A DNA stretch of 64,000 nucleotides, from the NCBI GenBank assembly GCA_000091205.1, contig AP006489.2; one strand, written 5' to 3'. A program made the position numbers and the translations under genes. Under the pieces are notes generated by a model. It searched no databases. It was not told the DNA's origin and worked only from the letters and a program-made list of their open reading frames with translations. Below, in pieces: positions 1 to 64,000 of the stretch; within the stretch, counting starts at the first letter, position 1, and each line of letters opens with the position of its first letter. This stretch comes from Cyanidioschyzon merolae (taxonomy: Eukaryota).

Positions 1-333
1 TTATCTACGCTGCATATGGTACTGGCGTTGCGCGTTTGTTGCACAAGCGCCGAGTCGCCACAGAAGCAAAGGTCGCGTTTCATACTCGGTTGAACAGATC
101 AAGGCAAAGCTGGGTGTTTCCGTGGTTCGATGCGCATACGCTCGTTCCCAGTAAGTACGCAAACTGCCGAATAGCGAGCGTTGAGCGCGTGGCACCCTCT
201 TGCCGCGAATCACACATTTGATGAGGCATTGCACCATGCAGCACCGGACAGCGCGTCGAGCGCACATGTTTGTATCCTAGCGTCCGTTGAAAAAAACGAC
301 CATACCAGAGATATCATATAGGCAAGTGTGTGC

Positions 334-2691
334 TCACGCATGCTCCCGTGCAGCGTCTCCAGGCGGTGGCAGCAGCGGCGCTTTGGCGGCACTCGTGGAA
401 AGCAGCGCGGCAACCACGGTCACGTTGTCTTGAGTCTCTCGCTGTAATGCCTCCGTAACCAGGCGGCGTGCCAACAGACCAGGGACCTGCACAGTGCCTC
501 GGATGATTTTCGCTACTTCACCGACATCCATGACATCCCAGAGACCGTCGGTGGCAAGGATCAGGATATATTCTCGATCGGGCTGCAAATGCTGGATGTA
601 GAGCTCAGGTTCCGCAGTCAAATAGCGTTTGAGCGCAATGTCCCCGATCGCACGCGTAACCAGCGTAAGACCCTCAACTCGAAGCGTACCAGCGCTATCT
701 GCAAGGACCCGTGCGCCTTGTTCTTGAAGACGTGCACGTTCCTGTGAAGACGCTGTACAAGTTTGATCTAAAGTGACGAGGATAGGCACCAAGGCCGTAT
801 CGGGTTGCACTTCAAAGAGCACCGCCCTGGAGTCCCCGATATTTGCCACATATAACGTGCCGCTGTGCACCATCGCCACAAGTGCCGTGCTGCCAACAAG
901 TCCTCGCTTCCCGAGGGCCTGTGATGCGTCGTGCTGGGCGCACCACAGCGACCAGCACATATCCACGAAACAGAGAAGCTCGCGCAGCACTTGTTCGGGG
1001 CGCATTTGCGGGTTACGACCCAGCAGCCTCTGGAGAGCATCTGGAATCAGAGCCGCCGTAAAGTCAGCTGCCTCCACACCACCATGGCCATCGAAAACAC
1101 CCAGTATATGGGAACTGCCCCAACAGGCGAGTGCCGGTCCAGACTGGACAAGCTCTATTGACAATTGCAATGGAGATGCTACCAGGTGACGATCTTCCAT
1201 ACGATCTGGTCCACGACGACCCGACACGGCATACGCCTCCGCTTGCACCCGATCTGAGCGATCTACAGAGGCAGGTGAGCTGCTTCGGTCGAGACGTTGG
1301 CGGAAACCAGCAGGCGCGGCGCTTCCCGTATCGCTAAGCGGGAACGGGCGATGCGCAACGCTCTGAACCAGTTCATGCGCTATGGTGGTGATCTCGTGAG
1401 CGTCCTTTCCAAAGTACGAAGCGGCGAGCGCACTCGGATCGGTTTCAGAAACAAGGTCAGCACCGGTAGCCGCAGAGGCCTGACGAGTGCGCTCCGCTGG
1501 ACCTCTTGGGGTCTGCGATGCGTCCACCTCGTCGTCGCCGATGTGCGTTGCCCACGCAGCGCCAGCCAAGGCGCCCTCTGGGTTCTCCGCCAAGGTAGAA
1601 CGCAGTATCCTGACCGCTTTAAACGAGGAACGCTTCAGCTGGTCAACCAATGCAGCTAGTTCCTTCACCACAGCTGACATGGCAGGCCGTCTCGCAGGGT
1701 CCGCATCCCAACACCTTTCAATGAGTTCGCACAGGCGTTGACCCTCGCGACCTCCAAGTGCATCCACATCCAGTCTGGGTCGCAGGTGCTCGGTAACGAT
1801 AGCCGTTCGTAGCTGCAGCTCGTTGAAGCGTGTCTCCAGAACCGTGTGCAGCTCTGGCTCGGAAAGTTGTCGATCCACGTAAGGCACAGAGGCGGTGACT
1901 ATCTCATTCAGCGTGATACCGAACGCGTAGACATCGGATGCATACGTAGATCCCCAGCCTGAACGCTCCGCGCTCAGAAGCTCCGGCGCCATGTACACGG
2001 TCGTACCAACCATATGAGCAAGACGTCCGGCACTGGGTCCAACGGGCAAAGGCGTGCCTTCGGAATGCAGACGATGCTTTCCTTCGTTAGCTTGTCGAAT
2101 AGCATGCGCGCTTGACTCCCGTATGGATTCCGTGTTTGGTAGCGAGTGCGAGTTGCTCATGATGGCGAGTTCAAAGTCCGCGAGCAGGACGCGATCATCT
2201 TCCAAGAGCAAGTTGGCCGTTTTCACATCGCGGTGGATAACACCAAGCTCGTGCAGGTTCTGCAAGCCGATGGCGAGCTGCAACGCCCACTCGAGTCGCT
2301 GGAGAATGCTATGGGTACCGGGCGTTGTCCGTTTATGGAGGACATCGAAAACGCAGCCCCCAGAGCACCAGGGCGTCACCGTGCAGTAAAACGGGGGCGC
2401 TTCGCATACCGCTAACAGCGGCAGCAGACCCGCCGGCATGCTTACCTTCTCATCGCCACGCTGGACGCAAGTTCTCTGACGTGCACGCACTGTAACATAG
2501 TGCTGCAGGTGAACCTGAGAGTGAAAGCGTTCCAACGCTGCGCTGGATGTGATGCGTGGCTGCCTCACCGCGACCGCCAGACCGTCCAACGTACCGCGGT
2601 ACACAGCGGCACCGCTACCTATAGCCGCTGGGTCAGCGAGTGGTCCCAGCTCAGCGCGAGACACCTGACGAAGTTCGCTTACAATGGACAT
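334..2691 (-). CDS. Protein-kinase-like domain (probably a pseudokinase) fused to a C-terminal PP2C serine/threonine phosphatase; 785 aa, single ORF
   Basis: The N-terminal half has kinase subdomains: a Gly loop IGSGAAVYRG, HRDVKTANLLL, YMAPE. The VAIK lysine is replaced (AVAVRQ) and DFG reads DFE. The C-terminal half has the PP2C motifs LGVFDGHGG, ATDGLWDV and DNVTVV. Confidence 0.8.
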   Translation of the reverse strand: MSIVSELRQVSRAELGPLADPAAIGSGAAVYRGTLDGLAVAVRQPRITSSAALERFHSQVHLQHYVTVRARQRTCVQRGDEKVSMPAGLLPLLAVCEAPPFYCTVTPWCSGGCVFDVLHKRTTPGTHSILQRLEWALQLAIGLQNLHELGVIHRDVKTANLLLEDDRVLLADFELAIMSNSHSLPNTESIRESSAHAIRQANEGKHRLHSEGTPLPVGPSAGRLAHMVGTTVYMAPELLSAERSGWGSTYASDVYAFGITLNEIVTASVPYVDRQLSEPELHTVLETRFNELQLRTAIVTEHLRPRLDVDALGGREGQRLCELIERCWDADPARRPAMSAVVKELAALVDQLKRSSFKAVRILRSTLAENPEGALAGAAWATHIGDDEVDASQTPRGPAERTRQASAATGADLVSETDPSALAASYFGKDAHEITTIAHELVQSVAHRPFPLSDTGSAAPAGFRQRLDRSSSPASVDRSDRVQAEAYAVSGRRGPDRMEDRHLVASPLQLSIELVQSGPALACWGSSHILGVFDGHGGVEAADFTAALIPDALQRLLGRNPQMRPEQVLRELLCFVDMCWSLWCAQHDASQALGKRGLVGSTALVAMVHSGTLYVANIGDSRAVLFEVQPDTALVPILVTLDQTCTASSQERARLQEQGARVLADSAGTLRVEGLTLVTRAIGDIALKRYLTAEPELYIQHLQPDREYILILATDGLWDVMDVGEVAKIIRGTVQVPGLLARRLVTEALQRETQDNVTVVAALLSTSAAKAPLLPPPGDAAREHA

Positions 2692-2752
2692 TTGAAGCGT
2701 CTAGGTAACGCTAGTCACCTAAACTTCCAGCGATCCTGCCAAGAACGTCGGT

Positions 2753-2788
2753 AGGCAGGCAGGCTGGCTGGCTGGCTGGCTAGCTGGT
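2753..2788. repeat. (GGCT)n / (CAGG)n microsatellite
   Basis: The string ggcaggcaggctggctggctggctggctagctgg is visible directly. Confidence 0.9.
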
Positions 2789-3119
2789 AAACCACAACGC
2801 AGCATGCTGCAGTGCAAACGGATTCAAAGGGAACACTGACCTATCTACTCGCTATATCGCTGCGTTTCTATCTTATTCAGACCTTTTTTAGTGTGCAGCC
2901 TTGGCATTCGCACGGAAGCAAGAGGGGTTTACGAAATCCTACCTAGTTTTGCGATTCTCGGTCGTTTTAGCGGAGTTGTGCCTTGGATGCTTTGTCGCTG
3001 GAATTCGTTACGTTAAGGAAATGAAGGTGATTCGCGTCGCCGTCGAGCAAGAGCTCCTTCAATGATCGATATCGGGACTTCATGCATACGTACTAACCTC
3101 TATTTTTCTCCGTTGCTTC

Positions 3120-3650
3120 AGCGTACAACGTGCAAATCAGGCATGCTTGGAGGTTTCGACCTCTCTATTTAAGGCTTCTCGTGAGTGCAGCTAATAACGT
3201 CACTGGACTCACGCGGAAATAATTCTTGACGACACCGACCATCGATGACTTGTTCAACAGCTCACGTCAAAAGATCACTGAGCTAATCACGTCAAATACT
3301 CGATTCCGTTCGACGGACATATCACCCCGTCTTCATGAACATGGAAGAGACAGCATTCCACAGCGGCATGACACCTCGCCGGGTAATACGCTCGAAAGGC
3401 TACCGTCTCCTCTGTTTGTACGGAAATTCGCCATGGTCTTGGATTTGAGTCATCATAACGACTGCGTCCAATGGGCAGTGCGTCACCGAGTTGCACGAAG
3501 TAAGCGTCGACGGGTCGTAATCTATCGACTTGTTCTCCGATATGGATTTTGCTTTCCGTGCTCGTTTCATCATAAACAACATTACACTCCACATTTATTC
3601 CATCGAATGGGACAGCGTACGCTTTCATGAGCAGCGGACAGCGTACTCGC
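3120..3650 (-). mobile_element. TnpB/Fanzor-like relic (C-terminal half: RuvC-II-like core, Cys-rich remnant, degenerate RuvC-III, conserved 3' tail)
   Basis: The minus-strand ORF 3287..4198 contains ...RCPLLMKAYAVPFDGINVECNVVYDETSTESKIHIGEQVDRLRPV...ARCHAAVECCLFHVHEDGVICPSNGIEYLT-stop. This aligns residue by residue with ORFs at 30342, 42272, 53025 and 59999. The nucleotide tail after the stop (3300 down to about 3120) is conserved with the other copies, including the box caagcatgcctgatttgcacg at 3131..3149. Confidence 0.5.
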
Positions 3651-3699
3651 CGAGGAGGTTGCCCACAACAACAAGTCCACGATCTTATTGTATGGAACC

Positions 3700-4037
3700 A
3701 AGCGCGGAAACGGAGCAGCGGGCATTGGAGGAAACCCAAAGTATCTGTCAAGGGCATGTACCGGGTGATGAAGCAATTCTTGACGCGCCACAAGGCGGCG
3801 CCCGGAAGAGTAGATACGGTGGACATATGGGAACACATGACGACAACCATATATAACCGCTGCAAGCGGCACACCTGGCCAGTATACAAAGGAGATGGAA
3901 ATGCCAAGCGAAGCGTCGATGCCAATGATCGCCTGTACATGAAATGCGTTGACATGAACTGGAAGCGGCGAAACCGCGACTCGAACGCCGCCATCAACAT
4001 CTTTCGACTGCCGAATACGAATCTGGAAGTAAAGTGA
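3700..4037 (+). mobile_element. TnpB/Fanzor-like C-terminal fragment with canonical RuvC-III, inverted relative to the adjacent relic
   Basis: ORF 3627..4037 reads ...DTVDIWEHMTTTIYNRCKRH...RLYMKCVDMNWKRRNRDSNAAINIFRL. The D-x-NAA-x-NI signature with a preceding YM(K/E)(C/F)V block matches the fragments at 17511, 31308(-) and 51624. Confidence 0.45.
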
Positions 4038-4242
4038 GAGACCGACGTATTTAAAGCTTCAAAAACGAGAGAGAAAAAGCCGGCAAAGACTGGTGTTGAT
4101 GATAATGGGTAACGACGAAAACCTGAGCATGTAACTCCTCCGTGCAAGCGGGACACGTTCCATTTCATCATGATACGGACGTCGTCCATACGTCTCAATG
4201 AACGTAACAGATCCGTTCCGTTTCATGCTGACACTGGTGTCG

Positions 4243-4677
4243 TTAGCTTTGCCGGTCTTCCCGGGTTGCGGCAAAGGCGTTGGACGCGCCGGGCGTCTCC
4301 GGGGCCGCCCCGCGCGCTCGCAACTCCCAGACGGGTTCGTAAGGTCCCGCTCGGCGCCCTACGGATGCATGGGCGTTCTCGTCGTCCTCAGCACCGTTGG
4401 CGTACAAGCGTTCCGCGTCTTCTGGTGACAGGAGACGCGATCGAAAACATCGCACAAGCCGCCGCACCTTGCCCACGCACGAGTCCACCGTACCATTCAT
4501 GTAGTAGTACCGAAACTGGTACACTGGACTGTAGCAGAACCAGAGCGCATCCAAGTCAGGAACACAGCTCTCAGGTACTTTAGAACTGCTACGTTCTCCG
4601 GCCAGAGCAACGTCAGTGCGATGGCTTGTCTGGGAGTCGGCGGGCACAGCCGACGTTCGCGGCTCGGCGGCTGCCAT
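4243..4677 (-). CDS. Small twin Cx9C (CHCH-domain) protein, putative mitochondrial intermembrane-space protein
   Basis: The 144-aa ORF contains two C-x9-C motifs, C-VPDLDALWF-C and C-VGKVRRLVR-C, separated by 18 residues. No closer family assignment is possible. Confidence 0.35.
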   Translation of the reverse strand: MAAAEPRTSAVPADSQTSHRTDVALAGERSSSKVPESCVPDLDALWFCYSPVYQFRYYYMNGTVDSCVGKVRRLVRCFRSRLLSPEDAERLYANGAEDDENAHASVGRRAGPYEPVWELRARGAAPETPGASNAFAATREDRQS

Positions 4678-6072
4678 GATGAACTGCGACCCCAGATAAC
4701 GCCTACTCGTTGTTTTCTATCGCTGCGTTAGGTGCCGTAGCAGGTAAACGCAAGCGTCTATCTCGAGCAGCTCAAACGCGAGCAGTACCCACGAGGCATA
4801 GCAGCGGCTTGTGCACCATATCGCAAAAGCGTTTTTTCGTCTGGCAGTTGACGCCCGTGTGCAGCAAATGCGGGTGCGTTCGGCTTCGCACAACAGCTAT
4901 CCATTATTTTCCCAAATAATACATACATGTACAGTAAAATCGCATATGCGTGCCAGAGGTCCTGGTGTGCATGCGCATTTCTCTATGGCATGGGATGGGT
5001 GGCACGAACCGGACATCGCTCCATGTGTGCGCTCTCTCGAAGCATCTGGGTATGCATGCGGCATACCGCTCCAGATGCTCAGGTTCCACCCGCCGTGTTC
5101 ATCATTATCATCATCATTACCGTGAACGTGTTCTATACTTCCCATTGGAGATGATGGTTCGTTCACGTCATCTCCCTGGTGCCAGGCATGCTATGTGCGC
5201 TCACCGCAACGACTACGGCGCCGGTACGGACGCTGCTTGGCGACAGAACAAGCGCACGAACACGCTTCCAGCCGCTGTGGACACAAGCGTTTGGCGCACG
5301 AGCCGGTACGCGCACCCTCCGCAAGGCCTCTGGCATGCTGGTCGGCGTGTTCACGATAGCACCGCGCGGAGTTGCGCAGTGCGAACGAGACAATAGCGAT
5401 ACCAACGTGCTGCCTGCGATGCGCCGATGACATCGCCTACGCAGAGCGGCGACAAAGATGCAGGCGGCATAGCGCAGGCATCATCCAGAAACTATGTCGG
5501 TGGCAACGCAGCGAGCTGTCATCTCTTGCCCGCAACGAATGACTCGCCTTTCGCAAAACAGGTCCGCCGTCATCGATCCCTCCATGCAGCACTCGTGCGC
5601 GCAGGCGTCCGTGGACAACACACTGCAGTCCGGTACAAAAGCCTTGCTCCAAGCGCATCTATCCGCAGAAAAATTGACGCTTCGACTTGCTGCTGTGGAC
5701 GACGATACCACTGCCAGCGCCAGACGCGATGCAAGCGGACGTGACACCCTACAATTGACACCAGGCGCAAGCATGCACCCGTAAGCGATCCGGCTCCATT
5801 GGAAAACACAACCGATATGGCAACACGGTCGATAGCGACGATGCCCCTGCACTCGACGTATCGGCAATCCGGAGGTGCCTACACATCGACGGCAAGCCGG
5901 TCGACCGCTTGCGGCAAGCAGAAGCGCGGTTTCGGCAGGCACTAGGCACACACGATAGGACGTATGAAACGACCAGAATATCCGAGAAGAAGTATAGGGA
6001 ATGTAACTTGGAGGTAGGGTGTTTGATGGATACTTAAGCGTGCACTGAAAACCCCACAAAAAGAAAAGAAAA

Positions 6073-6615
6073 ATGCGCATAATCGGAGAACGCTACGAAA
6101 GCGCTTTGTCAATGAAAGAACATGAAGAGGCGCCGCTGCTGCCGCCGCAGCCAACGCACGGCGTCGACGTCGGGGCTCGCTGCACGGCTGCCGCTGGTAC
6201 CGTAGGTACGGGTGCTGCATACCCTGCGCTTCGCGTCTCCGAGCAAGTGGTGAACATGGCGCGGCTTTTTGAAGTGCCACCAGATAGTATCGCCGCTAAG
6301 AAGCGAGAGCACAACTGGTGGAACCGCACCGTTGACCAGTTAGAAGACTGGAAGGACTCGGTCACGGAGACCAAGTGGTACCAGCGCGTGGAGCGGGTTG
6401 CGTCTTCGGGCTACACCTTCGTAAGACGAGCGTTCGGTTTAGGCGGCCGCGTGGCCTGGATCAGTGCAACCAGCGCTTTGGTGCTTGTGGTTCCCCTGGT
6501 TTATGAAATTGATCGGGAGCTGGATGCAAACGCGGCAAGTTCTTCGGCCGCAGCCGCTGGGGGCAGCGGTGTTGGCAGCAGTAGCACCGCTGGCCGTCCC
6601 GCTGCGACTCGATGA
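6073..6615 (+). CDS. TOM22: TOM22-like mitochondrial import receptor subunit (start codon uncertain)
   Basis: The block YTFVRRAFGLGGRVAWISATSALVLVVPLVYEIDRELDAN resembles the conserved TOM22 transmembrane/IMS segment (AALWIGTTSFMILVLPVVFETEKLQ-type). The C-terminus is low-complexity. Confidence 0.45.
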   Translation: MRIIGERYESALSMKEHEEAPLLPPQPTHGVDVGARCTAAAGTVGTGAAYPALRVSEQVVNMARLFEVPPDSIAAKKREHNWWNRTVDQLEDWKDSVTETKWYQRVERVASSGYTFVRRAFGLGGRVAWISATSALVLVVPLVYEIDRELDANAASSSAAAAGGSGVGSSSTAGRPAATR

Positions 6616-9600
6616 GAGGCCTTCGCCCCCGCGGACCGCGACAGTGTTTGTGCTCCAGACCTGGTCAAGTGGTATTGATCGCCTGCGAGGTGTATTTGAC
6701 ACGAGCTGCCCCGAATAGCGGCCTGTAGGCATGGTGAAACAAGCGAACGTATTGGACCGCTACGCCGAGTCGTAACGTATAGAGGAGCTCGTTATGTGCT
6801 CGGCATCGAGAGTTCTGGAATACATGTATCATCATGATCTTTTTGACTTTGTTCGTCGTTGTCTCGCGGAGGTATTGGACAAAGGGAATGAATCCTGTCG
6901 ATAGGGGGAAACGCCGCGGAAAGAATTCATGCTGGGGCTGCTCGCTTGCGAAAAACTGGTTCACTCGCCCAAGTCAGTCATTCTGGCATTCAGCACGTAC
7001 TTGAACCGAGCTTCTCGTGGCGCTGATGCCGAACCTCTTGCACCCAAAACGGAACCTGTCGTTCTCTATTTAGACAAATGTCTGACTGGTTGTCCATACA
7101 TTCCCGTCCGTAATTTCTTTGTGAAAACCTCTCAAAGAAGCCACAGGACGCGACTTTTTCGTACTAAGGATACGAAAAGTGACGAAGAGGCACTGATGGA
7201 CATAGGGAGAAAACGTGCTTCTACGGGACTCCGTCACGCGTTGCACAGCACACGAACACTGTTGTACTGAAACGCAAACGCTTCCCACACAATGGACGAG
7301 TGTTCGTCGCCCTGGACGTTACGCGATTCGAGAAAAACGCTCGACCTGTATACGGTACTCAAAGAGGTTTAGAACGCTGTCCGTACAGAAGATGCAAGCG
7401 AGCATGACAACAATAAAAGTCCTAGCGGCTCTTCAATGGTGCAATCGCCTACATATCACCAGGCGGAGAGGATCAATCGACATCTCATTGTTCCTTGACG
7501 CGTGCTTCGTGGCTTCTCCTTCCTCGGTGCTGCTGTCCTACTCTCGGACAAGGTCGCCGTCCATCAAGTAAAAGCGGTCATGCGGCACCCGACATACGTT
7601 GGCGTTGAGCTGATCTTCGTACCAGCTTCTGCGTTCTGGTGCAATCCAGTCGAAAACAGCTTGTCTAGTGCGAAGCGCCGGTTTTCGCGCCCACGGATCA
7701 ATAGATTGGTCAGTTGCACCCACGACGCTGAAAGCTGCAGGATGCCACTGAGGATCGCGTAGCTTTCTAGTCGAGGAAGGCTCGCCTAGCACTCATCGCC
7801 TCGACGCACCTCGTCAAGCAAATGTGCGTAAGTTTCTCGGACACACGGCATCGAGCTGTCCTTTTTCCACTCGAATTTTCTGATGAAATTTCCCTGCGAC
7901 AGTACAACGGATATTCGTTAGAAAGCACGCAACTCGATCTGATGTAATGATCAGAGGTTTGGAGGCACACTTCCCAGCATACCTTCAGACGTGGACGCGT
8001 CACGTTGTCAATTGAGGTAAACGATACAGCACAGGTGTGAAAAATTATTGAACAAGACTCAAAAAGCAAATCCATTTGCAGGTCAATGTCGAGCGATTCA
8101 TGAGGTCTGTCTCGTGAGCGTTGTACGCTCAACTCGCTGGTCCAAGAAACTGAAGACTACTTCAAGCGGATTCCTTAGGTGTCTATAGAGGCGAGTGGCG
8201 AGCTGGTGATGAAGCGCTCGAAATGGCAGCGAGTTCGGAAGAAAAGTCATTCCAACAGCGACAGTCGCTTCAGACCGTCCAAGCACATCCTAGTGTGCTC
8301 GGTGCCGGGCCGACGGACGTCACCTGCAGAGCATGGTTCAGACGTCATGCCTGCCTTGCTTGCATCCTGCGCTACTGCGTTTCCCAGAGGAGAGCCATCC
8401 CGGGGGGAATCGGATTTCCTTCCAGCATCCGAGCGTCTTGGCCTGACCGAGCGTCCACTGGATATGGTCACCAGTTGTCGAGTCAAGACCCATGAGATCA
8501 CCGTTGACATTTGTTTGTAGTAGTGCATGGACTCCACAGTAGGTCATGGTAGGTCTCTGTGAGCAAGCATGAAGCATTCGAACAAGATCGTGATGAGTAT
8601 GGCCGTACATCGTTCATGGCTCCTGGGCTACCGCGAGGACCTGGAAAGAGGTTCGCATTGGCGGTCAGGATCGACGGAATATCCAACTGAATGCACTCTG
8701 TGAAGTATAGACCTGAGTTCAGCACCGACACTCATTCTCATCCGTCCTAAGTAGCTGGACGTACGTAGAGAGGTTTCGTGGCGAGCATGCGTTTCGAGTC
8801 CAAGAACATCGTTGCCGTCTTCGCAGCTCTGATTCAAGAGGATAGAGCCAACGACGTGCATAGAACGCCAATGATGCTGCTCAACTTCTCCAAGGCTCTC
8901 TCTGATCGAGATTCGAGTCTGATGGACGCAAGAAGCCACACCAGCTACTGCAGTGAATGCATTGTGACCATCTCGACGCCCTGAGTATCGTAACGGGCAG
9001 AGACGGGGGATGCGCTGTGCGCCTCGTTCAGAGCGTTCACGAGCATCCACAGAGCTCATACCGCAAAATTTTGGCGATAGTGGACGAAACCGTGTTGTCG
9101 TCGCCGACATTGTCGGTTGTGCGGAGGCAACAAGCGTGCATTCACCAATATCTTCAAAGAGCTGGAAAAACTGAAGCCCATAACTCGCGTCCTTGGGTTG
9201 CAGTCTACGGCGCCAGACATGCCGCTGTGCGCAAGGGCCGTACTCGTGCCTCTTCCGCCAGAGCGTACAACGAATTCAGGAATCGATTCTATACGATTTT
9301 CATCGATGATATCGTGATTCTATCCACGCATCACGAGCAAGCGTGCACAATGAAACAGGTGGAGAGGCAGCGCTTGCAACAGAGCCGGATGGATAACGTG
9401 GTGGTGTACCGTACGCTGACCGAATGCCAGATAGCGAGACGATCGAAAAAGAGCGGCTTGCTGGTATGTGATTCAACCAGAAAACACACGCGGACGCATT
9501 TCCTGTACCGAGACTTGACCACCACGATCAACCTTCGGAAACGTCTTGCGCTTCCACAGCATCTGGCGGCTTTTTTTCGACAAAGCTTTCAAGCGAATCG

Positions 9601-10483
9601 TTTGGTACTCTGTGTGGGCATTGGGCTAAAATGCGCAAGTCCTTCGATGAAAACATCAGTGCTCAGGAGCGAGGGCATTGAATCGTCGCTTGGACCACTG
9701 AACTGGGGTTTTACGCTTCAGCTACCCAGCAAGGCTGCTACTGGGCTCACAGACACCTGGAACACCTGTCCTTGGCCATCGATGAACGATATTGGTGTTC
9801 CATTATTCGATATTGCAGCGTGTGCACGCTTGAAACCAACGCTGCATTGTTTCGATATAGACAGGATTACCTAGGCGAACTGACCAGACTCTGTACTTAC
9901 AGCATCCACAAAGATCTGCATCGCAACGGCAGCTGCTGGTATGGACCGGACACCTGAATAGCGACGACGGCTCCCTAAACCGATGCCGTGCAGTGCTTAA
10001 CAGGGATGCTACTGGACCAGCGCTGTCACCGTCACGAACAAAGTTTGAAGACGTGAATCGTTTCGACGCTTGTCACGGAGTCGTTGCCGGTCGGTACCAT
10101 CGTTGTCGTCGTTCGCACAGACTTGGTGTTGATCAGAGTTCGCGCATGCTCCGATTGTGCCCGTGGAGGACTCGCCACATACGATGCAATTTCTGAGTGC
10201 AGATGTCATCAGTCCAGCCCATGGATATTGCAATGGTTTTTCATCGCGCACTGACCAGCCGATGAACAAGCGACACACTTCTGGACGTGAGCGCAGGGTC
10301 TCCAGCGAGCAACCGAACAGCTGACGCTCGGGCGCCGTCCAGCGCACTGCCACCAACGGTCATCTGGAGACGACGGCGTTTCCCGCAAATATTGCTGACT
10401 GTTGGAGCGGTCGTAGACCTTGCGAGCCAGTGTGTTTCATTTGCGGCTTTGCAGGGCGCTCTCTGCTTCTACACCAGCAGCAA

Positions 10484-12763
10484 TTACAATGACGTTCGCG
10501 AGTGCGGTAGAAGCAGCGCGTCCCGTAAGCACGCGGCACGCCACGCCGCCACCTGCGGAAACAGTTTGCTCACATGGGCGACAAAGTCCCGTGCCGTGCT
10601 CTCGCTCTCGAATACAAGGTCCAGCACCTGCGTAACATCCGAGCGCTGAATGAGCACACACCAGCCCTCATTGGTAGCAGACGTTGTCGGCTCGGGCTCG
10701 GTTAACTCCAGAATGTATTCGAGTGGAAGACCAAGTAGGGGCTGGAAGCCGCCACCTTCCAGCACCTCCCCTACGATGAGCATTTTGCTCTCGTTCTCGT
10801 CGGCCGCGCACAGGACACGCCTGCCCTCCAGTGAACAGTTAAAAACATCCGTCTGGGCTAGCGCCAAGGTCATCGTCTCCGCCGACTGTGTTGACCAGCG
10901 GCTCGGATCCGAACGCGCCAGATCGCACTTGTAAAGGGGCAGCAGGACGGCGTCCACGTCCGAGTAGGTATCGCTGTCGAGCGTTGCCTCGAGATACCCC
11001 AGAAAACAGGTCACCCGTTTGTATGCAGCGCTTGTCTCCGACGAATCAGCCGGTCGGGATGGGGTTCCAGTCTGTCTACGCGGCGCTTGAGCAGCTACAG
11101 CATGCGCTAGCATCCAGAGACTTGCGTCCGCGATCACATGCTCTCGACGCTGCACGCTGTCGAGCGCGTTCTCGTTCAGGGTGTTCGCTTCAGAGGGCGT
11201 CACCGACCCGAATCTCGATCGATAACGATCCCTGATGTGTTGGAGAAGATCATTGCACAGGCGCTGGCGGTCCTCCGCGTGAGCAAGCAGGCGTCCCAGA
11301 TCATTCGCGTAGGCTGGGTTCTGCTCCAGGCTGAGCTGGATATCCCCGATGCGTTCTCGGTAGAGCTGGACAATGGACGCATCGATTTGCGTGTGCTGTT
11401 CGGGGTCGTCAACTGCAAGGACAAGCCTCAATAAAACCATTTCAAGAGTGGTTGCTATACCACCCGCACCGTTGGTTTTCTCATCGAACACCGATCCCCA
11501 GAACGATCTCCCCGGGTCTAGCTGGATCCAGAGTTCGCCTTGGGGCACCGCTTCCAAGCGGTTGATGAGCGCCTCACGAGCCGCTATGCAAACGGGAACG
11601 CTCGCCGCATATGCCGTCAAGCATCGTAAACGAACGTGGTCAGCAATTCGATCAGCGTTCGAAGCACTTGCTTTGACGAAACGAGATAACAGCGCTGTAT
11701 AACGCTCGCTACGTACGAGAGTGGCGCAGCATTCAGAGCATACCAAGGCTGAGTGCCCACGTTCCAGAAAGAAAATGAAAAGTTGGACTGCGTCCGATAG
11801 CGTTAGATCCGAGCGATCACCATTCGCTGCTGCGACGAGCACCGGAGTCAGAAAATCGCTGCGCAACAGGTTCAAGAGCGTCAGCTGCACGAAAGGACCA
11901 GCCTGGTTCGCCAGTTCACCCAAGAACTCGTAGACGTCCTGGAGCTCGGCGGCTGCTCTCGCTTGATCCCCGTTGACGGAGACTGCCGCGATTGCAGCTT
12001 GTCCCAGATTGGCGATATAACGCCTAGAAAAACTATTTTTTTGCTCCATCTCTCGCGATAGAAAGCGATCGAGTGTCGGTGCATCTGCGCTTAAGCGGAC
12101 GAGTCCCAAGATCATACCATATGCTGCCGCACGCACCAGACGATCGTCGTTGTCCAGAAACTGTGTAGCAGCATTCAGGAGCGGGAAAGTGTTATCCTCT
12201 TCGCGAAAGACCAAGGGCAAAGAGGCAATGTCCAGGCGCAAGCAGACTGTGCGCAGGAGAGAGAGATAGCTCGGAAGGAGGTCCGAATCCACGTCAGCCT
12301 CTTTTCCTGTGGCAGAATGAGTAGCTTCCGTCTCTTGGAAAAGCGGTGCTGCCAGAACGACCTGACGTAGTGCGTCGTGCGCCAGCAGGTACGCCAACAG
12401 AAGCGGGTCGTGGATATTCCATAAAAGCATCGCTGCAGTCTGTAAAGCTTTGACACGGAGCGCTTGCTGCTTCGCATCGCCGGCTGGCTGAACAGCAAGC
12501 TCCAGAATGGCCGCCCAGCACTCGTTTTCCAGGAAAGCGGTGCGGCTTAGTTCTCGTTCTCGCGGCTCTGTCGACAGCACCAGTTCCACAAGCTCCCCGA
12601 GGGCGTCGAATCGAGCAACCACATCCATTTGACCCGCGTCCGAGACCAGCTGTGCGACTCGCTCTGCACGCTGAGCGACATTTTCCCGAGGTTGTAACCA
12701 GCTAGACCAGGAGCCACGCGGAGCTGCCTGCGCTCCCCTGGACTTGGTCGGTGTCATGTGCAC
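10484..12763 (-). CDS. CLEC16A: CLEC16A-like protein (FPL domain), 759 aa, single exon
   Basis: The N-terminal region aligns colinearly with human CLEC16A: ALQTAAMLLWNIHDPLLLAYLLAHDALRQVV...LLPSYLSLLRTVCLRLDIASLPLVF...FPLLNAATQFLDNDDRLVRAAAYGMILGLVRL against LQTLNILFENI...LYYLLSNNYVNSII...AYYISFLKTLSLKLNNHTVHFF...[32 protein letters not shown]. Confidence 0.8.
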   Translation of the reverse strand: MHMTPTKSRGAQAAPRGSWSSWLQPRENVAQRAERVAQLVSDAGQMDVVARFDALGELVELVLSTEPRERELSRTAFLENECWAAILELAVQPAGDAKQQALRVKALQTAAMLLWNIHDPLLLAYLLAHDALRQVVLAAPLFQETEATHSATGKEADVDSDLLPSYLSLLRTVCLRLDIASLPLVFREEDNTFPLLNAATQFLDNDDRLVRAAAYGMILGLVRLSADAPTLDRFLSREMEQKNSFSRRYIANLGQAAIAAVSVNGDQARAAAELQDVYEFLGELANQAGPFVQLTLLNLLRSDFLTPVLVAAANGDRSDLTLSDAVQLFIFFLERGHSALVCSECCATLVRSERYTALLSRFVKASASNADRIADHVRLRCLTAYAASVPVCIAAREALINRLEAVPQGELWIQLDPGRSFWGSVFDEKTNGAGGIATTLEMVLLRLVLAVDDPEQHTQIDASIVQLYRERIGDIQLSLEQNPAYANDLGRLLAHAEDRQRLCNDLLQHIRDRYRSRFGSVTPSEANTLNENALDSVQRREHVIADASLWMLAHAVAAQAPRRQTGTPSRPADSSETSAAYKRVTCFLGYLEATLDSDTYSDVDAVLLPLYKCDLARSDPSRWSTQSAETMTLALAQTDVFNCSLEGRRVLCAADENESKMLIVGEVLEGGGFQPLLGLPLEYILELTEPEPTTSATNEGWCVLIQRSDVTQVLDLVFESESTARDFVAHVSKLFPQVAAWRAACLRDALLLPHSRTSL

Positions 12764-14509
12764 CGAGCTATGTTTGCCTCTTGCGCTGGTCTGGGCGCGA
12801 AGCGAGCCCCGTTGAGCTTGGACGTCTCGAAGGCGTCACGATTGCTGTTGCTGTTGCTGCTGCTGGGAACGCAGTTCTCCCGAACGTCTCCAGGGGCAGT
12901 GGATACCAGCGACCGCTCAGTATCTGCCCCAGCGAGCGCTCAGCAGCGTCGCACGTCCGAAACGCTTGCGAACTTTTCTCTCGACTGGGCGCTGTTCGGA
13001 CTTTGCGCGTTCGCTTTCGCTGGGAGCGGGTGGAGGTGGCAGCCTAGTTTACACGGCGGCATGTAACGCTGGCGAGCACTCAAGCTGGACGCCCAGTCTT
13101 AGCACGTTGGGCGTCCAGCTCTTTTTTGATGGTTTCCAGGTAGCGGCGCTAGCGCTTCTTGGGCGTTCGCGCTTGCACCCGAGAGCGCCTGCGGCTGGGC
13201 GAGTGCTTCTTCGGACGTACCCTCCTGCTTGCCTGGCCTGGAACGATGCCACAAGTTGTGGATACCTGACGCAGGAACCCACCGGGGCCCTGTGCTGGGC
13301 TCGCATGGCAAGGCTACTCTGGAGACGCCCAGCGAAGCGTCAGTCGCCCGCTGCGGAACTAGAGTCGCGCGTGTAGCACGTGAAGACACCACGCTGGGGA
13401 CGCAGCCGTACGCTTGCACGGCCGTCTTGCAGTGAACCGCTGTTGAAGAGTTCCCGGGGGCGGCGCTTGCGCTGATCGTGCATAGAGCTGCGACTGACAA
13501 GCGATCCCAGACAGAGCGGCAGCAGTGGTGAGCGCTCACCGCCGCCCAGGCACGTATTGGCCCGTCACGCGTTCAGAACGTTTCCCTTGAATAGTGCGCA
13601 ACGGCTAGCTCGAATGACGGGACTAGGACGCTCTCGACCTCATCGGGAGCCTGGACGACGCTGTCGATTCTGGAAGGGCATAGTAATGAGGCTGGCGATT
13701 GCCCTGAGAGCGAACCTGGCATGACTGACTTGTGGTGAACGTTGCGCTCGTTTTTCGCCGCGCAGCATGCTTACGAAAGCTACATCCACGTGCCAGACGC
13801 ACCGACTTGTATAGACCGGTTGCAATCGTTGGTGAAATCTTCTGCCGATCGCTCACATGCATCTCACAAAACTATATCACCTGCAAAAAGCGTGATTGAT
13901 TGACGCTGCAAACAGCGCACGGGTCTCGGTCATCCAACGTGGACCGCGAAATAACCTCACAAATTGTCAATGGACGCTTACGTGAACAACGCATATCCCT
14001 GCAATGCGTGGTCACGAGTCGAGCAGGCAGCGCAGTGGGCCACGCGGAAGCGAATGCGCTCCCATCGCTCGTTCCCTGGCGATATGACCACATGACCAGC
14101 ACCTTTTTCGTTCTTCATATGTTTCCGTGTTTAACGTGCCGCATCTGAAGCGTTTTCCCTGAGACGACTTGGATCTGATGCGCAGGGACCTCGCACGACT
14201 TCGCCGCCGTGGAGTACCGACCAGAAGCGGCGCAGCGCATGAGTAGGCCATGCCGCGATTATGAAACTTTTTGTACAATCATGGATATTGTTCCTGAGGC
14301 CTCGAAGCACGTGCATCGAATACATGGCACATTCTAAACATCACAGTACAAAATTGTATGGCCGTCGGCGCGACGCGGACGCGTGTTCATACGCCGCAGC
14401 ACCTGGTCATCGCTTCTGTCGGATGATACGCTAGTCGACCGCGAAAGCTCCCGTATTGGCGCTCCGAACCTGCTACAATACGAGTTGCTCAGATAACCTA
14501 GTTCTGACC

Positions 14510-14863
14510 ATGAAGTACCTTGCTGCATATATGCTTCTCAAGTTGGGTGGAGCGGAGGAGGTTACTGCTGATGACATACGAAAAGTTGTCAGTGCTGCCG
14601 GCGCCGAGGTCGACGACGATCGAGTCGCTGCGCTACTCCAAGCGGTTAACGGACGATCCATCGACGAACTCGTCACTGAGGGCCGCTCTAAAATGGAGTC
14701 GGTTGCAGGGGTTGCTGTTGCGGCAGCGTCGGCAGCACCTGCGGCAGCCGCTGCTGGAGGCGGTGACAGCGGCGCTGCGGCAGCGTCAGCCGACAAAGGC
14801 GCAGCGAAAGAGGAACCCAAAGAGGAAAGCGACGAGGACCTTGGCTTTGGTTTGTTCGATTAA
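14510..14863 (+). CDS. RPLP2: 60S acidic ribosomal protein P2
   Basis: The protein runs [14 protein letters not shown]...(Ala/Gly hinge)...[18 protein letters not shown]-stop, which are the hallmark P-protein N- and C-termini. The ORF-track start at 14456 lies upstream of the true Met at 14510. Confidence 0.85.
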
Positions 14864-15343
14864 ACAGTTTGTTGTGAACGTCATCGTTGAAACTGTGCTG
14901 AACCTCACTAGCCTGGAGACGTTTTGAGGAGCGTTCGGCTCTGGCTTGCACGCGGAGCAACGGCGACGTTTCGCAAGGCACTGGGACCGCTGGCCTCCGT
15001 TTCGACCAAGCGTGCTACGGCGTCGTGGATGGCGTGCGCATGGCAACATTCATATGAATAGTTTACGGACTTGCTGGTGCGTTAGGCAAGATGAGGGTGT
15101 GCGGGCTTTCTTTGACGCTTCGTTGGAAGACGAATACATTCGCAGAGAAAGCTGCAAGTCGTTCGCGCCATCAGGTCGACGCTGCGGCCTGGTCGAAGAG
15201 ATGCGACCGGACAGCCATGCAACTGAACTGCACCAGCGGTTCCGCAGCACCCTTACCGCCAATGCAGATAGGGTGCCAGGCTTCTCGACGTCTATCGTTT
15301 GCAGGTGACGCATTGCCAATGCACCGCACAACGGAACCAGACA

Positions 15344-16228
15344 CTATAAACGATGCCGGTGCATCTTCAAGCGCCGTTTGGCAAGTTCCATACCCCACGG
15401 CCGATGCGTACACCAGAAACCATCGCCGGGTGCCCGCGGGATAACATGCACGTGCACGTGGGGCACGCTCTGACCAGCGCAACGCCCGTTATTGACGCCG
15501 ATGTTGTATCCGAAACGCTCCTGGGAGGAAACCGACGCTTCTACGCGCGTCACTGGTTCCTCTGTCGGTTCTCGTGCGCTCATTCGTTCAGAAAACGTTA
15601 GTCGGCTCGCGTCGGAAACCCGTCGGGTGAGGTAGACTTCACGAAGCACGACCTGGGCGACGTGGCGTGCCTGCGTAAACAACTCCGCGAGTTCCGACTC
15701 TGTGAGCGCGTCCATACTCGAAACGTGTCTCCGCGATATGACTAAACAGTGCCCGAGCGTCACAGGTGTCCGGTCCAGAATCGTAAGCGTTCGCGCACTC
15801 GCGTGCAGTGCAACGCAGTTCTCCAGAGTCAGGCAGCAGAACACACAGTCGACTTTCGAGGAGGAGTAGCTGTCTTCGGTGCTTAAGTCAATGTCGCCGC
15901 CGTCCGCTTGGTGCTGCAGTGCAACACGAATTCGGTGGACAAGGTTTTCATCGAGCAGCGGCCGCGGTTTCGTTCGGTCCCGCATCAGTCTTCCTAGACG
16001 CGAACAAACTGGCGGCGTGCTGTCGACCTCTGAACCAGTCGCAGCTGGCAGCGCCAAGCGCTGGAGATTTGCGCCGCAGCCCGGAATCGCACGAGATCCC
16101 CAGGCATGCGCTGGGCGTCTGCAGCTGGAGCGCAAGTCTGGGCTCCACGGAACGTTCAAGGCACTGGGGTTGCATGTGGTGGTGGTGGTGGTGGTGGTGG
16201 TTACCGACTGGTAGCAGGCGTGCAACAA
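15344..16228 (-). CDS. HIT-family (histidine triad) nucleotide hydrolase; N-terminal 130 aa of the ORF probably not coding, or separated by an intron
   Basis: Motifs DCVFCC...TPVTLGHCLVISRRHV...FGYNIGVNNGRCAGQSVPHVHVHVIPR match the HIT signature (CxFC start, HxHxHxx). An internal insertion of about 35 aa is present, and the (ACC)n tract at 16176..16200 encodes poly-Thr in the extended frame. Confidence 0.5.
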   Translation of the reverse strand: MLHACYQSVTTTTTTTTTCNPSALNVPWSPDLRSSCRRPAHAWGSRAIPGCGANLQRLALPAATGSEVDSTPPVCSRLGRLMRDRTKPRPLLDENLVHRIRVALQHQADGGDIDLSTEDSYSSSKVDCVFCCLTLENCVALHASARTLTILDRTPVTLGHCLVISRRHVSSMDALTESELAELFTQARHVAQVVLREVYLTRRVSDASRLTFSERMSAREPTEEPVTRVEASVSSQERFGYNIGVNNGRCAGQSVPHVHVHVIPRAPGDGFWCTHRPWGMELAKRRLKMHRHRL

Positions 16229-16500
16229 GTCCCGCGCCTTTCAGGTATGAATCATGTTGGAAGCGTGTCACGCTGCGTCACGCTTGAATGGACAGACGAT
16301 TCATGATGCGTCTTCAAGTGCGAACGATGGCACTCCTGCTCTGGCGTATAGCACGAGATCGGAATCACGATGCAATGTATTGTACAGATTGTAGACGAGT
16401 TGCTTCTAGGATGTATACGCTTTACGGAACAGTGCAAGGAGGACTGCAAGAATGCTTCAGGTCAGTCATAAAACAGTACGCAGATGATTTAGGAACTCTG

Positions 16501-16530
16501 AAAGAAAGAAAGAAAGAAAGAAAGAAAGAA
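16501..16530. repeat. (AAAG)n microsatellite; (TGG)n at 16176..16200 and a poly-G run at 16651..16661 lie nearby
   Basis: The runs are visible directly. Confidence 0.9.
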
Positions 16531-16949
16531 GTGTGTGCGATCGGCACCAGAAACTGGTATTGTGAAAGTGTGCCTGCGGTCAGTGGTAGAAGTAGCAGAA
16601 AACGACCCATTGATCACTCCAGGGAAAGCAAACGATACGATAGTAGACGCCGGGGGGGGGGGGTCTCTGTTTCTCAAAAGCTTGTTCTTTTTGTCCTGGT
16701 AACACGGGGCTCTGGTCACTAAAAAGCCCTAGTTCACGCACGGCTATCTTCCACCGAAATCGGAACTAGAGCGTTCCTGGAAAGTCACGACCCGTATGAA
16801 GCACGGACGTCGCTTTGCTTTTCCAGTTAATGAGACTCTCTTCGGACGAAACAGTCGTAGCGTCTATGGGTATTCGCGGAGCAGGGATCCCGTCGTAGGT
16901 ATACACGATCGTACTCGAAGAGAACGAGGGAATCATCATCTGTTCTAGG

Positions 16950-17350
16950 TGCAGTGGATTCATTTGGCAGGTCAGCTTTGGCTCGTAGAGAGGGTTCGTA
17001 CATCAGCACAAACCACTTTTTCGAAGACCTGAAGACTTCTCCCTGACGTCTGCCGACATGTTTCTATTGGAAAATTGTGGTATTTTACCGCTCTCTTTGC
17101 ATTCGAGCCTTTGCCGATTCTATCAGGGTAGAGCTGCTTTTCAATCCTGCGTACGCTTCGTGGTTGAATCCCGTTGAAGGAGTCGTTTCTATCGTGAAAC
17201 GCCATGGTCGCTGCACTGGGCGAATTGATGAAGCGTTCAGCATACGACGACACACGGGCGCACATCTCGACTTTCTTCCGCAAGTCCTTCTCGCCTCGCG
17301 AAGGTCCGAACCTGCGGCTTGCAACAGGTCCGTTCATTCGACGAAATAAA
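16950..17350 (+). mobile_element. Tc1/mariner (IS630-like DDE) transposase remnant
   Basis: ORF 17077..17349 reads ...AFADSIRVELLFNPAYASWLNPVEGVVSIVKR, matching the C-terminal signature of DDE_3 transposases (H-x-A...L-x-F-PPYSPDLNPIE-x-W). An upstream LLENCGILP is a possible frameshifted QxDNAxxH remnant. Confidence 0.45.
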
Positions 17351-17510
17351 GAATCCCATGGAGCGGTATGTGCACGCAAGTCGAGGATCCTGAAGCGCTG
17401 TTACCGCCGGATGCCGAAAGAAAACGACAAAATCCTCTTCTCGCCGACCATGGAGCGAAGCAGACCAAATGACGAAAAAGAAGAAGAACGGTTGAGATAG
17501 GCCAGAAAAC

Positions 17511-17807
17511 GTGTCCGCCCGACGGGACGATCACGAGACTTTGGTGACACCGAGGACACGAGTTGAACGAAGCCCTGCATTGGCGCGTACCACCAGAGGC
17601 AGTTCACGCGAGACGTTCACGAACCGAGGCGTTAACGCCACCATTAATATCAGACGTTGTGCGGTGCGGAATACGAGACCTGAGAAGTTTAGGCGATCTA
17701 ACTTTGTGGAGCAGCCTCTCAGGGTCGAAGTGTGCATGGAGAAGCTGAAGCCGATAGCACGCGCCCCGTCGAAAAAGGCTGAGAGACGTCTCCACATCAG
17801 GGGTTAG
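17511..17807 (+). mobile_element. TnpB/Fanzor-like C-terminal fragment
   Basis: ...TFTNRGVNATINIRRCAVRNTRPEKFRRSNFVEQPLRVEVCMEKLKPIARAPSKKAERRL aligns with 51624..51887 (MEFMNLDFNAAINIRRSAILKTGPAELTRANFVGQPVKVEFYKEQPKPISLEQSKKARRRL) and with 31676..31308 on the minus strand. Confidence 0.5.
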
Positions 17808-18812
17808 ATATTCAGTCTATGGATGTCAAAATCATAGCGTGTAATGGCGAAACAATCTTGTCGGCATTGGCGAGTTGGGATGAGGATCCGGTTCAGGGTA
17901 CGTTCAGCTCGACAACGCTGGACGAGTAACGGAACGTGTAAGTGAGCGCCAGTTTTCGCGGTGTATTCGGGTTATGCGGACGTGGACGCGCCACAAAGCT
18001 CACATGCACGTCGTCCCGTGCGCTATGATGCAGCAAAAGCACCATGTAAGGATGTCAACGGCGGACTAGGTCTGTCGCCGTACACTCTTCTGTGCAGGTT
18101 CGACTTGTGGCGGCGTCTCCGCTACGACAAATCAGTGACCGATTCGACTCCGTAGATCGGCACTGGTAACGTAGCTTTTGAAACAGGCCACTTTCTCAGA
18201 CCATCATGATGTACTGAGCGTTGACGAGCCGTCAGCGTGCCCACTCGAAATGAGGGACCAGTCAACCGGGCACCATGGCATCCACGCGACGCATTCCGCA
18301 TCGTGCCGTATTCCTGGCGGCGTTGGGCGTTCAGACACCTACACGACTTCATGTGCAGCGGTTTTACATATTCGTTTCGCGGATATGACGCACTGGAGTC
18401 GTCTGAGCTGCGTGCAGGTTCCGGTCGTCAGTGCCGCCTGACTCGAATTCAACAGTCCAGTGGTCTCGTACTAGGGAGCGCGTCCGCGCTCGTCTCGTGA
18501 CGACCTGCGGCATACGCAACGTCGACGTCGAGGGAAAAGCCCCAAACAAAGCTGCTACTTCAGGGCTCTGATATCGTGGCGCGCGGAAAGAAACGATATG
18601 AGTTTCACCATACGCCCTTGACCCTGGTAGGATTCCTGGTACCAGCACAACTAGCGACAGCATGCGTAGTTGCACGATTCGTAGCAACTGTTGCTCGAAC
18701 AGCATTCATCGTCGTCGAACGCCCGGTAGTAGTCACCGCAGCAGCACTCAGCGTAGTCGTTGTAGCAGGATATATAGTTGTGTGCTCGGCATCGGAAAAT
18801 CGGCGTGTGCTG

Positions 18813-20888
18813 CTAGCGCTCTAAATCAAAGAGAAGCCTCATGATTCGCTGCACTTGCTGGCGGGCTGTGCTCGCGGTAGCTCCCTGTTCCGCGTAGTGT
18901 CGCTCGAGTCGATGCATCGCATCAGGATCAAGGTGGATACCTTCGGCGCTCACAATGGCGAGGCACTCGGCCAAGGCCGGCCATAGAACAGCAGGAGCCT
19001 TGCAATGGGCACGAATCAGGGCACGAACGCCAATGTGGCTCGGGAGCACTGTCGTAGCTGCAATTTCGCCGTTTGCGAACACATGAAACAAGTCTAGCGC
19101 GGTACGAGCACGGTGCGTTCGGTCACTAGCAACGAGCAACGCATCTAGTATCGAGCGAAGCATCTGTGGTGTCAGTTTCTCTTGAATGGTCTCGTTCCTA
19201 CGCACATAGGTCTCGTAGATGGTAAAGGCGTAGTCCGCAAGACGCACCGCACGAGCGTTGTACGCGAGACCCCGGATTGCCGGAACGACGAGGCGCTGGG
19301 CATCTGGTAGGGTCCCTCGCAGGATCTGCAGCACTTGTGCGCCCTTGCCGTTGTAGGCAAACGCTTCAACCTCGGCGATGGGCAGAGCTTCCCGCGCTGG
19401 CGCTGGGCCGCGTTCTGAATCGGGGAGGGCGCTCCACCTGGACTGAATGCGAGGCAAGAACCGATCCGCAAGGCTAAAGAATTCCCTCCAAGAATGCCTT
19501 GATGCGTCAGGAAGTGATGACGGTCTCCAACGCGGATCTAGTCCACGAAAAAGAACCCGAAACGTGAAAGCGTCGGGTACGAGCCTTGCGAACCCTGCGT
19601 CATGCCTCGTCTCTTTGCCTAAGGCATACGGGCTAGGAACCCAGCGATCGTAAAACCCAAGCATTTCCTCAGTGCAGCCTCGGGTGCCGAGAAACTCCAG
19701 CATGATGTTCAATGTGCCTCTGTCTGGCTCTATTTGCCATTCCCGGCGGATACGCTCGAGAAAGCGTTCCAAGAAGCCTAACGGTTCGTCCTCGGTGATC
19801 GGATGCGGAAGCTGCCGACGCCGCCACGTCGGATAGAAAGGACCCCCTCGAGGTCCATTGCAGAGCCCGTCGAGCACCGTATTCAGGAGAACGATATCGG
19901 GACTACATTGATATCGCCGGCAAACGTCGAAGCACTCGTCCAGGTCCTGCGGCCAGCGCAGATACCCCAGCGCTTGAACACGACACTTCCACAGAGCGCT
20001 GTAGACCCCAAGGGAGAGTGCGGGAGCTGCTGCGTAGACCTGCTCCAGCGTGCGATACAGCCGGGTAACGGTCTCGGGTCGAAGCCAGCGGATCCATGGC
20101 GTCCAGCTGGCAAGCGCTTTCGCAAACGCGAGCTTGTCTGTTGGCTGTAATGCGCTCACGTCCCCAAAAGCGCTCGTACACCATTCGACGATATCCGAGA
20201 GCAGAGCCCCCGTCTGGCGATCATGTGGGACACTGGGCCAGGAAGCAAGCTTTGTCCGCACTGCAGCAGCGATCAGCGGGGCACGTCGATTCGCGTCGGG
20301 AGACCGGTTCTTCTCCCCAAACGGAACGCTTTCTGCCTGGCTGTGTCGAAGTGCTGCATGAAGGCTCTGGATGGTGTCGGAGTCTCGGATGGCTTGCAGC
20401 GCTCGGTGCAGGTCTGTAGCGCAGGAGTCCGGAGTATCCGCCGCTATCAGTGCCGCCTTCCGCAGTGCAGCACTGGCAAGCTCATTCGCCGACAGCGGCT
20501 GTTGTGAATGGCTGGAAACCAGACGACGACGACGACCTGGAGCATGTGTATGGAATCCGTCCAAAGTCGCTGCGTGTAGTTCAACGGCGCCGCTCTTCGA
20601 CAGCAGCTCCGGGTGCACCTGCAGTCCGCAGTTCGACAGCCAACAGCTAGCACGCTGTGGGCTCAAGGCACTACATGTCCCCGGTATTCGCTGGTAGTAC
20701 GGTTTCCAGTTAATGAAAGTAAAGTCCAGCGTGTGCAGTCGCAAACGAGCAGAAGAACGGTGCAGTTGCAACGCTTTCCCCAGCATATCGACGTCGACGT
20801 TGGAAGCAGTCGTTTCCGTGCCTCTAAAACTGTGAAACGCTGGGTTACCACTTGATGGCTCAAGACAGCGCTCTCTGCTTACTGCCAC
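18813..20888 (-). CDS. Helical-repeat (PPR-like) protein, 691 aa
   Basis: Several roughly 35-aa units resemble pentatricopeptide repeats, for example SPDIVLLNTVLDGLCNGPRGG, PDRGTLNIMLEFLGTRGCTEEMLGFYDRW and DAFTFRVLFRGL. No other domain is recognised. Confidence 0.4.
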   Translation of the reverse strand: MAVSRERCLEPSSGNPAFHSFRGTETTASNVDVDMLGKALQLHRSSARLRLHTLDFTFINWKPYYQRIPGTCSALSPQRASCWLSNCGLQVHPELLSKSGAVELHAATLDGFHTHAPGRRRRLVSSHSQQPLSANELASAALRKAALIAADTPDSCATDLHRALQAIRDSDTIQSLHAALRHSQAESVPFGEKNRSPDANRRAPLIAAAVRTKLASWPSVPHDRQTGALLSDIVEWCTSAFGDVSALQPTDKLAFAKALASWTPWIRWLRPETVTRLYRTLEQVYAAAPALSLGVYSALWKCRVQALGYLRWPQDLDECFDVCRRYQCSPDIVLLNTVLDGLCNGPRGGPFYPTWRRRQLPHPITEDEPLGFLERFLERIRREWQIEPDRGTLNIMLEFLGTRGCTEEMLGFYDRWVPSPYALGKETRHDAGFARLVPDAFTFRVLFRGLDPRWRPSSLPDASRHSWREFFSLADRFLPRIQSRWSALPDSERGPAPAREALPIAEVEAFAYNGKGAQVLQILRGTLPDAQRLVVPAIRGLAYNARAVRLADYAFTIYETYVRRNETIQEKLTPQMLRSILDALLVASDRTHRARTALDLFHVFANGEIAATTVLPSHIGVRALIRAHCKAPAVLWPALAECLAIVSAEGIHLDPDAMHRLERHYAEQGATASTARQQVQRIMRLLFDLER

Positions 20889-22364
20889 GGCCAGTCCAGG
20901 GGCAACGTTCCAAGCGGGACTTTTGTTTCTGCGGCTGTTCCAAAAGCCATGAAAGGAGAGTATCCAGTGGAGCTCGCAAATGAACGCATTGGCAGCGCGT
21001 CGTTCGTACCAACGAGGCCGAGCGCCACCAGCGACAACGTGTTGCTGCTCCTGAGACCGTGTGTTCGTGCTGCTGTTATTGTGCCTGGCAATGTAGCTGT
21101 TGCGGTGTCCAGCGACCTGGTGGTTGCATGGACCGAATGCGGTTAGCGGAAGCGCCAGGGTCCGGCTGCTGGGCTGCGGTGCACAAGACGAACCGGCCGA
21201 CTCGCTCGAGACTCGCGAGACGCGCTATTGCACCTGAAGTTGCTCCTACAGCACGGCAAACTTTACAAGACTCCCTGAGAGCGGTATCGTGTACTGGTGA
21301 AAGAGCAGCCAACTGCTGGTGCCGGGTCTAGCAGAGGCAGCGCTGAGCCCCTGTTGATGTGCGCGCCGCTTTTGAACACGGGAATCGTCCGTTAAGGCAC
21401 TCATGGAGAAGGGGCACCTGCTCCCCATCGCGTCCCACTGCTGGAACTTGAACCGCCATCGACCGACATTGCTGCGTCCCTAGCACGCTTTGTGTCCAGT
21501 TGCTTGTTCAGGGTAGCTTGCTACCGCAGCAGAATAGAACCTTCAGTCGGGAGCAGGTTTCCAGGTTGCGTCATTTTGGCTCACGCTTTCCCTAGCGTTC
21601 AGAACGCTGCAGCATCCCGTTGCTTGCCCCGCACGTACTGTGAAAGTATCACTCTCCGATGAAGGCATTGGTGCTTTCCAGGGCGCAAGGAGCTTTGGTG
21701 GGGTTCCATTCCCGCAGATGATACGGGAAGAGTCTCCATACACTTGAGGGAAAGAAGCGGCAGTCACCGTGGTCGAGGTCAGCGCCTCGATAGAGTCCTC
21801 GTATCCGAACGCGGAGCGTGCGATGCACCGCCCCGCCCCAAGGAAACGAATACGTTGGACCTGTTTTTCCATGGGCCACCTCGATGTGTCGTTTGTCCCG
21901 CATGCATGGTATCGCTCGCTCATGGGCGGGTGCACTGTCCACTGATATCTTCGCTGCACCGCAAACAAACAGCCCGCTGGCGTGATGTCCATAGCGGTCC
22001 GATGAACGCCAGCACAGCCAAGAGTGCACCGTTTCTGTGGCGTGTGTGTGTGTGTGTGCGTAATCGAAACAACAAACCGAGCGCTATCGGGTGCACGGAG
22101 CCTACCTGCTGCCGAAACATAATCCCCTACTCAGCTGCCGCCCGTTGTATGCTCTAGCCCTATACCGGTGCTCTTTGTTGAAATGAGACGCACCGGTACC
22201 GTGAGCATCGAGTCAGCGTTCCGGTGAATGCTCACCATAGCAACAGACTACGTCTCTAGTTTTGCAGGTAGCGCAGCGTTCGTCCGAGCAGAGAGTGCGC
22301 CCTCTCTGAACACCAACTTTGTCTTTTCCAGCCGCGGGGTGCGTCCCGTTCGGTTTTTTTAGTG

Positions 22365-23322
22365 AACTGGACTCGTGATTTGGACTAGCCGCGTTCGGAT
22401 ACACGAACACTGCAGGCTTATTATAGAGGAACTATCGGTAGTGCCTTTCCAGTCGCCATTGCAGCCAATACCGATCTCTACGCTCTCCGTGAATTAGACC
22501 CGTGATTCCAACCACACTCATTCGGATACTAGAACACTGCACGCTTGTTATAGAGGAACTATCGGTAGTGCCTTTCCAGTCGCCACCGCAGCCAATACCG
22601 ATCTCTACGCTCTCCGTGAATTAGACTCGTGATTCCAACCATACTCATTCGGATACTAGAACACTGCACGCTTGTTATAGAGGAACTATCGGTAGTGCCT
22701 TTCCAGTCGCCATTGCAGCCAATACCGATCTCTACGCTCTCCGTGAATTAGACTCGTGATTCCAACCATACTCATTCGGATACTAGAACACTGCAGGCTT
22801 ATTATAGAGGAACTATCGGTAGTGCCTTTCCAGTCGCCACCGCAGCCAATACCGATCTCTACGCTCTCCGTGAATTAGACCCGTGATTTCAACCATACTC
22901 ATTCGGATACTAGAACACTGCAGGCTTATTATAGAGGAACTATCGGTAGTGCCTTTCCAGTCGCCATTGCAGCCAATACCGATCTCTACGCTCTCCGTGA
23001 ATTAGACTCGTGATTCCAACCACACTCATTCGGATACTAGAACACTGCACGCTTGTTATAGAGGAACTATCGGTAGTGCCTTTCCAGTCGCCATTGCAGC
23101 CAATACCAATCTCTACGCTCTCCGTGAATTAGACCCGTGATTCCAACCACACTCATTCGGATACTAGAACACTGCACGCTTGTTATAGAGGAACTATCGG
23201 TAGTGCCTTTCCAGTCGCCATTGCAGCCAATACCGATCTCTACGCTCTCCGTGAATTAGACTCGTGATTCCAACCATACTCATTCGAATACTAGAACACT
23301 GCAGGCTTGTTATAGAGGAACC
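22365..23322. repeat. 127-bp tandem satellite, about 7.5 units
   Basis: The anchor gaattagac recurs at 22491, 22618 and 22745 (period 127). Units carry shuffled variant sites (cattgcag/caccgcag, cacact/catact, caggcttatt/cacgcttgtt, gacccg/gactcg). The ORF track shows no ORF of 60 aa or more across the array. Confidence 0.9.
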
Positions 23323-23424
23323 AGCTCTAGGTTCTTGGTACACACCTCAACCGCTTCCCTTATAGCTGCAACTGCATCATCGCGGCACTGGTGCTTCCGC
23401 TGAGAGCGCTCGCGTCCAGCGCGC

Positions 23425-24855
23425 ATGCCGGCGCCGCGGTGGGCTCGCCGGCCGCCCATCGCCACCCTGGAGCTTGCTCTTCGACCTCAGCTCAACGTGG
23501 CTTTCAGTGCCTGTTTCATGTTCGTGACTATCGGTATTGGGACGACTACCTTTCGCGAGCAGAAGCTCGATGTGCATCGTGCACTCAAAGCATCTCAACC
23601 CGCGTGGAACGTTGCCAACGTGCGTTTCCGGGTAGCGTGCGCTCCGTTTCGCAAGACGTCGTCGACGACGCGGTCTCGGCGAGCCGGCACCGCCGCCCTA
23701 CACGCCCGACTGAACCTGACTGAGCGCATTCCGGTGGCGGTCCTCGGTGCTACCGGTTCGGTTGGACAGCGTTTCGTGCAGCTGCTTGAGGGTCATCCCT
23801 GGTTCGAGGTAGTTGCTCTGGGCGCTTCGTCGCGTTCCGCGGGCCACAAGTACGGCGAGCAGGTGTCTTGGAAGCAGGCGACGCCCATACCCGCAGACAT
23901 GGCCGATATCGAGATATCGGAATGTGATCCGAATGAGGCTGCCTATCGGGACGTGAGGATCGTGTTCAGCGGACTAGACAACCAGATTGCTGGCGAGATC
24001 GAGACGCGTTTCGCGCAAGCCGGAAAAGCCGTCTTCTCGAACGCGAAGAACCACCGCATGGACCCGGACGTGCCTATCCTGATTCCTCCCGTCAACGCCT
24101 CACATATTGAAGCAGTGCGAACACAAGCGGTGTATCGTCAGAGTGGAGGTTTCATCGTCACCAACGCGAACTGCTCTACGACAGCGATGACTATCGGTCT
24201 GGCGCCTATATGGAAGAGCCCCGAGCTTGGCATTGAGACGATTGTGGTTAGCACCATGCAGGCCATTAGCGGTGCTGGGTACCCTGGGCTCAGCGGTATG
24301 GATATTCTTGACAACGTTGTTCCGTATATTGGTGCCGAGGAGGGCAAGATGGAAACCGAATCACTGAAAATTTATGGAGAATACCAGCCGACTCGAGGCT
24401 TCGTGCCTGCAGAGATCAATGTTTCGGCGATGTGCAATCGGGTACACGTGCTGGACGGGCACACTGAAGCGGTATCCATCAAAGTCCGGAATCGCGGCAA
24501 CCGGAGCAAGGAAGAACTGGCCCAAATGGTGATTCGAGCCATCCAAGAGTACCCGTCGACATCTCGCGATGTTTTTGGACTACCAAGCGGACCTGAACGC
24601 GACGTTGTCTACAATCAGGCACCAGATCGTCCGCAGCCGCGGCTTGATCGGAACCTGGGTAGAGGCTTTACGGTTACCGTAGGACGGGTGCGCCCCTGCA
24701 ATGTGCTCGACGTGAAATTGGCCTTGTGCGGACACAACACCATTGTCGGAGCCGCTGGTGGCAGTATCCTGAACGCCGAACTCGCTGTGGTGAAGAAACT
24801 CATCGCAAGCGTCGGTGTAGGTGCAACGGAGCATGGCGCAGCCGTTCGGCGTTGA
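23425..24855 (+). CDS. Aspartate-semialdehyde dehydrogenase (fungal/archaeal-type), with about 100-aa N-terminal extension
   Basis: VAVLGATGSVGQRFVQLLEGHPWFEVVALGASSRSAG (NAD(P)-binding), ...FIVTNANCSTTAMTIGLAPI (active-site Cys), ...SGAGYPG... The ORF is colinear with ASADH/Hom2 throughout. Confidence 0.85.
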   Translation: MPAPRWARRPPIATLELALRPQLNVAFSACFMFVTIGIGTTTFREQKLDVHRALKASQPAWNVANVRFRVACAPFRKTSSTTRSRRAGTAALHARLNLTERIPVAVLGATGSVGQRFVQLLEGHPWFEVVALGASSRSAGHKYGEQVSWKQATPIPADMADIEISECDPNEAAYRDVRIVFSGLDNQIAGEIETRFAQAGKAVFSNAKNHRMDPDVPILIPPVNASHIEAVRTQAVYRQSGGFIVTNANCSTTAMTIGLAPIWKSPELGIETIVVSTMQAISGAGYPGLSGMDILDNVVPYIGAEEGKMETESLKIYGEYQPTRGFVPAEINVSAMCNRVHVLDGHTEAVSIKVRNRGNRSKEELAQMVIRAIQEYPSTSRDVFGLPSGPERDVVYNQAPDRPQPRLDRNLGRGFTVTVGRVRPCNVLDVKLALCGHNTIVGAAGGSILNAELAVVKKLIASVGVGATEHGAAVRR

Positions 24856-25797
24856 GCGCTAGCGGGGAACTCGCCGTACACGTGATGGCGCGTAAACCTT
24901 TATCATCTACGCACCCTTTGGTTCTATGGATGGAACGTGCGCGCTCTGCGTTTACGTATCCTTAGATTGCAATATTCACAACGTCTGGGTGCATCCGGAG
25001 AAAAGCCGTCGCAACTGCAATGGCCAGTGAACGCCCCAGCGATAACCCAGAGACGTAAACAACGCGGCGATCAAGCATGCCGCTGGAAGCGCGCCGACCT
25101 TGCCCGGAAATCATCGCCTCTGCTGAGCAGGCATCAAACAGGCATCGTGGTGAAAGCCTCGTCCAGGCATCCGCGCCCTATGCGCTCTTTAGCACATATT
25201 CGTTGGCGCGTCTCATGCACGGCAAGGCTGTAGCGTCATTGGCTGTGTGTCTGGATGCTTCAAGCACTGTGGCACCACGCTGTCAGGTCATGAGAGGCTT
25301 ACGCAGCGGCTGCGACGCCAAGAACGCTCGCGCATTGCGTACGCACAGTCCTGTACGCAACGGTGCTTGGTCAGGAGCAATGCTGCTGGAGGTTTCATCC
25401 CGCTGCGTATTCAAAAGCAGGACCCGGAGTCTCAGTGCGCAACAAGTTCCCTATTGATCTGGGATCTGCTCAGCGAATGCGTCGACTGAAGACGCCTGTG
25501 TGTACCCAAGGAACGCACCGCATCGCACCACAGCATAGCATACCATGGCGTACCGAAGCGAACCTTGCATGCTGATCGATATCGGTTGCCGCGTCCAGGT
25601 CGAACGATGATTTCGATATTCCCTGGACAACGACAGACTTCGATCGGCTGTATGCGCAAAAGGCCACCTCAACAACCGACATGCACGCGCTGCCTCTGCA
25701 CACTGACCAGGGTGGCCATGGATTGGCCAAAGCGCTGCGATATGCGAATCACAGGCTCCGACACATCTTCATCAGCGACCGCATGTCGCGCAGTGCG

Positions 25798-26916
25798 TTA
25801 CGATTTAACGATTTGAACGACATCTTCGTCCTGAAGTACGTGATCTGCACCAACTTTCTGAGGAGAGAACTTCACAGACGAGCCCCAGACCCACGCGTAC
25901 CGCATCTGATCCAGCAACGACTTGTGGATTCGACGGCACAGTGCGCGTACGGTGCAGTGTTCGGGTGCATTGCGGAGCACAATAGGTGCGTCATAGTCCG
26001 GTATTTCGCCCTTGGGCTTGGTGTAGATGCGGATCAGGTCCAGCTTTTTCCACATCTCCTCGAGGAGTCCATCGAGATTCCAGCCCAGATGTCCACTTAT
26101 CGGCACATAGTCCTCAAGTCGGTCGTACAACTCAAGTTCCTCCATGCTCGTTGCGTCAATCTTATTTAGCACATAGAGCACCGGCACATAGACTCGATTC
26201 CCTTCCAGAACGTCGATGAGATCGTCGGGTGTCGCATCCTCCTTGAGCACGATTTCAGCATTGGGACAACGATACTCTTGGCATATGGTTCGGCAAAGCT
26301 CCAAATCGAGATGCGATGCCGGTCCCTGGAACAGGGTGGTCAGCGTGACTCCGCCGCGGTCTTTTCGACGCACCGCTATCCGCGGTCGCTGCTTCCCGAG
26401 TCGAATGCCGAACCCTTCAAGCTCGCGCTCGATGATGCGCTTGTGAACGACTGGCTTGGTCGCGTCCAGAACAATCATGATTAAATCACAGGAGCGTGCG
26501 ACCGCGATGACTTGCCGGCCCCTGCCGCGACCCTCCTTGGCCCCTTCGATGATGCCAGGCAGGTCGATGAGCTGGATTTTTGCACCCCGGTAAAAGATGT
26601 TCGATGGAATAGCAGTTAGCGTCGTGAACTCGTACGCAGCCACCTCGCTTTCCGTCTCGGTGAGCTTACTGAAGAGCGTGGACTTACCCACGGACGGGAA
26701 ACCGATCATGGCAACGCGTGCGTCACCGGTTCGAGCGACGTCGAAGCCTTCACCACCGCCACCGCCGCCGCTGGCTTTGGTGCTCTCGAGCAACAGTTCC
26801 CGCTTGAGCTTCGCAAGTCGGGACTTGAGACGGCATATATGACCCATGGTTGCTTTGTTCACCTGGGTTCGAGCCAGTTCATCCTCGATATCTTTGATTT
26901 TCTGCAGTGTCGCCAT
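25798..26916 (-). CDS. DRG: Developmentally regulated GTP-binding protein (DRG, Obg family with TGS domain)
   Basis: [23 protein letters not shown]...[10 protein letters not shown]...[15 protein letters not shown]...[38 protein letters not shown]...ends [10 protein letters not shown]. The ORF track extends 38 codons upstream of the true Met at 26916. Confidence 0.9.
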
Positions 26917-28701
26917 TGTTCCCCTACAGACTACACCGCCAGGGCCTGCGGCAACAAACGCGCTGTAGAGGCAGCGCGTTTCTCCACGGCGATATGCGAT
27001 ATTTGCCGCCGCGTCCACGCACTGCACCATTGCGTACCGGGAGGCGATGCCTCGAACTGACTGTGCTCGACGAGTGTGCGGTTGATATCGGTTGCTGGAG
27101 GCACAAATTTCGAATTATCGGGCGACAGGTCCACGATCCTACTCCAGGCAAGTGCGACTCGGCTTGTCCGCCTGGTCATTGTGGCCCAGAGCGCGAGCGA
27201 GCGCCACCTTCCGGCGCCTGTGAGGCTGCCTCGGCCCCGGTACCACGACGTATGCAAGTTCCCGAAACGAGGTCCTCTATGCTACTGGTTGTCCACGTGA
27301 TCAGTCGGTGCCTGTGACTGAGCCTTCTCGATGACATTCGCTCTCGTCGATCATATTTTCGTGCTTCGCAGCGGCGCGTGCAGGCGAACGCTGCGATCCG
27401 GTGCGGCAACCTTGCAAGCGCGAATGCCCTGCTCTTGATAATTCGATGCTTTGCACGCGCAAACGGGTTTGAGTCACAACTATCTGCATAGGATCATGAA
27501 AGACGAACCGGTGCAATGAGGCATTCAGGAACGGGCGCACGGGCCTCGGAGTACCGGCTCTGAGCGGGCGATGTCGACGAGCGCGTCGTCAATACGCGAT
27601 TGCGACCAACTTGGGGCCGCAGCAAGCATCAGCGGCCTCTCTGGCAACGCATCGACAACGAGACGAGAGACTGCTCACGTTAGACGTGCAACCTGATTCC
27701 ATCGAGGCCATGGGAATCGCCAGACTCGATACAGGGTTGCGGGGCACGGCCGTCGATTCGCCTGCAACGACATACGACGCTGTTGCTGTTGCCCGGGACC
27801 ATGCCATCTTCAGAGCGAGCGATCGACTTTGAGCGGGGCCCTCACATCCGACCAGCGAACAACGTGTCAAACTCTTGGACTGGAACGCTCGTTCTTCGTA
27901 GCAGGTAGAGCGAAGCGCGATGATAACCCATCTCTAACCATAAAGTACCCTGCTCGCGTGCACGTCGTTGTCGCTTTCCTCGATGGCTTCCCGAACGCAA
28001 CACGCAAGCGTCTTGCAGCATGCATCTCCGTAGAACGTCGCTATGTCGCGAACCGACACGCACAAGGGTATAGGAAAGCTGTTTAGCCGCTGTGCTGCAT
28101 CTGTTCCAGCGGTTTGAGCGCTACGGCGGACGCTCCAAGCACGAACTCGGCGCACGATAGAACGTACAAGACGACCAGTGCATCTGGATGGGAGTATCAG
28201 CAATGCAGCTTGGAGGCAGGGTGCAACAACATCATGGACGCTTTCCCGAAAGCCTATTCCCATCCGAATCGCACTCTGGAGTCCGTGATCGAAGGCAACG
28301 TTTTGCGATCGGACGCGCAGATCCTCAATCGCCGCGCATGCATGCTCGTGTTGCCATGCCGCGCAAGTGCATTGCGCTGGGGCGGCGAGGCGCGCTTCTG
28401 TAACTGTGGCACATTTGTCTAATACAGGCGACGCGCCCCCGCAGCAGCCGCAGCGACTGCATATCGGGTCGAGCGGGCGTGCAGGCATACGCCACGAACG
28501 CTGGCGCATGCTCGCGTGACTGCGGGCATTTTTCAAGGTCGACTGTCGGAACGTACCGTAGTGGAGCTGCACACGGGCGTACCTCTCACTTGTTTGAGTT
28601 AACTGTTTGAAAACATAGCGCGTAATTGATCAGAGAGGGGTTCGGAGAGAAAGAGGGGTGAAACGCTGTCCTGGGCGCTGAATTATTCGCAGCACGGACG
28701 A

Positions 28702-29694
28702 ATGAGCTTCGTAACAACTGGGCCCGGGGGCTTGCACGAACTCGTGCTACGCCGCGTTCGCGACCTGGGGAACGAAGCCACCATTCGTCGGGTTATTGAG
28801 GCGACAACCTCGGGAAAAGCGAATGACTATGCGCCTTACGCTCCTGAAGGGTCGAAAACGAGCGGTACGCTGCGGCTATTGCTCGCCGCGATTTGGAAGA
28901 GCTATCTGCGCAAGCTGCAGACCGACCCGGTGGTGACCAAGTCCATCTCTGCGGCGATAATCTCACTAGTATCTGACTTGCTCGCCTCTTCCCTTTCGGG
29001 TTCGAAACTTAGCTCGCGTTCGCTTCTGAACCAGTTCAGTATAGGCTTGGCTATTCGTGGCCCCATTGTACACTACTTCCATCAGTTTCTGGACCGTGTG
29101 GTGTTTGCGCGTGTCACCAACCAGACCCAAATCGCAGTGGTCATCGCAAAGGTCATTATCGATCAGTTCATTTTCTCGCCACCGTACAACGCGCTTTATT
29201 TCCTTATCATTGGACTGCTGGAGGATCGCTCGCTCGCCGAGATCGGCCGCAAGATTCGTCGCGAGCTCTGGGGCGTGATGAAAACGAACTGGATTGTCTG
29301 GACACCTGCGAACATCATTTCGTACTACGCCATCCCGTTGGAACTGCGGGTGTTATGGGGTAATTTGGTGGGTATTATTTGGACCGCTATATTGATTTCG
29401 AAAGTGCGCCGAGGAGGTGGGAGCAGTTCTACCAGTAACCAGAACAGCGGCGGTAGTGGCAGCGGCGACATGTCCGCGAACTCGAGCGGTCACGCTCGTA
29501 TCGGATCGTCGGAGCAACCCAATGATCAGAGCGGAACGCGTACCTACGCAAATGCTGCTGCAACGAGATCGAGTGTAGGCCTCAGGGCTGGCGACGCATC
29601 AGCAGCATCGGGCAAACATCGTCAACCTATTGCCGAGAACACGAACGATGTTGAGGAATCAGAACACCTGAATGACCATAATAAGTTTGAATAG
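28702..29694 (+). CDS. Mpv17/PMP22-family membrane protein with low-complexity C-terminal extension
   Basis: AAIWKSYLRKLQTDPVVTKSISAAIISLVSDLLAS...GPIVHYFHQFLDRV...WTPANIISYYAIPLELRVLWGNLVGIIWTAIL matches the Mpv17/PMP22 core. It is followed by a Ser/Gly/Asn-rich tail. Confidence 0.65.
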   Translation: MSFVTTGPGGLHELVLRRVRDLGNEATIRRVIEATTSGKANDYAPYAPEGSKTSGTLRLLLAAIWKSYLRKLQTDPVVTKSISAAIISLVSDLLASSLSGSKLSSRSLLNQFSIGLAIRGPIVHYFHQFLDRVVFARVTNQTQIAVVIAKVIIDQFIFSPPYNALYFLIIGLLEDRSLAEIGRKIRRELWGVMKTNWIVWTPANIISYYAIPLELRVLWGNLVGIIWTAILISKVRRGGGSSSTSNQNSGGSGSGDMSANSSGHARIGSSEQPNDQSGTRTYANAAATRSSVGLRAGDASAASGKHRQPIAENTNDVEESEHLNDHNKFE

Positions 29695-29791
29695 GAGGGT
29701 ACCAGCATAAATCCGGTTTGCTCTTGTTTCTTTTGCGTTCAAAGAATGCCTGTCAGCAGACAGGGCTTTGGATGAGAGACGCGCAGTAACG

Positions 29792-29809
29792 ACTACTACT
29801 ACTGCTACC

Positions 29810-29850
<41 letters not shown>
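29792..29850. repeat. (ACT)n then (GCT)n trinucleotide array in the intergenic region after the Mpv17-like gene
   Basis: actactactactgctaccactactactactgctgctgctgctgctgctgctgctgc is visible directly. Confidence 0.9.
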
Positions 29851-29853
<3 letters not shown>

Positions 29854-30025
29854 CACAGATTTGGTCACGACTCGACTCGGACCTGCTAGGTTGTTCGTGG
29901 ATGCGGCATGGAAGCGGGCACATTGGCACTGGAGCAGTGCGCTGCAGCCTGAACCCGCAGGCTGTGACACCCGCACCAGCGTGAAATTGAACAGGCTCGC
30001 GTACTTAACTAGGGCATACATACCA

Positions 30026-31311
30026 AAGGCCGTTCTCTTGCGACTGTCAAAAATACCAGCCTTTGCGGAGCGGTTTTCGCGACTGTTTCCTTTTCTTCTC
30101 TCTTATCTCCGGATTTCTATACGATGGTCTCTCGTTTCACCCCAGCTCTGATGTCAGCTGTTGAAGGAAGCGGATGGCAGTGCTCAAATCTCGATCTCAC
30201 TGATTCCGGCGGTTTTCGACGACTCCTATGCCCGGGCATAAGTTGCCCGTGATGCTTCCCGTGCCATTTTCATCTGCTTGGTTTACAGACCGGGTGCGCA
30301 TGTCAGAGCGATGACAAGCCCTATGGTGGTCAAGTGTTCCCGTGTGTCCACCGAGCCTCCGTCTTGTAAATTCGCTCTGTGACTCGTACAGGCTTGCTTC
30401 ATCGCTCGGCATGTGTCCAGGTGAGGTGTATCGGACGCTCATCTGGATACCCGACTCCGTCTCCGCCTCCATCTTCGCAAACCGAGGCACTCTCCTACGA
30501 TCACGCGCTTCTTCTGAGCGATCCTCTAGGCGAGTTTCCTGCCCGCTGCACGAGCCAGTGTGCGCTGCCTCATTTGATATACGACTTGTGGACCGTGATG
30601 GTGTACGTGATGAAACAAGTACCGGAAAGAATATCCAAGTTGGAGACCAAGTCGCGAAATTCGGATCCGTCTACCCACTTGCCATGCAAACCAGTGACGC
30701 ATTTTCCAGAGGAAGGGATCGCTGCGAAGCCTGCAGTCCCAGCTCGAGACACTTGACGATGCAAACACATGAGACGGGAGCTTCTTGGAACACATCCTTT
30801 GACAAGGTTCCAGCTGGTTCCGCATCTGGTTTCATCGGTGGCTGCAAAGAATGGAGCACTGGTGTTTCAAGCGGAATCGCTCATTTGAGGTGAGAATCTC
30901 AGTGAGGGTTCGGTATGGGTTTTTTTTTCGGAGGACCGGTCAAGGACTGACGTCGCATCGTTTCCTTTTTTCTATGGACCTATCAGCGCGGAGCGGAACG
31001 TCCACGAGTTACCGTGAATGAGAAAACACCAAAGACTCGAAGCATGTGTGATTTGAGCGTGCCTCACACACGAGAAGCGGACGATTATGGTATGTAACGA
31101 GTCATTGTTCGAGGACGTCCGGAATCATGGTTATTTCGCTGATATCATGAATGCCGGGGACAACGCGTCCATAGAGCGATTCCGACGAGCCGAGCGAGAT
31201 TCCCAAAAGCACCAAAGAATCCGTAGGGCTTTATTCCAGCACTTTGAATAACAAGGCTGTGCATCGAAACAATTTTCGAAAAGCGTTGTATACGAGAAAC
31301 AGTGCGACTAG
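30026..31311 (+). mobile_element. Non-autonomous TnpB/Fanzor-like element copy A (1.29 kb; RuvC-II-like core to degenerate RuvC-III plus conserved 3' tail and hairpin box)
   Basis: ORF 30342..30893 reads ...RRVSCPLHEPVCAASFDIRLVDRDGVRDETSTGKNIQVGDQVAKFG...TSDAFSRGRDRCEACS...GVSSGIAHLR-stop. It is about 98% identical at the nucleotide level over its whole length to 59686..60972. The unit begins tctcttgcgactgtcaaaaatacc and ends gtgcgactagttcag. Confidence 0.6.
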
Positions 31312-31676
31312 TTCAGTGTTACATTATTATCCGATACCAGTGTAGACTTCAAAGAAGCGTTTGTGATGTGTGATCTGTGAAACCGAAAAATGTCCTTTCC
31401 CATCGAGGGTAAATGTAGATCCACTTGCAGACGCGAGCCAGCCTTTTCTGACATGCCGACTGCTATCGGTTTAGGTTTCTCCTTGCAGACTTCGAGTATT
31501 AGACGCTGCACCATGGAGTTCGCTTGCGTCATCTCCTCGGATCTCGTCTTCAGCGTCACACAGTTTCTGGTATTCTCAGCAGCGTTGAAGTTTCGATTCA
31601 CGAACTCCATGTATTTCTCGCTGCTGCTCGTACTCATCAATGGAAGCATTCCCCGAACTTTTGCCCTCCGAGCCAC
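31308..31676 (-). mobile_element. TnpB/Fanzor-like C-terminal fragment (minus strand), abutting copy A
   Basis: MARRAKVRGMLPLMSTSSSEKYMEFVNRNFNAAENTRNC...QANSMVQRLILEVCKEKPKPIAVGMSEKAGSRLQV is colinear and roughly half identical to 51624..51887 (MEWRAKVPGLLALVSTSGGKKRMEFMNLDFNAAINIRRS...). Confidence 0.5.
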
Positions 31677-32095
31677 TTGCGTCTTGTCATTGTCCCGTGG
31701 GGCGAAGAGCTTTGCTCGCCCAGCGCCCGCTTCTTCTTCTTCTTCTTCGTTACTCGGCTATCTTCGCTCGACGGTCGAAGAGAAGGGCATGTATTCCCTT
31801 TGTTTCTGGCCTCCTGGATCCTCGCTTTCCATGTCGACACCTTTCCCTTGGATTTTTATTTCTTCAAATGAATGCACTTTGAATGTTTCTACTATAAAAG
31901 GCTAAAAAGCATTTGATGCCACGCACCTGGGCATGGAGCACAACTGAGCTGAAAGACCACAGCGAAGCAGCATCATCCTCCAGGCTGCTGGAACGCCGCT
32001 CTAGCCTTCAACACCTCATCTTCCTAGACGCTGCTTTTGCGGCAACCGCGGCTGCCGCATGACCTAACCATAGCTCATGTTCACTACCTCTCCGA

Positions 32096-33493
32096 ATGCC
32101 GAAGAATGGTCTCTCTTTAGGGAAAGTAGAAGCGGTTGCTGCTAGTCTGGACGTTCCCGAGGGCTACCACTGGCCGCACGAGGCCTTCCGTTCCCTCGAC
32201 GTTTTAACTCGGTGCCCGATCTGTGGGGAACACTTCCGCGCGCCTGTGCTGCTTGAGTGTGGCCACAGTTTCTGCAGCGAATGCATTCGTCGTGCGCTTG
32301 TTTATCGAAGCGAGTGCCCGCAGTGTCGAGCGCCCGCCAGTGCAGGGCAACTTCGTCGAAACCGTTTGGTTCAGGACGTTACAACCGCGTGGCAACAAGC
32401 ACGCGAATGCGTGCTAACCCGCTTTTCACCACAAGAGCACGCTGGGAATACGGAATGCCGGAGCTCGAAATTGGAAGCTTCGACTGAGAGCGGCCTCACG
32501 GTTCGAGAAAGAACCGAAGCAGCTTGCCCGGTGCGAGCGGCAGCGCTGACCGCACAAGTTGCGACTAGAGGTCGCGCTCGGAGCGCTCCTGTCCCGCCAG
32601 ACGAGCATACCGCAGCGGTATCAGCTGTTTGGACAGACAGACAACACCAGAATTGGGATGAAGCGGGTGTCTGTTGTGGAAATTGCGAGGAGTCGGCTTC
32701 CTCTGCAGTGTCAATGTCGAAGCGCACCGAACCCAGTCATCGATTCGAAAGAAGCGCTGAACGGGCGGGAGCCCAGCCTCCGAACGGAGGACTGAGCGGC
32801 ATTGCGGCTGTACCGCAGCCGCTTCCAGTGTTTCAGAAAACAGACGACATCTACGCGGAGGATTGGTCGGAGGCTGCTCCAACTCGGACGCCCGCCGCGT
32901 TGCCTGGTGAAGCTGCACGGGCAATGGAGCCGCGCCCACGAAACGATGCAGAGTCGACGGCGACAAGCGGTCACGCGTCGTTCACTCGACGGGCCTCGTG
33001 CGAGAGGATCCAGCAAAGAGACCATACCAAGTATGTCGAGTGCCCCATTTGCAATCGTGCATACCCGCCGGCTTTTATCCAGGTCCACGTGAATGAATGC
33101 CTGGATCAACTGGATGCCGTAGAGGCGAGCGGCTTTCCGGAAGCCGGATCTCGGGCTTTGGCCAAAGCCACCAACACGCTCGAAGACGAATATCCGATGC
33201 GGAAGATTCCCGAGGTTTGGTACGACGGCCTGACTGAACGTCGTCTCCGGGAAATGATTCGGGCGCTCGGCATGAAAGCTCCACCAGCGTGGCTCCGGAA
33301 TCGTCGTGGCCTCATTTACCTGCACCGCGAGTACGTCATTCGACATAATGCGGAGTGCGATGTGGAGCCGGTGACCGCGCGCAAACAGCGACGTAACATC
33401 TGCAGAGAGGTCGAGGAACTCGCCTGGTTCCAGATCGAGTCTGCGAGGCGACCCACACGACCAGAGGCAGCGCGTTCTTCGAATGCAACCTGA
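32096..33493 (+). CDS. RAD18: RAD18-type E3 ubiquitin ligase (RING + UBZ4 zinc finger + SAP domain)
   Basis: RING: CPICGEHFRAPVLLECGHSFCSECIRRALVYRSECPQCRAP. UBZ4: VECPICNRAYPPAFIQVHVNECLD. SAP: LTERRLREMIRALGMKAPPAWLRNRRGLIYLHREYVIRHNAECD (compare human QEFVHMYNAQCD). The domain order matches RAD18. Confidence 0.85.
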   Translation: MPKNGLSLGKVEAVAASLDVPEGYHWPHEAFRSLDVLTRCPICGEHFRAPVLLECGHSFCSECIRRALVYRSECPQCRAPASAGQLRRNRLVQDVTTAWQQARECVLTRFSPQEHAGNTECRSSKLEASTESGLTVRERTEAACPVRAAALTAQVATRGRARSAPVPPDEHTAAVSAVWTDRQHQNWDEAGVCCGNCEESASSAVSMSKRTEPSHRFERSAERAGAQPPNGGLSGIAAVPQPLPVFQKTDDIYAEDWSEAAPTRTPAALPGEAARAMEPRPRNDAESTATSGHASFTRRASCERIQQRDHTKYVECPICNRAYPPAFIQVHVNECLDQLDAVEASGFPEAGSRALAKATNTLEDEYPMRKIPEVWYDGLTERRLREMIRALGMKAPPAWLRNRRGLIYLHREYVIRHNAECDVEPVTARKQRRNICREVEELAWFQIESARRPTRPEAARSSNAT

Positions 33494-34713
33494 AAGCAGA
33501 CGCTTGCTTCGGGCGAGCGTGCTGTCAATGTGCACAGGCGTCGACGATGACGCCTATCGCGTTGCGCTGTGGTATTTTGAAGCATTGAGGCCACTGGAAT
33601 CGTTGTGAACAAGAAACGCTGACGACTTGGACAGATGCATGAGTCTCTTGCATGCTTGCATCGATTCGAGGTAGCTGTCATGCCACTGGGCTGTTTTCAT
33701 GGGAAGCACTGCGTGTCAGTCGTAGATTCTGATGCGTACAGGAGCGCGAGTGAAGCTCAAACTCCTTGCGAGATATTTTCGAACTTGGTTCGTTATACCC
33801 AGTTTTTCCTGTTGGTGCAGTTTGGTGCGAATGAAAAAGACCGAGGAGTCGGTGATGAACGGACGATGAGGCCCAAACGGGGCCAATTGCTGTTCGCGAT
33901 TCATTATTTATTAGAATACGCTACGCATAGGCATTTCGGAAGGGTAAAGTCTGTGCGTCCATCGATACACTGGAGCACCGATCTATTGCCCTTGCTTCTG
34001 CGCAGACCGCCCTCGATGCCACCTTCGCAGCAGTGTGTGTGTGTGTGTGTGTGCTCGTGCGCTACCTCGCGTCAACGCTCGCACATGCCCGTAAACGCTG
34101 TGCAATGTCTGTGTGTGTCTGCTCCGCGCTGCAGGTATAGGTGCGATAGCGAGCGCGCGTAGCAGGCACAGCACCCGGATGACCGCATCCACTGACTTGC
34201 TTCGCCAAAGAAAAGAACGAGTGACTGTCGTTCAGCACCTGGAGGTTCGTAAAACCCGACTCGTACCGCAGAATGGAAGCACGGATCGTCGTCGTTGCTG
34301 GGTATCGAACGTGTCTGGTGCTGCATCATAAATGCTTTCGTCGATAATGTTACGTATCGCGGACTCGGGCTCTCATGGCTCGTGGAAACGACCCTGTGCC
34401 CCCGAACAAAACGAACACAAACACTTCATCCGATCCGAACAGTTCCCCGCAACAGGCCGCGTACCATGCCTGGGAGCACAGCCCCGGTGCACATCGCCTC
34501 TTCAGCGCCCGTGCCGTCGAAATACCTGAACGAGACATGCAAGTCCCAGCCAGTCCAAGCCAGTTCTTCCTCTCACAAAAAGAAGATGCCCGGAAGAACT
34601 AGCGACTGTCGTTTCTGACCGACCGCCTCCGACCTGAAACAAAAACCCGCTATGGTCGCTCGTGGTGCTTGTGTTGGACCCTGCGCGATGTGCGCTTTCT
34701 CGCCAATGCATCG

Positions 34714-36189
34714 CTACGGAGCAGCAAAAGGCTCCGAATCATCGGGACCACGCCGATGCCACCTGTTTTGTGGATAGAGAAGCAGCGCCTGTCGATCCCA
34801 CGAAGCGATCATACCGGGTTTTGCTTCGTCCTTCCAGATCTCCGTCGAACACGGTGGCCTGATGCAGCGCACCAGCACCGTCTCGTTCACTGTTTCGTAC
34901 GAGTCTTCGAGGCCGTACCCGCTGTCCTGGATGAGCCAGTCTCCGGGTCGCCACAGCTGACTCGCGTGCCGCAGCGCACAGTTCTCTGGTCGGCCGACGC
35001 TAGCATAAAAGTTGAAACCAGGTGCTTCGTGGCGGTAATACACCGCCTGCTGCTGCTGCTGCTGCTGGCGGTTGCGTTGACCGTACCCATAACCGAGGCG
35101 AGCCATATGGTATCGCCAACATCCTTCGATGTGCCGCAACATGGCAGCCGGCGCCCGTTGTAGCGCTGGACTGCCCACGAAATGAACGGGGAAAAGCACC
35201 GACGCTCGACAGGGGTAGGTATGGGCGTAACGCAGGAGCAACTCTGGTGGAGCACTCGGGAACGCGGCATGCAGATACAGAAGGTGCCACAGAGCGGTCT
35301 GGTCTAGACTCGCTTGCGGCCACTGGGTGCCCAGTGCGATCCAGTTCCGCACAAATTGCAAGGATTCCGGTGTATTACGGAGGAGAAACGCTCCCGAGTT
35401 AATCTCGGGTCCATCGTGAACGACCACGTAGTGCTCTGGACTGATTCCTTGCAAGAACGTCTGGACCGGAATCGAAAAGTTCGTGATCACTGCATCCACA
35501 TCAACGTACATGAACCAGTCGTACGGAGCGTCTTGCTTCAGTAGACGCTCAAGTGCGAAGAGGCGATTGTAGTGCGGTGGTAGAGGTTGTCCTGGTTCGG
35601 CGTGTCGCTCGGGTGTCGCAGCGACCTTCAACCAGTGATACGGATAGGAATCGAGTAGAAAATCGACTGTCGCTGACCATTTCTTGGCGTAGAGAACTTT
35701 GTTCTGAACCGCGTACGCAAACCGTCGGGCATACGCTGCCGTTGTCGTGCTGAGGAGCGCCACCCGAGGCAGCTGGGTTTCGTGCCCAGCCCCAGGCCAA
35801 AGTGCTCTTGGAGTGCGTTTGCGCGTCAGGGAATAACTACTGCGACTGATGCCTAATTGACATCCTATCCAAGAGCCGATAAGACAACAGGCAACAACGA
35901 AGGCGACGGTCCGACCGACTCGACGGCGTAGGTGACGCTTCATTACCGCTTCAAGCGGCGACGCCTGGTAAGGAACAGCGGTCCCGGCGGTGTCGTTTTC
36001 TGTAGCACTGGGGTTGCAGGCGCCTCGATGCAGGCCGTGGAGGCGTCTAGTGTTGCCACTGGCACGTGTACGGTTTCCCGCAGGTTCAAGAGGCGTTCGT
36101 AAGGACCCGGTTCGTACGCCTACGAGTCCGCGAAAGCAGGACGTGTAACGGACACCAGCTCGAGCAGCAGAACGGACTTTAAGGGGCAA
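34714..36189 (-). CDS. Family GT34-like type-II membrane glycosyltransferase (galactosyl/xylosyl/mannosyl-transferase family)
   Basis: TM anchor TVAFVVACCLIGSWIG. Catalytic region: KVLYAKKW...DWFMYVDVDAVITNFSIP...HDGPEINSGAFLLRNTPESLQFVRNW. The true start is probably the internal Met (MKRHLRRR...) near 35943. Confidence 0.7.
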   Translation of the reverse strand: MPLKVRSAARAGVRYTSCFRGLVGVRTGSLRTPLEPAGNRTRASGNTRRLHGLHRGACNPSATENDTAGTAVPYQASPLEAVMKRHLRRRVGRTVAFVVACCLIGSWIGCQLGISRSSYSLTRKRTPRALWPGAGHETQLPRVALLSTTTAAYARRFAYAVQNKVLYAKKWSATVDFLLDSYPYHWLKVAATPERHAEPGQPLPPHYNRLFALERLLKQDAPYDWFMYVDVDAVITNFSIPVQTFLQGISPEHYVVVHDGPEINSGAFLLRNTPESLQFVRNWIALGTQWPQASLDQTALWHLLYLHAAFPSAPPELLLRYAHTYPCRASVLFPVHFVGSPALQRAPAAMLRHIEGCWRYHMARLGYGYGQRNRQQQQQQQAVYYRHEAPGFNFYASVGRPENCALRHASQLWRPGDWLIQDSGYGLEDSYETVNETVLVRCIRPPCSTEIWKDEAKPGMIASWDRQALLLYPQNRWHRRGPDDSEPFAAP

Positions 36190-37584
36190 CTTGATGCAGA
36201 GCGCAGTACGAATGAGCTGTACACGTTCAGTGGATCAGGCGGTGGGCGATCCTCTTGTGCGTTGCGAACCTGTTGTTGGAGGCGGCATGCTGCATGACGA
36301 CACGCTGATACGCCTGCACGAACAAGTGCCACGTCGCTTTTCCGCATGATATCAGAATCGATATCGATGCTTCTCGGTTCAGAGCTGTAGGTCATCGCGT
36401 GCGTCTGCTACCAATGTTAGTCGGTAGCGTTGGGTACGCGTAGTGCCACGATGTTGCTGCGACGTATGCAGCGCCGAGTTTCGTTTTTCGAGAACGAGGC
36501 GACCTCAGAGACGTTATCAGCAGCATCGATCCCGTTCACGAGCGCTACCGCCATACCTGACAAAAGGCTGATCACAGAAGAAGCAGAGGCCTGGTGATGC
36601 GACGCAATCCATCGTTGTCGACACAAACATGGCGTTTGTCCCGGCACCGAGTCTGGATATCCCGGATCTGCCACAGGACCCGGTCTTTAGCGCGTCAAAG
36701 ACAGGACGGTACGAGTTGTGGTAGCTCGTTGCGATCGAGCTGTTGTCGACACGCGTGCTTTACTAGACCTTGAGCATCCCCAGGAATGAAGTTGTAAATA
36801 CTGCATACCGACGATGCTGCGGTGTTATGGAGAAATTGAGGCACACGCCACTGGAAGCTGTGCAACATTCGAATGCATCTGCCTTGCGGATGCATTGTTG
36901 AGCGGTGGTCATGGCTCGTGGAACGCCATTCGCAGCGTCACATTGTTGCATCAAGAACTGCTCATGCAGAACCTTTTTCGCAGCACAAACGCTACGGTGG
37001 TATCTCGATTGTCGCCCATCTGTGGCCAGCTTGGCAGCCGCCCTACCGACTGATGACCGGAGCATTCGGGGCTTGCCCAGTGGAGCAGCAAGCGAACGTT
37101 TCCAGAGCGACACGTGGACACCCGAAGCGCGCGATCGATGTTGCTACGCTGTCGCTGCGTCTGTTTCTATACTATTTTTCCAATATAGGCCATGCTGGCC
37201 TGCTACAGCGTACAGGATGTGGTGAATCTGTGGATTAGCGGAGAATGCGCGGTTCAGCACGCCTACTAGATTCTTCAAGCCACGACACCGATGCCGGGCG
37301 CTTGCCCAGCACATGCAGGAATGCGAGCAGTTCGTCTATACACACACACACACACATACATACGCACGTGCTGCTTCAAGGATGCGGCCGCTTCTGCAGC
37401 GAGTTTCGCATCGTTGAGCGCGAACGAGCCGTCCGCGCAACTCGTTGCCGGCACGGGAAGCGCTGGCCCGAATGTTGTCGATGCCGCATTCATCAGGCTG
37501 AGGCCAGCGCCCCAGACTCGCATCCCAGGGCAAGTACGGGGCTTGTGCTCGCTCGCCCAGCAATCGTCGGGTGGATATAAGGCC

Positions 37585-39294
37585 TCAGATGACGGCCGAT
37601 GAACGCCGTGCCTTTCGGATGAGAGCGTGAAGTCGATTCTTCACCGCATTCTCTGAACGCCCCTTGAGTTTCGAAGCGATGAAGGCCCACGCTGGCCCGC
37701 GTCGCTCATACTCGCGCAGGATGATGAGATCCTCACGGGCACTAAAGGGCTCGTGCCGAATACTCGGATCCAAATAGTTCCGATATCGTTCACGGCAGCG
37801 GGCGGCAGTACGTCCCGGCAAGCGTGACGCGATCTGCGTCCACGGTATTCGCAGGCCCGACACAGAGACCTGGACATTGCCGTAGGCGTTTCGTGTAGGG
37901 TCGTATTCGCTATCGGGCTGATCATGATCATCATCTTCATGGGGCCAGAGTCCACGAGGTTCCCTATCCCGCGTCATGTGCGCACCAGTTCGCAGCGTGG
38001 ACAGATGCGCTTCCACAAGCTGGCGCAGACGATTGTCCTCCTCGGGGGTCCAGTCACGTCGCTTGCGGTTATCTTTCTCGATGCCGTTATTCAAGGGAAT
38101 GGAATCAGCGAGATATTCTTGCAAGGACGTGTCTATCGTCTGCTCCGTGCCCGGACTCGGCTTTGTTTTGAGCTTTTTTGCCGTCCGGGGATGATCTTCT
38201 CCGAAAGAATCGGGTTCGCCGCCAGCACCCGCGACGTCTCTTTTTAGCGACAAGCTCCGAGTCGGCATCGACGACGATGCCGAGACGTCCGCGGACGATG
38301 TTCTGCGCCCATGGTCGCTGCCTCCACGAGAAGCGCGCAACGCTTCCCATCCGATCGAATGGAGGACCTGCTGAACAGCGCTCGCATGAGAGGCCTCCAG
38401 GAGATGCGCGCAGAAGATGCAAACATTAGGCTGTTGTGTATCTGTCGATAGATCATCGAAGCAGGCGGGGCCAGCGCGCGCTATGGAACTCGTTTCCGAC
38501 AACGGAGTGCTGCGGGCGCGACACCAAGGCGTCGTCGTCGTCGTCGTCGAAGATGCTGACGGGTCGCTGCCCACACAGAACGGGCTCATGGCATCCAGGC
38601 GAGTTTGCGTGTCGAGGTGCACGGGCTGAGGTGTCACCGGCGAGAGCGCTGCTGAATGCGCCGCGGCGTTCGCAGCACCGACGAGGTCGCCTCCATCGAG
38701 CGAAGTATTTAACGGTGCACGCTTCCAGTTTGGATACCCTACACCTTTGAGGTCGTCTACTAAAATCGATGAGCATACGGAGTGCGTCCCGTGGTCGCTC
38801 TCCGACATCGTATCCTGACTAAGGCTCTCGATCGTGCCGGAAAGCGCCTCGGCAGTAAACCTGTGCAACCAGGTTTTCCACCCTTCGGTAAGACTATCGC
38901 TTGCGTACGAGAAACTAGAGTGCTCGTGTGGCTCAGGTCCAAGAAGCGGCAGCCAGTCAACAGGGATACAAGATAACTCGCTGGTACTCTGCTCCCCGGT
39001 TTCCGCACAAGTTGCCATAGAGCATAAAACTTCTAGTAGCCGATGAAGATATTTGGGTATGCCACTTGGCACGCAACGTACCAGAGAAAAAAAGCACGAA
39101 AATATCGTTGTGCTTTCGACTTTGTACACAAAACACCAACACAATTTATCACCTCGAGCAACCGTCGTATGGCTTCGTGAACCCGTCTGCATCGTCAGCT
39201 GTCCCCCGTCGTGCGGTACGTACCGCAAGCGTCTTGTCCCCGAATTCGCGGGCGCATCGAGCGCGCATCGAGTGCGGCGCGAGATCGAATGCAT
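37585..39294 (-). CDS. Myb-domain (R2R3-like) DNA-binding protein
   Basis: C-terminal tandem Myb repeats: WTPEEDNRLRQLVEAH... / WTQIASRLPGRTAARCRERYRNYLDPSIRHEPFSAREDLIILREYERRGPAWAFIASKLKGRSENAVKNRLHALIRKARR. The N-terminal two thirds is low-complexity. Confidence 0.7.
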   Translation of the reverse strand: MHSISRRTRCALDAPANSGTRRLRYVPHDGGQLTMQTGSRSHTTVARGDKLCWCFVYKVESTTIFSCFFSLVRCVPSGIPKYLHRLLEVLCSMATCAETGEQSTSELSCIPVDWLPLLGPEPHEHSSFSYASDSLTEGWKTWLHRFTAEALSGTIESLSQDTMSESDHGTHSVCSSILVDDLKGVGYPNWKRAPLNTSLDGGDLVGAANAAAHSAALSPVTPQPVHLDTQTRLDAMSPFCVGSDPSASSTTTTTTPWCRARSTPLSETSSIARAGPACFDDLSTDTQQPNVCIFCAHLLEASHASAVQQVLHSIGWEALRASRGGSDHGRRTSSADVSASSSMPTRSLSLKRDVAGAGGEPDSFGEDHPRTAKKLKTKPSPGTEQTIDTSLQEYLADSIPLNNGIEKDNRKRRDWTPEEDNRLRQLVEAHLSTLRTGAHMTRDREPRGLWPHEDDDHDQPDSEYDPTRNAYGNVQVSVSGLRIPWTQIASRLPGRTAARCRERYRNYLDPSIRHEPFSAREDLIILREYERRGPAWAFIASKLKGRSENAVKNRLHALIRKARRSSAVI

Positions 39295-39295
39295 C

Positions 39296-39452
39296 GCTGC
39301 GCCACGTCTGCCGATGAAAGACGCTCCCGTTGCAGCGCAAATTAGTCGATCCGCTGCCGAGTGGCGCCAGATCGCTGCGCCACGTCTGCCGATGAAAGAC
39401 GCTCCTGTTGCGGCGTAAATTAGTCGATCCGCTGCCGAGTGGCGCCAGATCG
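39296..39452. repeat. 2 x 78-bp tandem duplication immediately upstream of the Myb gene start codon
   Basis: gctgcgccacgtctgccgatgaaagacgctcc(c/t)gttgc(a/g)gcg(c/t)aaattagtcgatccgctgccgagtggcgccagatc occurs twice with period 78. Confidence 0.8.
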
Positions 39453-40006
39453 ACTAATCTGGACACGGACCCGGCGGCAAGCGGCGCACAGCGGCCGGCC
39501 AGTGATCGCGGATCGAGTGGCGTGCGTGTTTGCCCTTCGTGGACGCGGGCGACTGCGCAAGTGGACACGACACCTCCGTTCAACGGCAGTGCCGCGAATT
39601 TGGCGACGACGACGACGACGATTCGGGGATGAGCGTTCATTGATCGTATCGATGTGAGATGTATCATTTGATTCATGTGGAATCATAGAGTTCAAGATAT
39701 TTGGGGCGGAAGGTTTCAGATGGGTTCGGGTTTCTGTAAACGTTGGGATACGCGTTGCAGGGATACCGAGTGCTTGTAGCGTTGATCAACAGGGTGCTTG
39801 CGCACTCTTGCTTGTATAGGAGCGTGAGTTGGAGGCGTCGCACCGGTGGAGGCCAGTGACGGCGCCGACGGCACCGTTAGCATGGGGCAAGACCCGCGTC
39901 GGCGGGTCCCATTGGGTCGCGCAACTTTTCCGGGACGCACGACATACTTTACAAGAAAATTCTGTGCACAAACGGCATCATGTGTTTCTATTGCCAGTGG
40001 TAGGAG

Positions 40007-41560
40007 CTAAATCACGCCTTCGCGGAGCGGGGTGGTCGGCACCAGCGGTCGACCGGAGCCTGAAAGTCTACCTTGGCGGACGAGCTCCTCCATGCGTTGT
40101 CGCGCTTGCGTCCGGCATGAAATGTGTGCTCTGCGCCTGCTACCGTCGCTCAACAATGCTGCTTCGGTGCTTATAGGGTCGCTCTCCGTTGAACTGAAGT
40201 AGCCATCGACGGCCGATTCAAGTGAATCGCTGCGGCGGAGTCCAGTTGCTGATACGAGGTTCAGATCCGACATGTCTGCGCTCAGCGCACTGGTTTCCGA
40301 GTCTTCCCGCTGAGTTGGTAGAGATTCCGCGGACGGATCTCGCTTTCGGAATGCCGTCTGGATACGCTGCCAATTTGGTGGCTCGTCGGATGGCTGAACA
40401 CTGCCAGTCCATTCATGCACAAATTGGGTCCAGCCTGCAGAGCTCCAGCCTGACGCTTCCTCTACAGACTCAACGTGCAGGTCATATTCCAGAGATACTT
40501 CAGTTTCTTTGAGAACCTCGAGTGTTGGGGCTTGCGTCGCTGGATTCTGGGTGAGATGTTCAGGGCTCGCCTGTCGCCAGCATGGACTAGTCTGTTCATC
40601 GGCGAATGCCGCAGATGCTGCGACGCCCGGGCGTGATCCGCTAAGCCAGCCGCACAGCGTCTCCGTATCTGCACCCGTCTGGTTGCCACTGAACTTGGTC
40701 GACCAGGGCGAGGCCCAACCAGCCATTGCCGATGACGCACCGCAAGCGACCCGTGCTGGCCGCGGTTCGAATTTCGGCTCGATGCACGTATCCGCCTGAT
40801 TGAGCTCTCTCGCTAGCGACCAATCCCCGTCAACATGATGCTCTTGTGTCACGCGTTCAAGATCAAACGATAATGAAGGCAAGGGACATGTGGATCTCTT
40901 CATCGGGCAAGCTCGCTGCGCTGGAGCAGTCACTACTGTTCGCGTCCCTGAATCGTTTTCGGAGGTTGCTTGGCTCGGCGCTTCCGACACCACCGTATGA
41001 GCCTGGTCCGAGGGCGACACCGCGACTCGCGGGCAAACGCTTTGGCTTGGTGATCCCGCGACCGCTCGCCGACTCGTACCAGTGGCTCGCGCCTGCACCT
41101 GCTCGTTGCTCGAGCGGGTGTCCAGTGTGCTGCTGAGTGCACCACGTCGCAGTCGCTCCCGAGCTGCATCTTTTGCCGCCCTGCTTTTTGATTTTAGCCG
41201 CTCCTGATTTCTCGAATAGTAAAGCAGGTTGCGTGTGTACTGGTAAATTCTTTGCTCGTGAAGTTCGAGCCAGCGACGCTGTGCCTCGGACTCGTCTCCA
41301 CTCGGCAAACCGGTAATTCGCGCAATTTCCAATCGAAGAAAGCGCTTTCTCGGCTTGGTCAGGAGGACGCTTGCTGTGACGGCGTCTCGACTCTTGCTCT
41401 TTTCAGAGGAACGGTGCCAGTCGTCGGCGATCCAGTTGCGCACCTCCTGTTGGACAAGCTGTTTCACCACCCGGTGGTACTCTCGCCGCTGTAAGTTACC
41501 GCCTTTTGCGGTTATTTCCCTATACAAAGCATCGTGCTTGTGATCACTCTCATAACCCAT
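40007..41560 (-). CDS. Hypothetical protein, 517 aa, largely low-complexity; no recognised domain
   Basis: This is a long ORF on the minus strand with a basic N-terminal region (RWLELHEQRIYQYTRNLLYYSRNQERLKSKSRAAKDAARERLRR). It could be the spurious product of a GC-rich region. Confidence 0.3.
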   Translation of the reverse strand: MGYESDHKHDALYREITAKGGNLQRREYHRVVKQLVQQEVRNWIADDWHRSSEKSKSRDAVTASVLLTKPRKRFLRLEIARITGLPSGDESEAQRRWLELHEQRIYQYTRNLLYYSRNQERLKSKSRAAKDAARERLRRGALSSTLDTRSSNEQVQARATGTSRRAVAGSPSQSVCPRVAVSPSDQAHTVVSEAPSQATSENDSGTRTVVTAPAQRACPMKRSTCPLPSLSFDLERVTQEHHVDGDWSLARELNQADTCIEPKFEPRPARVACGASSAMAGWASPWSTKFSGNQTGADTETLCGWLSGSRPGVAASAAFADEQTSPCWRQASPEHLTQNPATQAPTLEVLKETEVSLEYDLHVESVEEASGWSSAGWTQFVHEWTGSVQPSDEPPNWQRIQTAFRKRDPSAESLPTQREDSETSALSADMSDLNLVSATGLRRSDSLESAVDGYFSSTESDPISTEAALLSDGSRRRAHISCRTQARQRMEELVRQGRLSGSGRPLVPTTPLREGVI

Positions 41561-42039
41561 GCGATGGACGCACTAGAAAGCGGACGGAACCTGACAGACC
41601 TTGCGCACAAGTCACACTTGTGTAAACAACCAACGTTCATGTGCGAGGAAGCATCTGGAGTATGTCACACGCGTCGTTACGCGCGTGCCGCTGTCGTCGG
41701 TGCCAGCGGGCCGGCGCATGCCTTGCTGCACCCGCCGCAGATGCGATACGCGTGTCTAATGATGACAGAACACGGAGCTGCTGCTTGCTCGGTACCTGCA
41801 CGTGGATTCTGTTTCAGAACTTGCTCTAGGCGGACATCATCGACATTTGGAGTGCAGCGATAAAGGCCTAGGGATTCAGACGTGGGTTAAGGGTTCTCGG
41901 TCTTCTGTTCGAGGTGGCTCGTTCGACGCCTCACCGCTGGAATGCTCTATCTGGTCAGCGACACGATGATTCGCTACGCTCTTGGACAGGAATGCATAAA
42001 CGATCCGATATATGGATCGAATGGATACGTATAAGCACC

Positions 42040-42757
42040 GATACCTCTACGCTGCCCACGAGTAGCATGCGTGAATCATGCATGCTTCAATGTTGCGATC
42101 TGTTTGCATGCGACTCATGGGCGCTGCAATATGCGGCGCTGGATCGACACGCAAACAACACGAAGGCGTCCTTTCATGCTTTGTTCTCAAAACTGCGGCC
42201 AAAAAGTTCATTGTACGTGTCGCGTCGAATGAGCAGTTGGTTTCGAAAGACAGATCCCCTTCTCTTTGCGGTCATCGACGAACGACGTTCCGCGGTAGCG
42301 CGACACATTTCACGGAATATGCTCGCAGAGGTTCCCGCTGCTTCTTTTTGCGTGCGAATGTGTCTTGCACTCGAACTTGAATCACTGCAACGATTGCTTC
42401 CAGTGGAGCATGCGTCGTCGCTTTGCGCGCGAACGGCGTCCAGACGGATCGAGGTGTCCCGACATGTTCTCCAATCTGGATTTTCATTCCGGTGCTTGTT
42501 TCGTAAATAACGACATTGCGTTCCGTAAATGCCCTGTCGAATCGAACAGCAGGCTCTGATGTGCGCAGCGGATAAAGCGTTCGCTCATGGGATCGTCCAG
42601 AAGACGCCCGTGATCGTACGATATGGAATGGGTCGCGAACCCAGAGCAGGATATCCCGGGAAGCCTCATGTACCCGCCAAGGGCATATCCCGAGCGATGG
42701 ACCGAGCGTACACGAGAAACAGAGCAACCCCCGGAAGAGGATGCATGGTGGACACAC
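42040..42757 (-). mobile_element. TnpB/Fanzor-like relic copy D (RuvC-II-like core plus downstream hairpin box)
   Basis: ORF 42272..42757(-) reads ...YPLRTSEPAVRFDRAFTERNVVIYETSTGMKIQIGEHVGTPRS..., aligning with the CPL..FD..VEC.VVYDETSTGK.I.IGEQV core. The box gaagcatgcatgattcacgcatgctactcg (reverse complement of 42061..42090) lies downstream. Confidence 0.45.
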
Positions 42758-43676
42758 CTGGGGACGCCTGACCGCAGTTCAGTGTCACCGCTTCGATAAT
42801 CTCCGCATATACCTTCGGTGCGACCTTCGCAGCGGTGCCCAAAATGTAGATCGCGTCTTTTGGCTGTGCATCAAGTTCAGCGACAACAGCCGAAAGCGGA
42901 AAAATCTGCACCTTATAGACGCTATCCATGCGCTTCGACCCATGACAACGAAGGTGAAGCGCACGGAGAGAATTTCGTGCAGTGAACCAGAAAGAACTGA
43001 TGGGAAAAGGAAGCAGTTGAAGAAGAAGTCTGCAAGAGCCGGAGTTGATAACCATAGGAACACAACAAAACCTGAGTACGTACATCCGAGCATGGCAAGT
43101 GGACCCATTTGCTTTTACACGTTCATATACGCATGTGTAGGCAGCTTGACGAAAGCGTCCCATGCTGGTGCCAACGCGGAAGCGCCCCGCGTGTGCGAGT
43201 TCCCGTTGATACTCAGCGCCCTTCAGGGTGCAGTCAGGAGCCCGGTGCACGCATGTCTGCGCAGACCCGTCAAATCCCAACCGACGAGACGTCATACACG
43301 AACTCCGAATGAAGTGCGCGTCCAACCGATGCGCTTCAAGGCACAGGAACGCGATTCCGTGTCCGAGCGGTGATCGTTGGTGTGTCGCATCGGGCGTCGC
43401 CGGCTGAGCTGGGCATTCGGAGAATCCATAGCCCTGGATCCAGCCTGCATTACCGTTGGTAGGACTGGCATGAGGCTGACGAAACGTTTTCATAGCTCGA
43501 GAGGAGCCATGGCGCTCGATTTCCCGGCTGAAGGCAGCAGCGCAGGCGCCCTCGCGAAATGGGCGCTCTCCATGCCGCGGGCGTCTGCCGCTCGACAACG
43601 AGATTCCTGGTAGACGAAACATGATATGTATCATATGCGACAATCATGAATCTTTCAGTCACCTGCGGACAGAGGC

Positions 43677-45065
43677 GTGTCACCGGCGACCGGCCCCATC
43701 GGAGCAGAGCTCAGATCGTACCTTCCCAACGAAACGGTGCGACTTCTCCGCATGAGCGTCTACAACCAGTTTGTGCCGTCAGTTGGAATCGAGAACCGTA
43801 CAAGTCTGCGTTATTTAACTGCGCACCATGTGCGGAACCTAGCGACGCAACCAGCTGTTCGACTTCGGCCCCGATTCCTCTCGGTGCGTAGAGTGGGTTG
43901 GGCGCGACCTCTACTGCGCCTCCGCAGCGAGGTTCCCGCCACCGTCCATGGCGCAGATATATACCATTCACCACTGTTTCGGAAGCACTGGCCATATGGT
44001 GAAGACTTGGACGATGAACCCCAGCACCCGGAGTGTCCTCACCGGGTAATCGTCATTGAACGTGCTTTACACGAGTCACAGTTACCGTTGCACTGGCACG
44101 AGGTTCCGCGTTTCCGGGAGCCGTTTGCCGCGAACTGCGCGAAACTGCTGAAAATAGTCGAGGCTAGCGGGCTCGAGGCTCTGGAAAAGGAGACGGAGGA
44201 TCCAGCTCTCGCGCGGGCTGTCCGAGCGGCCGCTGCGGTTCATTTTCTGGACCATATAGCGGAGATCCACCGCCTCGTCCATGTGCGCGGAGCTACTCGC
44301 ATCGACATGGATACATATTTGAGCGACGATACACTTGAAGTTGCCCTCATGGCTACTCGGGCTGCTTTGGAAGCCACCGACGCGGCACTGAAGGACCCGA
44401 GTCGCCTGGCTTTTGTGGTTTCGCGTCCGCCAGGACACCATGCTACCCGAGCAACCGCCATGGGCTTTTGTTTTCTGAGCAACGTCGCTATCGCCGCGCA
44501 TGAGGTTCTCAAACGCTCCGACAAGGGTGAATTCTCCAGACCAATAACCAGAATCGGTATTCTTGATTTCGATGTGCATCACGGGAACGGAACAGAGGAC
44601 TGCGTTCGACAGCAGGAACGGATCCGCTTCGTTTCACTGCACGAGCACCCGCAGTACCCCATGACTGGGGGGAATCCGAACGAACACGGTCCAAAACATA
44701 ACATCTGGAATTTTCCGCTACCTGCCGGGACCGATTGGCACAACGGCTATGCGGAAGCGTATGCCGAGGCGCTCAACCGGCTCTGCAGCGGTACGGATCG
44801 ATCGGATGTGGTTAGCGACCTCGACCTGGTGCTCGTCTCTGCTGGCTACGATGCACTGGCGAGTGATCCACTAGCTGGGTTGCATCTGAAACCATCAGAT
44901 TACAGTGAAATGGCTTTTCAGCTGATTCATCGACTCAAACCATCTACTCCCGTAGTCTTCTGCCTGGAAGGTGGATATGATCTCAACGCCATTGGTGAGG
45001 CCGTCTCCCAGACCATTCAAGGCGCGCTTCGAGCTCGTGCCGAACAGCCTCAGGCCGTCGTCTGA
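43677..45065 (+). CDS. Histone deacetylase-family protein (class II / HdaH/AcuC-like deacetylase domain)
   Basis: ...FVVSRPPGHHATRATAMGFCFLSNVAIAAHEV...IGILDFDVHHGNGTEDC...LEGGYD match the HDAC catalytic signatures (PPGHHA, D-x-H and the G-G-Y motif). Confidence 0.85.
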   Translation: MSPATGPIGAELRSYLPNETVRLLRMSVYNQFVPSVGIENRTSLRYLTAHHVRNLATQPAVRLRPRFLSVRRVGWARPLLRLRSEVPATVHGADIYHSPLFRKHWPYGEDLDDEPQHPECPHRVIVIERALHESQLPLHWHEVPRFREPFAANCAKLLKIVEASGLEALEKETEDPALARAVRAAAAVHFLDHIAEIHRLVHVRGATRIDMDTYLSDDTLEVALMATRAALEATDAALKDPSRLAFVVSRPPGHHATRATAMGFCFLSNVAIAAHEVLKRSDKGEFSRPITRIGILDFDVHHGNGTEDCVRQQERIRFVSLHEHPQYPMTGGNPNEHGPKHNIWNFPLPAGTDWHNGYAEAYAEALNRLCSGTDRSDVVSDLDLVLVSAGYDALASDPLAGLHLKPSDYSEMAFQLIHRLKPSTPVVFCLEGGYDLNAIGEAVSQTIQGALRARAEQPQAVV

Positions 45066-45922
45066 AGAGGTTCGCTCGAACAGCTCAGTAAAGGTAGCCT
45101 CGTTCAATCGTCTTGCTATGTTCGTGCTGCGCACGATGTCCTCGTTCACCTCAGAGCTGCGCACGGATGCGAATCTCAGCGCAACCGACCGATATTCAGC
45201 GAGAGAAGCACCAGTGCCGATGGTACGCTCCAGACTCGGAAGGTATCCACATGCTCCAGGAGAAAAATCTCCGACGTGAAAACAGAGCTGCGCAACGCCT
45301 CGAGTCACGTTTCGCATGCTAGGCTCGTCGCGAGGCCGCACCCGCACGTACTCAGCTTTCCCGGGTACTGTCTCCAGCGGGCAGCGACGAGCACGTACTG
45401 GTGCCGACGTCAGAACCGTGGAGCTTCACGACCCAATATGAGCAAATGCCGCAACCCCGCGCGCGCCAGCCACATGCCTCACGCACAACCGGATGCTTAG
45501 GTTCGCTTCGCAGACGCCGAGTCCGTCGTCAGCTCCAACGCTCTGCAGTTCAGGCCTGTGGTGCTGGTGCAGGCCGATCCGGGGTATGGCGGCGCAGTCG
45601 GGTTGCGGGAAGTAGTGCATCGCCCGTGCCAGTCGAATCCGGTACGCTGTATGGAGGCTCTGCCGCTGACGACAAGGCTCGTGCGCGACTACGCCGAATA
45701 TCTGACCACAGATGGTGAAAAGAGTCGTAGTCCCTTTCCATCGGTCGATTGCAAATGCCCCTAGCGGTTCACCTGGTTCAATGCACAAGTGATCTTGCAC
45801 CATAGAACATCCAGTGCCACTGCAGTCGTGTTAAGCAGCCACCATCACCATCATCATCGAGGTCTTGACTCGGAGCCTCAATCCTGTTCGTGTCTCCAGA
45901 ACAGGCACCCACACAGGTGCGA

Positions 45923-48718
45923 TCAGACGGACTCTCCGCGCCGATGCCGCGAAGCATTCGCCGTCGAGTCCTCGGTCAGATGTTGCGCTTGCAGTCGAGC
46001 CTCGAGCCTTGAGAGCTCGCGCTTCTCCAAGAGGTCCCTGATCACTGCAGCGAGCTCAAAATCCAACTGTGCAGCAGCTTCATGCATGTGCGTACGAAGC
46101 TGCTCATCGTCCAAGGCGCCAAGACCCGCCGGTAACCTGCCCCCGAGGCCCATTTTCGAACTGGTCTTCTCTCGTTTCAGATAGGGTTCATGCTTCGCAA
46201 GAATCGAACGCGGCTCCATTCCATATTTCGCGTTGTAGGCTGCTTGTATAGCTCGCCGTCTTTCGGTTTCTGAGATCGCTCGCTGCATCGAGTCCGTCAG
46301 CGTATCCGCGTAGAGCGTCACGGTGCCGGCTACGTGGCGCGCCGCACGCCCCATTGTCTGAATGAGTGCGGTCTCGCTTCGGAGGAATCCTTCCTTGTCC
46401 GCGTCGAGAATGGCCACCAGACTGACCTGAGGGAGGTCAAGGCCTTCCCGAAGAAGGTTCACGCCGACGATCACGTCACAGCTTTCTGTGCCAAGGGCTG
46501 AGAGCACCTCTACCCGCTCCAGAGCGTTCAGTTCGGAATGCAAGTAGCTGACCCTGAAGCGCTGTTCGCGGAGGTAACGGCAGAGTTCTTCAGCCATTCT
46601 CTTCGTTAGGGTGGTAATCAGGGCTTTCTCTCCTCGCTGTACTCTTTGGCGAAGCGAAGCGGCTAGGTGTTCGATCTGGCCCCGGGTAGGGTGCACCTGA
46701 ATCCGCGGATCAAGCACATGCGTCGGGCGAATCAACAACTCCGCCAGGGCACCGTCGGCGAGACACAGTTCGAATGGGCCCGGTGTAGCTGAAACAAACA
46801 CGCAGCGATGGACCTTGGTCCAGAACTCTGACTCACGAAGCGGTCGATTCTCCAGAGCGCTCGGTAGACGAAAACCGTAACGTACCAGGTTTTCCTTGCG
46901 TGCGCGATCTCCATGGTACATACCCCGTATCTGCGGAACCATAACATGGCTCTCATCGATGATGAGTAACCATTCGGGGGGAAAGTAGTCCAGTAGGCAC
47001 TCGGGTGGTACATCTGGTGCCCTGCCCGAGAGGTGCATGGCATAGTTCTCGATTCCCGAACAGTAGCCGTGTTCGCGCAACAGCTCAAGGTCCTGGGTCG
47101 TGCGTCGCTCCAGACGCTCGGCCGCGTGGTGCTGCCCTCGCTCGCGGAGCCGTTTGCAGCGGCTTTGTAGTTCAGCGGCGATAGCCTGGAGCGCCCGCTC
47201 GCGCTCCTCCTTGGGCGTCACGAAGTGCCGAGCGGGATACAAGGTCACATGGGAGCTGTATTCCACATCCGCTCCCGTTTCGCGATCCACATACCTGAGT
47301 TCGACAATTTGATGATCCTGTACATCGATGCGGAGTAATAGCTCCCGCTCATCCCACGACGGTAGCGAAACCTCCACCGCCGTATCCCTGATCCGAAACG
47401 TACCCGGATCGCGGGGATCGGCTCTGCGTTCGTAGAGCATGGCCTCCAGTTGTAAAACGATCTCGTCGAGACTGCAGACATCACCGAGTTTAAGGCTTGT
47501 CGCTGCTCGAAGGTACGTTGACGGCATGCCGAGGCCGTAGATGCACGATACTGACGAGACGATGATCACATCGGGGCGCTCGAACAGGGCGCGCGTGGCA
47601 GCATGGCGATAACGATCAATGTCCTTATTGATGCTTGCCGACTTTTCGATGTACGTGTCTGTGGCACTGTTGTAGGCCTCTGGCAGGTAAAAATCATAAT
47701 AGCTCACGAAAAACTCGACTGCATTCGATGGGAAGAATCCCCTCAGCTCACGATACAGTTGTGCTGCGAGCGTCTTGTTCGGTGCGAGTACCAGGGTTGG
47801 TCGTCCGTATTGCGCGATCACATTTGCGATAACGAAGGTTTTGCCAGTGCCCGTAGCGCCTTTAAGGACCTGGAATCGTTTCGAGGGCAAACGATCTACG
47901 AGGCACTGAATGGCTGCAGGTTGATCAGCGGCAGGTGTGTAGGGCGCGACCAGCTGGAAACGCTGATCAGGCAGTCGCGCAAAATGCTCTGCCAGTGTCT
48001 CCTGCTCTGCGCTTCTGCGAGGCGATATCGAAACGTCTGCGGGTATCGGTAGAATTTTGGTCAATGGAACAATTTGATCTGCGTCGTCGGAATAGCGGAA
48101 GATGTGCCAGCCGTGCTGTTCGAGGTGTTGTTGAGCGTCCGCGTCCAGTCGCCCGCGTCGAAGCAGCAGCGCCAGTTGTGTACAGAGTCGCCACATCACT
48201 GCATGCCGTGCAACAAGTCGCTCTGCGTCGGGTCTTTTCAGTGGCAGCTTGCGTTCTATGACAATGACCGCCATACTATCGTCCAAGTACAGTTTCATTG
48301 ATCGGGAGAAGCGAGCGTTTTTGGTGATCGCGTGCTCCGCACTCCCATTGCACACCTCTTGTACGAAGCGAACAAGTCGCTCAAATGGAGGCCGCTGCTC
48401 GGTCGCCACACGCGGATCCAAGGGACGCCCGTGTGCAGTTGCTGCAAGCACCGCTCGGCTCGCATCGTTCGTTGCGTTGCAGACGAGCGTCAGCGAAGGC
48501 CAGCGCCCGGCGCCGTTGGCGAGCAAGCGCATCACGACTGGGCCGTGGAACACCCCACCACCGATCCGCAAACGACACAAACATCCCGCGTTCCTCGCTA
48601 AACCTGACCTGCATAATCCTAAATTCCCTATGAGGAACATACACGCAAGCGCGTCAAAGCACAGACGAGAAGAGTTCAACACAGACACACACTCGACAGA
48701 GTTCACGCTGGTGCGCAA
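45923..48718 (-). CDS. uvrB: UvrB (bacterial-type excinuclease ABC subunit B) with 230-aa N-terminal extension
   Basis: The ORF is colinear with bacterial UvrB from about residue 230 to the end, with long identical blocks: VLKGATGTGKTFVIANVIAQYGRPTLVLAPNKTLAAQLYRELRGFFPSNAVEFFVSYYDFYLPEAY, TLTKRMAEELCRYL, LLREGLDLPQVSLVAILDADKEGFLRSETALIQTMGRAAR, and a C-terminal UVR domain (LDFELAAVIRDLLEKRE). Confidence 0.9.
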   Translation of the reverse strand: MRTSVNSVECVSVLNSSRLCFDALACMFLIGNLGLCRSGLARNAGCLCRLRIGGGVFHGPVVMRLLANGAGRWPSLTLVCNATNDASRAVLAATAHGRPLDPRVATEQRPPFERLVRFVQEVCNGSAEHAITKNARFSRSMKLYLDDSMAVIVIERKLPLKRPDAERLVARHAVMWRLCTQLALLLRRGRLDADAQQHLEQHGWHIFRYSDDADQIVPLTKILPIPADVSISPRRSAEQETLAEHFARLPDQRFQLVAPYTPAADQPAAIQCLVDRLPSKRFQVLKGATGTGKTFVIANVIAQYGRPTLVLAPNKTLAAQLYRELRGFFPSNAVEFFVSYYDFYLPEAYNSATDTYIEKSASINKDIDRYRHAATRALFERPDVIIVSSVSCIYGLGMPSTYLRAATSLKLGDVCSLDEIVLQLEAMLYERRADPRDPGTFRIRDTAVEVSLPSWDERELLLRIDVQDHQIVELRYVDRETGADVEYSSHVTLYPARHFVTPKEERERALQAIAAELQSRCKRLRERGQHHAAERLERRTTQDLELLREHGYCSGIENYAMHLSGRAPDVPPECLLDYFPPEWLLIIDESHVMVPQIRGMYHGDRARKENLVRYGFRLPSALENRPLRESEFWTKVHRCVFVSATPGPFELCLADGALAELLIRPTHVLDPRIQVHPTRGQIEHLAASLRQRVQRGEKALITTLTKRMAEELCRYLREQRFRVSYLHSELNALERVEVLSALGTESCDVIVGVNLLREGLDLPQVSLVAILDADKEGFLRSETALIQTMGRAARHVAGTVTLYADTLTDSMQRAISETERRRAIQAAYNAKYGMEPRSILAKHEPYLKREKTSSKMGLGGRLPAGLGALDDEQLRTHMHEAAAQLDFELAAVIRDLLEKRELSRLEARLQAQHLTEDSTANASRHRRGESV

Positions 48719-49704
48719 CTGTCATGTCCGCCTGCCAACGGATTACAGGAGCGCGCTCCTTTGACGGGCGATTTGCTTTGCGTTTTCTCTCGGCGATCAA
48801 AAGTTTACTTTGACCATGCATCCCAGATTGCGGGATGCGTATTGGCTTTCGGAAAAGCGTCCTTAGGGCTGCGCAACACTACCAAGTTCCATGACGTAGA
48901 CTTGCATTCGGATGTACTGGACGTTTAGTACGTTCTATCGTGTGCCGAGTGCCTGCATTACTGCACCAGCCGTATCGCATATGCCTCTGTTACGGATCCA
49001 GCACGGAGACGGAACGGCTTTGCCATAGAACAGAGGGCGTCGGCTCGAGGTATGATTCATTCAACATGGAATCGGGATTCATTAGCCTGCTGGGAGCGTG
49101 CAAGCTGCGCAGACACACATGCTGCCTGCGACAGCGCGAAGCGACATACGAGGCGGATACCACGCCGACCAGGGCGATGCCCAGACGCAGCCTGTCCGCT
49201 GGCAGTCCCAGATTACACTGCGTTCCGGATGAGCTGCTGACATTTCCCTACAGGACTCGCCACTCGCGAGGGCATCGTGCACTAGCCCGATAGACTCGTC
49301 CGGCTCGCGGAACTTTCTGCCTAGAAAGAAGAGTTTCGAGGATACGGAAAGCGTTTCCCCCTCCTAGCGTTCTTCGTAGTGGGGGCGGGAAATCTTTATC
49401 TCGTTGCTGGTGAATCTTGAGTCTCTGTTCTTTGCCCTGAATAGCGCGCTCGATACGTGCGCCTTTATATTTGGCAGGAATTGAACATGTCCTGCTTCTC
49501 ATCGTTGAAGAGAAGCGCAATCCTGATCATTATCGTGTTGCAGCAAGGTGCAATGTGGATTTGCATGAAAGTCGTCGCAAAGTATAGTTGTGTATCTCAA
49601 TTGGGTTTCAATCTTTACATTTGTGGATTCAAGTGCTTTTTCGCTGTGTATAACAAAAACGTTCAAAGTGCGTTCTCTTTTGCAAAAGGAAAGAAAGGAA
49701 AGTT

Positions 49705-51887
49705 ATGGAAGTAGAAGTGGAGGATCCTGCAGGCCTGGTGTCGGCGGCTGCCGCAGAGAACAAAAAACATTTCCGGCACCATAGGAACGGGAAAAGACGA
49801 AGAATCAACGGGAACGAGGGAGGGCGGACGTCAGACGCCGCACGAAAAACGACACTACGACGAGATGTTCGTGAAAGCTTTTCTTTCAAGCCGTATCGAG
49901 GATCCCTACAAGCAACCGTTGCAAGAGGTCATCAGAAACCCTGTCGAATCATATTCCAGGAGTGCTCAAATCTCCTGTTTAGGACTGATGCATATGACGA
50001 GGGAGATGTATCGCGGCGTGACGCGCATAGAAAGAGTCGAGGTTCCGGAGGAATTTTCTAACGAGACCTTCATCCGCCACTTGATGCTTGGCACGGGGGA
50101 AACCTCGAAGAGAAATGAGCGAGCGCATGACGTACAGGAAAATGACACCGAATTCCGCTTCAACGGTACTCGATACAAGTATGACGGGGACATTCACACC
50201 TACGGGGCGATCTAGTACCCCAGGATCCTGAGGAACCCCATGATCGTAAACTTCGACCGCATCATGATACGCTCCGTCTTTGCACTGTAACCGGGCCTCT
50301 CTCGCAAAGGGATATGGGCTATCGTCGATGGCATCACGAACGATAGTGACAATGAAGAGGAGACCGAATTCGCCGAAAAGAAGGCATCACCCGGGAGCAT
50401 GAATGAAGCTTCTGTGCTCCGTGCGGCTCTTCGAGAGCACCGTACGGGTTGGCGTTAGCCAATCCTGCAGCAAAGGTATCAGAGATGAAAAGAGATGCTA
50501 TCCCCTCATCCTGCGCTATTTCGTGTTCCTGAACCGAGAGCTCGAACGCAAGGCGGAGATGGAGCTGGATGTGGAAGCAAGTGAAAAGTCGGTGAAACGG
50601 AAGGCTGCGCTTCTGAAGAGGCGCTTCAACCTCGTTCTGGAATGCAAAAGCAAGTCGCGCTTTGTGGCTAGCGATTCCAGATTCCTTCGCTGCTCCAAGG
50701 AGATCTGTCCGAAATTCGATGTTCATAACAAGGAATTCACGGGAGAAAAACGGTGAGACTCATCGGAAGAATATCTTCGATTTCAAACGTCTCAAAACGA
50801 GCAAGAAAAAGGTATTCACGGTGACGATCGACAGCGATGGGGTATCCATATGTGTACATTATCGGCGGTTGAAGGCGGATCGTCCAATTGTGCCTTCGGC
50901 TTCGCCCGCGGCGAGGCACGAAGAAAACACGGAGGCGGGCCCTGGATCGTATAACCCCCAGAAGAACGACATCGTGGCAGGCGCAGACCCCGGGAACACG
51001 TATATCATAACCATCGCAGTGCCCAGGGGTGCGAAAGATGGTATTGCTGGCGGCTTGCGTCAGAAAGCCATGAGTCTTTTAAAGCACTCAAAAGCGAGAT
51101 ATTACCGAGAGTCTAGGATAATTCATGCGAGGAAAAAAGTGTGACGTAGAATGCAGCCGGGAAGGCGCACCTGGAGGCGATCAGCCAGGTGACGGGCCGC
51201 CGAGCGGACTCTGAAGCTTTTCAGGAATTCATGAAAACTCATGCTGCTCACTAGGAGGAGCTGTGGAGAGATTACGCAAAGCTCCGGTTGGCTCGTCAGC
51301 GTATGAATCTCTACTGTGGGAAGCAACATGCGTTCGCCAACTTTTTCAATGAGTTGAGCGCCCTGGAGGAGGACGAGAGTCAAACGCTCGTAGTAGCATA
51401 CGAAGCAGGGCGCTCGATGAATCAAAAACGGAGCATACCCGCTCCGTAAACCACAGCGTACAAGGAGTGTGCACAGTGTTTTGTCATAATACCGATAGAT
51501 GAGTTCCGAACGTCATATACGGACCATGAACGGGGGTATACACTTCACCGGGTCGAGATGGAAAAGTGCCAGAGGAGCCCTGTGAAGATATAGAAAAGTA
51601 AGGAGAGCTGACAGAAGAGCAAAATGGAATGGAGGGCGAAAGTTCCAGGGCTACTTGCACTGGTGAGTACAAGCGGTGGCAAGAAACGTATGGAGTTTAT
51701 GAATCTTGACTTTAACGCCGCTATCAATATCAGACGAAGTGCGATTCTGAAGACGGGACCTGCAGAGCTGACGAGAGCCAACTTTGTGGGGCAGCCAGTC
51801 AAAGTCGAGTTTTACAAGGAACAGCCGAAGCCGATATCACTCGAGCAGTCGAAAAAGGCTCGGAGGCGTCTACGCGTCGGTGTATAG
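49705..51887 (+). pseudogene. Fuller-length TnpB/Fanzor-like RuvC nuclease gene, frameshifted (at least 4 frame changes)
   Basis: On one strand, in canonical order: a basic NLS-like N-terminus (KKHFRHHRNGKRRRINGNEGGR, ORF 49705..); Ruv[21 protein letters not shown] (Asp codon at 50986; compare Cas12/TnpB GIDRGERNLIYITVI); a RuvC-II-like block ...EEDESQTLVVAYEAGRS (about 51370); a zinc-ribbon remnant KECAQCFVIIPIDEFRTSYT (about 51480..51516); and RuvC-III MEFMNLDFNAAINIRRS (Asp codon at 51708). The GC content is visibly lower than in flanking host genes. Confidence 0.55.
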
Positions 51888-53024
51888 ACATATACGCTCT
51901 GGGTCTCACGGAAGCAAATGCAACGATGCGCTGTCCATTGGCGATACGCTGCACGCGTTTCAGGCAACGAAGGTCGCTGCTGTGAGTCACGGCAGCATCG
52001 ATGCCCACGAGAAAGGCAGTTCGATGCAACAACCTCACACCACACAGGATCGTTCTCTGCGGACAAGGCGAATCGTTCACACTGCTGCTCGGTGCCGGAT
52101 TGGCTTCAGATGCCGGCGATGATCTCTCCTCGTTCATCAGCGTCGACAGCAATCCGAGTCGCCCCGAGTCCGGGCACTGAATCGATGCAACTGTGGCGCA
52201 ACCATGTCAGATACTGTGTCGCGTTAGCCGTGAAGCCCGAACATGCAGTCATGTATGTGATGGTCTGCATCCAGTGACTGCAGCACTGCATCGGGGCGCT
52301 TTCGGGGCGTGCACAGGTGCCTCTGGGTCGATGATCCTGGCGAGCGGCGAGACGTCCGCGAGCATCCTCGCAGCGAAACAATGGTGATAGATGCGTCATC
52401 CTCGCATGGCTGCGTCCTCGCGAATAGCGTCGAGCGCGCTTGCCATGAGGCTTACCAGCATCGACCGAACAGACCAAAATCCCCAGAGGAAGGTACGGTC
52501 AAGGGCCCACGGGAAGCATTGGTGGTAGAATGCGGGCTGATGATTGATTCCCTCGATGCCGATACGCATCGCACGCGGAGGAACTCCATATCAAATGAAA
52601 CGATCCAAGTTTTCGTCACGTGAGCGAAAAGTGCAACAGGCTCGCATCGTCGGGCATACACGCTCAAGTTTGCGTCGCTTCCTGGTGTCATGAACAACAG
52701 CGTTCGTATGCGTTTTCTGAGATTGCTTCTTTTTCCTCTCTCATATTTCCGGCTTCAAACTACGTCGGTCTCTATTGTCCATCCAGGCTCTGTTGCCAGC
52801 AGTCGAATGACGTTCTTAGCCGCGGAAACGTTCCGATTTCGCTGCTTGCCGCTGTTGTCGACGCATTTCAAGTAACGGCGGTCGTTGCGATCCATGGTTC
52901 GATGGCCAGTTTCATCTTCTCTCTACACAGCCTCGGAGCGCCTTTTGTGGCGGCCAAACTTGGCAGTGATCAGGCGTTCTCGAATGTCCGCTAAACCTCC
53001 TGCTCCTCGTACGGGCGCCGCTCT

Positions 53025-53700
53025 GTGGCACGAGAATGCATGCTTCGCCTCTCAGCACATGCACTTGACGAACGCAGGAGGCTACCCTCGATGTCTGTCT
53101 CCGGTTTCCGCGCCCGACGGTATACACCGGGATCACAGGCTTCCTGTTGGCGAACTCCGCAAAGCGCTCTCTGTCCGTTGAACGCGCCTGCGAACACTGT
53201 TCCAATCGATGAAGGATGTGTGGAATGCGAAATTCTCCTAGATGAAACAACTACAGGAAAGAAAATCTTGGCTGTAGAACAAGTCGATAGATTTCGATCC
53301 GCTGACGTTTTTTAGGTAAAAAACGGTAACGCATGCTCCACTGGAAAGCATCGCTGCGGTGGTTCAAGTTCGAGTCCAGGACATTTTTCCGTGCAAACAC
53401 GAGAAACGGGAGCCTCCTTGAGCACACCCTTTGACAAGTACCATGATGCTGTCGATCGCCGCGTTCTCGATGGCTACTAAGAACCGAGGATTTGTGTTTC
53501 AAACGGAATCGCTTGTTTCAGGTGAGAATCTCAGTGAATTTTCGGTACGAGGGTACGACCTAGCCGTCAATGGATAACGTGGCGCTTTTTTCATCGTCAA
53601 TCTAGAGGCACAGAGCGCTGCGCCCTCGAGTTGCCTTTGTACAGAAAGTTCGAGAACTTGAAGCATGTGTGATTTGAGCATGCTACTCGAAATGACCGAA
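53025..53700 (+). mobile_element. TnpB/Fanzor-like relic copy C (RuvC-II-like core plus conserved tail and hairpin box)
   Basis: ORF 53025..53315 reads ...LCPLNAPANTVPIDEGCVECEILLDETTTGKKILAVEQVDRFRSADVF. The tail gtgtttcaaacggaatcgcttgtttcaggtgagaatctcagtga (53497..53540) and the box gaagcatgtgtgatttgagcatgctactcg (53660..53692) are shared with copies A, B, D and 1. Confidence 0.5.
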
Positions 53701-54845
53701 AAAAATCGAGGCTTGACAGTTTAAACTGGATCGTAATACTGGTCAATTTACGAACCTGTGTGCGACAGCGCCGCGAATCCTATTCATGCTGATGTCATAA
53801 CGAATTCCAGCAGAAGAAGCGTTGAACGGGTCACGCAGAGAACAAGATCATAAATCCTAAAACAACATATGGATCTGCACGCCCCTATTGCTGCACCACG
53901 AACATGGAGGCTGTCTATGTAAAAAATTTGGAAGAAAATCAAACAGCAGGAGCAGAGCGAACACTTCCGAGTTCCCTTTTCATCTGACAAATGGGTAAAC
54001 GAGGAAACAAATGCGGTTCCGCGACGGGCGCACCAATCGATCCTGACCCTGCGACGTACACCGCCGCGAGATACGTTTTGTTTTCCGGTGCACGATCGAT
54101 GATCCTGACTCTAAGAATCCCTCTGAAACCGCAGTTGCTGTCGGCAGTTCGGGAAACGACCGCTGTATCCCTCCAGGCCCTTGTCCATTTCACTGACGCT
54201 GGGACGGTCTATCCGTCAGAGATACGCTCTAGAGGGATCGAGTGAGCCGCCAGATGCCGAGCTTGCATAGGCGCTCGCAACAACGCAGCATTCGCCAACT
54301 CTCTGCATGCTCATCTGGGGATAGGATCGCTCTGCGGTGCCTGCATACCGGCATCGGGTCAAGCAGCATAATACGGTGCTTGCACTTGTCCATGACAATC
54401 ATTCAGCGTGCTCATCGATTCTACGCGATCGATGTTTTGGAAAGAGCGCTCGTTTTCATTCTGGTTTCTGATGCGCACAACCGGAGCCTTTGATCGACCT
54501 GGAAACAGTAGATCCTCGACAGCGTGGATCTGCGACAAAACGTCTCCTGGGCAATACTCGCGTTTTACCGTTGCTTGTGTCGCGTTATACCTGAATGCTG
54601 CCGTGCGCCAGCGTTCATGCGTCGGGACATTGCGGCGCTGGAGACCGCATTCTGTACAGCATCAGTTCGATGAATCGAACGACATGTTCCCAGATGCACG
54701 AGTGCTGGCGCGTACCCGGCACCAGGGCGCCATCTCAACGCAGGCGAATGCTCCGGATCCCGAACGAGAGCGAAGACATATCAGAGTCCGTCCAGTTTTG
54801 CGTTGCATCACGCAGCACGTCGGCAGCATATCCTCGAGTACATCC

Positions 54846-55541
54846 AAGTCGGCGTTATTCTGGCATGTCTTATTCAGACGAACCCGGATGCACCTCTCGC
54901 CTGGTGACTTTGCTTACGATACTAGCGGATACAAGTCGGCGTTATTCTGGTATGTCTTATTCAGACGAACCCGGATGCACCTCTCGCCTGGTGTCTTTGC
55001 TCACGATACTAGCGGATACAAGTCGGCGTTATTCTGGTATGTCTTATTCAGACGAACCCGGATGCACCTCTCGCCTGGTGACTTTGCTTACGATACTAGC
55101 GGATACAAGTCGGCGTTATTCTGGCATGTCTTATTCAGACGAACCCGGATGCACCTCTCGCCTGGTGACTTTGCTCACGATACTAGCGGATACAAGTCGG
55201 CGTTATTCTGGTATGTCTTATTCAGACGAACCCGGATGCACCTCTCGCCTGGTGACTTTGCTCACGATACTAGCGGATACAAGTCGGCGTTATTCTGGTA
55301 TGTCTTATTCAGACGAACCCGGATGCACCTCTCGCCTGGTGACTTTGCTCACGATACTAGCGGATACAAGTCGGCGTTATTCTGGTATGTCTTATTCAGA
55401 CGAACCCGGATGCACCTCTCGCCTGGTGACTTTGCTCACGATACTAGCGGATACAAGTCGGCGTTATTCTGGTATGTCTTATTCAGACGAACCCGGATGC
55501 ACCTCTCGCCTGGTGACTTTGCTCACGAGACTAGCGGATAC
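54846..55541. repeat. 87-bp (29-codon) minisatellite, 8 near-identical units
   Basis: Units start at 54846, 54933 and so on up to 55455 (period exactly 87), with only 3 variable sites (ggcatg/ggtatg, tgactt/tgtctt, gcttac/gctcac). Two plus-strand frames stay open through the array, giving ORFs of 412 and 428 aa. Confidence 0.9.
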
Positions 55542-56248
55542 CGCCGTGCAGCACGCCTCCGGGTCGCCACACATGATATGCCCGTTAGAACAGGGCTCTC
55601 TGGCCGGGAAACACAGACTTGTTTCGGCGCTGCGACTGCTGCTTGAAGGTGCTCCCCCGTGGCCCAAACGAACTTCCTGTGGCAGTCCCATACCACGCAT
55701 CGCGCCTTGCTACCGGGTGTCAGGTCCAGCACCGCTCTCAGGGCCTCCGCTTACCTCACGACGCTCTTCTCGAACTGGTTTCGAGCTGCATGCACGCTGT
55801 TTTCCGAAACGCTTTTCTAACGAGTTCCGCAGGCGCCGTGTGTCCCGCTGCGTGTTCGCATGCGACTGTCACCAGAAGTAGCGCCCGCGTTCGAAAAAGG
55901 ACAAAAGACTTTCGTTCGCCTGGTTGCCTATCGCCGCAAAAGCGATATCACACATATCCGTCTACACCATGCGCTGTATATACTTGTTCGTCGCGTTCAT
56001 CTCCGGTTTCAGTGCTACGAACACTGGTTGAAAAGGCGGTAAGCGCTAGCCGCAGCTGGCGTCAAGCGCGTGGGTTGGGGTCGGCGCGCCTTCGCCCCAG
56101 GCTCCATCGACACCGTTTGCGGAGGCGACGACGCTTTGGAGCGCTGGACGTGACGGGTATCGTTTCTGTTATCTTTCGTAACGCCACGCTGGAAGCGAGT
56201 AAATAGTGTTGTTCTGGGGGAGTGCTGTGGAACTTGCCGGTGGTTCAC

Positions 56249-56853
56249 ATGTCTGCACCTAGTGCGGGCCCAAGTGAACGCGCGAACCATGTGGCGACAA
56301 CTTCTCGAGCGTCGCGACTCCGACTGCTAGCTGACCTGCGCGACATGCAGCAAGACCCGCCGGAGGGCTGCTCCGCGTCTCCGTACTGCGAAGATAGTAA
56401 GTTTTGGATAGAATGAGTGCGTCGAGCGTCTTGGCTCACGAAGATGCGCGACTCGGTTTTGAACACGAGACTAACCACTTGGTTGAACGCTCAGACTTGT
56501 ATACCTGGGGTGCAACTATCATCGGTCCCGAGGACAGTGAATGGGAAAATGCGGTGCTTACGCTGAAGCTGACGTTCCCAGAGCAGTATCCTGAGAAACC
56601 ACCACGAGTTCGCTTTACATGTGAGATGTTCCATCCGAACGTGTACCACGATGGCAACGTATGCTTGTCTCTTCTCAGCGAGAACTGGTCGGCTGCATAT
56701 AGTGTATCCAGTATCCTGATCGCAATCCGGAGCTTGCTAACGGATCCGAACCCAAACTCGCCCGCGAATCCCGAAGCTGCACATCTATTCTCAATGGACT
56801 ACAATGATTACAAGCGGCGGGTGCGGCGAATTGCCCAAAAATCTCTAGAATGA
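56249..56853 (+). CDS. RAD6: RAD6/UBC2-type ubiquitin-conjugating enzyme E2, two exons: 56249..56396 and 56495..56853
   Basis: Exon 1: MSAPSAGPSERANHVATTSRASRLRLLADLRDMQQDPPEGCSASPYCED. Exon 2: NLYTWGATIIGPEDSEWENAVLTLKLTFPEQYPEKPPRVRFTCEMFHPNVYHDGNVCLSLLSENWSAAYSVSSILIAIRSLLTDPNPNSPANPEAA... The spliced product (168 aa) is colinear with yeast/human RAD6/UBE2A, and the junction reconstitutes the EDN(I)LTW motif. Confidence 0.85.
56397..56494 (+). other. Spliceosomal intron (98 nt, phase 1) of the RAD6/UBC2 gene
   Basis: The 5' splice site is GAT A|GTAAGT at 56397 and the 3' splice site is gctcag|AC ending at 56494. Joining the exons restores the frame and the conserved E2 sequence. Confidence 0.8.
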
Positions 56854-58350
56854 GGCGCCCCTCTCTTCGTCTCTCCTGAAAACGAGTATATCCGCAGTGA
56901 GTGGCGCAGTACGTCTGTTTTCCAAAGTGTCTGCGGGTTTGTCCGGCCCCAGCTTGTGATGGGATGGAGCGGAGCTCGCACGCGAGCATCAGAAACGAAC
57001 ACGGGTGTTAAGAGTGGATCCCGGCATCACCATCATCATCATCGTCGTCGTCATACCGAGCGGACAGCAGTTCTTTACTGCTGGTACTAGAGCATGCCCA
57101 TTGCAGCGCGAAGGAAATATTGCGCGTGCACTGCAGTAGCGCGGTTTCCGTTGACGGCACGACGCCAGCGCGGCGAGCGCACACGGAACCCTCCAGCACG
57201 ATAGGGCGCACGGCAGCTAGTTGGCTGCAGGTCGTGTCGGGAGCGAGGCGTTGCGGGAACCGGTGTTTGAAGCAGCAACGCAGCGCCTTCGCTCGTGCAT
57301 GCTGAGCGGCTTTGCCCGCTGCAGAGATGCCCCGCTTACGGAACTTTGTTCGTCGATCAAACGCATTTCTACCGCTGGAAGTTTTCTGTTTACTGCGCGC
57401 GACTCAAAAAAATGCTCATGTATAGGACATCGGGACAAAAGAGCGGCTTTGAAAGCTTTCTTGGATGTATTCGGGGCCTCCGGTCTGTGTGGATGCCATT
57501 GCTGTTCGCGATGACTGCTTGCTTCATCAGCGCGTAAAGTGTTCCCATGTACAGCACGGAGAGCAGTTCGGAACCGTACGAGAAGCGCAAGTATTCCCCG
57601 TCGATTCCTGTGCTGGTCAACGTCATAGTGCCTGGCCCTGGATACATTTGTTGGTACCCAGCGCTGCTAGAGTGAGGTCATCGCCTTCATCTTGCTGACT
57701 TGGTCATGTCCATGGAAGCGGCGCTCTCAGCGCTGCTCCTGGACTGGATCACGATTCGGCGCCTCCATCACACCAAGACGCTGCATGAAAGATCGGCACA
57801 AAGTGACTGTGAGGCGGTCGCATCGGAGAAGATTCTCAGAGCGTTGGCGAGGTTACACTACCGCGCACACCCGTGATGTCTAGTTCCGGCTGCAGCGGCC
57901 TCGCTTTTTTTCAGGGAACACTTTACATCCAGTGCGAGATCGACTGCGAATCCAGTATTACCGGACAAAGCAATCGGGATCAAATGATGAAAGCAATGCC
58001 CATTGTAGCTAGACGGATTCAGATATACTCAAATCCTGCGTGAGAAAGACGTCCCTTCGCAAAACACACGGCACCATGAATGACCGAAACAACGCGCGTT
58101 GTAGCCGGATGGATACCAACATGCTCAAGTCCTGTGTGAGACGGTTTCCATCTGGGGCCAAAGAGGCCCTGAATGACGCACTCAACCGTTTTCAATGAAC
58201 GGGGCACCCAGCTTTGACGCAGGGACGCCTCGCCCCGACCGCATGGCACCTGGGTGTAAACGTTAACGCCAACAACGGGAACAACAACGGCGCACGTATC
58301 ATCACACGAGCAGTACTCGTTCGCACTGAAAACAGCTACAGGAAGGCTAT

Positions 58351-59391
58351 TTATGCAAAGACTCGCAGGCGGCTCGTGTCTATCCAAGGATTGATACCGC
58401 TCCGACGTGCTTCATCGGCCAGCTCGAGCTCGTCCTGATCCATACGCAAGACGTAGAGCAACGGCTCAGCGGGAAGCAGGGAAACTACAACGTCAACAAC
58501 GCAACCGTGCATCACGGGTGCCTGCTGCAGCACAACACCCAGACGTTCGTGGAGCGCGCCCTGCGCCAGCGCTTTGTTCCGGATGACGACAAGGTCACCG
58601 GCCTGATACCGCGGTATCCACGATTTGTCCATGGAGTGCAGCACTTGTGCAGGCATGTGCTGGGCTGCAAGCCTCGTCGCTCTGGTAGGAGGCGGGTTCC
58701 ATGAATCGAATTCCATTACAAGACGCTGGACGTCGACAATGTCTCGTTCCGACTCGCAGACTGCCGACTGGGCGACGTGCGCTTCCGCAGCTGTGACGCT
58801 ACTCCTCGCGACCTGAGGGAGGTTGGTACCCAAACGGCGCTCATGGAGCTCCAGGATGCTCTTATTCGAAAGCGGAATTCCGGGGGCCTTTGATACGTTG
58901 CCATGAACGGTGTCTTGGATGGAGACGAGCCAAACACGCTCCGGCTGCAGACGAACGACTGCGCTGGTATGCGGCGACGTTTCTCCTTCTGATACGAAAA
59001 CTACTCGGTCTGGACAATGGGCCAAGAGCCACTGCAAGAAGCGTCGGAGACTTTGCCAGCGCGTAGCGTGAAGCCGCACGTGTCTAGGGTCCTGAGTGAC
59101 GTAGTCATACACTTTCGTTGCCTGCACGCGTCGGTCTGGAAACTGAGACGTCCGACTGAGCTGAGCGAGTGCCAGCAAGAACTGGGAAAAAAAGCGTTCC
59201 GAGAAAAGCGCACGACAGGCACTTTCATTGCCAGCTAGAGCAATGACGCGCTCCTGGTGTGCTCGACCCGCCTGGTGGGTGTCCAGCGCTCGTTGGTCGC
59301 GGAACTGTCGTTCACACACCTGGCAGTAGAGTCGCAGTGCGGGCTTTGCCTGGCTCCGCAAACGCCGTGCGATCGCTCTAGGTGTCGACAT
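58351..59391 (-). CDS. KIN17: KIN17-like DNA/RNA-binding protein (C2H2 zinc finger + winged-helix + C-terminal SH3/KOW-like region)
   Basis: MSTPRAIARRLRSQAKPALRLYCQVCERQFRDQRALDTHQAGRAHQER aligns with human KIN17 TPKAIANRIKSKGLQKLRWYCQMCQKQCRDENGFKCH...SESHQRQ. ...KVYDYVTQDPRHVRLHATRWQSLRRFLQWL aligns with VYNEYISHREHIHMNATQWETLTDFTKWL. Confidence 0.75.
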   Translation of the reverse strand: MSTPRAIARRLRSQAKPALRLYCQVCERQFRDQRALDTHQAGRAHQERVIALAGNESACRALFSERFFSQFLLALAQLSRTSQFPDRRVQATKVYDYVTQDPRHVRLHATRWQSLRRFLQWLLAHCPDRVVFVSEGETSPHTSAVVRLQPERVWLVSIQDTVHGNVSKAPGIPLSNKSILELHERRLGTNLPQVARSSVTAAEAHVAQSAVCESERDIVDVQRLVMEFDSWNPPPTRATRLAAQHMPAQVLHSMDKSWIPRYQAGDLVVIRNKALAQGALHERLGVVLQQAPVMHGCVVDVVVSLLPAEPLLYVLRMDQDELELADEARRSGINPWIDTSRLRVFA

Positions 59392-59685
59392 GGTCCATGC
59401 TTTTCAAACGGCGCTCTTGCTGCGTCTTGAACCGCCGTTCTGCGGCCTGATGTAAGCGCTTCGTAGTCCAAGGGGACGTGCAGGATACGCAACTGCGTCG
59501 ACCTAACGACGTCGCGTTGGGTGAAGGTCCCCGTAGCTGCGTAGCTGTGGCCGGCTATGCGCGGCCAGGCGAAGCGCAAGTCCTTCCCTAGGAGGCCAGC
59601 AGTTTGATCAACTTGTATCGCCTGTACCGTACGATACGCTAATGAAACCGGTTAACTTTGCGAACTCGGGTGTGCATGCTATAGT

Positions 59686-60972
59686 TTGAGTCTCTTGCGA
59701 CTGTCAAAAATACCAGCCTTTGCGGAGCGGTTTTCGCGACTGTTTCCTTTTCCTCTCTCTTATCTCCGGATTTCCATACGATGGTCTCTCGTTTCACCCC
59801 AGCTCTGATGTCAGCTGTCGAAGGAAGCGGATGGCAGTGCTCAAATCTCGATCTCACTGATTTCGGCGGTTTTCGACGACTCCTATGCCCGGGCATAAGT
59901 TGCCCGTGATGCTTCCCGTGCCATTTTCATCTGCTTGGTTTACAGACCGGGTGCGCATGTCAGAGCGATGACAAGCCCTATGGTGGTCAAGTGTTCCCGT
60001 GTGTCCACCGAGCCTCCGTCTTCTAAATTCGCTCTGTGACTCGTACAGGCTTGCTTCATCGCTCGGCATGTGTCCAGGTGAGGTGTATCGGACGCTCATC
60101 TGGATACCCGACTCCGTCTCCGCCTCCATCTTCGCAAACCGAGGCACTCTCCTACGATCACGCGCTTCTTCTGAGCGATCCTCTAGGCGAGTTTCCTGCC
60201 CGCTGCACGAGCCAGTCTGCGCTGCCTCATTTGATATACGACTTGTGGACCGTGATGGTGTACGTGACGAAACAAGTACCGAAAAGAATATCCAAGTTGG
60301 AGACCAAGTCGCGAAATTCGGATCCGTCTACCCACTTGCCATGCAAACCAGTGACGCATTTTCCAGAGGAAGGGATCGCTGCGAAGCCTGCAGTCCCAGC
60401 TCGAGACACTTGACGATGCAAACACATGAGACGGGAGCTTCTTGGAACACATCCTTTGACAAGGTTCCAGCTGGTTCCGCATCGGGGTTTCATCGGTGGC
60501 TGCAAAGAATGGAGCACTGGTGTTTCAAACGGAATCGCTCATTTGAGGTGAGAATCTCAGTGAGGGTTCGGTATGGGTTTTTTTCGGAGGACCGGTCAAG
60601 GACTGACGTCGCATCGTTTCCTTTTCTCTATGAATCTATCAGCGCGGAGCGGAACGTCCACGAGTTACCGTGAATGAGAAAACACCAAAGACTCGAAGCA
60701 TGTGTGATTTGAGCGTGCCTCACACACGAGAAGCGGACGATTATGGTATGTAACGAGTCATTGTTCGAGGACGTCCGGAATCATGTTTATTTCGCTGATA
60801 TCATGAACGCCGGGGACAACGCGTCCATAGAGCGATTCCGACAAGCCGAGCGAGATTCCCAAAAGCACCAAAGAATCCGTAGGGCTTTATTCCAGCACTT
60901 TGAATAACAAGGCTGTGCATCGAAACAATTTTCGAAAAGCGTTGTATACGAGAAACAGTGCGACTAGTTCAG
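59686..60972 (+). mobile_element. Non-autonomous TnpB/Fanzor-like element copy B (about 98% identical to copy A at 30026..31311)
   Basis: Same termini and internal sequence as copy A. ORF 59999..60673 is identical to A's ORF except for a few substitutions (for example GKN to EKN) and a +1 insertion near 60483 (gcatcggggtttcatc against gcatctggtttcatc) that shifts the C-terminal frame. Confidence 0.6.
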
Positions 60973-61189
60973 CCTTCTAGTTTCATCGAAGACGAATGCG
61001 TCGTAAGCACTGATGCTGGACAGCATTGCTGCCGCTGCAGCACTCTTTGTCTACGTATCGTCCACTGAATAATCAGTTCGTGTGCAGACGGAGTGCTCAG
61101 GCCGCTCAGTGTCGCAGCCTAAGTTGCTCCGTTTGCGTTTCATCGTAAACTGGTTCGCAGACCGCTAGAGCCGCACCTGCTATCGGGTT

Positions 61190-62851
61190 TTGTTGGGCTG
61201 GCAACCAGAGCTTCGCGAAAGCCACGCACTAGGGTTGCTGCGTTTTGGCGAAGCGTTACGCAGCCTGGTGCAGCGACCAGTGCAACGTATGCCTCTGAAC
61301 CCAGGTGCGTCTGTTGCGGTGATTGGCGCTGGTGCTGCCGGACTAGTGGCAGTACGGATCTTTCGTGACGCGGGTTTCCGCGTGACTGCATTCGAGTGCA
61401 GCGAAACCGTCGGCGGCACTTGGAACTACCAAGATGTTGCGAACGAGCCTGACCTAGCACGGGCCGCAAGCCGCAGACTCGAGTCGACAACGACGACAGA
61501 GACGCCATCTTCGGAGGTTTTCAGGCAGGTGCCAGAACAGACGACTAGGCTCGCTGCACTGCCGCCGGTGCAGTCGTCTATCTACGCGGGTCTGCGAACG
61601 AACTTGCCCAGGCAAGTTATGCAGTTTTCCGATGCTCCGTTTCCAGAGCATTTGCCTTCATTCATAGGCCATCGCGATGTTCAGCGCTATATGGTAGACT
61701 ATGCTCGACGACACAACCTGGAGCGCCACATACGCTTCGGTGTCTGGGTGCAGCGCGTGCAGCCGGTCTCGAACGACGTTTGGAGTCGCTACCTGGTGAC
61801 GTTCTCGTCCTCGAAAAGCCCGGAGGCATGCACACAAGCATTCGATGCTGTTTGCGTCTGCAACGGGCACTACAGCGTGCCACAAATACCTGCTGAGCCG
61901 TACTCAGAGCCTGCGGATGGCACGGAGTACATTCCTGGTCTCACTGACGGAACATTTTGTCCTGGTGTTGTGCGGCACAGTCATTACTATCGGGATGCAG
62001 AAAAGTATCGCGATTTGCGGGTAATCTGCTTAGGAGCTGGTCCCTCCGGAGTGGATATCAGTCTAGAGATCGCTGAATATGCCAGAAAACCTGTCTATCT
62101 CTCGTGTCGAGCGGTGAAGCAAATGCCCTCAGATAGCGCCACGGAGCAGTACGGAGTTCTCCAGGTACCGCGACTTGTCGCTGTCATTGGTCCACGCACC
62201 GTGCAACTCGCGGACGGCAGCATTCTGCACGACATTGACGTGATCATGCTTTGCACCGGCTATCGATACTCGTTTCCGTTTCTGACCGAAGCGTGCGGTA
62301 TATCGGTGACGCTGCAGGGACGTGTCGTCACGCCGCTCTACCGCCATCTGATTCCAGTGTCCAGGTGGACGCTACCGCTCATAGGTATACCATATGCGGT
62401 GGTACCGTTTCCATTGTTTGAATTCCAGGCTCGTTATGTAGCTGCGGTCTTCCAAGGTCGCGTCCAGTTGCCGGAAATGAACGCAATGCAGGCTGCGATT
62501 CTAGAAGAGAAACAGGTGCAGCAAAGCTTTGGGTTACAGGCAAAACATTTTCATCGACTCGGTGATCGCCAGTGGGCCTACAACCGCGAGCTTGCGGATG
62601 CTGTTGGAGTCAAGGGACCGACCTTGGCCGTTCAGTCTGTGTACAACGATGCAGGCACACATCGGAAACTCGATCCGAAACATTATCGAGAGCGCGAATA
62701 TCGTATATTTGGTGACGGCCCAGAGGACTGGGAAGTACAGAGCCCGGCGATGGTACAGCTGGATGCGAAATCCAGTAAGAAGGGAAAGCATCCAACCAGG
62801 TCGAAAGAAGCAGCTATTGAGACAAGCGCTGAGTTTTCCGCTGGACTCTAA
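61190..62851 (+). CDS. Flavin-containing monooxygenase (FMO family)
   Basis: FAD site VAVIGAGAAGLVAVRIF...FECSETVGGTWNY; FMO-identifying motif FCPGVVRHSHYYRD (FxGxxxHxxxY/F); NADPH site VICLGAGPSGVDISLEI; ...MLCTGY. The true start is probably the internal Met at 61289. Confidence 0.8.
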   Translation: MLGWQPELRESHALGLLRFGEALRSLVQRPVQRMPLNPGASVAVIGAGAAGLVAVRIFRDAGFRVTAFECSETVGGTWNYQDVANEPDLARAASRRLESTTTTETPSSEVFRQVPEQTTRLAALPPVQSSIYAGLRTNLPRQVMQFSDAPFPEHLPSFIGHRDVQRYMVDYARRHNLERHIRFGVWVQRVQPVSNDVWSRYLVTFSSSKSPEACTQAFDAVCVCNGHYSVPQIPAEPYSEPADGTEYIPGLTDGTFCPGVVRHSHYYRDAEKYRDLRVICLGAGPSGVDISLEIAEYARKPVYLSCRAVKQMPSDSATEQYGVLQVPRLVAVIGPRTVQLADGSILHDIDVIMLCTGYRYSFPFLTEACGISVTLQGRVVTPLYRHLIPVSRWTLPLIGIPYAVVPFPLFEFQARYVAAVFQGRVQLPEMNAMQAAILEEKQVQQSFGLQAKHFHRLGDRQWAYNRELADAVGVKGPTLAVQSVYNDAGTHRKLDPKHYREREYRIFGDGPEDWEVQSPAMVQLDAKSSKKGKHPTRSKEAAIETSAEFSAGL

Positions 62852-64000
62852 CGCGATGTCGCTTTTCCAGGTAGAACCACGTAAGAACGATGAATCGCGA
62901 CTCTTGATTCATCCTTGAGATAGCCGCACATACGGATTGTGTCTTTTTTTCGGTATTGCCCTGGGATCGTAGGTGACGGTCTCGTGTTCTTCCAATATCA
63001 AATGAGATGCCCATGCTCATACCGCTCGAGCAGATGCCAATGCGTGGTGCGTCTCACTACAGACACAATATCGAATGAAAGCTCCACTCTTGTACGATTA
63101 CAGAAGATGACATAGCGTGTTGCGTTCCACTAGAGACGTGAAGCCTCCGTTATTGTGCGGTAGCCGTCTGGCGGCGCTCGCTTCGTCCATTCATCAGCAA
63201 ACTTCATCTTGGGGCATTCGCACTTGATTCCTGCGTTTCGGGGAGCGATATCGAGGTAACAGGTGGCTCGAATAGACGTTTTCCGTCTTGAAGCCGGAGC
63301 CGAAGGTCGTGCGGAGGTCCGGAAGGAAGCCAACGCGACACCGGTTACGCCGAATTTGCGAACATGTTCCGAGTCTGTACGCTGGAAACCTGAACCATTG
63401 GCAACGATGACTGCCTTCTTTCAAACATGAAGCCATAATCGGGGAAAGTCGCCGGCCCTTGTGCGAGAATGGCAGCCCAACGAGCGCCTTCGACTTTGGC
63501 AGTGCGTCCATCATCATAGATTGTCAAGTTGCGGCCAGTGTTCCGCTGGTAGCGCAGACCTAGGATCTGGTTCACGTCGCTACCACTGCGTATGCACGGT
63601 GTTCGGTGACTCGCTCTCGACGCATAGCTTGTAATCCCCGAATCCCTGCAGCGTCTTGCTTCTGGAACATTTACGCCTAGGCACTGGAAGGACGAGTTGT
63701 TTCGTAGAGCACACCGGCGTCTTGTATTTGGAAACTTTACCCCTATGTACTGGAAAGATGAGCAGGCCGTTCGTGTCGATTGGCTACTAGTCGTCTAGAA
63801 ACACATGCTAGTCCTGTTCGGGCTTCGAACCTGGTGCTCGCGGAGGCGCTGTCCGCGAGTCAGGTCGTTTTCGTTTTGGACGCCTTTCCCTCGATGAGTC
63901 CAAAACTTCATCAAATAGCGCACGGGACTCGGGGTCCTTTTCTGCCTCTGACGCAATTCGTGCAGTTATGGTCGTAAAGAGTATTCCGAAGAAGACGATG

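Follow-up and report, generated by a model that had tools for sequence, protein, structure and literature searches.

A dead Fanzor1-carrying transposon in Cyanidioschyzon merolae, assigned to the CMe-1A family by alignment

RNA-guided, TAM-dependent DNA cleavage is established for the Fanzor1 protein SpuFz1 and others (PMC10432273, PMC10530073), with D383, E541 and D606 as the catalytic residues of SpuFz1 (PMC10432273). Fanzors are defined by a DPG motif at RuvC-I (PMC10711439). They have lost the canonical glutamate of the RuvC-II strand (PMC10530073, PMC10711439), which is replaced by G or P (PMC10530073), leading to the concept of an alternative glutamate, Ealt (PMC10711439), set about 45 residues further on and directly ahead of the zinc-finger position (PMC10530073, PMC10711439). 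Structures have been solved for SpuFz1 (8GKH, 9CEU-9CEZ), PpFz1 (9CF0-3) and GtFz1 (9CER-T), and all of these proteins keep a CCCC zinc finger. ISDra2 TnpB and Cas12f share with Fanzor1 a homologous RuvC core and the logic of a guide RNA derived from the transposon end. A typical TnpB combines a D-hydrophobic-G motif, the canonical RuvC-II glutamate, a CCCC finger, a length of about 400 aa and a TnpA partner, none of which apply to the element described here.

Cyanidioschyzon merolae is among the listed hosts of Fanzor1 (PMC3627910), and rhodophyta also appear among the taxa in later Fanzor surveys (PMC10530073). The family concerned is CMe-1A, a 3,169-bp element with roughly 150 copies that each retain about 80% identity to the consensus (Bao & Jurka 2013, Mob DNA 4:12, PMC3627910). 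It was described as lacking terminal inverted repeats (TIRs) and its class was left 'unknown'; some individual copies still encode intact proteins, and the first ~635 bp of the 5′ region are 95% identical to a separate element, TE-N2_CMe (PMC3627910).

We analysed a 64,000-nucleotide stretch of C. merolae 10D chromosome 7, hereafter the window. Alignment leaves little doubt that positions 48791-51948 on the plus strand are an old, dead, near-full-length insertion of CMe-1A. Consensus positions 1-3169 align globally to this interval at 78.6% identity, and blastn pairs window 48799-51881 with consensus 9-3092 in one HSP of 3,104 columns and 79.5% identity (E = 0), far more than chance would give. 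The copy and the published consensus (3,169 bp) run colinearly, and tblastn with the published CMe-1 protein recovers all of its coding pieces; both reference sequences come from the supplements of PMC3627910 (Additional files 2 and 3). The consensus element shares the host and the 3.17-kb layout of the window copy: a non-coding 5′ region of about 900 bp is followed by a single 734-codon ORF without introns and then by a short 3′ tail. The window copy departs from it by 9 frameshifts, 7 stops, 35% amino acid replacements and a degraded 3′ terminus, with no family-level difference. The sequence-only reading had taken this locus for a frameshifted pseudogene of a Fanzor/TnpB-type RuvC nuclease with a mobile origin, and the colinearity with a transposon consensus, the disrupted frame and the Fanzor1 profile and fold described below agree with it on each count. 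Its 2.2-kb extent is correct for the coding part, but the element measures 3.16 kb and starts about 915 bp further upstream. Features of the window are collected in Table 1.

Table 1. Coordinates of the CMe-1A copy, its catalytic codons, related remnants and neighbouring ORFs in the window
Feature	Position	Strand	Basis or remark
Whole CMe-1A copy, full-length but decayed	48791..51948	+	Global alignment, blastn, 5′ boundary
Non-coding 5′ region of element	48791..49704	+	Aligns to consensus 1-905
Fanzor1 (CMe-1) pseudogene	49705..51887	+	9 frameshifting indels and 7 in-frame stops relative to consensus
RuvC-I Asp codon, D of GADPG (Fanzor DPG motif), kept	50986..50988	+	Aligns with SpuFz1 D383
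Site of lost canonical RuvC-II Glu	51402..51404	+	Gly in family (VVAYGAG); GAA (Glu) here by copy-specific mutation
Alternative (relocated) RuvC-II Glu codon, E of IDEFRTS, kept	51501..51503	+	Aligns with SpuFz1 E541
RuvC-III Asp codon, D of NLDFNAAINI, kept	51708..51710	+	Aligns with SpuFz1 D606
Degraded 3′ terminus	51888..51948	+	Last ~77 consensus positions align near-randomly
UvrB-like ORF, divergently oriented	45923-48718	-	Longest-ORF start 48718
Family fragment with an internal deletion that joins consensus 790-936 to 2828-2994	31416..31957	-	Similarity to consensus
Composite remnant: DDE_3 (Tc1/mariner-type) transposase fragment, then internally deleted, more diverged Fanzor1 C-terminus	16715..17800	+	
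Older composite remnant: DDE_3 fragments (6913-7690), then distant Fanzor1 remnant (7926-9589)	6913..9589	+	
Fragments of CMe-1A 5′ part	5934-6018 and 28049-28311	-	
RAD18-like ORF	32096-33493		

The 5′ boundary at 48791 is the same in 18 other copies. The 3′ boundary is uncertain and lies between 51881 and 51948, the last 60-70 nt being barely recognisable against the consensus. Neither a long ORF nor DDE_3 similarity was found in the non-coding 5′ region. A search of the element for TIRs returned no inverted repeat pairing both termini, and the sole pair touching the 5′ end has its partner within the CDS; SpuFz1 elements, in contrast, have 30-nt inverted repeats. By eye, the 5′ end (ACAAAACG) bears a weak 8-9-nt similarity to the reverse complement of the 3′ end (ACAAACG), which may be chance. 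As had been noted from the letters, GC content is lower than in the surroundings (element 0.515, window 0.555, adjacent UvrB-like ORF 0.574). No orthologous insertion was found among the fetched loci, which match the window locus at 76% identity at best.

The element begins only 73 bp upstream of the longest-ORF start of the UvrB-like gene. This position, with the element 5′ end abutting the upstream region of that ORF, is the sole point in favour of co-option of the dead element, for instance of its 5′ region as promoter or regulatory DNA for the UvrB-like ORF. We consider such co-option improbable, as drift at the neutral rate runs throughout the element, the 5′ region included (21.7% non-coding divergence).

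The coding part is broken along its whole length. Relative to the consensus, it carries frameshifting indels at 49753 (-1), 49808 (+5), 50448 (-1), 50491 (-10), 50754 (+1), 51135 (-1), 51581 (+2), 51621 (+1) and 51882 (+1), and in-frame stops at 49782, 50213, 50288, 51147, 51252, 51447 and 51599. In the consensus reading frame, the window agrees with the 734-aa CMe-1 protein at 65% of residues, counted across all 734 codons. Mismatches amount to 18.0, 18.4 and 21.6% at the three codon positions, compared with 21.7% in non-coding DNA (chi-square p = 0.17). These near-equal rates indicate the absence of purifying selection and therefore a long-dead pseudogene. Judged by this divergence, the coding part has drifted neutrally and is a pseudogene of a Fanzor1 family member, not a working member; the intact ORF of a Fanzor1 is gone. 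The frameshifts also bear on the N terminus, where the sequence-only reading had proposed an NLS-like stretch (KKHFRHHRNGKRRRI). This stretch lies out of the ancestral frame, following the 1-bp deletion at 49753, and the consensus reads GKKRKTVPSPEEQEKTKKQKRE, which is also basic.

The pattern of decay leaves hardly any room for a live gene, in which introns, programmed frameshifting or editing would remove the apparent frameshifts and stops and yield a functional Fanzor1. All three catalytic codons (50986, 51501 and 51708) are present and other CMe-1A copies do encode intact proteins (PMC3627910), but the lesions are spread across the whole CDS and substitutions have accumulated at one rate at all codon positions and in non-coding DNA. 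Furthermore, the conserved arginine of the RD motif has mutated, as have other residues that are invariant in the family, and the 3′ terminal region is lost.

Within the pseudogene, plus-strand ORF fragments in three frames carry the RuvC-I block (from 50980), DESQTLVVAYEAG, KECAQCF...IDEFRTS (51462-51515) and NLDFNAAINI (from 51702). At RuvC-I, the window copy reads GADPGNTY from position 50980. All 103 family members carry the catalytic aspartate (D421 of the intact relative P0103), and the D, P and G of the DPG motif are invariant or nearly so among these relatives. The assignments of GADPG to RuvC-I and of DFNAAINI to RuvC-III made from the letters are correct, both aspartates aligning with RuvC sites of SpuFz1, but the glutamate block had been misplaced. 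RuvC-II had been read in DESQTLVVAYEAG, where the E of YEAG is in fact a G-to-E mutation of the window copy; the equivalent residue in the family, G559, is invariant across the 103-sequence set. The working glutamate is instead the E of IDEFRTS (E592 in the family, likewise invariant), in the alternative position that Fanzors use. At RuvC-III, the family hardly varies at R657 and D658, and the conserved arginine preceding the aspartate has mutated to leucine in the window copy. The CMe-1 clade resembles the solved Fanzor1 proteins in its DPG motif, in a glutamate set in (D/E)E(F/Y)(R/K)T(S/T) and in the RD at RuvC-III.

The zinc finger sets the clade apart from the solved Fanzor1s. In an hhalign alignment, CMe-1 has H..L and L..V at the CxxC...CxxC positions. 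The CAQC motif of the window copy, earlier regarded as a zinc-ribbon remnant, is CARR in the consensus, and the true CxxC positions carry H..L and non-cysteine residues clade-wide. As read from these alignments, the loss of the zinc-finger cysteines is clade-wide, although profile and fold otherwise place the family in Fanzor1. The clade of 103 members keeps only one conserved cysteine, in RGLLWC.

Membership of the encoded protein family in Fanzor1 is solid and rests on sequence profiles, the predicted fold of an intact relative and the alignment of the D-E-D residues with the SpuFz1 active site. Comparison by hhalign with Fanzor1 from Chlamydomonas, Chlorella and Volvox gave a probability of 99.0% (E = 3.8e-18, 348 columns). 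Against the PDB, a 103-sequence profile recovered PpFz1 (2.3e-22), SpuFz1 (6.1e-17) and GtFz1 (4.7e-11) and nothing else significant; across this range (E = 2e-22 to 5e-11) identity to the solved proteins is 12-15% only. The depth of the profile mattered: an 8-sequence profile had no match in the PDB, so the link to solved Fanzor1 needed the 103-sequence profile, and when the stitched translation of the window copy served as a single query, neither a Pfam family nor a PDB chain was recovered. The profile relationship expected by the sequence-only reading is accordingly significant to Fanzor1 with the deep profile, but Pfam gives nothing for the window copy itself. At E <= 1e-3, the clade comprises 2,165 cluster representatives.

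A structural match to SpuFz1, a comparison that the sequence-only reading had suggested, was obtained with a relative and not with the window copy. The AlphaFold2 model of P0103, an intact relative about 40% identical to CMe-1-like proteins, has a pLDDT of 89.5 and a pTM of 0.88 and adopts the full-length Fanzor1 fold (WED, REC, RuvC and NUC). Its top seven Foldseek matches in the PDB are all Fanzor1 (SpuFz, PpFz and GtFz; E 1.4e-17 to 1.7e-16, TM 0.51-0.73), so that the solved structures and the CMe-1 clade have a common fold (E ~1e-17, TM up to 0.73). Matches to Cas12 and Fanzor2 are much weaker, with E = 1e-5 to 1e-3 for Cas12f and other Cas12 structures. A first model, built with 22 near-identical, pseudogene-like close relatives, reached a pLDDT of 36.6 and was discarded. 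A search of 80 related metagenomic loci turned up no intact ORF with an M start and at least 650 aa, the longest being 564 aa, and we therefore infer the activity, omega-RNA and TAM of CMe-1.

Pfam matches to the family are weak and limited to DUF8286 (PF26935), and the OrfB and TNB models stay under their cut-off scores (E = 0.03-0.2). Such coverage, with OrfB and TNB barely registering, speaks for a previously undescribed OMEGA/Fanzor-like family, a possibility that had been raised from the letters. It is very improbable, given DNA colinear with the published CMe-1A consensus and a protein that matches the published CMe-1 Fanzor1. The flagged locus is not new, since the family, the Fanzor1 protein that it encodes and how abundant it is in C. 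merolae had already been reported in 2013 (PMC3627910).

The same comparisons argue against a prokaryotic TnpB of the IS200/IS605 or IS607 type, acquired by recent horizontal transfer or present as bacterial contamination. TnpB and Fanzor are homologous, and the adjoining UvrB-like gene has a typically bacterial function. Nonetheless, the flanking genes match C. merolae nuclear genes exactly, and six window ORFs equal C. merolae 10D proteins exactly (e.g., BAM79627.1, CYME_CMG130C). The motif set is that of Fanzor (DPG and alternative glutamate) rather than D-hydrophobic-G with a canonical E, both structure and sequence match eukaryotic Fanzor1 best, well ahead of Cas12, Cas12f and Fanzor2, and no TnpA-like ORF lies nearby. 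A bacterial source is thus exceedingly unlikely, and a eukaryotic Fanzor1 family, CMe-1A, accounts for the locus.

We then considered the 3′ end as a candidate source of omega-RNA. Of 43 non-redundant family copies, 41 end in a stretch of ~32 nt that folds into a single hairpin with 7 bp or more (on average -10.1 kcal/mol, with a mean z of -2.3), present as two sequence variants. The equivalent 32 nt of the window copy reach only -4.6 kcal/mol without the family hairpin, and neither variant has a match near its 3′ end. With its ORF destroyed and its 3′ hairpin region lost, the window copy can perform none of the Fanzor1 activities. An Rfam search of 48500-52300 gave no match at E <= 1. RNAalifold found no consensus structure in a MAFFT alignment of the 3′ tails, because an indel shifts the register between two subfamilies. 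Two further candidates were set aside. An upstream hairpin (GCCGCCA...UGGCGGC) was dropped as evidence since covariation between its arms (5.21 pairs) hardly differed from a swapped-partner control (5.09 +/- 0.10 pairs), and a small AGAC/GUCU hairpin across the stop codon, picked out by visual inspection, is broken in variant copies with no compensation.

The family recurs across the window, and the 49705-51887 copy is its most complete member, as the sequence-only reading had recognised; the other fragments lie at 31416-31957 (-), 17378-17800 (+), 7926-9589 (+), 5934-6018 (-) and 28049-28311 (-). An ORF overlapping the first of these (31308-31676, minus strand) reads ...RGMLPLMSTSSSEKYMEFVNRNFNAAENTR... 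Two remnants are composite. In the first, tblastn with a DDE_3 protein (L001) as query matches 16903-17238 (E = 5e-8), Pfam DDE_3 matches the ORF at 17077-17349 (E = 5.2e-6), and CMe-1A consensus positions 916-969 and 2906-3091 correspond to window 17378-17431 and 17615-17800 (+). In the second and older one, Pfam DDE_3 matches the ORF at 7502-7762 (E = 1.5e-5), and the Fanzor1 remnant that follows (7926-9589, +) is 24-31% identical to CMe-1 in amino acid sequence.

Three of the four intact relatives examined (P0023, P0103 and P0110) lie directly downstream of a DDE_3/HTH_Tnp_Tc3 transposase gene in the same orientation. The transposase-then-Fanzor layout of the Tc1/mariner-borne Fanzor1 elements PUl-1 and PGv-1 (PMC3627910) therefore also occurs in these three relatives and in the two older window remnants. 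Unlike the Tc1/mariner-borne elements, the window copy and the CMe-1A consensus have no transposase, TIRs or defined TA duplication; DDE_3 similarity is absent from 48791-51948. It is possible that CMe-1A is a non-autonomous Tc1/mariner derivative.

By analogy with established Fanzor1 knowledge (PMC10432273, PMC10530073), the intact ancestral CMe-1A would have encoded a nuclear RNA-guided DNA endonuclease of about 734 aa. The RNA that it would bind, an omega-RNA, would be transcribed from the 3′ end and take in the terminal hairpin that is conserved in other copies. Directed by this guide, the enzyme would cut matching DNA beside a transposon-adjacent motif, which would help the element to persist or spread. 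Transposition of CMe-1A would probably have occurred in trans, perhaps through a Tc1/mariner-type DDE transposase. We tentatively propose that CMe-1A may be the transposase-less derivative of a Fanzor1-carrying Tc1/mariner-type element, in a clade of 2,165 representatives that lacks the CCCC finger but keeps the D-E-D residues, and that the omega-RNA scaffold and the TAM might be marked by the terminal 3′ hairpin together with a T-rich (TTTTC-like) motif immediately beyond the left end.

Fanzor1 has had an established biochemical role since 2023, and the present relic was correctly spotted from raw sequence by motif reading. The zinc-finger-less Fanzor1 clade, its DDE_3 neighbours and the right-end hairpin could interest miners of compact eukaryotic RNA-guided nucleases, in the intact relatives rather than the dead copy. 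For annotation of the C. merolae genome, the 3.2 kb of gene-free DNA with lower GC that lies upstream of the UvrB-like gene, together with several ORF fragments in the window, can be accounted for as transposon debris.

The flagged element is colinear with a published transposable element of C. merolae. Blastn of the CMe-1A consensus against the window gives a single HSP (48799-51881 = consensus 9-3092, 79.5% identity, 3,104 columns), and global alignment pairs window 48791-51948 with consensus 1-3169 at 78.6% identity, both the DNA and the protein consensus being taken from the supplement to Bao & Jurka 2013. Eighteen other copies share the 5′ end corresponding to window 48791. This colinearity and the shared 5′ end mark the segment as one copy of the already known CMe-1A. 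The 2013 paper named the Fanzor proteins and contains one C. merolae Fanzor1 family, CMe-1A, with ~150 copies that each share ~80% identity with a consensus 3,169 bp long, which codes for 734 aa; over its first 635 bp the family matches another repeat, TE-N2_CMe, at 95% identity, it lacks TIRs, its TSDs are not determinable and its class is given as unknown (PMC3627910). Our search for terminal inverted repeats in the window copy likewise found none. The sequence-only reading had described a 2.2-kb plus-strand coding stretch of mobile origin from a possibly undescribed family. The coding extent and mobile origin are correct; the element itself begins ~915 bp further upstream, and the family was published in 2013. 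In a word-indexed protein search, the stitched translation matched 22 JGI metagenome proteins (45-57% identity) and an intact 617-aa relative, P0023; PF26935 (DUF8286) was the sole precomputed Pfam family for these hits.

As that reading had noted, the motif pieces sit in different frames; on the plus strand, ORF fragments occupy all three. Measured against the consensus ORF (positions 906-3110 of the consensus), the copy carries nine frameshifting indels, two in-frame 3-bp deletions and seven in-frame stops, and 65% of residues equal those of CMe-1 when it is read in the consensus frame. Mismatch is almost even over the three codon positions (18.0, 18.4 and 21.6%; chi-square p = 0.17) and close to the non-coding value of 21.7%, which argues that essentially all of the divergence built up without selection on the protein. 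The final 60-70 nt are barely alignable to the consensus. The earlier call of a Fanzor/TnpB-type nuclease pseudogene was right, and profile and fold place its family in Fanzor1.

Positions of features in the window, and of the terminal hairpin in the CMe-1A consensus
Feature	Position	Strand	Remark
CMe-1A copy	48791-51948	+	
Coding part	49705-51887	+	fragments in order: MEVEVEDPAG..., ...FIRHLMLGTGETSKRNE..., ...LILRYFVFLNRELERKAEMEL...; later ...LVVAYEAG..., ...IDEFRTSYTDHE..., ...MEFMNLDFNAAINIRRSA...RRRLRVGV-stop
Frameshifting indels	49753 (-1), 49808 (+5), 50448 (-1), 50491 (-10), 50754 (+1), 51135 (-1), 51581 (+2), 51621 (+1), 51882 (+1)	+	
In-frame stops	49782, 50213, 50288, 51147, 51252, 51447, 51599	+	
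Catalytic codons	50986 (GAC), 51501 (GAG), 51708 (GAC)	+	
Zinc-finger-equivalent region	51504-51700	+	from family alignment A3
UvrB-like ORF, 931 aa	45923-48718	-	adjoins element's left end
DDE_3 remnant, then Fanzor remnant	6913-7690, 7926-9589	+	older, heavily decayed composite
DDE_3 remnant, then Fanzor remnant	16715-17238, 17378-17800	+	older, heavily decayed composite
Isolated consensus fragment	5934-6018	-	87% identity
Isolated consensus fragment	28049-28311	-	75% identity
Homopolymeric runs	15344-16228	-	
Homopolymeric runs	29659-30151	both	
Terminal hairpin	consensus 3135-3169 + ~12 nt		loci L003-L082, CMe-1A right ends

The stitched protein matched neither Pfam families nor PDB chains, a shallow profile search likewise gave no match, and intact relatives matched Cas12f1-like_TNB below threshold only; the deep family profile, by contrast, leads to Fanzor1 structures. 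An exhaustive profile search collected 2,165 cluster representatives (E <= 1e-3), typically 600-700 aa. Used as a PDB query, the alignment of 103 full-length members (A3) matched exactly three families, all Fanzor1, from Parasitella parasitica (9CF0, E = 2.3e-22), Spizellomyces punctatus (8GKH, E = 6.1e-17) and Guillardia theta (9CER, E = 4.7e-11). Comparison by hhalign with Chlamydomonas, Chlorella and Volvox Fanzor1 sequences from the 2013 supplement of Bao & Jurka gave a probability of 99.0% (E = 3.8e-18, 348 columns), pairing GADPG with GVDP-G, VVAYGAG with VVVGWGS, VDEFRTS with IDEYKTS and NRDFNAAINI with NRDVSAANVI. From the same 103 sequences, AlphaFold2 modelled P0103, an intact relative ~40% identical to CMe-1-like proteins and not the window copy itself, with mean pLDDT 89.5 and pTM 0.88. 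The model best matches solved Fanzor1: the top seven Foldseek hits in the PDB are Fanzor1 structures over the full length (E = 1.4e-17 to 1.7e-16, TM 0.51-0.73), followed by Cas12X, Cas12o, Cas12f and Fanzor2 at E of at least 1e-5.

Invariant or near-invariant columns of the family alignment comprise all three residues of DPG, the G of AYGAG, the glutamate of DEFRT and the RD pair of RDxNAA. Counted along the 8GKH alignment with a 394-residue tag offset, the family D, E and D align with D383, E541 and D606 of SpuFz1, which coordinate two magnesium ions (Saito et al., PMC10432273). In the published Fanzor signature, RuvC-I carries DPG, G or P stands in place of the canonical RuvC-II glutamate, and an alternative glutamate immediately precedes the zinc-finger site (PMC10530073, PMC10711439). 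The CMe-1 family agrees with this signature. All three catalytic codons are retained in the window copy, without functional meaning in so shattered an ORF. Some motif assignments made from this copy do not hold. The supposed RuvC-II glutamate of VVAYEAG is a copy-specific G-to-E mutation where Fanzors have a catalytically inert residue, the true glutamate being the E of IDEFRTS. The NLS-like KKHFRHHRNGKRRRI is read in a frame opened by the loss of 1 bp at 49753; the original N-terminus, GKKRKTVPSPEEQEKTKKQKREARRQRLQERR, is likewise basic. CAQC, taken as a zinc ribbon, reflects two substitutions in consensus CARR and lies upstream of the would-be zinc-finger site.

In CMe-1 the true CxxC...CxxC positions read H..L and L..V, and only one Cys is conserved across the 103-member clade, in RGLLWC. 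The zinc ribbon is thus absent clade-wide, beyond any degeneration of the window copy. Whereas solved Fanzor1 and TnpB have a CCCC zinc finger, the CMe-1 clade is missing it and keeps D-E-D invariant. Just upstream of RuvC-I (...KHEEKKEADPATQEVQENDFVV..., consensus ~2120-2196), a unit of ~25 aa is present two to four times, in tandem and in frame, in several metagenomic copies (proteins P0001, P0006 and P0013) and once in the window copy.

CMe-1A contains no transposase gene. A DDE_3/Tc3-HTH transposase gene lies immediately upstream, in the same orientation, in three of four intact relatives examined (P0023 on locus L001, P0103 on L083, P0110 on L086), and both older composites in the window show the same DDE_3-then-Fanzor1 arrangement. 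This hints at a Tc1/mariner-borne ancestry and suggests that CMe-1A may descend, as a non-autonomous form, from a Tc1/mariner-type (IS630-type) Fanzor1 element, a type described in other species by Bao & Jurka (PMC3627910). Many metagenomic copies start at consensus ~640-690, without the TE-N2_CMe-like first 635 bp, and others include that part (compare L003, L004 and L010 with L012, L019 and L082), so CMe-1A seems to combine two units. At L075, a CMe-1A right end is followed by a TE-N2-like left end ~55 nt further downstream. The two isolated fragments in the window match the consensus over its initial ~250 bp alone and are probably TE-N2_CMe copies, not Fanzor-carrying elements. P0109, an intact clade member (L084), has phycodnavirus-type genes around it (EsV_1_7_cys, DUF5755) and no DDE_3 gene beside it, consistent with the reported occurrence of Fanzors in large DNA viruses.

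Six long window ORFs exactly match C. merolae strain 10D proteins (e.g. BAM79627.1, BAM79637.1, BAM79640.1, CYME_CMG130C), all on one 584,452-bp record, which we take to be chromosome 7 on account of the CMG locus tags; the window thus belongs to the nuclear genome of this red alga, which is poor in introns. The lower GC ascribed to the flagged segment was borne out: the element has 0.515, the neighbouring ORF 0.574 and the window as a whole 0.555. The UvrB-like ORF resembles a bacterial-type excision repair helicase, here in a eukaryotic nuclear genome; it has a long N-terminal extension, its product is presumably organelle-targeted, and its longest-ORF start is only 73 bp away from where the CMe-1A copy begins. 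Poly-Thr/His and poly-Ala/Val/Thr runs at ORF edges stem from simple trinucleotide repeats and have no relation to the Fanzor element.

RNA signals were sought in 80 related metagenomic loci, apparently from environmental Cyanidioschyzon relatives, with copies 79-89% identical to the consensus. Of 43 non-redundant copies, 41 fold their last ~32 nt into a single hairpin with 7 or more base pairs (mean -10.1 kcal/mol, mean z -2.3 against shuffles). It comes as CGUUUUUC-UUUU-GAAAGGCG (17 copies) or CGUCGUUCGA-CUU-UCGAACGGCG (26 copies), the two stems being of the UUUUUC/GAAAGG and GUUCGA/UCGAAC types. This structure may be either an omega-RNA scaffold or a transposon-end recognition structure. 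A second, upstream hairpin failed the covariation control and was dropped. Likeness among copies runs ~10-12 nt past the published consensus end (TTTGTTGTTG-like). The ~10 nt outside left ends (window 48781-48790 and other loci) are T-/pyrimidine-rich in most copies, often ending TTTTC or TTTTT, and this flank of CMe-1A/TE-N2_CMe-like ends may reflect an insertion-site/target or TAM preference. Neither the terminal hairpin nor the left-flank features are preserved in the window copy, a dead member of an already known family and of little interest on its own. On the strength of its homology to SpuFz1 and the other Fanzors that have been tested, an intact CMe-1 would act in the nucleus as an RNA-guided DNA endonuclease, its omega-RNA being transcribed from the element's 3′ end.

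Follow-up and report, generated by a model that had tools for sequence, protein, structure and literature searches.

The window analysed here is a 64-kb stretch (64,000 nucleotides) of the Cyanidioschyzon merolae genome whose neighbouring genes encode KIN17, a RAD18-like RING protein, an Mpv17/PMP22 protein, and a flavin monooxygenase (FMO), together with a PP2C–kinase fusion, a histone deacetylase, and a Myb protein. Of ten ORFs compared, nine are identical to proteins of strain 10D of this intron-poor red alga. The same stretch harbors five copies of a repeat family of ~1.35 kb, which align over one common span. Two of them, A and B, lie 29.7 kb apart in the same orientation on chromosome 7. 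The other three (c1, C, and D) are the much more diverged copies that an initial annotation of this DNA had already recognized, and they share 53–59% identity with A and B when gaps are counted and 65–71% within BLAST segments. Using the published CMe-1A consensus and CMe-1 protein as blastn and tblastn queries, we also located in the window remnants of this C. merolae Fanzor1 element, described with a 3,169-bp consensus and ~150 copies that are ~80% identical to it (Bao & Jurka 2013, PMC3627910).

29985..31331, minus strand: whole element at locus A, ~1.35 kb (alignments, anchored flank tests)
30034..31316: near-identical tract of copy A, 1,283 bp (self-BLASTN, MAFFT)
31317..31331 and 29985..30033, minus strand: locus A outside the tract, 5′ terminus (15 bp) and 3′ terminus (at most ~49 bp)
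30140..30831, minus strand: Fanzor1 C-terminal relic of copy A, four disruptions, all of them also in B
59641..60987, minus strand: whole element at locus B, ~1.35 kb (alignments, anchored flank tests, sliding identity)
59691..60972: near-identical tract of copy B, 1,282 bp, 98.52% identical to A, with abrupt edges
60973..60987 and 59641..59690, minus strand: locus B outside the tract, 5′ terminus (15 bp) and 3′ terminus (at most ~50 bp), family-homologous
59797..60489, minus strand: Fanzor1 C-terminal relic of copy B, 225 consensus codons, five disruptions
~2821..4164, plus strand: diverged copy c1 (alignment; P0157 tblastn, E=6e-12)
3627..4037: best-kept relic ORF, in c1, reading ...VDIWEHMTT...RNRDSNAAINIFRL (PF07282 E=5e-4, below the cut-off)
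~41758..43114, plus strand: diverged copy C (alignment; P0156 tblastn, E=3.8e-5)
~52628..53984, minus strand: diverged copy D (alignment; P0157 tblastn, E=2.6e-4)
48799..51881, plus strand: full-length, decayed CMe-1A, 79.5% identical to the consensus over 3.1 kb
31416..31957, minus strand: 3′ fragment of CMe-1A (blastn/tblastn)
28049..28311, 17378..17800, and 5934..6018: further CMe-1A fragments (blastn/tblastn)

A Fanzor1-derived repeat family

Judged by its sequence, the family is a non-autonomous derivative of a eukaryotic TnpB-like transposon of the Fanzor1 type, of which it represents the 3′ part. An element holds what corresponds to the last 140–210 codons of a ~700-aa Fanzor1 gene and ~190 nt of 3′ sequence, with ~700 nt of further sequence 5′ of the Fanzor1-like codons. 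The features kept in the family are the RuvC-II glutamate, the zinc ribbon, and a RuvC-III motif, 'RNRDxNAAINxLR'; in A and B themselves, decayed leftovers can be read as the RuvC-III remnant 'DRDLSTAIRF' and as 'SVDTREHLTT'. A family consensus built from four independent copies restores an ORF of 225 codons (...KKPVISVYGVGRGNG..PVKG...VDTREHLTT..C...RNRDLSAAIHVLRL). It runs on the strand opposite the plus-strand ORF that the initial annotation had discussed. That plus-strand ORF is indeed frameshifted between the copies—183 aa in A and 224 aa in B, shifted by the +1 insertion in copy B—but it is antisense to the Fanzor-like frame, and the relic itself lies on the minus strand.

The assignment to Fanzor1 draws on profile and homology searches. 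On a profile of Fanzor1 C-termini made from green-algal and oomycete sequences, with no C. merolae sequence included, the consensus ORF took the top rank (E=1.5e-5) in a set of 1,636 six-frame fragments from the window, followed by the relics of c1 and D. P0126, a family member that comes from a hot-spring metagenome and is better preserved (...MDISEHPTTPMYHRCEAC...RNRDLNAAINLLRL), matched the same profile at E=1.5e-11, with the RuvC-II glutamate, a CxxC, and the RuvC-III aspartate all aligned. The Fanzor1 C-terminal pattern—the glutamate in 'hDEhxTS/T', the zinc ribbon, and 'RD(x)NAAxNI'—is present both in the consensus ORF and in P0126. In a representative library of 1.8 billion proteins, P0126 has 162 homologues, the long ones among which (682–764 aa) align at their C-termini; six of ten long homologues pass the Pfam cut-off for PF07282, the TnpB/Cas12f zinc ribbon. 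Two of these homologues, P0156 and P0157, are complete Fanzor1-like proteins that carry LDPGRVNLY (RuvC-I), VDVWEYNTTQKCHRCG, and RNRDFNAAINIL, and at 35–47% identity are the closest intact relatives of the family. By tblastn, P0157 matched the family consensus at E=2.7e-23, and both proteins reach the consensus, c1, C, and D directly, though only from residue ~520 onward.

The N-terminal part, with REC/WED and RuvC-I, is thus missing. No profile match to RuvC-I ('G[VLIA]DPG') appeared in the sense frames of eight copies and the consensus, tblastn found no counterpart of 'LDPGRVNLY' from P0156 and P0157 in the family sequences, and a complete nuclease is excluded because a 1.35-kb element is too short for ~700 aa. 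The reading of A and B as non-autonomous relics of the TnpB superfamily devoid of RuvC-I, put forward in the initial annotation, is therefore borne out by the Fanzor1 profile matches and the null result for RuvC-I. The loss is not special to A and B, since the whole family is without this N-terminus.

None of the copies retains an intact ORF; in each, four to five stops or frameshifts interrupt the 225 relic codons. Copies differ to the same extent at the three codon positions (0.39/0.42/0.41), which indicates that they are decaying neutrally, and A and B, 62% identical to the consensus at the protein level, are as decayed as the other copies. The antisense frames are equally open, so that the Fanzor frame does not stand out by its number of stop codons. 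Pfam returned nothing on any ORF of the A/B unit; it is, however, an unfair test for Fanzor1, as even the published CMe-1 protein scores only E=0.52. Neither the consensus ORF nor P0157 had a relevant match among PDB sequences. RNAalifold predicted no conserved pair in the 3′ regions of seven copies, which are too decayed for this result to speak against a fold in their ancestor. The window has no match to Rfam and no tRNA, and a homologue search with the relic ORF of c1 retrieved only its own orthologue.

CMe-1A is joined by the 1.35-kb family as a second, decayed family of Fanzor1 origin in C. merolae. Both are of the Fanzor1 type, reside in the same genome as many old copies, lack terminal inverted repeats (for CMe-1A, with target-site duplications undetermined: Mob DNA 4:12, PMC3627910), and have the RuvC-III motif 'NRDFNAAINI' in common. 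They differ in length (1.35 kb versus 3.2 kb) and in the absence from the 1.35-kb family of the first ~520 residues, including RuvC-I. Moreover, P0126 and the CMe-1 protein are only 22% identical (E=4e-6), and the nearest intact relatives of the family, P0156 and P0157, belong to a Fanzor1 lineage other than that of CMe-1A. Searches by blastn and tblastx of the 1.29-kb unit and the family consensus against CMe-1A gave chance matches only. We also considered termini shared with CMe-1A—GATGA.AAA at the 5′ ends, and TGCAAGGCG versus TGAAAGGCG near the 3′ ends—and discarded them as not significant. At two independent loci, a CMe-1A fragment is projected to have its 3′ end no more than ~10 bp from the 5′ end of a family element; at locus A, this applies to the fragment at 31416..31957.

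In addition, the family resembles bacterial TnpB-only elements of the IS200/IS605 type in carrying a relic of the same nuclease superfamily without terminal inverted repeats or target-site duplications, and in needing a partner for movement. It is unlike them in its eukaryotic host, its Fanzor1 lineage, and its ancestors of ~700 aa. Neither TnpA nor subterminal hairpins nor a conserved omega-RNA-like fold was detected for the family within the scope of the window. The IS200/IS605 (TnpA-Y1) framework in which A and B were initially placed does not suit a eukaryotic host and a unit without inverted repeats of note.

Extent and edges of the shared tract

Self-BLASTN and MAFFT placed the near-identity of A and B in a single co-linear tract (30034..31316 and 59691..60972) with 98.52% identity over 1,284 alignment columns, in agreement with the two near-identical copies of the same orientation described initially. 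The differences amount to 16 substitutions and two indels, and to 19 columns with differing state. One indel is the extra 1 bp in copy B that shifts the plus-strand ORF, the other a poly-T length change of 2 bp; both had been called correctly. The tract runs from TCTCTTGCGACTGTC... to ...GTGCGACTAGTTCAG, exactly the end motifs quoted in the initial annotation, whose coordinates were nevertheless off by 5–8 bp (copy A does not span 30026..31311, and copy B does not start at 59686). At its boundaries the tract reads TCTCTTGCGAC... and ...CTAGTTCAG. Alignment inspection further revealed a 7-mer, TGCGACT, 5 nt and 9 nt inside the tract ends, in A and B only.

These edges are abrupt. A and B do not differ at all in the 62 bp and 129 bp nearest the tract ends, and just outside the tract 23 of 50 and 7 of 15 positions differ. 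At the divergence of the tract itself, the chance of observing 7 differences in 15 would be 9e-10, and that of 23 in 50 would be 6e-29. Put differently, identity falls from ~99% inside the tract to 8/15 and 27/50 (~54%) beyond it, which is the level of the family.

The sequence beyond the edges still belongs to the repeat. Read in Fanzor sense, every copy starts at its 5′ end with a version of GATGAAAAGGGAACA, and the tract begins 15 bp later; past the 3′ end of the tract, family homology continues for 35–50 bp more, with a 3′-terminal consensus of ...C.CAAACTT.AGCATGTA.GCCCGAG...GAACC.GTT.CATT. We assessed the flanks by anchored semi-global alignments scored against 2,000 random window segments, local alignment with +2/−3 scoring being too stringent at ~60% identity and hence uninformative. 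The first 50 bp of the left flank of B matched D, c1, and C (p<0.0005 each), and the 50-bp left flank of A matched D (p<0.0005) and B (p=0.002). For the right flanks (16 bp), A matched D, c1, and C at p≤0.004 and B matched D at p=0.004. In 20-column windows, identity among D, c1, and C across the A/B boundaries was 0.62 at the 5′ side and 0.73 followed by 0.58 at the 3′ side, compared with a core mean of 0.57; there is no discontinuity at either boundary, and chance level is reached only from 35–40 columns past the 3′ one. As the family alignment stays in register beyond either end of the tract, these are not the ends of the element, and at both loci the near-identical stretch sits in register within older paralogous sequence.

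The element carries no terminal inverted repeats, nor notable subterminal ones, in keeping with the initial statement that there are none. Helitron-like ends (5′-TC, 3′-CTRR, A/T insertion) were considered and ruled out by inspection of the junctions.

The initial annotation had offered recent transposition or segmental duplication as the source of the A/B pair, and neither account is supported by a tract that stops 15 bp and 35–50 bp short of the family termini. A transposed or duplicated unit would bring its own termini or land in unrelated DNA. A variant of the mobility account might still accommodate the flanks if the 1,283-bp tract were itself a mobile unit, recently moved in trans by an autonomous partner, and the family-like flanks its preferred, repeated target. 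The very sharp tract ends favor this view, and a step from 100% to ~54% without an intermediate zone would fit true ends of a mobile unit; so do the absence of terminal inverted repeats and of a target-site duplication, in which the pair resembles CMe-1A (PMC3627910), the 7-mer near both tract ends in A and B only, the difficulty of canonical recombination between ~57%-identical copies, and the existence of intact 680–760-aa relatives in public data. It would, however, demand a specific 'target' of at least 50–65 bp that is present at all eight family copies examined, as far as that end is covered in them, and because this 'target' decays at the element's own rate, it belongs to the element. 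No break occurs in D, c1, and C where the mobile unit should end, no joined empty target occurs in ~200 kb of sequence, the sequence supposedly moved was already as decayed as any fossil, and no intact Fanzor1 partner was found among the C. merolae proteins searched. We therefore regard such trans-mobilisation as unlikely.

Chance insertion of a 1.28-kb piece 29.7 kb away, through end-joining or replication slippage without any role for homology, would agree with there being only two such copies, on one chromosome and in one orientation. Yet the piece would have had to land base-exact and in register inside another family member and to replace the homologous 1.28 kb there—exactly so, as the elements at A and B are equal in length (1,347 bp). 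Not credible without guidance by homology, non-homologous segmental duplication is effectively refuted by the in-register flanks, and we consider it highly improbable.

The two loci in wild strains and in a sister genus

Metagenome contigs allowed us to follow both loci outside the reference. Five JGI metagenome contigs contain a 29-mer from the right tract end; one of them has A-type flanks and four have B-type flanks. Clustering at 90% puts the unit's plus-strand ORF into one cluster of 21 members, and all eleven contigs examined from it represent locus B. Several contigs (L018, L030, L032, and L033) span locus B from E2/KIN17 to FMO, and in the locus-B contigs the similarity to copy A ends at the same points. 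Contigs retrieved via the flanking PMP22 and KIN17 genes pass into the unit at the junction of either A or B, and the left boundary is unchanged. No third carrier locus emerged from the metagenome contigs examined; A and B being the only pair there, this outcome, too, speaks against the recent element mobility initially proposed and against trans-mobilisation of the tract.

The same contigs bear on whether the pair could be an error of the reference, that is, a repeat that was collapsed or mis-placed. Metagenome assemblers do mis-join across this repeat, as illustrated by a chimeric contig (L006) in which the left flank of A is joined to the right flank of B. However, both junctions of both loci were independently recovered in many wild-strain contigs, the contigs spanning locus B refute such an error, and A and B differ from each other at 19 columns. 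We give an assembly artefact practically no credence.

At these 19 diagnostic columns, the wild contigs are mosaics of the two states found in strain 10D, and this holds for both loci; the mosaics come from short-read assemblies, with no phasing across gaps of >141 bp between variant sites. Mosaic allelic states across loci are what one would predict if A and B were ancient sister copies that have been exchanging sequence continuously since their insertion, the outermost bases—rarely included in conversion tracts—having drifted apart. Exchange should be easy in C. merolae once copies are alike, and 15 bp and 35–50 bp are plausible sizes for eroded edges. Several observations argue against this scenario. 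There is no gradient toward the edges: differences are zero in the outer 62 and 129 bp and ~46% from the first base outside, although the zone released last should diverge least. Copies c1, C, and D, situated 7–27 kb away, have not been kept alike. Finally, the mosaics may be artefacts, as short-read metagenome assemblies join the flanks of A and B. Continuous concerted evolution thus appears to us rather improbable, if worth keeping in mind.

In the related genus, as represented by Cyanidiococcus yangmingshanensis, the region is syntenic. A search for empty sites, as suggested initially, was successful: both the A and the B site are empty, with a PMP22–RING spacing of 825 bp in Cyanidiococcus versus 2,402 bp in C. 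merolae and a KIN17–FMO spacing of 265 bp versus ~1.8 kb. The sites of C, D, and CMe-1A are short in Cyanidiococcus as well, and its 21-kb locus (L023) contains no similarity to the family or to CMe-1A. The empty sites imply that the family spread in the Cyanidioschyzon lineage. Intergenic DNA of Cyanidiococcus is too diverged for insertion points or a target motif to be defined.

Origin of the likeness between A and B

A and B probably owe their likeness to interlocus gene conversion that took place when an old copy was already present at each locus. Both loci would first have been occupied by old, independently decayed copies of the family. Subsequently, 1,283 bp of one copy (~95% of the element) would have replaced the corresponding part of the other in register, presumably through homology-guided repair in the form of interlocus (ectopic) conversion or synthesis-dependent gap repair, and the terminal 15 bp and 35–50 bp of the recipient would have kept their old, diverged state. 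That A and B agree in register inside older copies at both loci argues for copying guided by homology. The copied sequence was already a pseudogene: all four disruptions of A recur in B, which has five.

Ectopic gene conversion among dispersed repeats is familiar from yeast Ty elements and from the gap repair of transposon breaks in Drosophila. The A/B pair resembles these cases in its in-register overwriting, in flanks and outermost repeat sequence that remained unchanged, and in the lack of a crossover; it departs from usual conversion in that the presumed substrates were far more diverged (~55–70% identity) and the tract spans nearly the whole element. C. merolae performs homologous recombination with high efficiency, including between direct repeats (PMC8504449; PMC3764038). 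Crossover products at these loci would lose 29.7 kb of genes, so that only non-crossover products should survive. The mosaic wild haplotypes back conversion as well, yet constitute weaker support.

The main difficulty of the conversion reading lies in its first step. Independent copies share 53–59% identity with gaps counted, or 65–71% in aligned blocks, which serves canonical Rad51-dependent recombination poorly, and the first conversion, for which short homeologous anchors 15 and 35–50 bp from the termini would be needed, must have been rare. One conceivable trigger is a live Fanzor nuclease whose guide RNA targets the conserved 3′ end, the resulting break then being repaired from the paralogue. 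Were this so, it would explain both the recombination of ~57%-identical fossils and the position of the tract ends near the element termini, and a eukaryotic RNA-guided nuclease would be homogenising, or 'homing' between, diverged dispersed copies. We found no support for this trigger, with no intact partner among the C. merolae proteins, and deem it very unlikely.

Ordinary ectopic gene conversion is the best account of why A and B are nearly identical, and the case is of little importance on its own. The family to which the two belong is not described in the C. merolae genome papers, which put transposable elements at 0.7% of the genome; in the 64-kb window, ~17% consists of such fossils. 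What had been taken for a recent transposition of a bacterial IS605-like element is likely a mis-annotation, to be replaced by a pair of Fanzor1 fossils probably homogenised by repair. For repeat annotation, the lesson is that two near-identical copies need not imply recent mobility; the test is whether their identity extends to the family's own termini.

Wild-strain contigs at copies A and B

The near-identical copies A and B of the decayed 1.35-kb Fanzor1-derived family are flanked by a PMP22 gene on the left of A and an FMO gene on the right of B. On one 7,483-bp metagenome contig (L006; JGI 3300050390), the order is PMP22 gene, a single unit and FMO gene, an arrangement that connects A's left flank with B's right flank and matches the expected product of an A × B crossover with deletion of 29.7 kb. 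However, the assembled sequence also switches to a repeat that matches window positions 6816..7139, and an assembly chimera is therefore the more likely explanation than a true A × B deletion. On another wild-strain contig (L013), the sequence upstream of window position 28520, before the PMP22 gene, had no match to the window (contig positions 1..1764) and carries a 526-aa ORF at the place of the 5′ fragment of the published Fanzor1 element CMe-1A in strain 10D (28049..28311). On the evidence of this one contig, the difference from 10D looks like a repeat presence/absence or structural polymorphism.

Ends and neighbors of the 1.35-kb copies

In both A and B, the 7-mer TGCGACT forms a direct repeat close to the two ends of the shared tract, set in by 5 nt on the left and by 9 nt on the right. 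The pair is restricted to A and B, being absent from the remaining family copies, and its probability by chance is ~2%. At two independent loci, a CMe-1A fragment and a family copy lie in the same orientation, with no more than ~10 bp between the 3′ end projected for the former and the 5′ terminus of the latter. This adjacency may stem from a bias in insertion or from an ancient composite unit.

Tract-end repeats and junctions of family copies with CMe-1A fragments
59696..59702 and 60957..60963, TGCGACT in copy B; equivalent places in copy A
31331/31416 (minus strand), junction in the window
~612/620, junction on L015

Tandem arrays and a UvrB-type gene

The window also harbors two long tandem arrays, of which the one with 127-bp units varies in copy number among metagenome contigs and the one with 87-bp units falls within two ORFs (54408..55646 and 54595..55881).

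Tandem arrays
22362..23321, 127-bp unit, ~7.5 copies, repeats 94–96% identical
54842..55541, 87-bp unit, 8 copies, repeats ~98% identical

Separately, we observed a gene for a UvrB-type excinuclease subunit with a 260-aa N-terminal extension (45923..48718, minus strand) in this eukaryotic nuclear genome. The gene was found in Cyanidiococcus, too, and the C. merolae protein is presumably targeted to an organelle.

Fanzor-type repeat load

Summed over copies and fragments, decayed Fanzor1-type repeats occupy ~11.1 kb, or 17%, of the 64-kb window.

Fanzor1-type repeats counted, in addition to fragments
2821..4164, diverged 1.35-kb copy
29985..31331, copy A
41758..43114, diverged 1.35-kb copy
48799..51881, decayed full-length CMe-1A copy
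52628..53984, diverged 1.35-kb copy
59641..60987, copy B

A third, very distant Fanzor-like sequence (7926..9589, plus strand) was matched by CMe-1, the CMe-1A protein, in tblastn at 24–31% identity (E = 2.5e-18); the sole annotation of the ORF that it includes, CMG116C (8957..9874), is 'hypothetical protein'. Across two overlapping 21-kb loci of Cyanidiococcus yangmingshanensis (VWRR01000017.1), gene order is the same as in the window, and the intergenic regions holding Fanzor-type repeats in C. merolae are all short and repeat-free. The literature figure for C. merolae is 0.7% transposable elements, comprising '8 transposons and 26 retrotransposons' (PMC8504449), a standard estimate that clearly overlooked the Fanzor1-type fossils.
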